DNA from: Chiloscyllium plagiosum
Lineage: Eukaryota
Reading direction: 5' to 3'
DNA: 64,000 nucleotides
NCBI RefSeq assembly: GCF_004010195.1
Contig: NC_057718.1
Location: 44,361,341-44,425,340 of the forward strand
Shown here: positions 1 through 64,000 of the stretch, in pieces
Position numbering within the stretch: position 1 is the stretch's first letter
Layout of the letters: every line of letters begins with the position of its first letter
Notes under the pieces: model-generated
Databases searched by the model: none
What the model saw: only the letters and a program-made list of their open reading frames with translations
Told to the model about the DNA's origin: nothing
Program-made: the position numbers and the translations under genes

Positions 1-190
1 GGAGGCTGGTACAATTGCCACATTTAAGAGGCATTTGGATGGGTATATGAATAGGAAGGGTTTGGAGGGATATGGGCCGGGTGCTGGCAGGTGGGACTAG
101 ATTGGTTTGGGATATCTGGTCGGCATGGACAGGTTGGACCGAAGGGTCTGTTTCCATGCTGTACATCTCTATGACTCTATAACTCTATGA
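1..190 (+). mobile_element. CR1-clade LINE 3' end
   Basis: Typical 3' UTR ending in ctctatga-type tail repeats; same tail at 53290-53450 and after the gap at 38622. Confidence 0.85.
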
Positions 191-410
191 CTAGCACTTG
201 GTCCACATCCCTCCAAACCCTTCATATTCATGTACCCGTCCAGAAGCCTTGTAAATATTGTAACTGTACTCACATCCTCTGGCAGCTCATTCCATATACG
301 CTCCACCCTCTGTGTGAAAAAGACATCCCTCAGGTCCTTTTTCAATCTTTACCCTCTCACCTTAGATCTGTACCATCAAGTTTTGGACTCTTCCACCACA
401 GGAAAAAGAT
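191..410 (-). mobile_element. CR1 LINE 3' fragment, tail-to-tail with the previous copy
   Basis: Similar to the minus-strand CR1 3' ends at 7420-7650 and 59630-59860. Confidence 0.75.
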
Positions 411-572
411 TGGACAAATCAAATTGGCATAAGTAGCCTGCAAAAACGAGTTAATAGAATATATTAGCAACAATTTCTTTGAACAAAATCTTCTGGATCC
501 AACTAGGAAACTGGCTGTTTTAGACCTCATAATGTGTAAATGAGATAGGATTACTTAAAATGGCACAGTAAA

Positions 573-912
573 GGGTTGGCAAAGTGGCTCAGTGGTTAGC
601 ACTGCTGCCTCACAGCACTAGGGACTGGGTTTGATTCCAGCCTTGGGCGACTGTCTGTGTGGAGTTTGCACATTCTAACCGTGTCTGCGTGAGTTTCCTC
701 CCACACTCCAAAGATGTGCAGATTAGGTGGACTGATCATGCTAAATTGCCAGGGAGGATCTAGGGACGTGCAGGTTAGGTCAGTTAGCTATGGTAACGCT
801 GCGTTACACGGATAGGATGGGGGAAGCTGGATCTTAGTGGGATGCTCTTTGGACAGTCGGTACAGACACAAAAGAATAACCTCTTTCAACACCGTATGGA
901 TTCTGTGATTCT
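573..912 (+). mobile_element. tRNA-derived SINE (HE1-like)
   Basis: A-box TGGCTCAGTGGTTAGCACTGCTGCCTCACAG, degenerate B-box GGGTTTGATTCC, core GTGTGGAGTTTGCACATTCT...CCAAAGATGTGCAG, CR1-like tail. Confidence 0.85.
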
Positions 913-1928
913 GAAGGATCCTTTTGGTAAGAGTGATCTAAACTTCATAAAATTCCATGTTTACTTGGATGGGAAAAAGCTTAGATCTGAATCTAGTGTA
1001 TCAAACTTTAGGAAAGACAATTACAAAGATATAAAGGCAGAGTTTGCTAAAGTTGAGTGGGAAAATAGATTCAATAGTAAAACACTACAAAAGCAGTAAC
1101 AGACTTTTAAGCACATACTTCATAACATGGAACAAAGATATATTCTATTGAGAATGACAGACATTAGAAGGATGCACCACCTGTGGATATCTAAGGAAGT
1201 TAAGATGATATCAAATCTTAATAGGAAATGAACTATGCAGCAAAAATTAGTGATATCGCCCAGAAAATTTAAAAAAGAACAAGAAACCAACAAAAGGCAT
1301 TTAAAGGCTGGGGAAATTTGACTGAGAGAAAAATTGGCATGATGCATAAAACAAACTGTAATAAGTATGCAAATATTTCTATAACTACATAAAAGGAAGA
1401 TAGTAGCTAAAGTAGGTATTAGTCCCTTAGAGGATGTGACTCAGGAATTAGTCATGGGAAATGAGAAAATAACGGATTTTGAACAAGTAATTTGTATCTG
1501 TCTTCACAGTAGAAGGCACAAAAGGCATTTGAAGAATAGTGAGAAATCAAGAGATAAAAGACAGGGAGGAATTTAAAACAGCCACAGTCACCAGAGAAAC
1601 ATACTAGGGAAATTCTTAAGACTAAGGGTGATCAGCACTCTGGACTTGAAGGCCTAGATTACTGTGGTACTTGAAAGAGGGATATGTTTGCATTGAATGT
1701 AGTTCAGAAATGGTTCATTAGGCTGATTCCAAGAATGAAGATGTTGCCTTGTAAGGAAATGTTGAGCAGGTTGGACCCGTTCTCATTGGAGTTTAGCAGG
1801 AGAGGTGACCTTATTGAAAGATATAAGATTCTGATGAGGCTTAACAGGGTAGATGCTGTTTCCTTTCAGGGGTTGTCTAGAACAGGAAGGTATAGTTTAG
1901 AATCATTTAAGATGTATATACTTGCACT

Positions 1929-2258
1929 GGGTGGCACGGTGGCTCAGTGGTTAGCACTGCTGCCTCACAGTACCAGGGATCTGGGTTTGATTCCAGCCTC
2001 GAGCGACTGGCTGTGTGGAGTTTGCACATTCTCCCTATGACTGCATGGGTTTCCTCTGGGTCCTCTGGTTTCTTCCCACAGTCCAAAGATGTGCAGGTCA
2101 GGTGGATTGGCAATGTTAAAATTGCCTATAGTGTTCAGAGATGTGTAGGTTAGGTGCATTATTTAGGGGAATGGGTCTGGCTGGATTACTCTTTGGAGGG
2201 TCGGTGTGGACTTGTTGGGCCAAATTGTCTCTTTCTACACTGTGTAGATCCCATGATA
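1929..2258 (+). mobile_element. tRNA-derived SINE (HE1-like)
   Basis: GGGTGGCACGGTGGCTCAGTGGTTAGCACTGCTGCCTCACAG head and the same core and tail. Confidence 0.9.
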
Positions 2259-2894
2259 TTGTGAAATTTCTTGTCTCAAAGGGTTTTTAAGTGTTTGGAA
2301 TAGTCTTTTTCAGACAGCAACAGAGGTTGAGCCATTGAATATAGTTAGACAGATTGTTGAGCTAGAACTGAAAGAAGAGTTATGCAGGACAGGCAAGAAA
2401 GTGGAGTTAAGGCCATGATCAGATCAGCCTATGATCTTATTGAATGGCTTATTCCTGCCTCTATTTCTAATCTTATGGCCTAAGTAAGCACCATGAGGCC
2501 TCTTGCATGTAATATCATTAAGATAAATGAAGCAAAGATCTTCTTGCTTTATTCCTTTCCCAAGTTTAAAAAAAAGTACTGATTCCTTTCATAAAGGCAT
2601 GTTTCCTTCCAAGTGCATATTTCACGATAATGGAGTAATTGATCTGGTTTCAGACATGCTTCAAGTCTTTGTTGTTTTTTGTTTCTCCAAATCTGGTAAA
2701 TTTACCTCCCTCACACAAAATGCACTGACATCGCACCACCTAACCCCCAGACCAGATAGGGAGAACAAGCTCGGACACAATCTTATTATTCAGGCATGTT
2801 GGGGAAATATATTGTGAGAAATTGTTTTAAAGTAGACCAGGATACTGTACCTGTATCGAATCCAATTTCATCGTCATGGATATGATCTGAGAGA

Positions 2895-3140
2895 TTGTGC
2901 TGTACGGGCTGGTGCTCAGGGGCAGCACATTGTCTTTCTTCACGACCAGCAGTACAGGCTACAAATCAGACCATGCCAGACTGGCCTAAGGTTGCCATCG
3001 AGATTGAAGCAGTCTCAGACATCTGGAGGAACGCACAGCACTGTATGAAGAAGGTGAATGTCCTTCTCCACTCTGCCAGCATAAATGCCACCAAAACCTC
3101 ACATTCACTTTCTACCGCTGCACCACTTCCCATCAAGTGA
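2895..3140 (+). mobile_element. Myb/SANT-like remnant, probably from a PIF/Harbinger transposon
   Basis: WPKVAIEIEAVSDIWRNAQHCMKKVNVLL fits the W..IA..vna....R...qC.KK.ndL pattern; no intact transposase seen. Confidence 0.5.
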
Positions 3141-4039
3141 CAAGTTTCATGGCTTTGTATCTGTCCTAAATGGCATAGCAAAACAGTGATAATATAACCT
3201 TGATACCTGTGGCAGAGAGCCAATGTGCCAACAGACATAGCAATGTAAGGCGGTAAAGTTGTGAGTACATAGCTAGGGTCAGAATGAGTGAGTGATATGA
3301 CACTGAGTGAAGAGCCCAGAGAAGCAGCCTGGTCGATGAGCTGGGTGCATGTCTCTGAGCGCACAGTGTCTTTCCTGAAGCCTAACAAAGATAACTGTCA
3401 GTATAGCCCAATGCACAAATTTGAAGTGCAGAAGCATCCTTTAAGTGGTTCAGAGATGTGTCATAAGGGTTCATAGAGGCTGGCATATGTCGATCACCAA
3501 TGTCAATGGACACAGAGTCTGTGTGGCTGGTGTCCATGAGGTGTGTCTGAGGTATTGGTTCTTGGTGTCCAACATGGAGCTCTTTTGGAGCAGTGACGGA
3601 TTTTCCAGTTAAGATCACTTCTGGTTCCACGTCAAGTTCTCCCAATAGCTAGTTTGTATGACAGGCTTGGGAAGATCACAATGAATAGCGAATTGGACTG
3701 TTAAACAAGGTGTTTCTCAAACAATAACGAGTATCAATTGGAAACTGATACTCAGTTGTCACTCCCTAGCGAGAATGTCGCCATGCTGCTTGGGAAAAGT
3801 GTACCAAGGTGGATAGAGATTATCTCGATGCCAAAGTGGGCTTCTCTAAATATTTTGCCCAATTCTGCTCCTCATTTTCCCATATCCTACATCGCTCAGA
3901 GCCTGTTAAGATTCAATTCCATATTTTATGAAGAAAGCATGACAGCATGGATAAAGGGCTAAATTCTGAGGACTGGTTGCATGCATTAGGCTGGTCACCC
4001 AAAAGTGGCAAATGGATGATCTATCCATTCTGTCCTCAT

Positions 4040-4780
4040 GTCACAGAAACCAGTCGGAAACAAATTTGATTCACTTTATGTGAGATGCAGAATGCAATGC
4101 GTAGAGAAAAGACTGTAAGTCACAATGTTTCAGCTGTATGCTGAAGACTTATGCCCCTGACTTAACCGTGCCTTTAGCTAAGCAGTTTCAGCACACCTGG
4201 TACACTGGAACTTACCATATGAATGAGAACTTTGCCAAGTTATATCCTGTCTACAAAAAAGTACGACAAATCCAACATGACCAAAGACCATCACATCAGT
4301 CAACCGCATCTGCCAGCAAAGTAAAGTAATTTTTTCACAATAGCACTTGCATAACAATTTTTTTTAGCTGATGCTCAGTTAGGGATCTGCTAGGATCACT
4401 CATCTCCACATCTCATTATAGCCTTGTTCCAAACTCGGGCACTCAAGTTGAATTCTGTGGTGAGATTAGAATGACTGCCTTTGATATTACGACAACATTT
4501 GGGCATAAATGAGCCCTTGATGGGAATCTATGGAAACTGGGTGGAGTCATATTTAGTACAAAGAAAAAGGGGTCTGATTTTGAAGGCTAATCATCCAAAT
4601 CCCAGGATGTTGTTGCAAGAGTTTCTGAGGGCAGTGCTGTTGGGCCAACCATCTTCAGCTGCTTCACCAGTGATCTTAGCTCCATCATAAGGTCAAAAGT
4701 AATGATGTTCTCTGTTTGTGTAACATGCAATTTCATTTGCAACAGCTCAGATAATGAAACTGTCCATGTCCGGCGATTAT
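4040..4780 (+). mobile_element. Decayed LINE RT fragment (second CR1/L2-group family)
   Basis: LKTYAPDLTVPLAKQFQHTWYTG...YPVYKK; related pieces at about 15900-16220, 22780-23240 and 39070-39130 (-). Confidence 0.65.
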
Positions 4781-7349
4781 ATCATCATCCCTCTCATTAC
4801 TTCCTTGTCAATATAAAGCTCAACTGCTTTGATCATCCCAATATTTAATTAAAGGAATTTTCACCTAATTCAGAACTGCATTGCAGAGCAAGCAGCCTTA
4901 CTACTCAGAGAGTGGAGGATTTGAGACATCTGGTGGAGAGGTTTAGCTGGGTGTTGATGAGTACACACAGAAATTGGTATCTTGTCTATGGATGATGTTG
5001 TCAGTATTATGACAATAGTGAAAATATAATACTGAACTGGAATCAGTGCCAAAAATAACATTTACAGACAGATAGCAAAGTGGGTGGAAAATTAATGGAT
5101 GGACTCTAATGTAGTCCTAAAATCTACTTAAAAGCCTGTGTAATTGTGAAAAATTTACTTTACCCTTTCTGCATACTAAGAAGAAAAGTTGAACATGATG
5201 ATAATTGCAGTGAAAATTTCTTTGTCACATAGAGTAGAAAACTGTTTGGCATTTGCTAGCAAGAGCACACTGTCAGCATCTGTGATCACATTGTTCAATG
5301 ATGTCAACCCCTGCTCCAAGGTGAAAACCTTTGCCCTTATCAGGGGTAACAAAAGCTATGCTTAAGAGTGGGTAAATCTTATAAGCTCTAAGAAGAGTCT
5401 TTGGTGTTTGTGACCAGCTTCAGAGATCCGGAAATTATTTTAACAATGTTGCCCAAACAACTATTAGTCCCAATGTTTTATTTCCACAAATATTATGTTC
5501 CTTCGTTTTTTTTCAGTAGTACTCTGTGTCATCACAGATTTCTTTATGAAGCAGGTACCAGCAAATAATTTGTGTTACCATGAGTTTCAGGCAATGCCTA
5601 TAACCAGTAGTTGCCCTGACCAGGACACTCAAAACAATTTGTTTCCATGCACTGTTCACCAACATGACATGCTTCTTATTTGTTAAAAGACAATTTATGG
5701 TTTGTTATGATGCAGTGTTACTTCCCTCAAGGTTACTGCAGTAGCAATCATTATACTCTAATATCAGCAGTTGAAGTCTGAGGCCATTATTGCACACAAG
5801 AGGTCACTTTTGAGCCCATGGTAAATAGTGTGATGATTCTGCAAGGATATTACATTTGCAATATGTTTTATTATATTTTGGCTAAGCCATCTGTCAGTAC
5901 ACAAAGAATTGCATTCAATCGGTATTAGTAGGACAAAAAGCAATAAATAGTGAAAGCATTTGACATCAGAAAGCAATAGCCAGTTGCTTCAGCTGTTCAA
6001 TTCCAGATGTGAATTAACTGGTGAAAGGTGTCTGCCTGCATCTTGAAAATGTGTGCTTGTCTGATAATTAGTGACATGAAATACCTCTGCTGCAAATCAT
6101 ACCCATATCTAGTTTTAAAGCATATTTTCAAACATTATTTCACTCATGTAGTTTGGTAAAGCAGTATTATGGAATTTTACAGCACAGAAACAGTGTGCTA
6201 CTTGAAGCAGGTGTCTTGTGTTGCTCAATTGTACAGGCCTCATTAAAGGGTCAAAGAATTTAGCAGGCCTCTTCGCCAGTTTTCTGATGGTTTGGTCTGT
6301 TATTGCATTGAACTATTAATATAAACTTGACCTAGGCAGCAATTCACATTCTATTTCAGTTAAATGTACTTTATATATATTGCATAGTAATTCATTTGAC
6401 TGTCACATTTTCTCTTTTTCTCACCAATTAGTCTCAATCATCACTCATAGAATAAACAGCACAAACTGAATTTTACTAAAAATGTAAATTTTAGTGAGTT
6501 TTCTGAAGGGTTTCTCTCCAGGAGCACTAGTGAGAATTGTCACTTCATTTTCCAAAGATCAGCTCCTTACCCACGCATCACATTGCTACAGTGCCCCACT
6601 CTTCTTCTCTCTCATGGGATTCATGGTACTTTTAAACAGCTATGCACCAGGTTAACCATTTCCAGTCAGGAAATGCCCTTCATTGTGCAAATAGTGTGAG
6701 GGGAACCAAAAACCAACAATCCTTGTGGCACTAACCTGGTATTGCTGACACTTAATAGCGATACAGATGCACATTTGTAAATGCCACTCATTGGTGAGAT
6801 TCTCGACTTGTCATTCAAAACTTCGTTAAAGGATTGGACTTTTATCTCTCAGTGTTGAGAATCTAACTTCTGTTGATCTCACATTATTTTCCCAACTGAT
6901 TCTCCAATGCACACAACGTTCAGGGACTGGAAAGATTCGGCTATTCTTTTCTAAGCTGCTAAGAGTGTATGCTTTTGTAAGATGGTTCTGTTTTAAACTG
7001 TCTTTTTCAGTTCAATGTAAAATGGAACATTCAAAACGGTGAGGTGATCTCCTATTAGTTCTGCTCAATGATTAATCATAAGCCAATGTGACCTGGTTGT
7101 CATCAGAAACTGTATACCTTGGTGAAGCCCTATTACCTACTTGAACATTTTAAAATTCAAACTTATCTTTCAAAGCTTTTGGTTCCTACAGAAATTATAA
7201 CAAACTCATGATCTTCAGAAAGCTAGAAAATAATACTTTTCAGAAGATGTTCAGAGAAACATCTGTCTGTTTTTAAGGCAAGAAGTATAGATCCATCACT
7301 GCTCTATCAGCTGGATTCAGAATTTCTGTGGGAATTATCGAGTAATTGA

Positions 7350-8330
7350 GATAAACAGCATAGATTCTGCAGTCCAACTCATCCGCACTGACCAGACATC
7401 TGAATCTGATCTACTCCCATTTGCCAGCATTTGGCCCATATCCCACTAAACCTTTCCCATTTATATACCCATCTAAATGCCTTTTAAATGTTGTAATTGT
7501 ATTTGCCTACACAACTTTCTCTGGTAGCTCATTCCATACATGCTGCACCTTCTGCATGAAAAGGTTACCCCTCAGGTCTATCTTAAATCTTTCCTCTCTC
7601 ACCTTAAATCTATACCCTCTGGTTTTGGACTCACCCACCCTAGGAAAAAGACCTTGGCCAGTCACCATATCCATGCCCTTCATGATTTTGTAAACCTCTG
7701 TAAGGTCACCCCTCAGTCTTTGATACTCCAGGAAAAAAAAAGCCCAACTTATTCAGCTTCTCCTTCTAACTCAAATCCTCCAGACCCAACAATAGCCTTA
7801 TAGATTTTTTTTCTGCACCCTCTCAAGTTTAACAATATCTTTCCTATAGCAGGGAGACCAGAATTGAATGTAGTATTCTTAAAGTGGCCTAAGAAATATC
7901 CTGTACAGCCACGACATGGCATCGCAACTTCTATACTCAATGTTTTGACCAATGAAAACAAGCATGCCAAACGTGTTCTTCACTACCCTGTCTACCTATG
8001 ACTCCACTTTCAAGGAACAACGCACCTGCACCCCTAGCTCTCTTTGTTCAGGAACACAGTCCAGGGCCCTACCGTTAAGTATATATGTCCCGCCCTGATT
8101 TGCTTTACCAAAATGCAACACCTCACATTTGTATAAATTAAATTCCATCTGCCATTCCTCGGCCCATTGACCCATCTGATCAAGGTTCTATTGTATTCTG
8201 ATATAATCTTATGCACTGCCCACTACACCACATATTCTGGTGTCATCTGCAAACTTACTAACCCTACCTCCTAAATTTATATCCAAATCATTTATATAAC
8301 TGATGAATAGCAGTGGACTCCACACCATCC
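7350..8330 (-). mobile_element. 5'-truncated CR1 LINE
   Basis: Minus strand runs from the FADD motif (tgtcatctgcaaactt at about 8240) to the 3' tail. Confidence 0.85.
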
Positions 8331-8894
8331 TTTGATCAAGTCAGTGGGATTGTGCCTTCATCTCGTTCTCCAAAAATAATTTTCAACATATTGGCAACAT
8401 GAGGTATGATAAATCCCTGCACATCCTGCAATTACATTGGTCTAAAATGACTTGAGATGTTATGACATTGAAAAGTGTCGCCTTTGTAAATTTGACTGTG
8501 AAAAATGTGCCCTCCATTCTTATGGGCGCACATAAGAATTACCAAGCAATATGTATTATGTGCAAATTGGTATGAATTAGAAGTACATGTGGAACAGTTT
8601 GTAGCAACAATCTTTGAACTATTCATGAAATATATGATGCTACTATCTGCTTGTCAGTTCCTTTTAAATGTGATATATTTTCTGCATCTGTTCCTAGGTC
8701 ACAAAGTAATTAATCAGATTACCATTGCTTCCCAGAAGCATACATTAGTTTCTTCTGGGAAGGGTGTGTTAATGTGCCAATTCAACAACCCTCCATGACT
8801 CACCTCGGTCTAACTGCATGCCCATTTAACTATCCATCAAAGAAATGTTATCATTCTTTGCTATTTGCCCACAGAACAACAAGAAACATAAAAA

Positions 8895-9640
8895 CAAAGT
8901 GCAATACCCAACTCCTTCTTAAAATCATATAATGTTTTGGCCTTGACTGCTTTCTGTATAGTGAATTCCACAGGCTCACCATTCCCTGGGTGCAGGGATT
9001 TCTCTTCTTCTCAATCCTAAATGGTCTGCCCTGCATCCTCACAAGTGACCTTTGGCTTTGAACTACCCTGCCATTAGGAACACGCTTCCTGCATTGACAC
9101 TGTCTAATCCTGTTAAAATTGTATAGGTTTTTATGAGATTTCGCCTCATTCTTCTCGACTTCAGGAAACATAATCCAAACTGATTCAACTTCTCATTATA
9201 CATCTGTCATTCCAGGATTCAGCCTGGTAAACCCTCACTGCACTACCCCTATATCTTTCCTCAGACAAGGAGGCCAAAACTGCACATGGCATTCTAGGTG
9301 TAGTCTCACCAAGGCACTGTACAATTGCAGTAAGATATCCTTGCTCCTGTACTTGAATCCCCTCACTTTGAAGGCCTGCATACCATTTACCGGCTTTACC
9401 ACCTGCATGCTTACCTTCAGCAACTGGTGTGCAAGGACACCCAGGTCTCTTTCCACTCTCTCAATTTATAGCATTCAGATAATAATCTACCTTCCTGTTT
9501 TTGCTACCAATGTGGGTACCTTCACATTATTTTACATCTGCAATGCATTTGCTCATTTGCTCTGCTATGGAAATATCTCAGCATCCTCCTCACAGCACAC
9601 CCTTCCACCTAGCTTTGCATCATTTGCAAATTTGGAGATG
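8895..9640 (-). mobile_element. 5'-truncated CR1 LINE
   Basis: ERDLGVL...FKYRSKDILLQLYSALVRLHLECHVQFWPP (CR1 ORF2 C-terminus). Confidence 0.85.
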
Positions 9641-10324
9641 AAATATTGGCATGTATTATAATTCTCGATGCATTGCAAATACATACAGGCAGATTCTTAC
9701 CTTAAGGGGCTGTCTTCCCTCAATCAAAGGTAACTTAAGTCTGTTTGAGGGATTGAGCTTTAAACAGAAGAATGCCAGATGAGAGCCAGATCCTTTTTGT
9801 TTTGTTTCTGACCCCCTTGTCCTTCCTCTCCATGATTTTCAATCACCAGGCAACATCACTGCCCTCTGTCCTAAGTGCCCCGTGATCCTGAGACCTCAAT
9901 GGTATCCTTCCACCAATCACCTCTGCCTTCTCTATGACACTGCTGAGCACAAGGAGTACAGGACTCTGATTGGCTGGCTCTCTCACTGGATGGGGGGACT
10001 TTTATCCTGGAGATTTGATTCCTAGGGAAGTCCCCCCCTACCAGCGACTTCACCACAGCCTGATAGGTAGGTAACTCAGCAAGCTTTCTTTATCAGTCTC
10101 TATCTATCAGGTGAGACCTTCAATACCTCAAAAGGATTTCGCCTATAGTCCCTGGTACAACTCATTTTCTCTCTATGAATGATTTTGAAAGCATCTAATC
10201 ATGTATATGATAGTCAATTGATATCCTGCACATGTGAATGCTAGTTTTTTAAAAATGCATTTTGTAAAGGACAATATGATATCAAAATATATAAACACAT
10301 GTTTTTTTTTTGACTGACTTACAG

Positions 10325-10563
10325 CTCTCTGAAGGAACATTAACATAGCAAACTATTTATGGACTGCAGCCTTTTACAAATTATTCTATTGGTTTAGAGG
10401 CATGCACTTGTTTTAACTGCTGTAGCAAAGGATCTGTGGCAAGGCTTCTTACTCAGCCATCAGTTCCTGTAAATCAGCCTGACCCATTGGCTCAGAATAT
10501 AACATCTATGAGCACTATTTTGAAATGGGATGCTCCACAGTCACCTAATGGTAACATTCAAAG
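10325..10563 (+). CDS. USH2A: USH2A exon (human exon 66 equivalent; FN3), with an in-frame TAG at 10346-10348
   Basis: ttacag|CTC...CAA AG|gtaag, 239 nt. Reads LSEGTLT*QTIYGLQPFTNYSIGLEACTCFNCCSKGSVARLLTQPSVP...WDAPQSPNGNIQ, matching recalled usherin LSEGLATQQTLYGLQAFTNYSIGVEACTCFNCCSKG. Not listed in the ORF track. Confidence 0.93.
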
Positions 10564-10754
10564 GTAAGAATTACACTAACTGCTTTAATTTAATGGTTTA
10601 GGAAACAGCTCTCACTAGAGTGCATCCAATATAATCTGAACATTTCTTAGAATTTCTTGTATGACACTGTTGAATAATTTAAATCCACACTTTGAGAAAG
10701 GCACAAATTATTTTAACTGTTGCTCCCTAAATGTAGCAAACTGAGGAAAACAAG

Positions 10755-11062
10755 ATTAGATTAGATGAGATTCCCTACAGTGTGGAAACATGCCCTTCGG
10801 CCCAACAAGTCCACGCCGACCCTCCGAACAGTAACCCACCCAGACCCCTACATTTACCCCTGACTAAGACACCTAATACTAAAGGCAATTTAGCATAGCC
10901 AATTCACCTGACCTGCACATCTTTGGATTGTGGGAGGAAACCCACGCAGACACTGGGAGAATGTGCAAACTCCACACAGTCAGTTGCCCGAGGTGGGAAA
11001 TTGAACCTGGGTCCCTGGCGCTGGAGGCAGCAGTGCTAACCACTGAGCCACCGTGCTGTCCC
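10755..11062 (-). mobile_element. tRNA-derived SINE (HE1-like)
   Basis: Reverse complement of the SINE at 1929, with a (TCTAA)n-type tail. Confidence 0.9.
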
Positions 11063-11476
11063 CTTTTATGGGAAAAAAAAGTACAAGTTGAGCTCTGTAA
11101 TATATCCCAGAATCCCCCCCACCCAGACTTTTCCAAAGTGATGAGTAAAGAGGAAAAAAACTCTTGTTTGTAGTCCTGAACTTTAAGAGTTTCATCATAG
11201 AAAATACTTATTAAATTAATACATTAATTTGGCATTTCTCAATCCAGAGTTTTAACAGAGATGTATTAAAATGGATGAGTGCATCCATTCAAATATTGGG
11301 GAAAATAATGTTATGTTGCATTAAGTATTATCTAATACTGTGAAAGATCAAATTTGAGATGTTTAAACATTTTTTCCACGTACTTTTAAAACTACAATAT
11401 ACAGGATGATTTTACTTTGTCAATATTTCAATATACTGATTTTCATTTAACTTATGGAACTTCTTTATTTTTCTAG

Positions 11477-11694
11477 TTATGAACTTCAGATGCTCACTGC
11501 CTGTCCTCAGCCAATGCAACCAATAACACAGTCTTTTATTGTTGAATCCATTAAAGTTGTATATACTGGAAAAGGTCAGAGCTTCAACTTGACAGACCTT
11601 CAGCTTCACACAAGTTATAATCTTAAAGTAATAAGCTACAGCTCAGTGGACAGTACAGCCTCCGAGTGGATTATCATTACCACAAAGAAAGAGA
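11477..11694 (+). CDS. USH2A: USH2A exon (exon 67 equivalent; FN3)
   Basis: ttctag|T TAT GAA CTT CAG...AAA GAG A|gtaagt, 218 nt. YELQMLTACPQP...YTGKGQSFNLTDLQLHTSYNLKVISYSSVDSTASEWIIITTKKE; phase fits both neighbours. Confidence 0.93.
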
Positions 11695-13484
11695 GTAAGT
11701 ATAATTCAATTGGTCAAGTGGAATAATAATGTTCTGTTACGCTTGATCCCTCCCAGTAGTGATGTGATAGTGATACACATATCAAGCAATTTATAAATAA
11801 TACATGTCATGATAAATCAACTGGTTTAGATTGCTGAGGTATCAAACTTTTATTGTAAAATATTGGAAGTCTGTAATTGATGATTGACATATAATGTTGA
11901 AGTAACTTTTAACATAGATTGAGTTCAAATAATAATTGTGCAATGTCTTCTATGAAGGATAAGGCCACAGTTTTAAATGTTGCTGACTTGGTTATATTTC
12001 ACCAATAAACCCAAAAAATATCAAATCCTGTGCTCCAACTAGCATTCAAGTCTTTCTGTCTATTAAACTTTCTGTAAATTGTTATATTGCCTGAGACCTG
12101 TCTACATGAATGATTAATTTCATCTAACAAAAGTATGCTGATGTCAGATTAGATTTTGCTTTTTTTTAAGCATCAATCTCTTTGAAAAAAATTTAAAGAG
12201 ATGCACTTAAGGTTTTCAGATAAAATAACCATTAGGTAAGTTATACTAACGGCTTGGATTGGCAACTCAGGATTACATTCATTGTTGGTATTCCTGAACA
12301 GTATAGATTTTTGTCCCTAATGTGTACTTAATTTTAAAAATATTTATTATTTGTGTCAGATTATAAAACATAATTTCATTCATTTATTGAAGAACCTGAT
12401 ATGCAGTTGTTTCCCTGCATTGTAATTCTATTAGTTGAGAGAGGAAAATTATGTCTTAATCTGTTCCTCTGCCTCCTTTCCACCTTGTACACTTACACAA
12501 TTTTCCCCTGGAAGTTACACCAAACATGGGCAGTATACTATAATGTAATTATTGCCATTCACCTTAAAGGACAGCCGGGAACTCTGATCCCTGGTGTGTT
12601 CCTGGGGTTCACAGCTATTAAGGCAATGGAATGCTGCTCCGATCTGAATAGGTAAGGATTTAATATTTAATTGCAGAGTAATGGACTCACTAAGGTAGTA
12701 GATTGAATTACTTTGTTAAATTTTTAATGTTTTCCTCCTGCCAGGATTTCTGGCCACACTGTGCTACTGCTAATTCCATCTGTGGAATGCCTAGTGGTGT
12801 TTTAATTGCACACCAAAATGCTTGGAATGATCTTGATTGTGTGCAATCATCTAGCATTAGGGACCCTGGCTTAGGGACAGGTGGAAGCCCCACCTCTACA
12901 TAACTGGCATATGTGAGAGGCTTAAAGGGGCTACCAGCACTAGAACTATCAACTAAATGGTTTTCACTGCAGTGATGGCAGCAATCTAAGCCTATAGAAC
13001 ACCAAGGTAGACTTGCATGCAAGGACAGGAACAAAAGTCACACATACCCAGTGCTGTTCCGAGCCCAGGCCCAAGGTCCCACCTAACCTTAGCTGAGCAC
13101 AGTGGTACTGCTCTGAACTCCAACTGGAGCACTGCAGCCCCACCCACAACAGCACCGCTGACAACCCAGACACAGCACAACGCCCCCCATTCCTGACAGG
13201 AGTACAGCAGCCTCACCCTCCACACAAACACAGCAGTGTGGCCCCACCGCCAGACCAAGCACTGCTCTCGAATATAAGTATTGCCGCTGGTGTCATTACA
13301 TCATATCAAGGATTTAGAGCAATGTCTCTTCCGTGCGATTCGGGATATGCAGTCATGTCTGACCTCTGCATGCACTCCTGTTCTACCTCCTGTAATGTGC
13401 AAACTTGTCCTGCAAGAGAAGGAAGAATAATGTGTTGGAATATATTTGTGATGTTGTCCTGTCACAGCTGGAATAACACAAAGT

Positions 13485-13640
13485 CATAGAGTCATATAGC
13501 ATGGAAACAGACCCTTCAGACTAACCAGTCCATGTTGAACATAATCTCAAACTAAACTAGTCTCACCTGCCTGCTCCTGGCCCATATCCCTCCAAACCTT
13601 TCCTGTTCAGTACTTATCTAAGTGACTTTTACATGTGTAA
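13485..13640 (-). mobile_element. CR1 LINE 3' tail
   Basis: Reverse complement of the 1-190 tail (gtcatagagtcatatagcatggaaacagaccc). Confidence 0.8.
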
Positions 13641-14722
13641 GCTTGGTTATGTGGCTTGTACCAGTGATAAGTATGTGTGAATGAGGTGAAGAATGTAAAA
13701 TTTAGGCCAGATTCCAGATTCAGAGAGATTGCTGATGGATGAGGAATGGAGGCATCTATTAATATGAGAGCTTGGGATACAGTGGATAATGGATTGGATT
13801 CAAATATACATTTACTATTCATGTGAGATAATTTTTTTTTGTTGAACTGCAGCCAAATCTGTAGAGTTATTGCATGCTGTCTGACGCTATCTGCTGCCAT
13901 TTCTTTTCACAATGGATGCCAGAAAGGCCTCATGGCCCATTAGGAAAACATGAGATTTTCTTCTTCTGGACCAAAGCCTATTACACTGCATTGGAAAACT
14001 TGGGAAATCTCTTTCTATATCTCTCTCTTTTTCTGGACTGATACACTATTGCCACCCTTTCTTCCTTGTGGGAAATGCTTTCAAATATAATTCCAACACG
14101 GCTACAGTCAGAATATCTCCGCTTTACAAATTGCAGACTGAGTTTTAGAAATGGAGGCTAGCTTTACCTTGTGCAGCCTCACATGTACCTGGGCCCTTGG
14201 AACTTGTTTAGCATTGGGCTGCTCAATGCAATAATGGTGATGAGCAAGCAAGGTGAGTTTGTTTCCTGGGTGCATCATTCCCTTGGGCACAGGATAATTA
14301 TGCATCAATATATCACATCCACAATAGATCAAATCCAAATTTTAACTCCTTAATCTCAATTCTCCTACAACCACATTGTAAACTAGCTTAATTTTATCAC
14401 CATCTTGGCAGTTAACTTGTACATCATAATTTGTGTTTGCAATGGATTAACAGATATTCATGCATTCTGCACCTCAAGTATACTCGGTAGGTATTTCTTA
14501 GATACAATATATACTGATTTTTATTATCAGTGTCTGTTATAGGCTTAAAAAGGTCTGTGCTGGATAATTGTTAATTTTTATATCCTTAAATGGAAATAAA
14601 GGAATGTAGGAAAAAGCATTGATATTGTGCGTTTAGAAACTGTCAAGTTTAACTAATCAAAATAAGTTTAAAAAAGATGTCTAGTTACTGATTTCAACAA
14701 TGTAATTTGTTCTGCTCTTCAG

Positions 14723-14899
14723 TGCCCCAGTACAAAGCACCATTCAAAGTAACCAGCAACTTGACAGCAATTTATTTGGACTGGAGTCAAACATTCCAGC
14801 TGAATGGAGAACTGAAAGAGTACGTACTGACAGATAACAACATTCAGATTTACAGTGGATTCGACAGCAGATTGCATATTGCAAGAACATCTGATAAAA
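14723..14899 (+). CDS. USH2A: USH2A exon (exon 68 equivalent)
   Basis: ttcag|TG CCC CAG TAC...GAT AAA A|gttagt, 177 nt. PQYKAPFKVTSNLTAIYLDWSQTFQLNGELKEYVLTDNNIQIYSGFDSRLHIARTSDK. Confidence 0.95.
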
Positions 14900-17143
14900 G
14901 TTAGTTCAAACAAGTTCTGCTTCACAATTAAATCTGTTGATGCTATTTCATGGTTATCACTTAAGAAAGAATTTCCAGAAACATACTAGTACAAAACAAC
15001 ATTCAGCTTTTTACATTATTAAAAGGCTTCTGAATTTATGGAACAACTTACCAGTCACCATGGACCTAGTTTGGCCTGGCAGCTTTGCTGGCAATGACAC
15101 TTACTGCAGGTCTTGAGGGGGACAAAGAAATCAAAGATGTTGGTCCATATTGGCAGCAATCCTTGGTGTGCTGTGGAGACTGGAGGAGCATGAGGATAAA
15201 TATATTTCTTTGTTCCCCTGATTGCCATCCTATTGTTATAGTCCAGAAAGAATATTTTATTATTATGTTATCCTGGACATTTTTTTTTATTCAGCTTCAC
15301 TTGTGCCCACAATTACACTTCTAAGTTTTTTTTCCATTTTCTAATATATTGAAATTCTGTCTTTTTTTCTCCCTGCCATTTTTGCATTATTTAAATTTGT
15401 CAGTGTATTTAGATGTAACCTGACAATTTACTGTCCCATTAACCTTTTCTCAATCATTAGTGAACTGTTGTAAGAAATATGGTGATGGACTTTCTTCTTC
15501 CTTGGTGATAGCAGCATCAATAGTGCCAATATGAATGACCTATACACCAACAATCTACTGATGTTTGGTTTCTACAGGAGCCACTTATTTCCAGACTATA
15601 TAACAGCCTTAATTCTAACATAGATGAAAAAGGTAAGGTTCCAACCAATAGCTGCTTGGTCAACTAACCGCCATCTGGTATTAGATCAGAACTGGAGTAT
15701 TTGCTGATAATTCCAGCTCCACTTACATCTTGCGAATTAGAAATCAGCACACACCAGCCTATCTGAGAACCAAATTAATATCCAGTTTTCCATTTAGAAA
15801 TAGAAAGTAATACTTGTGCCACCTAATTCAAACAAGGGAGAACCCAGCCATCTCCTCGTGAGCTAGTGGCAGCACCTTTGTGAAACTCTGTATCAGTGCA
15901 GTTGTTACACAAGTTGGGCAGAGGCTGGGTACTCTGCAATTGGTGACTCACTTCCTGACCCCCTAAAAGCCACTCCATCTTCAACAAAGTTTGTTTGAAT
16001 TGTGACAAGATATTCATCAACCTTCTCAATGAGTGCAGACAAAGAAATACTCAAGAGGTTTAATCATCCAGTCCACTTGATTGGTGGAATGATATTGAAG
16101 TCAATAGCCAACAATTCCATTATGAGTGCACTTTGCTGCAGTGTGGGTGATCTACAGAATACATCACAAAAGCAAATCATCCAGGCTGTTTCAGAGTCAC
16201 ATTCATGCTTGTTATCCTTACACCCAGAAATGGAAAGATGTATTCATCAACTAGCATTGATGCAATTTGACAGAAGCCTGCAGAATCAATGGATCACTAT
16301 GTGAGAAAATGAAGAGAAAGAGGCTTATTATTTGATTTTTAAGGTGGCGAGCTAGCAAACATAATTGTTGAGTTGGTAATCACATCCCCCCTCCCCCACC
16401 CCATGGAAGTTTTCCAGAATAACTACTGAAGAATGGACACAAATACAGAGCAATCCTTGCAGGTCAATGAAGCTTACAGATCCTGAGTACAACTTTGACA
16501 GTTGACACCATCATTAGAACAGTCAAACATAGCAAGACATGTGGAAGCATTGGTCTTCAGCACGTATCACAGAAATTCCGAGCTTTTAATTAATTTTGCA
16601 AAATATGTAGCAATAAAGGCCATTGATAAAGGCAATGCACTGGAGCAACGGATGATGCAGCTATAGACTGTACAATGACCCAACAAACTAGGGGCAAGGA
16701 GTATCTTCAAGTTACAATAATGATCATCTGGATCCTGCCAGAAACATATATATATAAAATGAATGACAATTGTAGAGACTGTCTCTTTTTATTTTTCTAT
16801 ATTTTTGATTGTGGACTGAAATGGGTAAAGAATTGCTACCTAAAAGAACCAAGGACTGTTGAAAGGTTTGCTGCACTTTTTGAAGACAAGTTACCTGACA
16901 CTTATTGTTAAGTGATGTTTACATTGCTACTTGTTCAAGCAGCTGGGGAAGGACCACAGATTGACTGGAGCCAGGGTGTATGTACAAAGTGGGATGTAGC
17001 TAACAACAAGTAGCTGGCATGGTGACCAGTTGTTGAAGGCAAAAGGTCTTTTGCCTGTCATCAACAGTGTAATTGGCTCCCAAGTAGTTGAACAGTTTGT
17101 GAGCATGAAGGAGACAGCCAGAAGTCATCAGGCCTCCAGATAT

Positions 17144-17450
17144 GGTGGCATGGTGGCTCAGTAGTCAGCATTGCTACCTCACATCACCAGGAACCTGGAT
17201 TCAATTCCAACCTTGGATGACTGTCTATGCGGGTTTTCTCCCACAGTCCAAAGATGTGCAGGTTAGATGGATTGGCATTGTAAATTGCCCTGTATTGTCC
17301 AGGGATGTGTAGGTTGTATGGATTAGCCATGGAAAATGCAGGGTTACAGGGATAGAGTATGGAGGGTGATTCTGGGTGGGATGCTCTTTGGAGAGTCGGT
17401 GTGGACTTGTTGGGCCGAATGGCCTGTTTCCACACTGTAGGGATTCAATG
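17144..17450 (+). mobile_element. tRNA-derived SINE (HE1-like, internal deletion)
   Basis: Same head, core and tail; lacks the GTGGAGTTTGCAC block. Confidence 0.85.
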
Positions 17451-18149
17451 AAAGAAAGATGTTGTCCTTACTTCTGCAGCAAAAGAACACCTCAAGCCTG
17501 AAGAAAGCCAGTTTATTTCCTTTCATTAGTTGCTGTAAGTTGTGGTTTTTAAGCGCCAAGTCAGAGTCTTTATGAGTTGTGAAGCAGTCACTCAATGCTT
17601 CCTGCAAGCAAGCAAAGTACATGGAAAAGGAAGAACGAGGAGCAGCAAGGCTTAACAAGCCAAAAGAATCTTCTCAGCAAATCCTGTGAACAGGGATCAC
17701 TGAACTGCCTTCCCGGTCTTTCCCTCGCCCATAACACCCATTTTTATTTGTGTCTACACCTGAGTGTAGGGTGAGTTTTACAAGGGGTTAACAGTTTTAG
17801 CTGAGGGAGGTATGTGTCAACAGTTCACTACTGTCTACTTGTAGTTAGAATCTACTTGTAATAAATAGTAATTCTTAATAAGTATAAGACTGTGGTCCAT
17901 GCTTTCTCTTTACCTTGATCTGAAAAAGAGGCAAATTGGGGAATTTTGCATAGTTCTATAAAATCTTTAACTTTTGTGACAAATCTGGGAATAGCAGGTT
18001 GTGATTTCCAGTGTGCTACTCCATTAAAGCTCAACACAAAACGAATCTGATGATGTCCACGATGAGACAAAGAGTTGGAAAAAAAGCTTCAGATTGTCAA
18101 TCCTATGGAAAACATCAACATCATTACACCAACTGAATTGTGTGCAAAA

Positions 18150-20100
18150 TTTCAAATTACCTGTCGATAAAAACCTGATGATTGTTTGTTCTTGGCTAAG
18201 GTTAACATGGGGACAAATGCCAAATCAATACAAGTCAATTCTTAAAAAATAACATGGGCCCATAAATCTGGGAAGCCATGATGAAACCTACAAATGTGAA
18301 ATTTGCAGCATACAACGGTTCACCAATTCAATGTACAAGACCGACAGTCCTGCAGTGCAAGTACAATCAATCCATTTGGACATCACAACTGGACTACATG
18401 GTAGACATTGCCAGACTTACAATTGCAGATAAACCAGTATGATTATAACTTCTCACTCGTTATAATCCATGCAGTCAAACATCAGAGACAAAAGAAGCAG
18501 CAGCAGACTATTCAAGAACATTGTGCAGAATTCAGTATGAAGGAAGATCATCAATAACCACAATAGCAAAAAAATTACATTCTCAGTATGGCCATGCAAA
18601 TATCCATTAATAAGAAGAAAGGTGTGGATGCATTGCTGGAAGCAGAAGAATCGTGTTAAAGTGTCAGGCCTACTGACTGGAGACTCAGCAACAGACTCAT
18701 GTTCCTCTTTTCATGAAGACCAATCAGGCAGTGGTGAGGCCAGCAGTGGGCCTTTTTGCATGAATCAAGACTCTGGGAGCAAAGATTGCATATGCCAAGA
18801 GTTGCTGTCCAATCAAAGTCCGGCTGATCATTTATTCAACAGTACTTCTGGGGAGGCTATTATTAATAACAGATAGCAGAGTCCCAGGATCAAGGAGTAG
18901 TCCAGGCCAAAGGCATATAATGTCAGAGAGTATTTTAGGGATGGGGCTCACAGAGAGAAGTGTACATATCTTCTGAATTGGTGTGGAGACAAAAATGTAG
19001 CTTCAGGAGAAAAGGGTTGAACTATTAGCACAGAATAAATCCTAGTTTGATAACGCCATCTTTGAGACAGGAATACATTTACTCAGCTCACAAACGTGAA
19101 TGAAGAGATAAAAAAGCAAGAAAGGAAGAGAATGAATTACAAATTCAGTATCATCAATACAATGAATTGACTACCAATTTACAAGAAGATGTGAAACAAC
19201 TTGTATGTAAAGCTGATCAAACAGGAGCAGTTACTGAAAAATCAGCTTGAATTCAAAGCAATGCAGGAGAAAATGACTTCTGCAAAAAAAAGGTGCATGT
19301 TCATTAAACAAGGAAAAGCAAATCACTCATGAGACAGTTATTTGAAAAACAATCACCAGCAATGATACTCTAGTGAAATAACTCAAGCAGGACTTGCAGG
19401 AAACCAAACATCTGTTAAAGCATTAAGTAGAAGAGGTCCAATCTTCCAAGTAAACAAAAAGAAATTAATAGAAGTTATTAGAACAGGTCATTAAGGAGAA
19501 AATGGACTGAACCAACAGAACGCTAAAACTTTGATAGAAATAAAATAATTTGCATCATTAAAAAGGGTTTAAAATGAGTTGGAAATTTTTAAAGGACTAA
19601 ACAGTAAATGCCAAGAAGCATTGATGAACAATTCAGTCAGTAGCCAATCTGGAACAAATCTTAGTTGTGTGTTGGATTAAGCGTATCCTGAAATGGTAAC
19701 TGCAGTCCATGAAAGAAAACTTGACAACAGAAACAGGAAAGATAGACAATATGATTGACGACAGTGGTAAAAAAATGACACGTTCCGACAAGTTTATCAT
19801 CACAAGATCTGGATGTACCTGCAAGTTACCAACGCTTTATACAGGCAAATATATTCACTGTTTCAGTTAGCAGTTGAATTTTCTTTTAGAAAGGAGGGAG
19901 ATGCTGTCTGTGTGCTCTGCCTTTAAGAGAGTTCACCTTTAAAGATTCCTTGGGACATGTGAATGCCATGTGTGACTCTGCCTGGCAGTCAGCTTTGTAT
20001 TTGCACACTGAACTCACTGAAATCAGTTGGTTCAGTGTAACGTCTGCTTCATAATTTGGGATATGTCTTATTGTTTTAAGAAAACTAACCTTGCTGATCA
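18150..20100 (+). mobile_element. Heavily decayed Ty3/Gypsy-like LTR retrotransposon
   Basis: Protease-like KVNMGTNA and AAYNGSPIQC (18198-18334); pol C-terminal TRSGCTCKLPTLY (19802-19840); polypurine tract AGAAAGGAGGGAGA (19888-19901) followed by TG. Boundaries approximate. Confidence 0.5.
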
Positions 20101-20688
20101 AACGCTGACAAGTGATTATTACAATATATCATTTACACGACACAGGCAGACTTATTTCCATGTGGCATGAAATTGTGCAGCCAGCTCCCAGCAGGAGTGC
20201 TGGATCAACGGATTCATCAATGGGAAAGAAGAGGGATGCTTAAAGCCACCTCTCTGGCTTTGCTCCCAACTCATATATGCACCTCTCTCTGTGAGCCCCA
20301 TCCCTAAAACACTCTCTGACATTACTTGCCTTTGGCCTGGAATACTCCTTGATACTGGAACTCTGCTATCTGTCAATCTGACATTAATGACAGCCTCTCC
20401 AGAAGCACTGTTGAATGAAAGATCAGCTGGACTCTGATTGGCCAGCAGCTCTTGACAGATGGAACCTTTGCTCCCAGGGTCCTGATTTGAGCAAAAAGAC
20501 CTACTGCTGGCCTCACCACTGCCTGATTGGCTTCCATGAGGAAAGGGAAACATGTTGCTCTGTCTACAGTCAGTAGGCCTGACACTTTAATACAATCCTA
20601 TTGCTTGTAGCAATGCATCCGTATCTTTCTACTTAGTAATTGATGTTTGCACGACAATACTGACAATGAAAATTTTTGCTATTGTGGT
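18557..20688. repeat. Long imperfect inverted repeat: arms 18557-18969 and 20273-20688
   Basis: Colinear reverse-complement match by eye, e.g. ttttagggatggggctcacagagaga / tctctctgtgagccccatccctaaaa and ccaatcaggcagtggtgaggccagcagt / actgctggcctcaccactgcctgattgg. Confidence 0.92.
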
Positions 20689-20738
20689 AAAAATCTAAAA
20701 TATTGACGTAACTGGAATTTTTTTTTTATTTGTTATAG

Positions 20739-20822
20739 CTTTTCTATTTCAAGTTATATGTACAACAGATATGGGAAGCGCAAGTACTCCCACTATCAAA
20801 TATAACACAGCAACACGTGTGG
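20739..20822 (+). CDS. USH2A: USH2A exon (exon 69 equivalent)
   Basis: tatag|CT TTT CTA TTT CAA GTT ATA TGT...GTG G|gtaag, 84 nt. TFLFQVICTTDMGSASTPTIKYNTATRV (cf. recalled TFFFQVICTTDEGS). Confidence 0.93.
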
Positions 20823-21734
20823 GTAAGCATTTTGCATATTTGCTTTGTTTTAAATCACTTGTATAAATTTGATTCCTTTAACCTCCTCAGTGGAAATGTA
20901 AATTTTAAAAATTAGCTGCAGTCATGTAAATTAAACCAAAAAATAAACAAAAGGCTTGCAAGAAAATAATATATCAACCACTGTCAATTATTACCATAAT
21001 CAAGTATGAGTAAACCAGTAACATGAGTCATATTTAGTATTGTTCACTCTAATTTAACATGTTTTTCAATTGGTTCCCAGTCTGATCAGAGTCCATGCAT
21101 ACCATAGCAATGTGATGCCTGGTATTTAAGTCCCATCCTGTAGAAAGTGCCCTCCAATTTAACAAGTAATAAAGTTTCATAAAACTAATAGAATCATTTG
21201 TGAGCATGTATAAAAGTGTAATTACGTGTCAGAATTTGCTCTGACCTCATGTGGCTTGTCCATGTATGAAAAGTGTGAGGGAGGACTCAAGTAAACATTT
21301 CCTTAAAATGGCGTGTTTGGATGCAAGAGGTAAGATTAAAAAATAATCACAGCAAGATCTGTGATGGACACATTATTGAAGTACCTCTCAAAGTTGGGAG
21401 CTGTTAATAACATGAAAATTGTCCCTTTTAATCCCGATTGGAGAAAGGCAGACCATAGGAGTAATGCGGGACACGTCTATTACATCAATCTTATCCATAA
21501 TCATGTTACCTCTAACATCTACCAGCATGAAACTTCAACAGTGGAGTCATATAGAAGAAGCTATGCAAATAACTTTGAGTTCAATAATATAAATGTTAAT
21601 TCTATACACAAGTTACCACATATAATAAGGAAGCTTTAGTTTTCTTTCAAAGGTTTCTCAAAAAGAAATACAAAACTTAAATACATGTATGCAAATCATT
21701 TTTTTTCAAACTCACAACCCTGAAAAATAGCCAA

Positions 21735-22421
21735 GGGCTGGAAATTGTAGGGCCAACCACTGTCTCTCTGCCCATTCAGAGAATCAAAGGAAGGCCCTGT
21801 CACTTCAGTGGAAGAGGACCAATGGAATTGACTGTCCTTCAGGTATTTAATTGTCCTCCACTCGCAACTGAGGACCAAAGTGATTAAAAGCTCATCTGCT
21901 GGGAATAGACAGTGTTACCAGCGTCATCTCCTTGTCACCACCAGTGGCATTGGGAGTGGTGGCTGCTATTGGATTTGTACCCACCAGGTGCCCGGGCACA
22001 TTTTTAGACCCCAGGTCAAAGGTGAGTGAGGGTGGGATGGTGCTGGTGGAGTGGGCATGGCAGGAGCTGGATTAGCAAGAGGACTTTAAAATCCCTTCCC
22101 TTATCAATGCATAGAATATCTAATAATGAGGCACCTTCCCCACACCATCCCACCCAGGAAGCTTCTGGCAAATCTAACAGGAATTACTGAGCAACCTGCT
22201 GCGGGCATAGAAAATATCTCCAGCTTCTGTTAAAACCCTGATGTGGTACTTAATTGACAACATGCTGTGGTGGCCAGGAATCCCATGCTGCATCCCTTGT
22301 ACACTCCAACTTAATCAGAGGAAGTTCCACCCTCTTCAAGAGGCTGACAAGGGGATCTCCTGTCATTGAATGGACAGAGCCTTCATGTTTCTGCTGTGAT
22401 GGGCTGCATTAAGTCTAGCCC
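21735..22421. mobile_element. Possible old non-autonomous DNA transposon (MITE-like)
   Basis: GC-richer island with imperfect inverted ends GGGCTGGAAATT ... AAGTCTAGCCC. Confidence 0.3.
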
Positions 22422-22482
22422 TGAGAAGGTTTTAATTATTTTTGGAAATCAAATGTCTTCATGTCTTCTACTTGTTTTAAAG

Positions 22483-22712
22483 GTTCTACAATACCCACTG
22501 TTGAGGAGAAAACAGGAGTACCACAATCAAACACACTGTTTTACAATGAATTGTGGTTCATTACAATAATGGCAGTCCTTGGATTGCTGTTTCTGGCTAT
22601 ATTCTTGGCTATCCTACTGCAAAGGGCAATAACTAAACAACCATTCAAACGAGAGAGGCCTCCTTTAATTCCACTACAGAAGAGGACTAATCTGCCTAAT
22701 GAATCCTTCATG
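22483..22712 (+). CDS. USH2A: USH2A exon (exon 70 equivalent; transmembrane helix and start of cytoplasmic tail)
   Basis: taaag|GT TCT...TTC ATG|gtaag, 230 nt. FYNELWFITIMAVLGLLFLAIFLAILLQRAITKQPFKRERPPLIPLQKR. Confidence 0.96.
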
Positions 22713-22779
22713 GTAAGTTTTTGAAAGTCTTCTGTTATTGTCAGGTACAAATTATATCCAACATGCACAAGTTACAAGA

Positions 22780-23240
22780 ATGTGAAGGAACACACTCCAT
22801 TGTCTGGTTGAGTTCAGGTCCAGTAACACTCGGGAAGCTTGACACAATTCAGGACAAAGCAGCATATTTGACAGACAAACATAACTCCCTTCACCACTGA
22901 CACTCAGGAGCTGCACTGCAGAAATTCACTGAGGCTTCTTAGACAATACCTTCCAAACCCACAACCACTATCATCTAAGGACAAGGGCAGCATAAACACA
23001 AGAGCATCATCAGCTGCAAAGTTCCCTTTCAAGACACCTGCCAATCCGACTTGTAAATCACCATTCCTTCAGTGTCATTGGGTCAAAATCCTGGAATTTC
23101 CTTCCCAACAGCATTGTAGAAGTAGCTACAGCAAATGGACTGCAGCAGTTCAAGAAGGCAGCTCACCATCACTTTCTCCAGAGCAATTAAGGCTGGCCAA
23201 CAAATGTTGGCCCAGCTAGTGACACCGAATTCCATGAGTG
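22780..23240 (+). mobile_element. LINE 3' end (family of 4040-4780)
   Basis: Ends caagaaggcagctcaccatcactttctccagagcaattaagg...aaatgttggcccagc; reverse copy at 39070-39130. Confidence 0.7.
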
Positions 23241-24019
23241 AATTTTCAAAAAGCAAGTCCAATTCAACATAAATCAATAGTGTACGATTATGCAACAAAC
23301 AGCATTTAGAGTGTTCACAGGACCCAAAGAAAAGTTTGATGTAAATCTCCTTTTCAGATAACGGAGGTAAATTTGCTCAGAGCTTCTCTTATTCTTCAGC
23401 TATTACTTCAGCAAAATCCAACAGAATTCCCACTCAATAAAGTAAAAAACCTTCTTGCCTCACACCTAAAGTTTTGGTAGCAGACTGGGGGAGACTTTGA
23501 GAAAATTCACTTCAGCGGACTACCCATTTTTATCAGAATCATAAATATTTGCCATAAGCTTGTCATCTTTTTCTTTAATAACAAAGAGGAGTGTGCTGAT
23601 AAAGTTCACTTACCAAACAATTCATAAAGATGTCATGACAAATGCATCAATTAGATGATGATTGACAGTTAAGTTCCACTTTTTTGTTTAAATTTAAACA
23701 AGGCAGGTTGACTCTGGTCAAAGCATTGCCCTGAAGAGTGTATGAGAAACTAGCTATTGCCTGTTTTGCTAATTTGAAACCCATAGTGCCTGTTCATATT
23801 CTTAGCTGCAAAGAATAGGACCCATGTATTAACATATGCATCTTTCCATTTATACAAGTGCACCACACCGTGAGGCTGACTGATAATCATAAATTGATTG
23901 CCAGTATATTTTCTATTACTTTTTGGATTTTTCAGCAAATGCTGTTGAATTGCAGAATCACATCTAATATTGGAGACTGTGCTTAAAGTTCCTCACTATA
24001 CATTGTGTAAAGTTATGAC

Positions 24020-24310
24020 AGGGCCTAAGGCATGTTTCAGTCCTGAAAAGTGCCCAGTCTACCAAGAAGGGTAAGTTGTCTCAATGCAATATCAACCTGA
24101 GTGTTTTCAACTCGAACAGGATATTGCCTTCAACCCAAAGTGGCATTCTGTCTATTACACAAAATAAGCAATTTGGTATATGAATTTCAGTGTCACTATG
24201 ATGCTAGCTATGTAGGCTATATGCCTCAAACTTCATATCAAGCGGTATGTCCGTTCAACTGTTTACAGTAGACAAGGTTCTAACTATACACAACCAGCTC
24301 TGTTTGTAAT
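24020..24310 (+). mobile_element. Decayed Penelope-like GIY-YIG endonuclease fragment
   Basis: Reads (with frameshifts) VFSTRT..LPSTQ...VYEFQCHYDASYVG, the VY..C..YVG form of the GIY-YIG motif. Confidence 0.55.
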
Positions 24311-24779
24311 CACTCATGCCTCCCTATTGTATCACCTCACCCCCCCACCCTTTTGCAGCTGTACCCTCTATTTTACTTTACAGCACAGAAGGAAGTTATT
24401 CCGCCCATTATGTCCATGGCAGCTCTCTGCAAAAGCAACTGAACTAATCACATACCCCTGCCTTTGCTTCGCAGCCCTGGAATTTGTTTCTGTTCAACTA
24501 ATTACTCAATTCTATTTTTAAAGCCACAATTAAATTTGCCTGCACCATATATGAAGTAGTGCATTCCAGATACTAATCATTCAGTGTTAAAATATTTTTC
24601 TTCTCGTCATCCTTTGGGTTTTTTTTTCTGCTATTTATGGTAAATTATTACCTTCCAGTTCTCACCGTATCCACCAATGGGAACAGATATGATCTATTTA
24701 CCCCGTTCAGGCTCCTCCTAACTGAGGTCTTGTTATATCTGAATCTAATGTAGTTATTAAACTCTTCTTCTCCCCTCAG

Positions 24780-24851
24780 TTTGATGGTATTGCAGCACCG
24801 TCTGATGCTTCAAGTTCTGTTACCCTTAAGAGTTATACTATGTGTTTTGAG
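24780..24851 (+). CDS. USH2A: USH2A 72-nt cassette exon (24-aa cytoplasmic insert; inner-ear-type alternative exon)
   Basis: Strong pyrimidine tract ctcttcttctcccctcag|TTT GAT...TTT GAG|gtatg, phase 0-0. FDGIAAPSDASSSVTLKSYTMCFE resembles the recalled mouse insert FDSVADISDVSSNVTLKSYTMHFE. Confidence 0.9.
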
Positions 24852-27102
24852 GTATGCCGAAGAGTTGTGTTCTGCAGTGTGGATAATGCAATGCAGTCTT
24901 TCTTTGACACTGATTACCTGAAATTGCATGATTTTGTCTTGAATGCAGTGAGTGCAAAGTTTACACCCTTGGTAATGTTATGAATGAAGCATTGTCACTG
25001 TGGGAAAGTGTTTGCTATTTTTGATCATTTACAAATCCAAGATGAGGTTGACCAAAGTATATTCCCATTGTCTAATGCATAAGTCATTATTTATTTTTCT
25101 TCCACAAGCAAAAATTAGACTTGATAAATAGTTACTAAACAAGACAGTGGTCTTTAAAATCACATGATATATCGTTGTGGAAATATGATACGTCATTGTA
25201 ATTACTACAATGAAGCATCACACTCATGTGGATCTTGTATTGGATCAAGAGTGTGATTTGAAGTCAGTATCTTTTATAAAGTATTAATCAATTAAAGAAT
25301 GTGATGTTACTCAGTCCCACTTTAATATCTATGTTGCAGCCTCAACTCAGTGGTTGTATTGAATGGTGTCACAAGCTTATGGTCTACTCCTGCTAATATT
25401 CTTATCTGGAGTAACTAGAGTGGGTTCAGTTTCTACCCCACACACTTGGTCATACAGAGCCACATTTTTACTTCTGACATGATGAGCACAAGTTGAGGTA
25501 TTTCCCGTCTTGCCACTTACATCTCGGTTGTGGAGGTAGGGGTGTGAGGTTTATTCATAACCCTACATCAAAGATAACTAATTCTTTAATAGTATCTTTG
25601 AGATATCAATAAAACTGTGAATGTATAACACACTTGCTGGGATAATTATAGATGGTGGAAAGCAGCCACGGATTAATAAGGTCCATGTTGGGGTAATGTC
25701 AGCAAAGAGCTGTTGTAACTGTTAGAACGGGTTTATTTCAACTTTTGCTGACACCAGTAGTCTTTTTTTTCTAGTTTTTAAAGGGTTGAGGATTCAGTAA
25801 TAGATTCACAATACTACAGACCTTGACCACAGCATGAGCCTTTATAATTTCATAAATTCATAAGTGGTACTGGTTAAGGTCCTTGCTATAGCAAAAATGA
25901 AGTATGTTTGAACGCAGCACCGTACTCAAAAAGCTTGGTTGAATTCAAGTCTCTCTTATTTAGGTCATGCCCTCTTCCTTTTCCTGTACCAGCAAAAATG
26001 GACCCATCAGAAAAAGGGATAGAACCTCTGGTCAGCTCTAAGCCACTGCTTGAAAGATCAGTACAGCCCTCCTGACTCTGTAAGGTTCCAGCCCATAACC
26101 TGGGTAGATACTGCAGTATAGTAGCAAGGGTGTTCTGTACTGTCAGAGGTAATCATGACCCTGTAGGTCTTCCCAATTGAAGTTTAAACATTCCAACCCT
26201 ACCATTTAAAGAAGTGTATCTTGTGATACAAGCTACTTATTTATAACTTCTTTATTTTAAATACTTTCAACACAAAGAACATAAGAACAAGATTTGGCCA
26301 ATCAGTCATGAAGCTTCACCATTGAATTAGCTGAAGTCTGGTCAGGATTTCCAACTCCATGTTCATACCCTCATTTCATTATGTTTAATACCTTCGCATT
26401 TCAGGAAAATGACTACCTCCTTACTGAAAGCTCCAACTATCCTTGCTCCTCTAATGTCCCTAGTTTGTCATCATTAAGAAAACAGACGGATGTATTTACC
26501 TCGGATCAAAAGTCAATACCATCACACCTGCCCACAATGCACTCTGCCTGCCTTAATACAGTCCACCCCTGTAATCCATCTATGTCCCATTGAACCTTGC
26601 TGCTCTCAATTGCACCATGTGCTGTCCCTTCTATCTTAGTGAAGAAAGGTGTCCTTGGTGTCACTTTGGATTTTGTGCTCATTTCGGGTTGGATTTGAAC
26701 GTGCAACCCTTGAACTCAGGGATATCAGTACGGGCGCTGACTCAAGACTGACATCCAAGAATGTTTTAAGATGAATTCTCACCACTGCTCATCATGTTCT
26801 TTGAGTTATCTGGTAGATTTGCTGGTACCTACATATTTCCTCTTTGGGATCTATAGAATCTGTATGGTCCAATGTGGTAGACGAAAACACTTTACTAGCC
26901 GAATGACAAGAGGCTCTTGTCTTAACTAAGATAAGGTTTATTACATGATAACAACAATAGTATAAGTTACATTAATGTGATGGACATTGCTACAGAAACA
27001 GTAAGAAAGGGCCAGATGGTAGGTTTTACTCCTTGGAGATCTTAAGCTGCTCTCCTACCAAGTCTGTATGATGCCATCATTGTGTACGGTGCTAAAGGCA
27101 CT

Positions 27103-30100
27103 TAGAACATAGGACATTACAGCGCAGTACAGGCCCTTCAGCCCTTGATGTTGCGCCGACCTGTGGAACCAATCTGAAGTCCATCAAACGTACACTATTC
27201 CATTATCATCCATATGTTTATCCAATGACCATTGAAATGCCCTTAAACTGGTGAGTCTACTTGTGTTGTAGGCAGTGCTTTCCATGCCCCTCCTACTCTC
27301 GGAGTAAAGAAACTACCTCTGACATCTGTCCTATATCTATCACCCTTCAATTTATAGCTATGTCCCCTCGTGCTAGTCATCACTATCTGAGGAAATAAAC
27401 TCTCACTGTCCACCCTATTTGATCCTCTGATTATCTTACATGTTTAATTAAGTCGCCTCTCAACCTTCTTCTCTCTAACGAAAACGGCCTCAAGTCCATC
27501 AGCCTTTCCTCATAAGACCTTCCCTCCATACCAGGCAACATCCTAGTAAATTTCCAAAGCTTCCACATCCTTCCTATGATGCGATGACCAGAACTATACA
27601 CAATATTCCAAGTGCGGCTGGACCAGAGTTTTGTACAGCTGCAGCATGACTTGTGGCTCTGAAACTCAATCCTTCTACCAATAAAACCTAACACACCATA
27701 TGCATTCTTAACAACCTGGATGGCAACTTACAGGGATCTATTTACATGAACAGTGAGATCTCTCTGCTCTTCTACACTACCAAGAATCTTATTATTAACC
27801 CAGTACTCTATATTCATGTTGCACCTTCCAAAGTGAATCACCTCATACATTTGCACATTAAACTCCATTTGCCACCTCTCAGCCCAGCTCTGCAGCTTAT
27901 CTATGTCCCTGTGTAACCTGCAACATCCGTCAGCACTATACACAACTCCACCGACCTTAGTGTCATTCACAAATTTACTAACCTTCCTTCTACACCCTCA
28001 TCTAGGTCATTGATAAAAATGACAAACAGCAATGGCCCCAAAACAGGTCCTTAATGTACTCCACTAGTAACTCAACTCCAGGATGAACATTTCCCATCAA
28101 CCACCACCCTGTCTTCTTTCAGCTCACCAATTTCTGATCCAAACCATTAAATCATCCTAAATCCCATGCCTCCATATTTTATGCAATAACCTACTGTGGG
28201 AACCTTGCCAAACACCTTACTGAAATCCATATACACCACATCAACTGCTTTACCCTCATCTATCTGTTTGGTCACCATCTCAAAGAACTCCATAAGGTTT
28301 GTGAGGCACGACCTACCCTTCACAAAACTGTATTGGGTATCCCTAATCAACTTATTCCTCTCTAGATGATTATAAATCCTATTTCTTGTAATCTTTTTCA
28401 ACACTTTATCCACAACTGAAGTAAGGTTCACTGATCTATGAATACCAGGGTTATCTCTACTTCCCTTCTTGAACAAAGGAGCAACATTTGCTATCCTCCC
28501 ATCTTCAGGCACCATTCCTGTAGTCAATGAAGACATAAAGATCAAAGCCAAGGGCTCTGCAATCTCCTCCCTGGCTTCCCAGAGAATCCTAGGATAAATC
28601 CCATCTGGCCCAGGGGACTTACCTATTTTCACATGTTCCAGAATTGCTAACACCTCCTATTGGTGAACCTCTAGTAACCTGTATCTCTGTATTCTCCTCG
28701 ACTACATTGTATTTTTTCTAGTGTGAATACTGAGGAAAAATATTCATTTAGCACTTTCCCTAACTCCTCGGACTCCACACACAACTTCCCACTACTATCC
28801 TTGACTGGCCCTATTCTTTCTCTAGTTATTCTTTTATTCCTGATCTACAGCTTTAGGGTTTTCCTTGATCCTATCTGCCAATAATTTCTAATTTGCCTTC
28901 CTGTCTCTTCTTAGCTCTCTCTTCAGGTCTTTCCTGGCTAACTTGTAACTCTGTAACTGAGCCTTCCTGCCTCATCCTAACATAAGCCGCCTTCTTCCTC
29001 TTAACAAGAGATTCAACTTCTTAGTAAAGCACAACTCCTTCGCTTGACACTTTCTCCCTGCCTGACAGGTACATACTTAGCAAGGACACACAGCAGCTGT
29101 TCCTTGAATAAGCTCCAACTTCAGTTATGCCCATCCCCTGCAGTTTCCTTCCCTATCCCAAGCATCCCAAATCTTGCCTAATCGCATTGTAATTGCCTTT
29201 CCCCCAGCAATAACTCCTGCCCTGTGTTATATACCTATCTTTTTTCATCAGTAAAGTAAACCTAACCGAATAGTGGTCACTATCACCAAAGTGCTCACCT
29301 ACCTCCAAACCTAACACCGGGCCTGGTTCATTACCCAGTACCAAATCCAATGTGGCCTCGTCCCTTGTTGGCCTGTGAACATACTGTGTCAGGAAACCAT
29401 CCCACACACATTGGACAAAACTGACTCATCTAAAGTACTCAAACTATAGTATTTCCAGTCAATATTTGGAAAGTTAGCGTGCCCCATAACAACTACCCTA
29501 TTCCTCTCACTCCTATCCAGCATCATATTTGCTATCCTTTCCTCTTTATCTCTGGAACTATTTTGGAGGCCTATGGAAAATTCCCAACAGGGTGATCTCT
29601 CCTTTCCTGTTTTTAACTTCAGTAGATGAGTCCTCAAACTTCCTTTTTGCGACAGTTATGCTGTCCTTGACTAACAATTCCACACCTCCCCCTCTTATAC
29701 CATCTTCTCTGTTCTTACTGAAACATCTCATTTCCAGAACCTGCAACAACCATTCCTGTCCCTGCTCAACCCATGTCTCCGAAATGGCCACAACAGTGAA
29801 GTCCCAGGGACCAACCCATGCTGTAAGTTCACCTACTTTATTTCAGATGCCCCTGGAGTTGAAGTAGACACAATTCAAACTACCTTCCTGCCTGCCAGTG
29901 AACTCTTGTTACCTTGAAACCTCATTTCTGACCTCACTACTCTAAACCTCCCCGACACTGGAACTACAACTTGGGTTCCCATCCCTCTGCTGAGTTAGTT
30001 TGAACCCTCCCAAAGAGCATTAGCAAATTCCCCCCCCCCACAGGATATTGGTACCCCTCTGGTTCAGGTGAAGACCATCCTGTTTGTTGAGGTCCCATCT

Positions 30101-31290
30101 ACCCCAGAATGAGCCTCAATTATCCATGTATCCGAAACCCTCCTTCCTGCACCATCCCAATAGCCACATGTTCAACTCCTCTCTCTCCCTATTCTTCACC
30201 TCGCTAGCATGTGGCATGGGCAACAAACCAGAGATAACAACTCTGTTTGTTCTAGCTCTAAGTTTCCACCCTAGCTCCCTGAATTTCTGCCTTAAATTCC
30301 CATCCCTTTTCCTATCTATGTCGTTTGTGCCTATATGGACCACGACTTGGGGTTGCTCCCCCTCAAGGATCCTGAAAGTATGATCCGAGACATCACGAAC
30401 CCTTGCACCTGAGAGGCAACACACCAACCGTTGAGTATCTCTCATTCCCACAGAACCTCCTATCTGTCCCCCTAACTATGGAGCCCCAAGTGACCAATGC
30501 TCTGCTCATCTCCCCCTTCCCTTCTGAACAACAGGGACATACTCTGTGCCAGAGATTTGTACCCCATGGCTTACCCTTGGTAAGTCGTCCACCCCCCCCA
30601 CCCCCCAACAGCATCCAAAACGGAATACTTGCTGTTGAGGGGAACGGCCACAGGGATTCCCTGCATTGCCTGCCAGTTCGCTTTCCATCCCATCTGTCTT
30701 TTTCTTGTACCTGAGGTGAGACTACCTCCCTGTAATTCCTCTCTATAACCCCTTCCACCTCCCAAATGATCCAAAGGTCATCCAGCTCCAGTTCCCTAAT
30801 GCGGTTTTTGAGGAGCTGGAGTTGAATGCACTTCCCACAGATGCAGTCAGCAGGGACACTAGTGGTGACTGTTACCTCCCACATTCTGCAGGAGGAACAA
30901 TCAACTACCCTCACCTCCATTCCCACTATACTAAATTCCCAAATAGACTGTAGAAAAATAAAGATTTTTTTAAAATCTAGTTTTCTTACCAATCCGGCAT
31001 ACAGAACTTTTTTTTTGGTTAAAGGAGGAGGATGGGTGGGAGACACTACCTGAATAGTGTTTTGGATAACACAACCACCCTAATATATTACCTAACTATT
31101 CAGCAGTCCCGTGTCCGCTCCTGCTCAGCGTGCACTCCGCCTATTCACGAGGTAAGTATTTAAATCAGTGACTCACCTTCCCATCAGCCCCCGGTCAACG
31201 CTCCCGCTCTTCCTGCTGCTGAAACAAAAATGGAGGGCACCGACGCTCAACGTAAGTATTTAAGTCAGTGACTCACCTTCTTCGTGTTAA
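27103..31290 (-). mobile_element. Near full-length CR1 LINE (~4.2 kb), degenerate
   Basis: 5'UTR about 31290-30925; ORF1 zinc finger CSSCRMW...CICGKC, zipper, SGNH esterase (GSIVRG, VVHIGTND); ORF2 APE endonuclease (AISETW, SDHY) and RT (KSPGPDGIYPR, VDVVYMDFSK); many stops and frameshifts. Confidence 0.95.
31152..31280. repeat. 29-bp direct repeat at 100-bp spacing in the CR1 5'UTR
   Basis: GTAAGTATTTAA(A/G)TCAGTGACTCACCTTC at 31152-31180 and 31252-31280. Confidence 0.9.
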
Positions 31291-33031
31291 CCACTTCAGA
31301 CTCATACACCTAATAAAGCAAAGAAAGTCAGTTCAAGTGTATAAAAGTTCTCCCATGGCTGTAGGAAGGTGGTACTTGAAGGAGGCAAATGGGACCTTTG
31401 ACCATCGAAAAGCAAATCAGCTAATCTTTGAATTTACCACGGATATTTAAAACCTGACAGCAGCATAGCAAATCAATGAAAAAGCAATAACAGGTGGTAA
31501 TAGTGGTAAATTGAAACATAAACTAATATCATAGTTACCTGATCGAAAAGCAAGAGTGTTGAAATCCTGGATTTAATTTCACAGCCTCTAAGATCTGTCT
31601 GAACAGCAAAAAATGTCTTCCATTGTATTTTTAAATATCTGATTTAGAAATGTTTTGCTTGGCATGCATACTTCCCTGTATCACACTTGTGCCTGCCTTC
31701 ACACAAGTTCAGTTTTTATAACGGAATAAACATGAAGCAAACTTTCTGCTTGGTTACACCTATGTGTAACCAGTATAGGTTGGCTGTAAACATTTATACT
31801 AATCTATTACACCATATCTCTGCCATCTTAATGTCTAACTTAATTTTCCTGCTGTTTCATTTGGGATGAGTAGTTTATGAATTACGATAGGTAAATTAGG
31901 TTCCAATGGTATAATTATTTGCCCACACTATTTGCAAGAGTTGACTCCATAATAATAAACTGCTCCACATGAAATGGATTGCAGTACTCATGATTTCTAG
32001 AGGTTGGTGTTTTCTTACAAAGTGAAATAAAATACTTATATACAAAGATATCTTGCTGTGTGTTGAAATTGTGATTTTGTTGACTCTTAATCTCTTCGTC
32101 AAATCACTGCCAATTGCTCAGAATGCATGGTCCCAAGCAATTTGGCCCAGTATTTTGGAAATGTCTACTACATTGATTCAACAGATTAACCAAGTGAAAT
32201 TATTCTTTAATTATCCTTTAATCAAGGAGCAACTGAAGGGTACCAGGCTGGTTATGCTTCACAGCAGCCAGTTTTCTGCCACTGGATTATACCAAAGCTA
32301 TAATTCGAGGCAAATATATGTGGAAAGCAGTAACACAGCTGTGCTATCTGCAGGAAGGATACGTACAGCTAGTATGTGGTATAGATGTAGTACTACGAAT
32401 GGTATTAACAGTCAACAATGCCTTCAGGTCCTCTGCCTTCACCTCTTTCTCACACATTCTATTGGAGTTCTGTGAATGAAGTGTCCGAGGTGGCTAACAA
32501 AGTGACCTCCTACCTAATAATTCTGGATCAGTGGTGCTGGAAGAGCAAAGCAATTCGGGCAGCATACAGTGCCATCACTATTGTCAGCCATGAATATTGT
32601 GCTGCTTTATCCCTTGGGAAGAGACAGTTTGGCAATGCCAGAGGGTAACAGCCACTGGGTGCCAAAGGCATTTTCTAAACCTAAATGCTTTTTGAAAGTA
32701 CATAAATTTGATAAGCCGTTAGAAAGGTGACCAACAATTTTATTCAACAAATTAGTAAATTACAAGTGGTTACACTTCATATTATTTACCATTCTTTGTA
32801 ATGAACCCTTAAAAATAACCAGGCATTAATTAATAACAAATATGATAAACTGGTGTGCTATTTATTATCTAACACTGCTATAAATGTGTGAAGGGTTTGG
32901 TGTATTGGAAATAAGTTTGTGTTCAGCTTTGCTCCAGTTTTGAGCTGTGCATGCGGCTCTTCAATCAGTGTGGCATTAGTAAATGGTATCAGGAATTAGT
33001 AATCATAATTATTCATTGTTTTGATTTTAAG

Positions 33032-33247
33032 GGACTAACTGACACAAAAATCACAGAACGTGGAGCTCAAATCAGTAATTCCAACATCTCAGTGCTTTGT
33101 GTGCCAAGCCAGAGTCAGCTAAGTGACGCCTGTTCTCAGACTTCTCTGCACCGCAGTGTCAGTCAGCTAATTGATACCCATGACAGAAAATCCCTCATTG
33201 AAGACTCAGTTTGGGACTCTCTTGGACATGGTCGTGACAGTGGAATG
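33032..33247 (+). CDS. USH2A: USH2A penultimate coding exon (cytoplasmic tail)
   Basis: ttaag|GGA CTA ACT GAC ACA AAA ATC...GGA ATG|gtaat, 216 nt. GLTDTKI...SLHRSVSQLIDTHDRKSLIEDSVWD. Confidence 0.95.
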
Positions 33248-34132
33248 GTAATTAAGTCATGAACATGTATGGTGTTGAAATTTATAAAAAGCTTAGGGGA
33301 TAATATTGGTCAGAGCCATCACTGCATGTTGGGATAACAGGGAATCAGCATCCCATCTTTTATCATTGAGCCCAGTTCACTTTTCCATCCAAGTCAGTAG
33401 AAAAGAAAATTGGAATGCTATAAAAGTGGCTGAAAGTTTGTTTTTGGTTTCGTTTGCATTAGTCATTAATCAGTTTCACTCTTTTTCGTAAAGTAATCAT
33501 TGATTTAGTCGCATTTCAGAGTTGAATTTGATTAATCTGGAATCCAATATAAATCATGATTATACGAGAAGTGATTAAGTACATATAAAAAGATGAAAAC
33601 CTTACTAATTCAGCAAATTCATCATGAAATCTAAGAATAGTCAAATTTGAAAATGTTTCCTAGTCGGGGTAGCGCATGACAAGAGGCCAAACACATGAGA
33701 TCTTTAAGAACTCCAAAAGGGAATTCAGAATAAATTTCTTTATCTATAAAGTGCTGACATCACGGACATTGCTCCCCAAGGGGACAGTTGAATGAATAGT
33801 GTAGATAAATTTAAGGAAAAGCAAGACAGGTATATGGGGAGCAAAGGAATAAAGGGTTACTATGATAAATTTCATTAAGGAAAGATGCAAGGAGACTTGG
33901 AAGAAGCATTAATGCTTGTATGGACAGTTTGGGCTGAATGGCCTGTTTTTATGCTGTATATTTATGTATTTGCACAGTAATCAATGTCTGAATAGAGAAA
34001 ATACTGTGTAATTACATGATTGAATTCAATGAAACTAGACTATCCATATAATTTGACTAAGCACATGTACAAGAATTTATAGTTGTTGTAAATGGATAAT
34101 GCTTATCTAATGTGATTTTATTTCTTTTCCAG

Positions 34133-34222
34133 TACCCAGATGATGAAGAACTATTTGAGTCAATTAAAGGTTTTAGTTCAGTTACAAAGGAGCACACAAT
34201 ATTCACAGACACTCAGCTGTAA
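34133..34222 (+). CDS. USH2A: USH2A terminal coding exon with C-terminal class I PDZ-binding motif (DTQL)
   Basis: ttccag|TAC CCA GAT GAT GAA...GAC ACT CAG CTG TAA. YPDDEELFESIKGFSSVTKEHTIFTDTQL* (cf. recalled FSSVTKERTTFTDTHL). Confidence 0.96.
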   Translation, partial: YPDDEELFESIKGFSSVTKEHTIFTDTQL

Positions 34223-34236
34223 CAAGAATTTTCACA

Positions 34237-34300
34237 AAGCTGAAAGTGCTGGAGAAGCTCAACAGATCTGGCAGCAGCTGTGGAGGGAGAAACAGAGTTC
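34237..34300 (-). mobile_element. Short Penelope-pLTR-like repeat fragment in the USH2A 3'UTR
   Basis: gctggagaagctcaacagatctggcagcagctgtggagggagaaacagagtt is the reverse complement of the motif at 35120-35180 and 43885-43945. Confidence 0.55.
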
Positions 34301-34416
34301 ACATGGAATTTCTTTGGAACTACAGAGAGAGTGGAAAAGTCACAGTTTTTATACTATTTTGTTTTTATTTTACTTTTTGAAGCATATTTATTTCTAGGTT
34401 TCAAAACGTGTTCATA

Positions 34417-34422
34417 AATAAA
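34417..34422 (+). promoter_or_regulatory. Candidate USH2A polyadenylation signal AATAAA
   Basis: AATAAA about 195 nt after the stop codon; no transcript evidence. Confidence 0.4.
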
Positions 34423-35084
34423 TGAGTTAGTGATGTATATTTAGTAAGTCAAAGATATTTAGTTGCTGGTCACCATTATGAGAATCCTTTTGCATTTTCA
34501 TTTGGGTTGCGTTTACATAACTTTCATTCTGGAGAACTTTTCAAAGTCACAGTTCATAATGTGATAAATCTACTGTCCAGCAGAGGGCCCTATGTTAGTA
34601 GCAACTGATGTTGAATGTATTTATTCAATCTTGTCTGAAGTATATTCATACTTTCTGACAAGATATTAATACAAGTACTTAAAGTTCATATATTTTCCAA
34701 ATTCAAACCATGATATATAAACAAATTACTCATTGTACAAACTGTCAACAGCTCTGTTAGATGTTTGCACATTCCATGAAGTCTTATTTCTAAGAGCAGG
34801 TACAAATGACATAATCCTTTATTAAAGACAGTGTCAGATTGTCTGATCCTTGAAAGCAGTATGCTTCCTGGTAAATCACAATTGCCTTGTTAGCAATTTT
34901 CCACTGATATTTATGGAAAGAAAATTGCAGGCATTGCACCTATCATCACCCCCAACTTCCAGGCCTTGCCAATGGAACAGGGACCGAGAAAGTTTTATTC
35001 ATATGGCACCGTGAACACTTTCATTCAAATTGTACATGCTATTTTTCAATTTGAAGTTGCAAACAATAGGAACTACCTAGAGCG

Positions 35085-35205
35085 TTCTAATGAAGGCTTA
35101 CCAGACTCGAACAAAGACTTCGCTTTTTCTCCACAGATGCTGATAGGCCTGCTGAGTTTTTTTCCAGCAATTTCTGCTATTGTTTCAGATCTTAAGCATC
35201 TGGAG
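35085..35205 (+). mobile_element. Penelope-pLTR-like fragment with a decayed hammerhead core
   Basis: tctaatgaaggcttaccagactcgaa...ccacagatgctgataggcctgctgagtt; CTAATGA in place of CTGATGA. Confidence 0.5.
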
Positions 35206-38121
35206 TTCGTTGTCTTATTAGAGGAGTACCTATGTTCAGACACAGCAGTGCTCGGTTTTAGCACCAACAACTGTGTGATCCTCTTTATGGTGGGGTTTTA
35301 GAAACAGTGAACAGTAAGGAAAATGAAATGAAAACAGAACAGAGAACCTCTTTGATAATATCTCACTATTTATCATCTAGTCACTTATATCTTTTAATTC
35401 ATCTTGCCATAAGAAAAGCCACATTGATTGAACCTTATTAACGCAGCTTGTTTGTGAGACACTTATGCTAACAAGTCAAAATTTCTCATTTTAAGATACT
35501 AAAATGCTCAACAAATTGAAGGGGTAAAATTTTGGGTGGGTTCCTTTATTAATGTGAAGAATTACCCACACAATTGTACATCATACTGTCAGTGGTGACT
35601 ACTGCATTTATATTTTATCTTCAAAAACTTGCTGACTCTTCATGTGCTGTATACAAATTAACTGAAACATATTCAGGCTTTATTCCCAAGTGATTAACAC
35701 AAAACAAATCTTTTAAAACAAAGTAGCTACTGGATTCTGTGATGTTATGCTTTTATTTCCTAAGAGGAATTGTTGTAGTTTAGCTTGTCAGGTCTACAGT
35801 CTAACTGTGAAATATGAACATGGTGTGAGTCTCAGAACATGTAAATCACACTTAATAACTGATAATCAGTATACAGGTACATGTTTTTGAGGTTTAGTTT
35901 TGGAACTTTTTGCATTAAATTAGAATGGAGAACAATGGCCTCATCATGTGAGAAAACTCTCAGGGTGTTACTAGTTTATAAAGAAAATCAGGTCACCCCA
36001 TGCCCATAAGGAGGATGTTGATGAGCAAGCAACATGAGCAACAAAAGCAATCTGACAAGTGCTGTATATGAATAATTTGTAATGAGAGCCATGGGTATTG
36101 TTAACTCCCTATAGACTGAAATTTAAATGAAACAGTATACTCATGCAATTATTGGAACCAAGATATTTTAAAAAAGAACTTAAACAATGCACACTTATGC
36201 TGCACCAGGTTTCTGAAATGAGAAAAGTATTTAACCAGACAATATATAGATTTCATTACTTTGTGTGGGTTTGCACTTACAAATTTCAACAGTGTACTTC
36301 AAAGCCTACAGTCAATCTACAACACAAAAAAGTGCAGTATTTGAAAGAGAATGAGGTAAATTTTCTGAGAAGATAAAAAGATCATAAAGAAGTCAGCTTA
36401 ACATTGGGCCAACATTATATGAGTCAGTGATAAACCTCCGACTCATAATTCAGCCAGTTTCTGGAAAGCTCACCAAAAGAAAGGGAGGTAATTATATATG
36501 CAGGTAGAGTTAGAGGTCTAATGCTATTTTGCCAAGCGATGTTGCAACTTAAAGTTACCTGTTCTCACTCCGAAGCACTCTCAACAGACTATTGGTAGTA
36601 ACACATGCTCAATAGACAGGATCATGTTAAGTCCGTTTGCTCCACGTACTTGTGGGGGAAAAAAAAGCGTATTCTACATTCAATGTGGGCCATTGTTTTC
36701 ACACAATTGGACAGTCCTTTCACTGCTGATCATGTGACAAAGCTGTAACTGACTTGTCGATTCAAAGGTACCCAGTTCAAATGGTTATAAAGCTATCAAT
36801 CTACATACTTAATTACTGATGAATAAGATGGACTTTGGAATATCAAATGTGGGGACTATTAATGACCCCAAACTTTGGAAAGTGCAGAAATATGATGATG
36901 TTTGACAGTCATGAGGTGTTGTTCCTAATCAGTAAAAACAAAAGGCCATATTGGACTGTTCATTAGTTAACTGTTTGATAAATGAGCATGCTAATTAACT
37001 AAATATCCACCTCTGAGCAAAGCATATGAACATGAATGAAAGGCATTCTAAAAGTGGAGAATGGTTCTTGGAATTGTTGATATTTAATGTTCAAATCTGA
37101 TACAAACCTTCCAAATGATAAATAGGATAAATAGTTATAAAATGATTATAAAGATAACTAAGTTATGGATTGACTTGTCAATTAATGCAGCTTCAATAAT
37201 TATGGCAATTTGTTAAAAAGTCTACTTCTGCAAATAGGGAATGGCATTGTCCATATTACTTAGGTTTAAACTGTGATTATTTCAGAGTCTTTTCAATTGT
37301 ATTAGTAACTCTGTTTTCTAAAAGCAATATCAAGAGTAACAGTGAATATATGGGCAGTCGAAAGCTCAGAATATGGCTATAAGCACCTCAGAGTGAAAAA
37401 AAAAGATAAAATGCAGGTATTCAAAATAATTTCTAAAGCAGTGTGTTTTGTCCATCAGTTTTTTTTTTGTAATTATGTCTAAGTGTCTTAAACAAAATAC
37501 ATCTGAAGTGTCAAATCTGTTCAGTTTGGTACATACTTCTGTGCAAAATTCAGTATTTCAACAAATGTTTAGTTTGCATATTTAAATTTGCAGGCCTAGA
37601 AATTAAATTGCTTATAGACAAGATGCCTTTAGTATGGCATATTGGACCAGATTGTCAGGATAGCATAGGCACAGACCAACATTAATATAAACAATCATTA
37701 TAGTACTTTAAAAAATGATTCTATGATTGTTTAGTTGGAAAATTGGGTTGTCCTGAAAATTTACCCATGAAGTGACAAACTGGGACAGCAAATCCTTTTG
37801 CCAATAGGAGCCTTCAGACATTGGATTTATAGGGCTCACCAATCCGAAGAGGTTATTGCTGGTTACTTAGTCTTCTGAGGTTGCAGGTTAAAATTACTAG
37901 TGGCCCAAAAGTTTACTTATAGTAACCACATAGAGCTGCATTGTTCTTGTCTTCACCATAAACAATTTTGTTCTTTGGTGTCATTTGATTTTTGGGGCTA
38001 GAAGAGGTAGGAGGAACAAATAAGGTGGAAAAGAATAAGAGTGGTTGGATGACAGAGAGAGATGGATATGGAGAAGGCTACCATATCCACAGTCGGATAT
38101 CACTAAGATCATTTTATGCAT

Positions 38122-38621
38122 NNNNNNNNNNNNNNNNNNNNNNNNNNNNNNNNNNNNNNNNNNNNNNNNNNNNNNNNNNNNNNNNNNNNNNNNNNNNNNN
38201 NNNNNNNNNNNNNNNNNNNNNNNNNNNNNNNNNNNNNNNNNNNNNNNNNNNNNNNNNNNNNNNNNNNNNNNNNNNNNNNNNNNNNNNNNNNNNNNNNNNN
38301 NNNNNNNNNNNNNNNNNNNNNNNNNNNNNNNNNNNNNNNNNNNNNNNNNNNNNNNNNNNNNNNNNNNNNNNNNNNNNNNNNNNNNNNNNNNNNNNNNNNN
38401 NNNNNNNNNNNNNNNNNNNNNNNNNNNNNNNNNNNNNNNNNNNNNNNNNNNNNNNNNNNNNNNNNNNNNNNNNNNNNNNNNNNNNNNNNNNNNNNNNNNN
38501 NNNNNNNNNNNNNNNNNNNNNNNNNNNNNNNNNNNNNNNNNNNNNNNNNNNNNNNNNNNNNNNNNNNNNNNNNNNNNNNNNNNNNNNNNNNNNNNNNNNN
38601 NNNNNNNNNNNNNNNNNNNNN
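38122..38621. other. Assembly gap (500 N)
   Basis: Run of N; a CR1 tail follows directly. Confidence 1.
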
Positions 38622-39519
38622 TCTGTTTCCATGCTGTACATCTCTATGACTCTAAGTGGCCTAGCAAACCAGCCATTTATCGAATAAAACCTAACAGACA
38701 ACTAGGCACTGGCACATCGAATCAAGATATTTCTACAAAAGACATCCTGCGCCAAAGTTTGGAAATCTTCCTCAAACTAATTAAACACCACAGTGATACT
38801 GTCAGATTTATAGGTTTGAATATACAAGACTCCTCCTTCACCATTCCTGAGTAGGTCCTGGTGGGAGTCTCTGGGAACATCAAAATGGACTCTAGATCCA
38901 CAATATTTTACGGTATCAGATTATACAAGAGCAAGAAAACACCTTGCTGATTACATCCTGTTACTGTTCTCCAGGCGGTGAATGTTAAAAATTATTTGTA
39001 AGAAACACTGACAACAAAGAATTACTAAAATGTTAACGAGGAGGTAGATTATTTTTTAAAAAGTGTTTTTTAGGTATGGTTGTTGCTGACTGGGCCAGCA
39101 TTTATTGTCCATCCCTAATTCCTCCTTGATCTGTATTGCTTGATTTATTGTAGTCATATGTACATAAATACAATGAAAAGCTTTGTTTGCTAGCAGTACA
39201 GACAGATAGATCATTGTAAGGACATATAGAGCATGGGATGCTTAGACAATGAGGCATGCAGATTACACTGCATAGGAAGTGCACAAAGCAATCAACATTA
39301 ACAGATCAATGTTATTTGAAGTTATTTGTTAATCTAATAAGGGCATGGCAGAAATTGTTCTTGAACCTGTTGGTGTGTTAGTTCAAGCTTCTGTACCTTC
39401 AGCCTGATGGAACACATTAGCAGGGTGGGAGAGGTCTTTGATGACGCTGGCAGCCTTTCCTTGGCAATGAGAAGTGTAAGTGGAGTCCATGTCGTACTCC
39501 TCAGCAGAAATCTGGCAGG

Positions 39520-40050
39520 AGGAGTAAGACATGGGAAAATGCAAAGTTGTTCACATTGGCAAGAATAAAAATAATATTACTTAAACAGGAAATGACTGTG
39601 GTGCAGAGGGATTTAGGTATTCTACAGCACAGGTCACAGAACATTAGTTTGCAGAAACAGCACACCATTCAGAAGGCTTATGAAATAATATTTAGTACAA
39701 AAGGAAAGGAAGATAAAAAGATGCTATGCTTCTGTTATTCAGACTATTGGTGAGACTACGCCTCGAATACCATGTGCTATTTTGATCTCCTTATTTGGAA
39801 GCAGTTGAGAGGGGTACTAGATTAAGACCCACCAAGAGTGGATTATATTATTTTGAATAGACTTGTTTCCACTAGAGTTTAGATGTGTAGTGGGTGACTT
39901 GGCCAAAATATAAGTTCCTGAATTGTTTGATAAATTGAACATAAAAATGATGTTTTCTTTTGTGGTCTGTCCATTTTAAAATTCGGGTATCACCTTTTCA
40001 GAATACAAATTCAAAGAATTTATTATTCTCCCTGAGATTTGTTTTGAGGC
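39520..40050 (+). mobile_element. Decayed CR1 3' region
   Basis: VQRDLGIL and LVRLRLEY-like remnants. Confidence 0.6.
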
Positions 40051-41579
40051 TTTCTGACCAGCTACCAGTCTTTGTGGAGATGGAAAAGCTACCTTTACAC
40101 TTAGCAGACACACTGCATTTTATGCAAAAGCTTATTTGGTGATAGAATGCAGATATCAACAGTAATGCCATTTACTGCAGATCCTCCTTAATTGCCCTAG
40201 AGATATGATGAATGACCTTGAATTGTTGACCTCTGTTGTATAAGTGCCTACATGGTGAGATTGGATCGAGGGTTTATTAGGATTTTGTCCCAGTTGCAGT
40301 AAACGAAGGGTATATAGTTTCAAGCCAGGTCCGATGGAATGGGTATATATACACATACTTCATTTACTGTGAATTTGACTTCTGGGAGTTGTATGTTGGA
40401 CGTGTGCTTGTAGTTGTGTTTTTGAGGGGGAAAATACTATAATATCCATAATTCCAATCAAGCATAAGTTGTATAGTTTTCCTGGGGAACTAGCTCGAGG
40501 GGTCGGGGGAGAACTTTGCAGAGTCAGAGTCAATCGGTCAGACTGTGATAAGGAGTTGTTCAATAAGAGGCATGTATTAAGCTCTGGAGTGATGAGAAAA
40601 CATTTGATAACGTGCTAAGCAGCATTTATAAAGACTTTAAAGTTATGAAAATATCTTGGAATAAGTTATTCTTAATCGCAGGCCTGAGCATTGAGATACA
40701 ATCGATAGAAGAATAGTTTTTGTGAAGCTTAAGAGAAAAAAAAATGAATTGAAGCTGGAAAGATAGGATATCACTGGATGGAATCAAAGTCAGGAGCATA
40801 ATAGTTAAGAATGTGATATTTATAGGTCCAGCAGATGATTTGAAATTTAACACTTCAATGGGCTTGAAACAAACAGCAAAATCTCTCACAAATGAGCTGG
40901 CTGGATCCTGCTAGAGAGCAGTACTGGGTGGTCTTGGAATTGCAACAACAGTTGGAAACTGTATCAGATAATTGCTTCTGTATGGATCATTTTTACTGTT
41001 TAAAATCTTTGGATGTGTGTTATAAAAGAATAGTGTGGGTTTTTGTTTCTCCCTTGTCAATCAATTTCTGGTGTTAATAAACTTTTATCATTAAAACAAG
41101 CAAAACTGCCATCTTTGTTTATATTCTAGTACAAAACCACCTTGGTCCTAACCTTTCCCCTTGGCAGTGAAGCACCACTAACTGGGACATCTAAGTCCCA
41201 ACTGCCTGCACTCATAACGTGAGCTACAGTCTCCCAACTCCAAAGTGAAATTACTTGCTCACTTAACCACAGATAATTTGAAACCAAAGAACCTTCAGCT
41301 CGAACCATCACTATGATAGCATAACCTTCACTGAGCTATTCTTAATTTGATTTTAGGTAATGCATTCCACAATTTCTTCTTTGATCTAATAAAGTAAATA
41401 GGTTTCAGTCTTTCAGAATTTACAAATGCTTTATTTCCAAAGTTGTTCCCACCTTGCCAGCTGCTAACCTCTAAGTATTGTGACTCTGATCATTCAAGTG
41501 TAAGAGACCTCGGGATGTTTCATTTGTTTTATCCCATTTCCAGAGTTAAAGTTTAATTTCTAAAACTCTAATTAGAGTA

Positions 41580-42312
41580 GGATCATGAACTGCAACTTTG
41601 TAATTTGGAAAACTTACAGGTGATGGCACACCCATGTGCCTGCAACATGCGAGAAGTGTGGTTGAAGGAGCTTTACAGAATTACTGCAATGCATCATGTT
41701 GATACACGCTTATGCACCACTGGTGGAGGGAGTGAATAATTAAACTACTCAATGTGAAGCTAATCAAACAGGCATTGCTGTGATAATTTGCAATGTGCTG
41801 GGCCTCTTGCTGAGATATTTATATCATCGATAGTCACAGAAGACTGGAGCTTGACAGTGGTGCCACTGTTTAAGAAGGCCGGTAAAGACAAGCCAGGGAA
41901 CAATAGACCGGTGAGCCTGACCTCAGTGGTGGGCAAGTTGTTAGAGGGAACCTGAGGGATAGGATGTACGTGTATTTGGAAAGGCAAGGACTGATTAGGG
42001 ATAGTCAACATGGCTTTGTGCGTGGGAACTCATGTCTCACAAACTTGATTGCGTTTTTGAATAAGTAACGAAGAAGATTGATGAGGGCAGTGTGGTGGAT
42101 CATGAACTGCAACTTCGTAATTTGGAAAACTTACAGGTGATGGCACACCCATGTGCCTGCAACATGCGAGAAGTGTGGTTGAAGGAGCTTTACAGAATTA
42201 CTGCAATGCATCATGTTGATACACGCTTATGCACCACTGGTGGAGGGAGTGAATAATTAAACTACTCAATGTGAAGCTAATCAAACAGGCATTGCTGTGA
42301 TAATTTGCAATG
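41580..42312. repeat. 216-bp direct duplication (41580-41795 and 42097-42312)
   Basis: Identical by eye except aactttg / aacttcg. Confidence 0.95.
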
Positions 42313-42640
42313 AATCTAACACCTTACTTAATATTCAATGGCATTACCAAGTAGAGCAGTAGATGTGATCGATATGGACTTCAGTAAGGTGTTTGACAAG
42401 GTTCCCCATGGGAGACTAATTAGCAAGGTTAGATCTCATGGAGTACAGGGAGAACTAGCCATTTAGAACAGAACTGGCTCAAAGGTAGAAGACAGAGGGT
42501 GGTGGTGGAGGGTTGTTTTTCAGACTGGAGGCCTGTGACCAGTGGAGTGCCACAAGAATTGGTGCTGGGTCCTCTACCTTTTGTCATTTACATAAATGAT
42601 TTGGATGTGAGCATAAGAGGTATCGCTATGACTCTATGAC
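41810..42640 (+). mobile_element. CR1 RT fragment split by the duplicated block
   Basis: VVPLFKKAGKDKPGNNRPVSLTSVVGK...KKIDEGSVVD, resuming at about 42352 with AVDVIDMDFSKVFDKVPHG...SGVPQ. Confidence 0.85.
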
Positions 42641-43429
42641 CAAGGATGAATCCTGCATCAACAACATCGTAGGGGTTAGCAGACTAGAAATTTTCACTAA
42701 CCATGGAAATTCTGTGGTTACAACAACAGGCTACAGAATGGATATTCTTGTGTAAGTAACTAATTTCATTACTCCCCTAAATGTCTACATCATATGGAAT
42801 AATGCCCAATTCCTGTTCGAGTCCTAAGTAAGAAGCTTGACACTAAGTAAAAAGCAGGCCAATTGACTAGCACTCCAACTGCCACCAGTTCTTTCTCAAA
42901 AATTAAAGTCTTATCTATGGATTTCACTTCAAAAGGGCACAATACATAGTTCACGTCCATAGGCAGTTTTATTGATTGTTGAAGTAAAAAAACTGTTTAA
43001 TTACCAAGCATTTTATTGAATAAATCACAATTAATACTTCATACACTGAACAAAACTTAAGATAAGGAAGACACATTGGAGACATTAATAGGGAAGATAA
43101 CATTATCCTAACAGAGAAGATGAAGAGACGAGTGAGAAAGGTTTGAACACCAGCATAGTTGACAAGACCCACATTCATACCATTTTTCAGTACTTTATTC
43201 CCACCCATTCCAGAAACACAATTAGGTGCCACATGTTCTCATCTGGCATACTATCAATCTTCAATGCATAACTAACCACCATTTCCAGCAGAACCAAAAC
43301 AATGACAGAAAATAGGTCAGCTCCGTTGAGAAAACACCATGTCAACAGCAGAGCTTGCGTCTGTGTGGTGGTGGTGGGGGGTGTTGCAGGAAACGGGGGA
43401 TACAATCAAAATGAAGGTGTTCATGGTTT

Positions 43430-43950
43430 GAACTTTGTTGACTCATTGTTGTACCCTGAAAGCTAATAAATGCCTAAACCAAAAATGACCAAGACCTCGT
43501 GCGCTGAAGTGTTTCAGAAAGTCAAGGTTCAGCACCTCATATTCCATTTGGATACTTTATGGACTTCAGGACTCAATCAACATTGAGTTCCACAACTTCA
43601 GACCATGAACTCATTTCTTCATTTTTATACTCCTTCTCCAATCCTCTCCTCGTGTCCAATATACAAGGGTTTGTTTTCAGTAGTTTTTCTAGTATTGACT
43701 CCTGGCAATTAACACCTACTCTGCTGCTTTGTCACTCCTCTGTACCACTAGCATTCCCTATACCTTTGGCTCTTGGCACCTTCACCCTTTGTTCCACTTG
43801 CTCTTCCTCCCACTTTGTCAACAGCAAAAACAAAACCATTATTTTCTAGTTCCCTTTCGTTCTAAAGCATTATATTGTACAAAGCATTAACTCTTTCTCC
43901 TCAGATTATGCCTGGTTTGCTGAGTTTCTCCAACATTCTGTTCTTATTGT
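43430..43950 (+). mobile_element. Decayed Penelope-like 3' region / pLTR
   Basis: 3' end matches the pLTR-like motif at 35120-35190. Confidence 0.45.
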
Positions 43951-46723
43951 TATTGAGTTATTGCCTTTTGGAAAAATGAAATGAATTAAAATTATAGTAG
44001 GTGGATCTCATTAGAACTGGAATTAGGGAGCCTCAGCCATTACCACATTCCCCTGGAGCTCAGATCATTGCCCTGAAAGGCTGCACAAAGATTTCCAAAC
44101 ATCCCCCCTTCCAATAAGATGTATCAATAGAATGTTTATGCAGTACCTGACTGGGACATTGCTAGAAGTGGCTTGACAGACTAGGATTTTCTCTGCAATT
44201 TTTTAATGGATTTGCATCTTGAATTACATTCACACTGCTACAATGTCAGTCAACCTGTGACTCCTTGATGTGTGCAAATTAGCTGCCCTGTTTCATAAAC
44301 TGCAAGAGTGGCTAATGGTCATTGAAAAATCAAAATAGAGAAATAGTTTTCTTTTCCCTGAGAACATTCTCATTTACATTGTAGAAATTTTGACACAGGA
44401 AATTTTAGGGACCATAAGTGAATACGATATCAGGAAGAGTTTCAGAAGTGCGCGCACATTGGCAATAATGAATTAAAATCCACATACATTATTGTTTAAC
44501 AAGTTATTTTTAATTGATCATTAGAATCTGTTACAGTGAAACAAGATATGGAGTGCAATAGCTACAAAATTCTGTAGTTACACAATCTCATGTGAACGAA
44601 GTTCTTCGGTGCAGAGCTGTGCAAACTGCTTTTGAAAATGTTGATTAATCAATCATTGGTGTCATAGAACAATTCATAGGCAGACACACCAAAACATTCT
44701 TAGTTCACATCTGAAGTACTAAATTGCACCGCAGGAACTTTTGGTTACCAGCAATTATTTCTTATGGTATTTTCTAACAGAGATGCCAAACCCACTTGAG
44801 AAATGGAATTCCCACTTTGGTTGTGATATTAGAAAGTTAGCAGGATGATGATAAAACTTGGAAGTGAGAACACTCAAAGAGGCAGAACTGCCCAAATAGT
44901 TTTTAAGTATGTAAAAATCATTGTCTATGCAGACTTTGATAAGGTAAAACTGATCAGCTTCCTTGCTGAGACTTTGGCTGCTTACTCTGGAATAGCAGAG
45001 AAGCAGAACTCTGCCAAAAGGCTCATTTTGCCGTACGTACACAAACAGTCTAGCCCGTTCAGGTGCAGTACAAAATGTTTCAGTTTTACATGCAATGGAT
45101 TGTTATTATCTGTTGTCCTGATCTCAACCCATCTCCAAGCAAACAAAAAAAAGGATTTATTTACATGAAACAGTAATTTTGGATATTTTGTCACATCAGT
45201 GTTTTCTAATCAATGTGTTCAGAGCACTTCTGGAGCAGGTGGAACTTGACTCCTAAGTCTTCCACTTCAAAAGGTAGGGACACTATCACTGCACCACAAG
45301 AATCGCCATTTTTTGAAATGATCAAACAGGATAAAATGGTATCATGAGTGGATGGTTAATTGGCTAGTATTGTGTTTTGAGTTCAAGTAACTGGTAGGGG
45401 TATTTGATGAAATGGTTCAAATTTTATCCTCTACTTTTCAAATGTATTGGGCTCTCTGATCATACCAACTAAATAATTGTTTAGTCTCAACTAAATACCA
45501 GGGACCAACACAAAGCTTGTAGTAAGCAGGGCTATTAAGTATCTATCAAGTTTGACTTAAGTGTCTAAATTTTGAAAGGTATATTAACCATTTTTTTTTT
45601 AAAAAAGTTATTCCATCGTTTGTCTTGTGCAAATGGTATGCTGGACATTTTTTCATGCACTGTACAGATTGCACAGCAATCATCCTCCTAAGAAGAAAGA
45701 TGAGGTTTCATTTGAATGATGGAAATGAGAAGTTCCCATTTGGACTTGTACCAAAAACACCTTCATACTAACCATATTGATTGGGAAAGTCTAAGTACAA
45801 GTAATGTCTCTACAAATGAGTTATTTTCTCCCCATTGTTAGGTTAGTTACAGTTGCTGATGCTGTCAAACCATATATTATTTGGTTAAGATCTCCAGTTG
45901 GTTTTATTCTATACTCTCAGTACAATGTTGTATTTAAGAAAATTGTCTACAGCTATAACTCATCCAAAATGCCTTCATATAAATTCCACTGGTGTTATTG
46001 CTAATTCAGTCAGCATGAGACAGTATGCTGCAGGCAAATAAAAAATAAGCTCTATGATGAGTTAATAAGTCTGTACCACTCATTCTATAATTAAATATAG
46101 GTCATTCAATAAAAGCAATGCTGCATTAAATATTTCACTTAAGTGATCTTTTTGCTATGCAAGATAACTCATTCACGTTTGTAGCATTTTTGACTTGGAA
46201 ATCTTTTAGGTAATGTATTCTATAGATAGTTGCTTTTTTTTGCTTCAATATCTCTCGATCAAGTCTTAAGTTTTTGCCCATGTGTATTTGAATAAATGCA
46301 TTTTGAAGCCCTCCAGATCAAACAAACAATGAATAAAAACCATTAGAATGGGATTTTATAACTTCAATATACCTACAAGACTGAAAATTTGCTGCACAAA
46401 TAGTATATAAAAATTAGTGCGTATTACAACAGAAGCCAGATAATTGAGGCATTGACAAATAAAAATAAATTTCAACAGGCTCAGTTATTAGGGAGCAGAC
46501 ACCTTGTGTCAGTTTTCATAACAATGCTTATGCTGGTGCTTAGTGTATACTAAAATGCTGTAATGCAACAAAATAAAAATATTAAAAAACAATTAATACT
46601 GACAAAAAAATTGTAGTAATTCTTTGAACTGGAAATAGAAGTTAGTGTAACAAATTATTTGCATGTGAATACTGTAGCATTATATGGTTTCTATCAATTA
46701 AAATCCAAGCTCTTTGTAGTGAC

Positions 46724-47303
46724 TCACAAACTGTGGTCCTGACAGGAAACTTCAACCTTCTTGTGGCGAGGAGAAGTGGCTCCTTTTGTTGGTGATTGTG
46801 AGGGTGCACCATGTGGCTCATTGCCCATTTCAGGACCATTTGGGCAGGATGCCAACGGCTGAGCTACAACAGTCTTTTTCCTGCTGAGAAACCCTCCTTC
46901 AAAAGTATTTTTCTTCTTGTTTTCAATTTTGTCAGTGTCTTCATCCTGCCCCTTTTTCTTGAAGTCAGCCAGACTCTCACTTGCTTTCAGAATCTCTGGC
47001 GCCCCATCCAGACTTCTTGCTCGTGTGTCAGTCACCTGACTCTTCCTGTCATTAGTGCTACATTCAGTGGCTCCAAATTTCTTTCCTTTTAGCTCACCTT
47101 CTGTCTGTATTGAAGAATCACACTCAGAAGCAATGCCTCCTTTATCCAATACGTTTTTACTGAATGTAAATGGCTGGAAGTCTCGATAACTGTGAAAGCT
47201 TTCTGTACGCCTTGCTCTTGCAAGCAGTGGGCTCTCCCTATATGGTCTAACAGAACCATATGTTGCAGTTTCATGAAGAGTATCAGTAGTTTGAAGCTGA
47301 AGA
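46724..47303 (-). CDS. KCTD3: KCTD3 terminal coding exon
   Basis: ctcag|T CTT CAG CTT CAA... LQLQTTDTLHETATYGSVRPYRESPLLARARRTESFHSYRDFQ...SPRHKKVEVSCQDHSL*. This tail and the USH2A synteny favour KCTD3 over its paralog SHKBP1. Confidence 0.95.
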
Positions 47304-47519
47304 CTGAGGAAGGATACAAGAAAATCAGATTTTTACTGAGTAAAATTAAAATGGTGAGTGTTAAAAACATTACCAATAAAATGTCAATTAAAATCAGTTT
47401 TTTGTTATTAGGTTGCTGTCAATTTTTACTCAATTACAGAATGTCCATGGCTCAGTGCATAGCAGACTTCTTCTGAATCTAGAAGCTCTGGGTTCAAGTT
47501 TCATTCTAGGATATGTTGG

Positions 47520-48875
47520 CCATGGAAGATAACAGATTTTACTGCCTTCAACAACAAGTTTTCAGAATGGCATGTTGCTTCCCTGGTGCCAGGACCAAAG
47601 ATATCTCTGACAGGGTAGAGAATATTCTCAAAAGGGGAGCAGGACCAGCAGGAGGTCATTGTACACATTGGAACTAACAACATAGGAAGGAGAAAGGACG
47701 AGGCTCTGAGGAAAGGCGATGGGAAATTAGACAGGAATTTAAAAAGTAGGTCATCCAGAGTAGTAATAATGGGATTACTCCCCGCACCACTAGCTAGTGA
47801 GAGTAGGAATAGAATAGGGCAGATGAATGCATGGCTGAGGAGTTAGTATAGGGGAGATGGATTCACAGTTCTGGATCATCGGAATGACCTCTGAGGTAGA
47901 CGTGACCGGCATGTGAACGACGGATTGCATTGGAACCGGACCAGGACCACTCTATCGGCAGGGTGATAAGCTAGAACACCTCGGCAGGATTGCGACGTTA
48001 GAGGTGGGTGTGTGCACAGGTGTGGGTGGGGGGGGGGNNNNNNNNNNNNNNNNNNNNNNNAGAGTGAGCAAGGAGATCAGTCTAAGACTGGTACAGCTGG
48101 GAAAGGGAGCAAATCAAACAAACATTCAGGGTTGGCAGAAACAAAGCAGAGAACAAGGTAGGATTGATAAATTAAGCTGTATTTATTTCAACGGAAGAGG
48201 CCTAACAGGGAAGGCAGATGAACTCAGGAAATGGTTGGGAACATGGGTCTGGGATACAGAAACATGCCTCAGGGATGGACAGGACCGGTGGCTTAATATT
48301 CCGGGGGTATGGATGCTAGAAGAACAATAAAAAGGGGGCAAGAGACGAGGGGGAGTGGCATTTTTCATTAGGGATAAATTACCCTGTCCTAAGGGAGGAT
48401 ATTCCTGGCAGTACATCCAGGGATGTTATTTGGGTGCAACTGAAAAATAAGAAAGGGACGGTCACCTTATTGAAATTGTACTGTAGTCTCCCCAATAGTC
48501 AGTAGGAAATTGAGAAGCAATTTTGGAAGAAAATCTCCGTTATCTGTAAGAATAGTAGGGTAGTAACGGTAGGGGATTTTAACTTTCCAAACATAGGCTG
48601 GCACTGCCACTGTATTAAAGATTGGGATGGAGAGTAATTTGTTAAGTGTGTACAAGAAAATTTTCTGATTCAATACAGGAGTAGGAGCAAATCTTGACCC
48701 ATCCTTGGGAAATAAGGTAGGGCAAGTGATGAAGGTATCAGTGAGAAAGCACTTTTGGGCCAGGGATCATAACTCTATTAGTTTCAAAATAGTGATGGAA
48801 AAGGACAGACCAGATCTAAAAGTTAAAATTATGAATTGGAGGAAGGTCAATTTTGACAGTATTAGGCAAGAACTC
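47520..48875 (+). mobile_element. CR1 internal fragment (ORF1 esterase end plus ORF2 endonuclease) in the last KCTD3 intron
   Basis: VIVHIGTNNIG; CIYFNGRGLTGKADEL...TETCL; RDHNSISFKIVMEKD...NWRKVNFDSIRQEL. Confidence 0.85.
48038..48060. other. Assembly gap (23 N)
   Basis: Run of N after a poly-G stretch. Confidence 1.
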
Positions 48876-49104
48876 ATTTTAAACAGAAAGCAGGGACCCA
48901 CACCAATATGAGAGGGAAATGTCCAAATAAAAATACGTTTCACAATTAATCAAAAAACCTGTAATAAATGCTGTGACAGCACTTTTTACATGATAAAAAA
49001 AAATCTTCAAAAAGAATCAAGAAAAGCTGCATCTACACTAACTGCTGGGACTTCTCTTGCTGTTAAAAGATAGCAAATAAAATAGTCTGTTTGATAACCA
49101 TTAC

Positions 49105-49243
49105 CTTGAGTTTGACTCCCGCAGTTTAGTATGCTGTACTAATGAGGCAGCTGGACTGATGTTGGGAGTAGCACAGCGGGATGTGCTCAGATCACACTGA
49201 TCCAGCAACTTCAGCAGCTCTTCTTCCGTGGGGCCTCCAACAT
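49105..49243 (-). CDS. KCTD3: KCTD3 penultimate exon
   Basis: 139 nt. [45 protein letters not shown]. Confidence 0.95.
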
Positions 49244-50264
49244 CTGAAAGAAATCAATTATGTTGTGAACCACATATACCCTTTCACCAGCAGTGGATTA
49301 AATTAGTTATTTGTTGTTATGAATATGGCACCGAAATAGACAATTTCACAACTGCATGTCCTGCCTCACTTTTAGCTCGAGTTCAAACTTTAATGCGATA
49401 CTATTATTTGTATTTACTTCAGCTATGATTATAGAGATGTAGATGTATCGCGAACAGCGGAAAGATTTTAAGATCACTGCACTTACATAACGATTATATA
49501 CAGGGCAATGAACTATAGTAAAGACTGCCATTAAAATTAATCCAGCAATACCCATAACAGATTGACACTTGTGTACCCAAGTACATACATGTTTGTACAT
49601 AATGCCAAATAACACTAAATAGTCTATAGTGCATTTGTATCATTTTCCACATTAAAATGCTATAATTACCAATTGTTGCCAAATGGTAGTATAATCCAGT
49701 TCAGATTTTTCGAAACCATAAAGTATCCAAAGTCCGAGCTTGTCACTTACAATTCTTCTAGAACCACAATTGCATTACATCTTGTAATTCCTTATGGAGA
49801 TCCATTTGTCCTAATAGTGTCTCACTGGACAATATCTAATACATGAAATGGAACTCAGTAATAGCTATTTTTTTTTAAATCAAAAACTGAACTTCCCCAA
49901 ACGATCTGACATTCCCTATTTAATTTTGGCTGCCAGAGCAAGTAGCTTGAGTTAGAAAATGTCTTGATTCACTGGACCAGCCTTGGTGTAAAGTGTCATG
50001 GTACACACAATGTTTGCTCCAGGTTCAAGGGGAAGGAGCTGTTTGTGTGCACATGTGCAAGGGGGAGTCAGAGCATCACCAGCACCTGAGACAGACAAGT
50101 ATTGGGCGGGGGCTGATTAGATACCTAGCTCAGTACTATGGGACTTTGTTTCAGTGCTGCCAACGTTAGAAGATTTTAGGCTGTCCAGCCATCACACTTC
50201 ACATCCTCTCAATACTCTCCCAACTACCTCACATTTCCCCTTATACCAATACCAATTCAAGTAT

Positions 50265-50468
50265 GAGGTTGGTTTAGCTCAGTTTGCTTGCGAAGCAGTG
50301 TGATGCCAATGGCGTGGATTCAATTCCCGCACCAGATGGTGTTATCATGAAGGACTGCCTTTCTCAGCCTCTCCCCTTATGTGAGGTATGGTGGCCCTCC
50401 GATTAAATCATCAATCGTCTATCTCTAATAAGACAACAGCCCTACGGTCTGATAAGATAATAGCCACA
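50265..50468 (+). mobile_element. tRNA-derived SINE of a second family
   Basis: TTAGCTCAGTT A-box-like and GGATTCAATTCCC B-box-like motifs, followed by a non-tRNA body. Confidence 0.6.
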
Positions 50469-51542
50469 CAATACCAATTCAAATCCTATTGCACTCTCCA
50501 GGGCATCTCAGCCTCGCATATGCTCCCCATTGCTCCTCACACCTACACCCCATAGCCACGGCAGGAAAAACTGGAAGTGCGAGGAATCCTTTAGTTAAGC
50601 TCTGTCCACTATTTCTAAATTACACTTGAGTTGTTCTAATTGCCCTAAACTCTAGTGCTTTGAATATAGTAGTTAAATCATTGCACAGAACTGCATCATT
50701 CATCCAATACATGTCAATCGTTCAGATAATGACCTAGACCCAGCATGCATTGATGTTTGTCAATAAATCTTCAAAGGTTGTTAGAATATCAGCTATGTCA
50801 CTGGATATCAGCTAATCACCCTAATATTGAAGAAATATTTGCTCTTTTTTGTAGAACATCCCTGGAGCTTGCTGGTAGGTAAAAACTGCAAAGTTTGACA
50901 AAAAAATCACATTTGTAGAAATTTGATGTTTAAAAATAAAATTATTTAGACTGAGCAACATCAGAATTTCTTTGTAATTTCAGATACCTTAACACCTTAG
51001 TTCCTGAAGTTAAATATTGACTAACAGAAAAGAATTTAATATCCAGATTACAAACTGAATACAATAAGCCATAAAACATAAGACATGGGAGCTGAAATAG
51101 GCCATTCAGGACTACTCTGCCGTTCAGTCATGGCCGATATGTTTCTTAACCCTGCTTTCTTCCTGTAACTTTGAACCAGAATTTACTTATCTCTGTATCA
51201 AATACACTCAATGAGTTGGCCTCCACAGTCATCTGTGAAGAACACAAGTACATTACAACTTGTTATTTTAACATGAGCTATCCACTACATTTTTCAGAGT
51301 GTTTAAACAGGTTGTTAAATATACAGCTATTTCAAAATACACTCAATTTTTCATCTTTCATTTAAAGGTATCTGTACAAGCAATACAAGAAATTATGGTT
51401 TTTGACGTTAATTATAAAATTTAACCTTAGAAAGAGCCCTGATCTCACCAGGCACCATTAGTAAAACATATTAAAAGAAAGATAATGCATCTCTAAACTG
51501 CAATGATTCTGTTCAGAGTTGCAACAGACTTTTTAAACTCAC

Positions 51543-51727
51543 CCTTCTCTTCCTTTTTGTTTACCATGTCCATAGCAGTCGTCAAGTCCCACATCTGAAT
51601 GCTTCCATTTCCATGGCCTGTGAAGAGATACCTCCTTGGTCGAGAACCCATTCGACTCGAACCTTCACATTCCCTCACAGTAAATGCAGTTATTGTCATG
51701 CCATCTACTGCCTGGATCTCACAAATC
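51543..51727 (-). CDS. KCTD3: KCTD3 exon
   Basis: 185 nt, after a 101-nt intron. [61 protein letters not shown]. Confidence 0.96.
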
Positions 51728-51828
51728 CTGGAATCAAAAATACCAAACAAGCAGAAAGTATAATATAATTAGAAGTTAACTATAATCATTCCCAATGATA
51801 AATGAAAACAAAAGGGTGAATATTTTAC

Positions 51829-51925
51829 CTTTTCCCTGTAGAGGAGAAGCGAACAAACAACTTGTTAGTAACTGGAACAACTTTCTGGATGAAAACCTGT
51901 TGGTCATCTCTCTCCCCAAACGGTC
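51829..51925 (-). CDS. KCTD3: KCTD3 exon
   Basis: atag|GA CCG TTT...AAA AG|gtaaa, 97 nt. [31 protein letters not shown]. Confidence 0.95.
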
Positions 51926-51974
51926 CTATTAAAATGCACAAAAATAAATGAAAAACTCAGCGTTATAAGTGAAC

Positions 51975-52430
51975 AGAATCACTGAAATATTATAGCATAG
52001 ACCTAGGCCATTCAACCCACTGTGTCTGTACCAGCCATCCAACTAAGCACCAGGACTTAGTACTATTGTCCTGCCTTTTCTCAGTCTTGCATAATTGATT
52101 AGAAAAATAATCATCCAAAGTCCTCTTCAATTCCTCAATTGAACCTGCCTCTGCCAAACATCCAGGCAGTGCATTCCAGTCCCGAACCACGTGTGAAAAG
52201 GTTCTCTCATATTACATCCGCTTATTTTTTAATTCACTTTAGATCTGAGCACTCATGTTCTTAATACTTATGAGGGCACAGTTTCTTCCTATTTACTCTC
52301 TCTAGTCCGGTAATGATTTTGAAAACTTCTCAGATCACTTGGCTTCTTCTCTCCAAGGATAAGAGTCCAACATCTATGATTCTACGATCTCGAATCTATC
52401 TTCATAACTGATGTCTCTTGAAATCATTCT
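51975..52430 (-). mobile_element. Decayed CR1 3' end
   Basis: VRDWNALPGCLAEAGSIEELKRTLDDY (CR1 ORF2 C-terminus). Confidence 0.7.
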
Positions 52431-52604
52431 TGCACACCATAATAGTTCCTAGAGCCCAAAATATATCTAATTATCATTACGCAGATGATTTTGGATACAC
52501 TTTGCTACTTTTAACTTTCGTCACAAGTATGCTATTGGATTCTGTATGGAAGTCCATATACACATTCTGTCACCACTCCAGAAGCCTCCAATAAATTAAG
52601 CACA

Positions 52605-53450
52605 ATTGGTGGTGTAGTGGACACATAAGTTGTCCTCAGAGGGGTCAATGGGCTGAGCAATGGCAGATGGAGTTTATTCAAGATAAATGTATGGTGCTAC
52701 ATTTTGGGAGGGCAGGACTTACATTCTTAATGGTACGGTCCTAGGGAGTGTTGCTGAACAGAGATACCTTGGAGTGAAGGTTCACAGTTCCATGAAAGTA
52801 GACAGGATAATGAAGGTGTTTGTTATGCTTGCCTTTATTGATCAGTGTATAGAGTATTGAAGCTGGTTAGTCATGTTGCGGCCTTGTAGGACATTGGTCT
52901 GGCCATTTTTCAAATACTGAGTTCAATTCTGGTCTCCCTGCTATACGGAAGATGTTGTTAAACTTGAAATGACTCAAGTGATTGACAACAATGTTGCCAG
53001 GGTTGGAAGATTTGAGCTATAGGGAGAGGCTGAAAAGGCTGGGCCTATTCTCCCTGGAACCTCAGAAGCTGAGGGGTGACCTCATAGAAGTTTATAAAAT
53101 TATGAAGTGCACAGATAAAGTGAATAGTCAAGGACATTTCACCGAAAGAGGGGAGTTGAAAACTAGAGGACACAGGTTTAGAATGAGAGGGGAAAGATTT
53201 AAAAGGGACCAAAGGGGCAACTTTTTCAAGCAGAGGGTGGTGCATATACAGATTGGGCTGCCAGAGGAAGTGTTTGAGGCTGATATAATTATACCATTTA
53301 AAAGGCATCTGGATGAGTATATGAATAGGAAGGGTTTGGAGGGATATGGGCCAAAGTTTGGCAAACAAGACTAGATTAGATTCAGATATCTGGTCGGCAT
53401 GGAGGAGTTGGACCTGAGAGTCTGTTTCTGTGCTATACATCTCTAGGACT
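52605..53450 (+). mobile_element. 5'-truncated CR1 LINE
   Basis: MLPGLEDLSYRERLKRLGLFSLE...RGDLIEVYKIM...TRGHRF, followed by the 3' tail. Confidence 0.9.
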
Positions 53451-54362
53451 CCAATTTCCATTTTATGCTCCATGCTAGTTTCTTAAATAGCCCACTTTTT
53501 TTTTCCATGTGACAACTAATTCTGTCTCAAAAACCTTTCTAGAAGCTTCCCCCCTACTGAACTTAAAACGTCCGATCTGTAATTGAGGAGCTTATTCTTG
53601 CAAACATTTTTTGAACAGGAGTGTAAAATTCAAAATATAACAAAGTCAGCTCTTAACAGTTTAACTTGTTGATTAATAGTTAATTCATGCAGTGTGAAAA
53701 TAATCATACTATTTCCAAAGGTCAAAACACAAACGAACACAAGGAATGCTATGTAACTCATCTAAATTCAAATATTTAGGATTCCCAATCAGACAGACAC
53801 TGCATCTGACAGATTTTTAAATACAGGGTGTTTGCACAATTAACACATCTAAGTTTTCTTTGTGTCTGTTGATCACTGTGTGAACCAAATGAACAATGTT
53901 TTGATTTATAATGAATTTTGTACTTTGTGATAAAAATCAGGTGGAAAGTGAAGCCATCAGCACAACGCTACCAACACAAACTCACACTGTTCTCCTGCTG
54001 AACTTCCATTTTGACTTGCTATGTCAGAATATCTTAAGGCCTTTTGAAAGAAATGACCCATTAGCAAAATACAGTAACTTCTATAGCTTTACATCCACTA
54101 AAAAACTGAGTTCAATTTTAATTCATTTTTGACAATTTAATAAATGATTTGACAAAAACATTCTAAAAATGCTTATTTCAGGTTTTTGCTGTAAAGGAAG
54201 AATCCCAATGTTGTAAGCAAGACAAAGAGTGGGGAAGCAAGATGATACTAAGTATTACAAAATATTGGAAATTAGCATCTCTAAATAACACATGTGATAC
54301 TTTCAGTTATATTTCCTAGTATTTTTAATTAAATAGTTTTACCTTAAAACATGAGTATTTAC

Positions 54363-54518
54363 CTATATCATTTCCAGCTGCATAGCTTCCATGACTCTCT
54401 GTCTCCTCTAATGAAAGTATTTTGAATGAAGCTAGTGGAGTAGAACCTGGCTGAGTGGAGATCATGCCTCTGAAACGAGTGACTGTCCAAGTTCTCACAT
54501 GGTTATTATCAGCACACA
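54363..54518 (-). CDS. KCTD3: KCTD3 exon
   Basis: 156 nt. [51 protein letters not shown]. Confidence 0.96.
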
Positions 54519-56654
54519 CTGCAGGATTAAATCATATCAAGTCATTTCCAAAATTCAGAAGCAAAACAGGAAGGCAAAAATATTGTGATTCATTCTGTGA
54601 ATATAGAGAAATATATGGATATGCAATATTTATTAAATGTAAACACAAAGGCCAGTATAAGAACAAAACTGCATGCCTTTCATATAGTTCATATTAGCAA
54701 TCAGAAGAGAACAAACCCAATTTACAAAGAAAGTAAGTGTACCAACTCGGACGTATAAGTGAAAAATGCCTCTGGTCAATATTTCTTGCAAAATAGATTT
54801 TTTTTTCAAATGCACTATAAATACACACCTGTCAAATAACAAACACAGCAACTCCTCTCCAAAGCTTAAATCATAACCCATTTACAATTTTGATATATAG
54901 AATTTTCATTAGTATAAAAGCATAAAAATGGGTAACTCTCACAGTAACACAATGGAAGGAATATCGTAGTATTTGTAGTTTATGAAGATCGCTGACATCA
55001 CTGATCTATGTAACAGGATTCAAGTGAATAGCGGGTTCAAACGTGGGAAAAACATAGGGTTTGAAGCAAAAACAAAAAGGAACTGATCTTCTTATTTGAA
55101 GGTCACTGGAGTGGTGGAATTAAGTCATAAATGTCACAATCGTGGATCAGAATCCCAAAGTACTGTGAACGTTTTTACCTTGCAATTCAAAAATGGTTTT
55201 TAAAAGAAAGCCATCACAGCCAAAAATAGCTGACAATGTAAATTAACTGGTTGGCTGGAGCAAGTGATCCACAGAATATCACAGCTGCAGATGCAAAGGG
55301 AACTTTAAACTGCAGCCCTTCAAATGGACGAAGAGGCAAGTCTGAAACAGACTGGACTGTAATCTCTTGCCACTACAAAGATAACAAGGGCCTGATGACT
55401 CTCTGCTCAATAGCAAACCATGCCCAGTAGATTCTCTCAAACTACAGACACATTTTGTTATTTTTCACTTTTGAAGAATACACAAGTCAAGGGTTAAAAA
55501 AAAAGTTTCAATCCGAGTAGAGTGTGCTTATAGGAATGAACACGAAATTGTGTAACAGCCTGGATTTGAGCGTGAGCATGCTTTGAAGGTCAGGGTTGAA
55601 GGACCCTCCCCTAGACACCCTTGTATTGCAGCTAATCTCTCTCACTTCCAGTGCTACAAACCAGACAAAAATAAATAGGACAAAAGGATTCACTCTCACT
55701 CTGAATGCTGGAATTCAATCAATCATAGTCGAAATAACTCAGAACTGCATAATCGCAACTAATCTGCAAAACTAAGGATTGTGAAAGTGACTGCTCACAT
55801 CTACCAAGGTCAACAATGTCAGTAGCCACCACTGCAATGGCTAGAACATTGAACTATCTACATTTCGTGAACAATTCAGATAGGTTTTAATTTCCATCTT
55901 TTTGGAGTCGCACCTTATTTCTAACCTGTATGAATAGTATTACTAATCCTTTTGCCGTTTAATAATTAATAAACTCAACCTTTGTTAACACAAGGAAGCC
56001 TGGTTAATTGGCTCCTTCTAGATCCAAATGGGCATGTATTTTAGGAGAAAGGTAACCACAACGGAGAGAATTCTTTTAAATTAACTTTGTTGTGACCGAG
56101 GGGATAGATGAATAAAAAAAAGGAGCCAATTCATCCTTTCTCAGTTAGGAGCTTAACTGTTTGGGGGTATCTGCCTGAAACCTAAATGAATTAATGAACC
56201 TGCATGGGTATGGCCATAATGCTAGAGGAGATCACCAAAGTGGATAACATCAGATATTTCAAGTAAATTAGATTGATGCACTTCTGAAAAGAGAAGATAT
56301 TAATAGATATGGACACATGTGGCATATGTTGGGGATGGGGGGAGCTGGCTAGTCCAACTAAGAGAATACTCCATTCCCTAAAGTATCTGATTATGATCTT
56401 CACTTGATTTCTCACCATCCTATTTTCTATGGAATTAGGTTTTCTCATTTGTTTTCCCATCAGGATATCACATATTTTGTATCATTTGTAATGGGGAACA
56501 ACTGAAAATTTAAAAGCACAGACAAGCTACCAATCCTAAACTAATATATAAAAGAAGGACTGTAAAATTTAATTGGGAAGAAATCAGTACAGCACAAATT
56601 AATAAAAACATTAAAAAAAACTCTCTCAAATCTAAATTAAATTCACAAGCTTAC

Positions 56655-56825
56655 CAGACACCAGATATTTTTCAGACAGCATGATTTTAGTTACTGGGCT
56701 TCGGTGAACTGTGAAGGTCTGGAAGAGTTGGGGACCTGACCCTACAGTTTCAGGATGTTGGACTATTACACGCACTGCACCAGAACTGGTTCCATATGCA
56801 ATCTCAATCCAATTGCCACTGACGC
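56655..56825 (-). CDS. KCTD3: KCTD3 exon
   Basis: 171 nt, AG/GT bounded. [56 protein letters not shown]. Confidence 0.96.
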
Positions 56826-57229
56826 CTATAAATGAGCAAAATATATTTAACAATCATACATTAACTGAAGTCTCCAAATGTAATATATGTTTAGACAGAA
56901 CAGATATCTTCCTTCCCCTTTTTACATTAGGCAACTGACATGCTGGGGTATAGCTTCAATACTCTGACAACCCAAGTAACCCTAGATAGTGAGTAGTGGA
57001 AAGTGTTTTGTTTATTAAGTATATTACAGTTGAGCCCAGCTTTGTCCACACCAACACACACATTTTCTTTAAAGGAGCAGAATGGGTAAGGATTAGGAGC
57101 TGGAATTGTGACTGATTTTAAAGTCAAGAATGCAGCAAACACAATAGCTTTACTTCTATTAACACTGCAGCTTATACGGGATCTTAGGATTTTGTTGTGG
57201 TTCTGTTCGCCGAGCTGTATATATTTATT

Positions 57230-57269
57230 GTAAACGTTTCGTCCCCTGTCTAGGTGACATCCTCAGTGC
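57230..57269 (-). ncRNA. Second minimal hammerhead motif (inverted pLTR; sense with KCTD3 pre-mRNA)
   Basis: Reverse complement reads GCACTGAGGATGTCACCTAGACAGGGGACGAAACGTTTAC. Confidence 0.65.
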
Positions 57270-58038
57270 TTGGGAGCCTCCTGTGAAGCGCTTCTGTGGT
57301 GTTTCCTCCGGCATTTATAGTGGCCTGTCCCTGCCGCTTCCGGTTGTCAGTTTCAGCTGTCCGCTGTAGTGGCCGGTATATTGGGTCCAGGTCGATGTGT
57401 TTGTTGATGGAGTTTCATTCAACAACCAGATATACGAACAAATCAACGGAACACCCATGGGCTCACCGATCTCGGGACCTAACATCCTCAGCGTTCCTTC
57501 TACCTATGTCATTGGTGCCAATGTGGACCATGACTTCGGGCTGCTCCCCCTCCCCCTCAAGGGCCCGGGAAACACGATCAGAGACATCACGTACCCTTGC
57601 ACCTGGGAGGCAACATACCAAACGTGAGTCTCTCTCGTTCCCACAAAACCGCCTATCTGTGCCACGAACTATCGAGTCCCCAATTACTACTGCTCTGCTC
57701 TTCTTCACCCTTCCCTTCTGAGTAACGGGGACAGGCTCCGTGCCAGAGACCTGAGCCCCGTTACCAGCTATCCTTAGTAGCCACACACGCAGACGACAAG
57801 CAACATGAATTCGACTGGGACAACACTACCATTATAGGGCAAGCCAAACAAAGAACAGCCAGGGAATTCCTAGAAGCATGGCACTCATCCACAAACTCCA
57901 TCAACAAACACATCGACCTGGACCCAATATACCGGCCACTACAGCGGACAGCTGAAACTGACAACCGGAAGCGGCAGGGACAGGCCACTATAAATGCCGG
58001 AGGAAACACCACAGAAGCGCTTCACAGGAGGCTCCCAA

Positions 58039-58078
58039 GCACTGAGGATGTCACCTAGATAGGGGACGAAACGTTTGC
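58039..58078 (+). ncRNA. Minimal type I hammerhead ribozyme motif in the Penelope pLTR
   Basis: GCA-CTGAGGA-T-GTCACCT(AGAT)AGGGGAC-GAAA-CG-TT-TGC: CUGANGA and GAAA cores, stem II, palindromic stem III. Confidence 0.7.
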
Positions 58079-58425
58079 AACAAAAATTTCCAGCTCCGCG
58101 AACAGAACCACAACAACGAGCACCCGAGCTACAAATCTTCACCCAAACTTTGAATCTTAGGATTTTTTTTCCGCAACCTTGATGGCAGCTGACCAATACA
58201 ATTCAATCTACCCTCACCATTTCTCTTTTCTGCCATTCTAGATTCATCCCATCAGCATTCCAATTTCCATAACATCATTTATTGCTTAGGAAAGTTATGT
58301 ATCCACTGGAGCCTCTTATACTGTCTGAGGTTTTGTCTGATAATCTGAACTGAACAAATGTTCAATCGCTTAGCATATAGAAATTTTAATTAGCAGACTA
58401 TATTGGTTATTGACAACGTACATAC

Positions 58426-58542
58426 TTGTCTTTGGAGTGAGGTACACACTTAATGCAGTGATGGCATCATTTGATGGATCATGATAAAGCTCCGTAACCA
58501 GAAGATCATTATCCTTCATCCTTAATGGGAACTTCTGCATGT
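58426..58542 (-). CDS. KCTD3: KCTD3 exon
   Basis: ctag|AC ATG CAG AAG...ACA A|gtatg, 117 nt. [39 protein letters not shown]. Confidence 0.96.
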
Positions 58543-58889
58543 CTAGAATACAGTGCAAGGTCACTCTTATTAATAATTAACGTACAATACTTTACGTATG
58601 AAAAATAAAACACAATCCAAATTTGGAGTAGATGTAGTATTTTAAACTTACAGTGTGGAATAGTTTGGAATAAGATACAGCGAAATCAATTGATGATTTC
58701 GTTTCAATGATTTTCTGCAATTTTACCAAATGTGATTTTCTGTGTCCCTCCCCAAGATACACAGACATAGGTTAACTCACGAACTTCTCATGAATCTCAA
58801 AAAGGGGAAAAATAAAACTTTTTTTCCTTGACTTTGACTGCTTTAGGCTGGTAAGCAACATATTTTGTGGTATGAATTGTTCCTTTTGA

Positions 58890-59350
58890 ACTGGACCTGC
58901 TCATATAGCACAAAAACAGACCCTTCGGTTCAACCAGTCCATGCCAAGCATAATCCCAAACTAAGATAGTTCCATCTGCTTCTTCCTGGCCCATATCCCT
59001 CCAAAGTCGTCCAATTCACGTACTTATCCAAATGTCTTTTAAATGCTATAATTGTGCCCCACATCCACCAGTTCCTCAGGAAGTTCATTCAACATGCGAA
59101 CCACTATGTGAAAAAAAAAGCCCCTTCTTTTTTAAATCTCTCTCCTCAAACTTGTGCTCCCTAGTCTAGAAATCCACATTCTAGAGAAAAGACAACTACC
59201 ACTAATCCTATCCATACCCCTCATGATTTTATAAACTTCTATAAGGTCACCTCTCAACCTCCTACGATCCAGTGTAAAAAGTCCTAACCTATCCAGTCTT
59301 TCTTTATAACTTAAACCTTCCATACCCTGCAACATCCTGGTAAATCTCTC
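58890..59350 (-). mobile_element. CR1 3' end
   Basis: RFTRMLQGMEGLSYKERLDRLGLFTLDRRRLRGDLIEVYKIMRG. Confidence 0.88.
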
Positions 59351-59551
59351 CCTCTCTGTCTGGGCCATAAAAAAAATCAACTGAATAAACAGTTCAGTAA
59401 TTATCTCACCAGGTAGCTGTTAGCTTAAGTCACATGTTTTACTTTAAATTCTGGTTTAACACAAATGCTAAAAACGTTTTGGACCCCAATAAAACAAAGA
59501 CACCTTCACAGAACAAAAAAAAACCCATTAAACTCTATATTATAACTATGT

Positions 59552-60040
59552 TATAGAGTCATACAGCACAGAAACAGACCCTTTGGCCCAATTCATCCAT
59601 GCTGATCAGGTTTCCTAAACTGAAATAGTCCCATTTGCCTGCATTTGGCTCATATCCCTCTGTCTTTCCCGTCCATGTACCTGCTCAAATATATTTTTTA
59701 ATATTATAATTACACTTACCTCACACCCTCTGACAGCTCGACCTATATACACACACCACCCTCTGTATGATAAAGTCACCCTTCAGGTCTCTTAAATCTT
59801 GTCCCTCTCACCTTAACCTACGCACTCTAGTTTTGGAATCCCTTACTCTAGGGGAAATACTTTGACCATTCATTTCATTTATCCCCCTCACGATTGTATA
59901 AACCTCTCAGCCTCCTACGCTCCTGGGGAAAAAAGTCAGACTATCCAGCCTCTTCATATAACTCAAACCCTCTAGTGTCTGTAACATCCTTGTAAATAGT
60001 TTTTGTATCCTTTCCAGTTTAATAACATCCTTCCAAAGCA
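59552..60040 (-). mobile_element. CR1 3' end
   Basis: Tail atagagtcatacagcacagaaacagaccc; body similar to 7350-7850. Confidence 0.8.
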
Positions 60041-60755
60041 GGATGCTTCCTAAAGCAAGTTCTCCAGTAATAATACATTATAAACCTTATTCACAAAAGC
60101 TAAATGCCAATCTTAGCAGTCGGATACAAACAGAAATGAGTCAAGTCATTGACAAGACAAAAATACAAGGTCAGAAACAAGCTAAGGTGGGTGTCATTAC
60201 ACTGCCAAGTAAATTTGTAGGTAATGGGTATTCTTGAAACCACAAATAATATTCAGATGAAACAGCAACTTTACTGCTACAATTAGACAGAAGGCACAGA
60301 ACACCTATACAGATGGAACTTCAGCATCTTTGGCAAGTCCCGGCAATACTTATACTGTAACCTCTACTATTGACCTCAAAGGGCCCTAATGATAGGTAAT
60401 TTAAAAGAGCAAATAAGTCAATTGTTTACAATCTTTCACCAAGTACATGAAAAAAAAGCAACGTTTCCTGGATGTGAGATGTTCATTGTGATGTTGCAAA
60501 TCTAATATTGATCATTACTACAACACATTCTACCAAACTATTCTGAATCATCTTATTTAGGAAAACTTCGGCTTTAAACTTGGATATCTCTTTTAACATT
60601 CTCTTTTCAGCACCTCATTAGTTTTTATATTTCTTGATGCTTTCATAATCTTTACAGATGCTTGACTTTTACCTTTCTTTTAATAAAAGCCTCTGCAGTC
60701 TCCTACCCACAACTTCAGGTAAAATATTTATCAATGGCTGATGACAGTTTCTTAC

Positions 60756-60843
60756 CTATATAATATATCGATCCATTGTTACAGCCCAGCAGAAGGAATG
60801 TTCCTGCAGTGTCGCAGCTGGTGATAGGAACAACCTCCTGCAC
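60756..60843 (-). CDS. KCTD3: KCTD3 exon (WD40 region)
   Basis: Minus strand tacag|GTG CAG GAG...TAT ATA G|gtaag, 88 nt. [29 protein letters not shown]. Confidence 0.93.
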
Positions 60844-61699
60844 CTGTACATTTCAAGAGAATTTTAAGGAAACATGGATCTTGATACAATTATTGATATT
60901 TCCCCTAGTTAAGATGACATTCTTTAAAAAAAAAGATTGTTGCAATGAAACCTTAGTCTCAGTTACAAAAAAATTAATGTCAGTTCAGAAAATCTGACAA
61001 ATAAGAGCTTAAAAACATAATGTTACAGTTCTTACTGATCAAATACAACAATTCATGCAAATAGAATCTGTCAATTTGTACAGCACTTGTAACTAGAAAC
61101 GGACTGCACCAGAGTTTTTTTGATTCACTCTCAACCCCAGTAAAAGATGAATTTCATGTCATATATTACATGACAATTAATCATGTCAGCAGTAAAACAA
61201 CTGCCAGGCTAATATTTCAGTCTCTGAATCAGTTCCTTATCCCCACATTAAATAAAATAATCTGATTTATGGTGTAATATGGAGTGGTTCTATTAGATGG
61301 AAATTCCTGCAGAATTCCTTATATCCTAGGAGATGAGCTGTAGTTTGAGAGAGAACTTTTTCTTGGTGGGAAGTCCACATAGAACAAATGCTATTATGTG
61401 GAAAGCAATTGCTAGATTGAAAAGATGCATTTGTTGTGGGACCCTTTTGTTTGGCACATTCTTATTTTAAGCGGTTGCAAGTCTGGAAATAGTTAAAGAC
61501 CAAAAAAGATGAAAGATTGTAGTAAGTGACTCTATGACTCTAAGAGTAATATATAGTCTTCTTAATAAGATGCACAGATACAGAGATGAGCAGCAGGAAA
61601 CAGTAATATTTTAAAACGGAGGAACAACAGGTTAAGTAGATTTAGCCACAAGTAACACAATATGATTAGTTAACAATCCAACAATAAGAAACATCTTAC

Positions 61700-62420
61700 A
61701 AATGGTCACCAGTTTACACTGAATTTGCAATTACTCCAATTCAATTGAGGCGATGGAATCTGATTTAGAGGCATTGTGTGACATCAGACAGGGGGAAAGT
61801 CACCTGGGCACTTTGCTCCAGAGTGATCACACCGTTCCGATCACAGGTCAGTTTTGAGTTGCCCGAGACAGAAAGGTGCGACTGCACTTGAGGACCCAGG
61901 GATTTACACTGAGGAGCCTTGGCTGTTGCAATTGTCCAACAATTATGAAGTTCATGCAAACTGCGAGGAGAGAGAACAGTAATGAGATGAACAAACTGAT
62001 CATGGCACCTTGGGACTGGGAGCTGCGAGGAGTGGAAACAGAAAGTTAGCAATGGTACAGAATACAATAGGGATCTAGATTTTGTTCTCTGCAGCTGTGA
62101 GCAGGACTCCGGAAGGCTGTGTTGCTTCCCTAATTCAAGAGTTCAGGACATCTACTCCAAGCTGGAGAGGAATTTGGAGACAAAGGAGGGATCTAGTAAT
62201 CAGCATCCATGTTGGCACCAACAACATTGGTAGGACCAGAAAGGCCACTCCATTCGAAGATTTTGAACAAACAGGAGCTAAACTAAAAAGGAACTAAACT
62301 AATAATCTTTGGATTACTACCTGAGCCACAGGCATACTGGCATAGGGTAAATAAAGTCAAGGAATTAAATACTTGACCAAAATTAGTGTTGGTGCAATGG
62401 GTTTCAGTTCATGGCTGCAC
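61700..62420 (+). mobile_element. Decayed CR1 ORF1 (esterase) fragment
   Basis: VISIHVGTNNIGR; IIFGLLPEP-like remnant. Confidence 0.6.
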
Positions 62421-62609
62421 TGGTAATGGGGTCATGGAGTGAAGGAGACAGAAAACAGTTAACCACGGACCAGTTAGCATAACATTTGTCAATGGAAAAA
62501 TGCTACGGTCTGCAACAAAGAATGTAATAGCAGAACTTTAAGAAACACTTAACATTCAAATGTATTATTGAGCTCTGAAATCTACTACTTTTAAATAAAA
62601 ACTTAACAG

Positions 62610-62790
62610 CAATTTAGTTTTGTTCAATATATTGTTTCAGTTGCATGACACTGTAATCTTTTGCTATAAATTCTGTGTCTAATGAAGGAGCAGCGCTGTC
62701 TGAAAGCTAGTACTTTCAAATAAACCTGTTGGACTATAACCTGGCATTGTGTGATTTTTTTAAAACTTTGTCCACCTCAGTCCAACCCCC
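62610..62790 (+). mobile_element. Penelope-pLTR-like fragment with a decayed hammerhead core
   Basis: ctaatgaaggagcagcgctgtctgaaagctag...aaacctgttggactataacctgg; CTAATGA...GAAA-GC-TA layout. Confidence 0.5.
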
Positions 62791-63855
62791 TCTGCCCGTC
62801 AATCTGTCCTTACGATAACACGTGTATCCTTGAATATTCATTTCCCAGGCCCTGTCCACTTGAAGCCACGTCTCAGTTATCCCCACAATATCGTATCTGC
62901 CAATTTCCAAAAGAGCCTCAAGCTCATCCATCTTATGTCTAATGCTTCATGCATTCATGTTTGCTGATGATATGAAGTTAGGTGGACAGGCAGGTAGTTC
63001 TGAGGAGGTGGGGAGGCTGCAGAAATATTTAGACAGTTTAGGAGGGTGTTCCAGGAAAGGGCTGATGAAATTCAACATGAGCAAATGTGAGATCTTGCAC
63101 TTTGAAAAAAAAGAGTACAGGCATAGATTATTTTTCTGAACGGTGAGAAAATTCACAAAGCCAAAAGTACAAAGGGATCTGGGAGTATCAGTCCAGGATT
63201 CTCTAAAGGTTAACTTGCAGGTTGAGTCCGTCATTAAGAAAGCGAATATAATGATGTCATTTATCTCAAGAGGGCTGGAATATAAAAGCAGCGATGTGCT
63301 TCTGAGACTTTATAAAGCTCTAGTTAGGCCCAATTTAGAATACTGTGTTCAATTTTGGACCCCACACCTCAGCAAAGACATACTGGCACTGGAACGTGTC
63401 CAGCGGAGATTCACACAGATGATCCTTGGAACGACTGAGGATCCTGGGATTGTATTCATTAGATTTTAGAAGGTTGAGGGGAGATCAAATAGAAACTTAC
63501 AAGATAATGTATAGCTTAGGAAGGGTGGATTCTGGGAAGTTGTTTCCATTAGGTGGGAGACGAGGACCCGTGGGCACAGCCTTAGAATTAGAGGGAGTCA
63601 ATTTAGAATGGAATTGAGGAGACATTTCCTCAGCCAGAGAGTGGTGGTCTGTGGAATTCATTGCCATGGAGAGCAGTGGAGGCCGGGACATTAAATGTCT
63701 TAAAGGCAGATAAATTCTTGATCTCGCAAGGAATTAAGGGATAAGGGGAGAGTGTGAATAAGTAGAGTTGAAATGTCCATCAGCTGCGATTAAATAGCAG
63801 AGTGGACTTGATCGACTGAATGGCTTTACTTCCACTCCTAAGTCTTTTGGTCTTA
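62785..63855 (+). mobile_element. CR1 LINE: RT 3' part (+, from about 62958) joined to an inverted endonuclease fragment (-, 62785-62958)
   Basis: Plus strand FADDMKLGG...QRDLGV...LYKALVRPNLEYCVQFW; minus strand MDELEALLEIGRYDIVGITETWL...YRKDRLTGRGG. Confidence 0.85.
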
Positions 63856-64000
63856 CGGAATACTGTGAACAGCTTTTGGGCCTCTTATCCAAGGCAGTAC
63901 AGAGAAGGCTCACTAGGCTGATTCCAGGTATGGAAGTACTGTTTCAAGAGGAGCAGTAGATGGGGAGGGGTGGGGGGCTGTACTCATTGGAATTGAGAAG

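Follow-up and report, generated by a model that had tools for sequence, protein, structure and literature searches.

A chimeric Penelope insertion with an internal CR1-like LINE fragment in a shark KCTD3 intron, most likely a one-off copying or repair accident

A Penelope frame with foreign sequence in a KCTD3 intron

The chimeric Penelope insertion at 57181-58166 of the window (the whole 64,000-nucleotide stretch of Chiloscyllium plagiosum DNA analysed here) most probably arose from a single accident of copying or repair, of a kind already known. It is most likely not the new composite non-autonomous element proposed in an earlier note on this DNA: its copy number is at most in the tens, and a second copy of the composite was not seen in the reads and protein matches searched. 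We consider it an even call that this dead insertion of Penelope/Poseidon type exists in a single copy and acquired its middle through template jumps as its insertion was still under way. The product shows no sign of having spread. The insertion fills most of a 1.6-kb intron (56826-58420) of KCTD3, a gene on the minus strand, and within one 13-bp duplication (TSD) comprises, in order, an inverted arm, a short piece of Penelope reverse transcriptase (RT), an opposite-strand CR1-like piece, the end of the Penelope ORF, a second arm and a 37-nt tail (Table 1). All the parts that the earlier note had placed inside one 13-bp TSD (arms, 60 nt of RT motif, CR1 esterase and Penelope end) were present in the window; the tail and the hammerhead core in each arm are additions to it. 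The copy is dead, encoding nothing and with no activity left, because it has lost about 762 nt of Penelope sequence, the GIY-YIG motifs among them.

Read alignment covered 56300-57892 at 90% likeness in 4 of 22 runs. Runs X3 and X15 are contigs of organism A from two studies, X5 comprises contigs of organism B, and X19 consists of raw reads of organism A from a third study, of which about 4 in 100 were read.

Elsewhere in the window, eight KCTD3 exons (46727-60843, minus strand) cover about residues 310-825 of the shark proteins, with 95-100% identity for seven of the eight. A 216-nt direct duplication (41580-41795 and 42097-42312, 99.5% identical, 517 nt apart) is either a young local duplication or an assembly duplication. 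Thirty-three identical letters at 147-179 and 38622-38654, starting right after a 500-N gap, are probably a repeat end at a scaffold join.

Table 1. Features of the insertion and its surroundings (window positions).
Feature	Position	Strand	Basis or remark
KCTD3 exon downstream of insertion, 171 nt	56655-56825 (start also given as 56656)	-	100% to shark KCTD3 proteins
TSD, left copy, 13 nt	57181-57193	.	exact repeat
Left inverted Penelope arm, no tail	57192-57415	-	pLTR plus first 69 nt of next ORF
Five clustered near-private substitutions, left arm	57218-57231	.	94-97% of X19 reads have one other letter
Hammerhead core pattern (CUGAnGA-stem II-GAAA), left arm	57237-57266	-	pattern match
Penelope RT piece, 63 nt, motif QINGTPMGSPISG	57416-57478	+	P0001 residues 92-112
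Internal CR1-like LINE ORF1 esterase piece (predicted), 284-286 nt, no 3' tail	57479-57764	-	PDB, Pfam, homologue, read loose ends
Penelope ORF end to stop, downstream of GIY-YIG motifs	57763-58058	+	P0001 residues 367-463, 94%
Right Penelope arm (pLTR)	57893-58116	+	arm comparison
Hammerhead core pattern, right arm	58042-58071	+	pattern match
One-sided tail, 37 nt	58117-58153	+	right end only
TSD, right copy, 13 nt	58154-58166	.	exact repeat
KCTD3 exon upstream of insertion	58421-58546	-	shark KCTD3 protein alignment
Older decayed esterase homologue	30290-30565	-	219/283 letters (77%)

The outer frame is an ordinary Penelope/Poseidon layout

The outer frame of the insertion has the ordinary, typical layout of a Penelope/Poseidon element. 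The 13-nt repeat occurred only twice in the 64-kb window, with a chance probability of ~5e-6 when freedom of +/-5 nt was allowed at each end; the first two letters of the left arm overlap it, and the two arms, 224 nt each, differ by 7 mismatches. An inverted pLTR arrangement, a one-sided 30-40-nt tail and a short TSD, described as the typical Penelope structure in the accessible portions of PMC3846280 and PMC8557442, were all found here. Compared by eye with the consensus built from the 1,697 loose ends that X19 reads show at 57192, the tail differed at 2 of 30 letters. Counted along the next ORF, the left arm stops at +69 and the tailed end at +106, and in the right arm this ORF has its ATG at 58048 and a stop as its fifth codon. 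For anole Poseidon, the available text of PMC11167929 describes a protein that cleaves and extends both strands, two reverse-transcription start sites inside the next ORF with the tail as the stretch between them, and an ORF that begins at hammerhead stem II.

The ATG sits at stem II of the hammerhead core pattern in both arms of the shark insertion, and a minimal PLE hammerhead in the pLTR with the ATG at stem II is described in PMC4209133 and PMC11167929. Rfam returned no hammerhead match in the arms, giving three chance snoRNA hits only, and the right-arm monomer folded no better than shuffles (z 0.33). PMC4209133 presents dimers as the likely active form of minimal PLE hammerheads. The five clustered substitutions of the left arm (P 6e-4 for the clustering) make those 14 nt TA-rich. 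An origin of the two arms from different subfamilies was considered and rejected, the window letters at these sites being present in at most 3-6% of reads. At 57218 the X15 flank contig ends in a letter that differs from the window, so the cluster may be allele- or assembly-specific.

Two collinear Penelope fragments enclose the foreign piece

A protein search with the Penelope ORF end matched 15 proteins among 337 candidates, the best being a Penelope-type protein of Chiloscyllium punctatum (P0001, 94%). Both Penelope pieces were collinear on P0001, where 57415-57477 aligned to residues 92-112 and 57765-58055 to residues 367-463, and on a fuller relative, P0012; the gap between them corresponds to 254 missing codons (about 762 nt). 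P0012 carries RVT_1 and a weak GIY-YIG match (E 0.008), and the retained ORF end starts just past this Pfam stretch (601-638 of P0012, against 639-697 aligned). What had earlier been called a GIY-YIG C-terminus is the end of the Penelope ORF, but without the catalytic motifs. Judged by its protein relatives, the family has RT followed by a C-terminal GIY-YIG in one ORF, with fragments only kept in the insertion, and it is on this architecture that we base the clade name Penelope/Poseidon. Pfam gave no match in either Penelope piece, and the 64-kb window held no second copy of the ORF end or of the RT piece.

The end of the Penelope ORF was also present in annotated shark isoforms (P0003, P0007, P0008, P0009 and P0014), namely of NT5DC1, MAP3K7, CUEDC2, a WBP2-like gene and one other, a sign that intronic copies may often be exonised or mis-annotated.

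The internal piece comes from a LINE ORF1 and lies on the opposite strand

Translated on the minus strand, the internal piece matched the 'ORF1-encoded protein' of PDB 4C1B (E 2.5e-8), which we take to be the zebrafish LINE ORF1 esterase, and matched Pfam Lipase_GDSL_2 weakly and below the cut-off (E 0.0039). It thus represents an SGNH/GDSL esterase homologous to a LINE ORF1 protein. The label CR1, as opposed to L2 or another esterase-bearing LINE, is an assumption shared with the earlier note, in line with shark LINE ORF1/ORF2 motifs. Read loose ends moved the limits from the earlier 57478-57765 (~288 nt) to those in Table 1. The piece carries four near-private alleles (57494, 57499, 57563 and 57569), and it was probably copied from a CR1 of an abundant family that had mutated beforehand. 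A homology to about 30310-30570 had been claimed and was recovered in the older homologue listed in Table 1, followed 1.6 kb downstream by an RT fragment of the same strand; as the donor, this copy was rejected as older, decayed and too distant at 77%. No match above 80% that could represent a local CR1 donor was found within the window, which extends only 6 kb to the right and contains two N gaps. Decayed CR1-like copies with an ORF1 esterase lie at 28147-31079 (minus strand, with an RT fragment) and 47501-48330 (plus strand).

The piece was rightly described in the earlier note as not a normal CR1 insertion: it is ORF1-internal, lacks the 3' end and stands in place of 762 nt of Penelope, and 833 X19 reads run on past 57764 into more CR1 sequence. 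A classical TPRT insertion of CR1 is not what was found, given the missing 3' tail and flanks that share only a 3-nt direct repeat (ACC, 57477-57479 and 57763-57765); the claim of no tail therefore stands, and that of no TSD is qualified by this repeat. The same repeat would speak for an ordinary CR1 insertion into Penelope, or into an already deleted Penelope, trimmed later by deletion. We find this scarcely credible, since an ORF1-internal piece would need the loss of kilobases of ORF2, the 3' end and Penelope sequence together, every letter of the repeat is already accounted for by the donors, and no 57478-to-57764 joint was seen among the 15 listed of 136 joints. In orientation the CR1 piece is antisense to the right-hand ORF, as had been claimed, but sense to the left arm, and antisense RNA is therefore not required.

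Junctions and read support

The left outer junction is backed by contigs from two studies: flank contigs of X3 and X15 cross the TSD and 23-24 nt of the left arm with 0 differences. This arm overlap is shorter than the 31-letter bridging rule, yet the match is perfect at the predicted base in both studies. The interior of the insertion, including the three inner junctions, is known from the assembly alone; none of the 24 pieces listed (the longest of 35,604) crosses an inner junction. The contigs of organisms A and B, in which a pre-insertion allele was looked for, give no resolved interior, and we did not count absent junction contigs in X5 and X15 as evidence of absence. Run X15 behaves like RNA, the 171-nt exon forming its own deeper contig (55 versus 9-20); its intron contig bears the left junction of the insertion.

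Word share in X1-X4 was 0.89-0.90, compared with a predicted 0.900 +/- 0.019 if every private inner word were missing and 0.965 if only junction words were. Because contig sets drop rare paths, these values neither confirm nor refute the interior; runs X6-X14, with word shares of 0.32-0.38, were left out of the evidence. An assembly artefact, in which the interior was mis-joined or gap-filled inside a real Penelope insertion, would explain a word share equal to that expected without private inner words and the non-window letter that ends the X15 flank contig, in a window with N gaps and at a class of inverted PLE insertions that assemblers find hard. However, a repeat mis-join cannot be driven by overlaps of 0-2 nt, two chimeric joins that preserve Penelope order and strand are unlikely by accident, and the absent words are just as well explained by the loss of low-frequency paths linking high-copy repeats, so that we consider an artefact very improbable.

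Raw reads outline the pieces that were joined. X19 reads of Penelope RT agree with the window over 57416-57478 and diverge at its two ends into ordinary RT sequence of Penelope (935 and 913), CR1 reads match as far as 57764, and 5,057 Penelope reads take up the match again from 57763. Inspected by eye, the arm and the RT piece meet bluntly, with 0 nt of overlap, and the CR1-Penelope junction has 2 nt (57763-57764); older copies point to an overlap of about 1 nt at the RT-CR1 junction. The two Penelope breakpoints have 3 letters in common, with a chance of about 0.05, and these letters and the 3-nt repeat around the CR1 piece are suggestive at most.

Copy number argues against a large composite family

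Single-copy depth in X19 lay between 0.23x (flank mean, with reads in 3 of 16 flank bins) and 0.5x, the latter for a genome size that we assume to be near 4 Gb. Scaled to this depth, there are about 18,000-39,000 young Penelope ends, about 1,900-4,100 RT-bearing Penelope copies and 3,100-6,800 CR1 copies (the last two at >=90% identity). The window letter at 57569 occurred in at most 5 of 1,331 X19 reads and that at 57499 in at most 17 of 1,081, background included, giving bounds of 23-51 and 54-118 copies, respectively, that hold if the near-private alleles came from the donor. A composite family is thereby limited to tens of copies; one copy fits, a large family does not.

A small family would arise if a Penelope copy elsewhere had already been patched with CR1 and was transcribed and mobilised in trans as a non-autonomous element. 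Such a pre-formed donor is compatible with low copy numbers and with the retention of the cis-acting end (pLTR, hammerhead core and tail), and PLE ends can mobilise intervening DNA in trans, as reported in the accessible text of PMC3846280. We nevertheless hold it to be quite improbable in view of the allele counts at 57569 and 57499 and of the balanced loose-end counts to the left and right of the RT piece; in a weak test, neither the 36 esterase hits nor the 15 Penelope hits included one that convincingly joined both sequences.

The insertion appears young

That the insertion is young, as the earlier note had held, is fairly supported. Observed-to-expected CpG was 0.75-0.76 in the arms and 0.64 in the CR1 piece compared with 0.24 in the flank, and no scattered near-private substitution occurred in about 399 nt of Penelope within the 40 of 108 difference rows listed, where the only near-private changes in Penelope parts were the five-site cluster. 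This argument takes the rows to be ranked by share, as we infer. The right arm and tail (261 nt, outside the read comparison) contain up to 4 further differences. Four near-private changes in 286 nt of CR1 against none in Penelope gave P 0.03, or 0.09 if the cluster is counted as one event. Intron divergence to organism B is ~3.6%, and zero Penelope substitutions would have P 8e-4 at 1.8% per lineage and 0.03 at half that rate. On the strength of this divergence and the Penelope and CR1 counts, the insertion probably postdates the split from organism B, with a CR1 donor that was already mutated.

A weak clue of sharing with the sister species runs the other way. One organism B contig contains a joint at 57207-57241 at a depth of 33.5, and the next flank contig computes to 33.5, so that organism B may, weakly, have the left arm at the same site. 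The window allele at 57723 was found in 0.13% of B contigs versus 79% of A reads; if the clue is right, B would share the arm while the CR1 alleles of the window are nearly absent from its contigs, and the patch would be later than the insertion. We rejected the depth-33.5 contig as proof of this, as single-copy depths of 30-40 are common (4 of 7 X5 rows shown). Minor alleles are also under-represented in contigs (57664, 1.8-4.6% there as against 18.5% in reads), and enrichment in A extends to Penelope alleles (57325, 57830 and 57851). Organisms A and B are dominated by different young Penelope and CR1 subfamilies (e.g., at 57723 and 57851), which suggests that both elements expanded separately in A and B after the split.

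How the patch may have formed

Template switching and repair-mediated capture, the two mechanisms put forward in the earlier note, are also our two best, although they are not separable from each other. Under the first, we postulate that the element's own protein would have nicked and primed both strands, producing the tailed right end and the tail-less left arm. A growing 3' end would then have left the Penelope template and returned 762 nt away, with about 286 nt of CR1 copied in between and pairing of 1-2 nt used for the jumps onto and off CR1. Most economically, top-strand synthesis would complete the left arm, copy 63 nt of the long bottom-strand cDNA, jump to a sense CR1-containing RNA (or CR1 DNA) and return to that cDNA; in this way a rightward-growing strand that started at the second nick would copy ordinary sense CR1 RNA. 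Alternatively, the first cDNA may have made both jumps via an antisense or DNA template. The polymerase could be the Penelope RT or a host repair polymerase, between which the sequence gives no distinction.

Formation at insertion is favoured because the frame matches the typical PLE structure, the overlaps are 0, about 1 and 2 nt with no CR1 3' end, a young copy leaves little time for a later break, and both donor families are abundant. Precedents in the accessible literature include L1 chimeras, in which pieces of opposite orientation were put down to second-end priming (PMC13174262), and inserts in rotifer Penelope ORFs, for which template jumps were proposed (PMC3846280). It is weakened by the need for two jumps in one event, by the position of the CR1 piece 63 nt inside the arm junction and not exactly at it, by the 3 common breakpoint letters, by the net deletion plus patch, which is a signature of later repair, and by the dependence of the young age on 40 of 108 rows; the weak B contig clue, if right, would date the patch later. 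Template jumping by a PLE RT was not found demonstrated in the parts of the PLE literature searched.

The second mechanism, which we consider possible but rather doubtful, is that a 5'-truncated Penelope (about 1.2 kb plus the inverted arm) inserted first and that a later double-strand break lost 762 nt, the gap being sealed by a CR1 fragment as an endonuclease-independent LINE insertion or class 2 templated sequence insertion (TSI). Collinear Penelope ends would follow automatically, the 3 letters common to the Penelope breakpoints would fit, and the arm is possibly common to organism B while the CR1 alleles are A-enriched. Features of such events were found here: the tail is absent, as is any TSD of at least 5 nt, and microhomology and a site deletion are present. 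The tail-less internal LINE fragment matches the descriptions available from PMC1920257 and PMC5110952, where deletions accompanied 18 of 21 endonuclease-independent L1 insertions and class 2 insertions measured 73-414 bp, respectively. On the other side, such events are rare, with 21 loci in a human-genome scan (PMC1920257), the copy looks young with both arms intact, and the B clue is weak, given thousands of Penelope copies in B and Penelope alleles that are also A-enriched.

Returning to template jumps at insertion, a bolder version would be that the second-strand polymerase, starting from the second nick, leaves its own cDNA, copies LINE RNA on 1-2 nt of pairing and returns, and that such central patches are a regular by-product in the shark lineage that now and then founds small composite families. 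This generalisation we regard as speculative and unlikely.

Relation to known systems and significance

Penelope ends that capture foreign sequence, retro-insertions of chimeric make-up and breaks patched with LINE fragments are already described; a Penelope-CR1 chimera was not found described in the literature searched, of which coverage was incomplete and limited to main texts. As far as the available text of each source goes, the insertion resembles EN+ Penelope/Poseidon elements (PMC3846280, PMC8557442, PMC11167929) in several respects, namely a TSD, a copy truncated at its 5' end with an inverted arm beside it, a tail (37 nt) confined to one end, a hammerhead core pattern where the next ORF begins and RT placed before GIY-YIG, but differs in that the middle of its ORF is swapped for an unrelated LINE piece. 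Penelope captures in Adineta vaga (PMC3846280) likewise hold unrelated sequence between pLTRs in one TSD, with ORF inserts ascribed to template jumps and internal microhomology deletions, whereas the shark cargo is an opposite-strand LINE ORF1 fragment, accompanied by a loss of 762 nt, in a vertebrate, and an empty allele was not seen. L1 chimeras formed by template switching or twin priming (PMC13174262) similarly combine the sequences of two RNAs in one TSD, with opposite orientation attributed to second-end priming, but in the shark case a PLE is the host, and the foreign piece sits inside it, bordered by Penelope sequence at each end. Endonuclease-independent L1 insertions and class 2 TSIs (PMC1920257, PMC5110952) have in common with the shark insertion an internal piece of a LINE, a few hundred bases long and without a tail, as well as short microhomology and a deletion; they are defined against a known pre-insertion allele, whereas the shark site is a young retro-insertion itself and is known without such an allele. 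General background is given in the accessible parts of PMC9977147 and PMC2666801.

As a dead intronic insertion, this single locus matters little, and its value is as a data point. The steps of Penelope transposition after priming are described as not yet validated in the available text of PMC11167929. With some 18,000-39,000 young Penelope ends in the genome, a count of foreign patches is feasible. Should foreign patches in young insertions lie predominantly in sense orientation relative to the tail-less arm, this would show that synthesis from the second nick is RNA-templated, and such a strand bias, if true, would explain how Penelope elements pick up host and LINE sequence.
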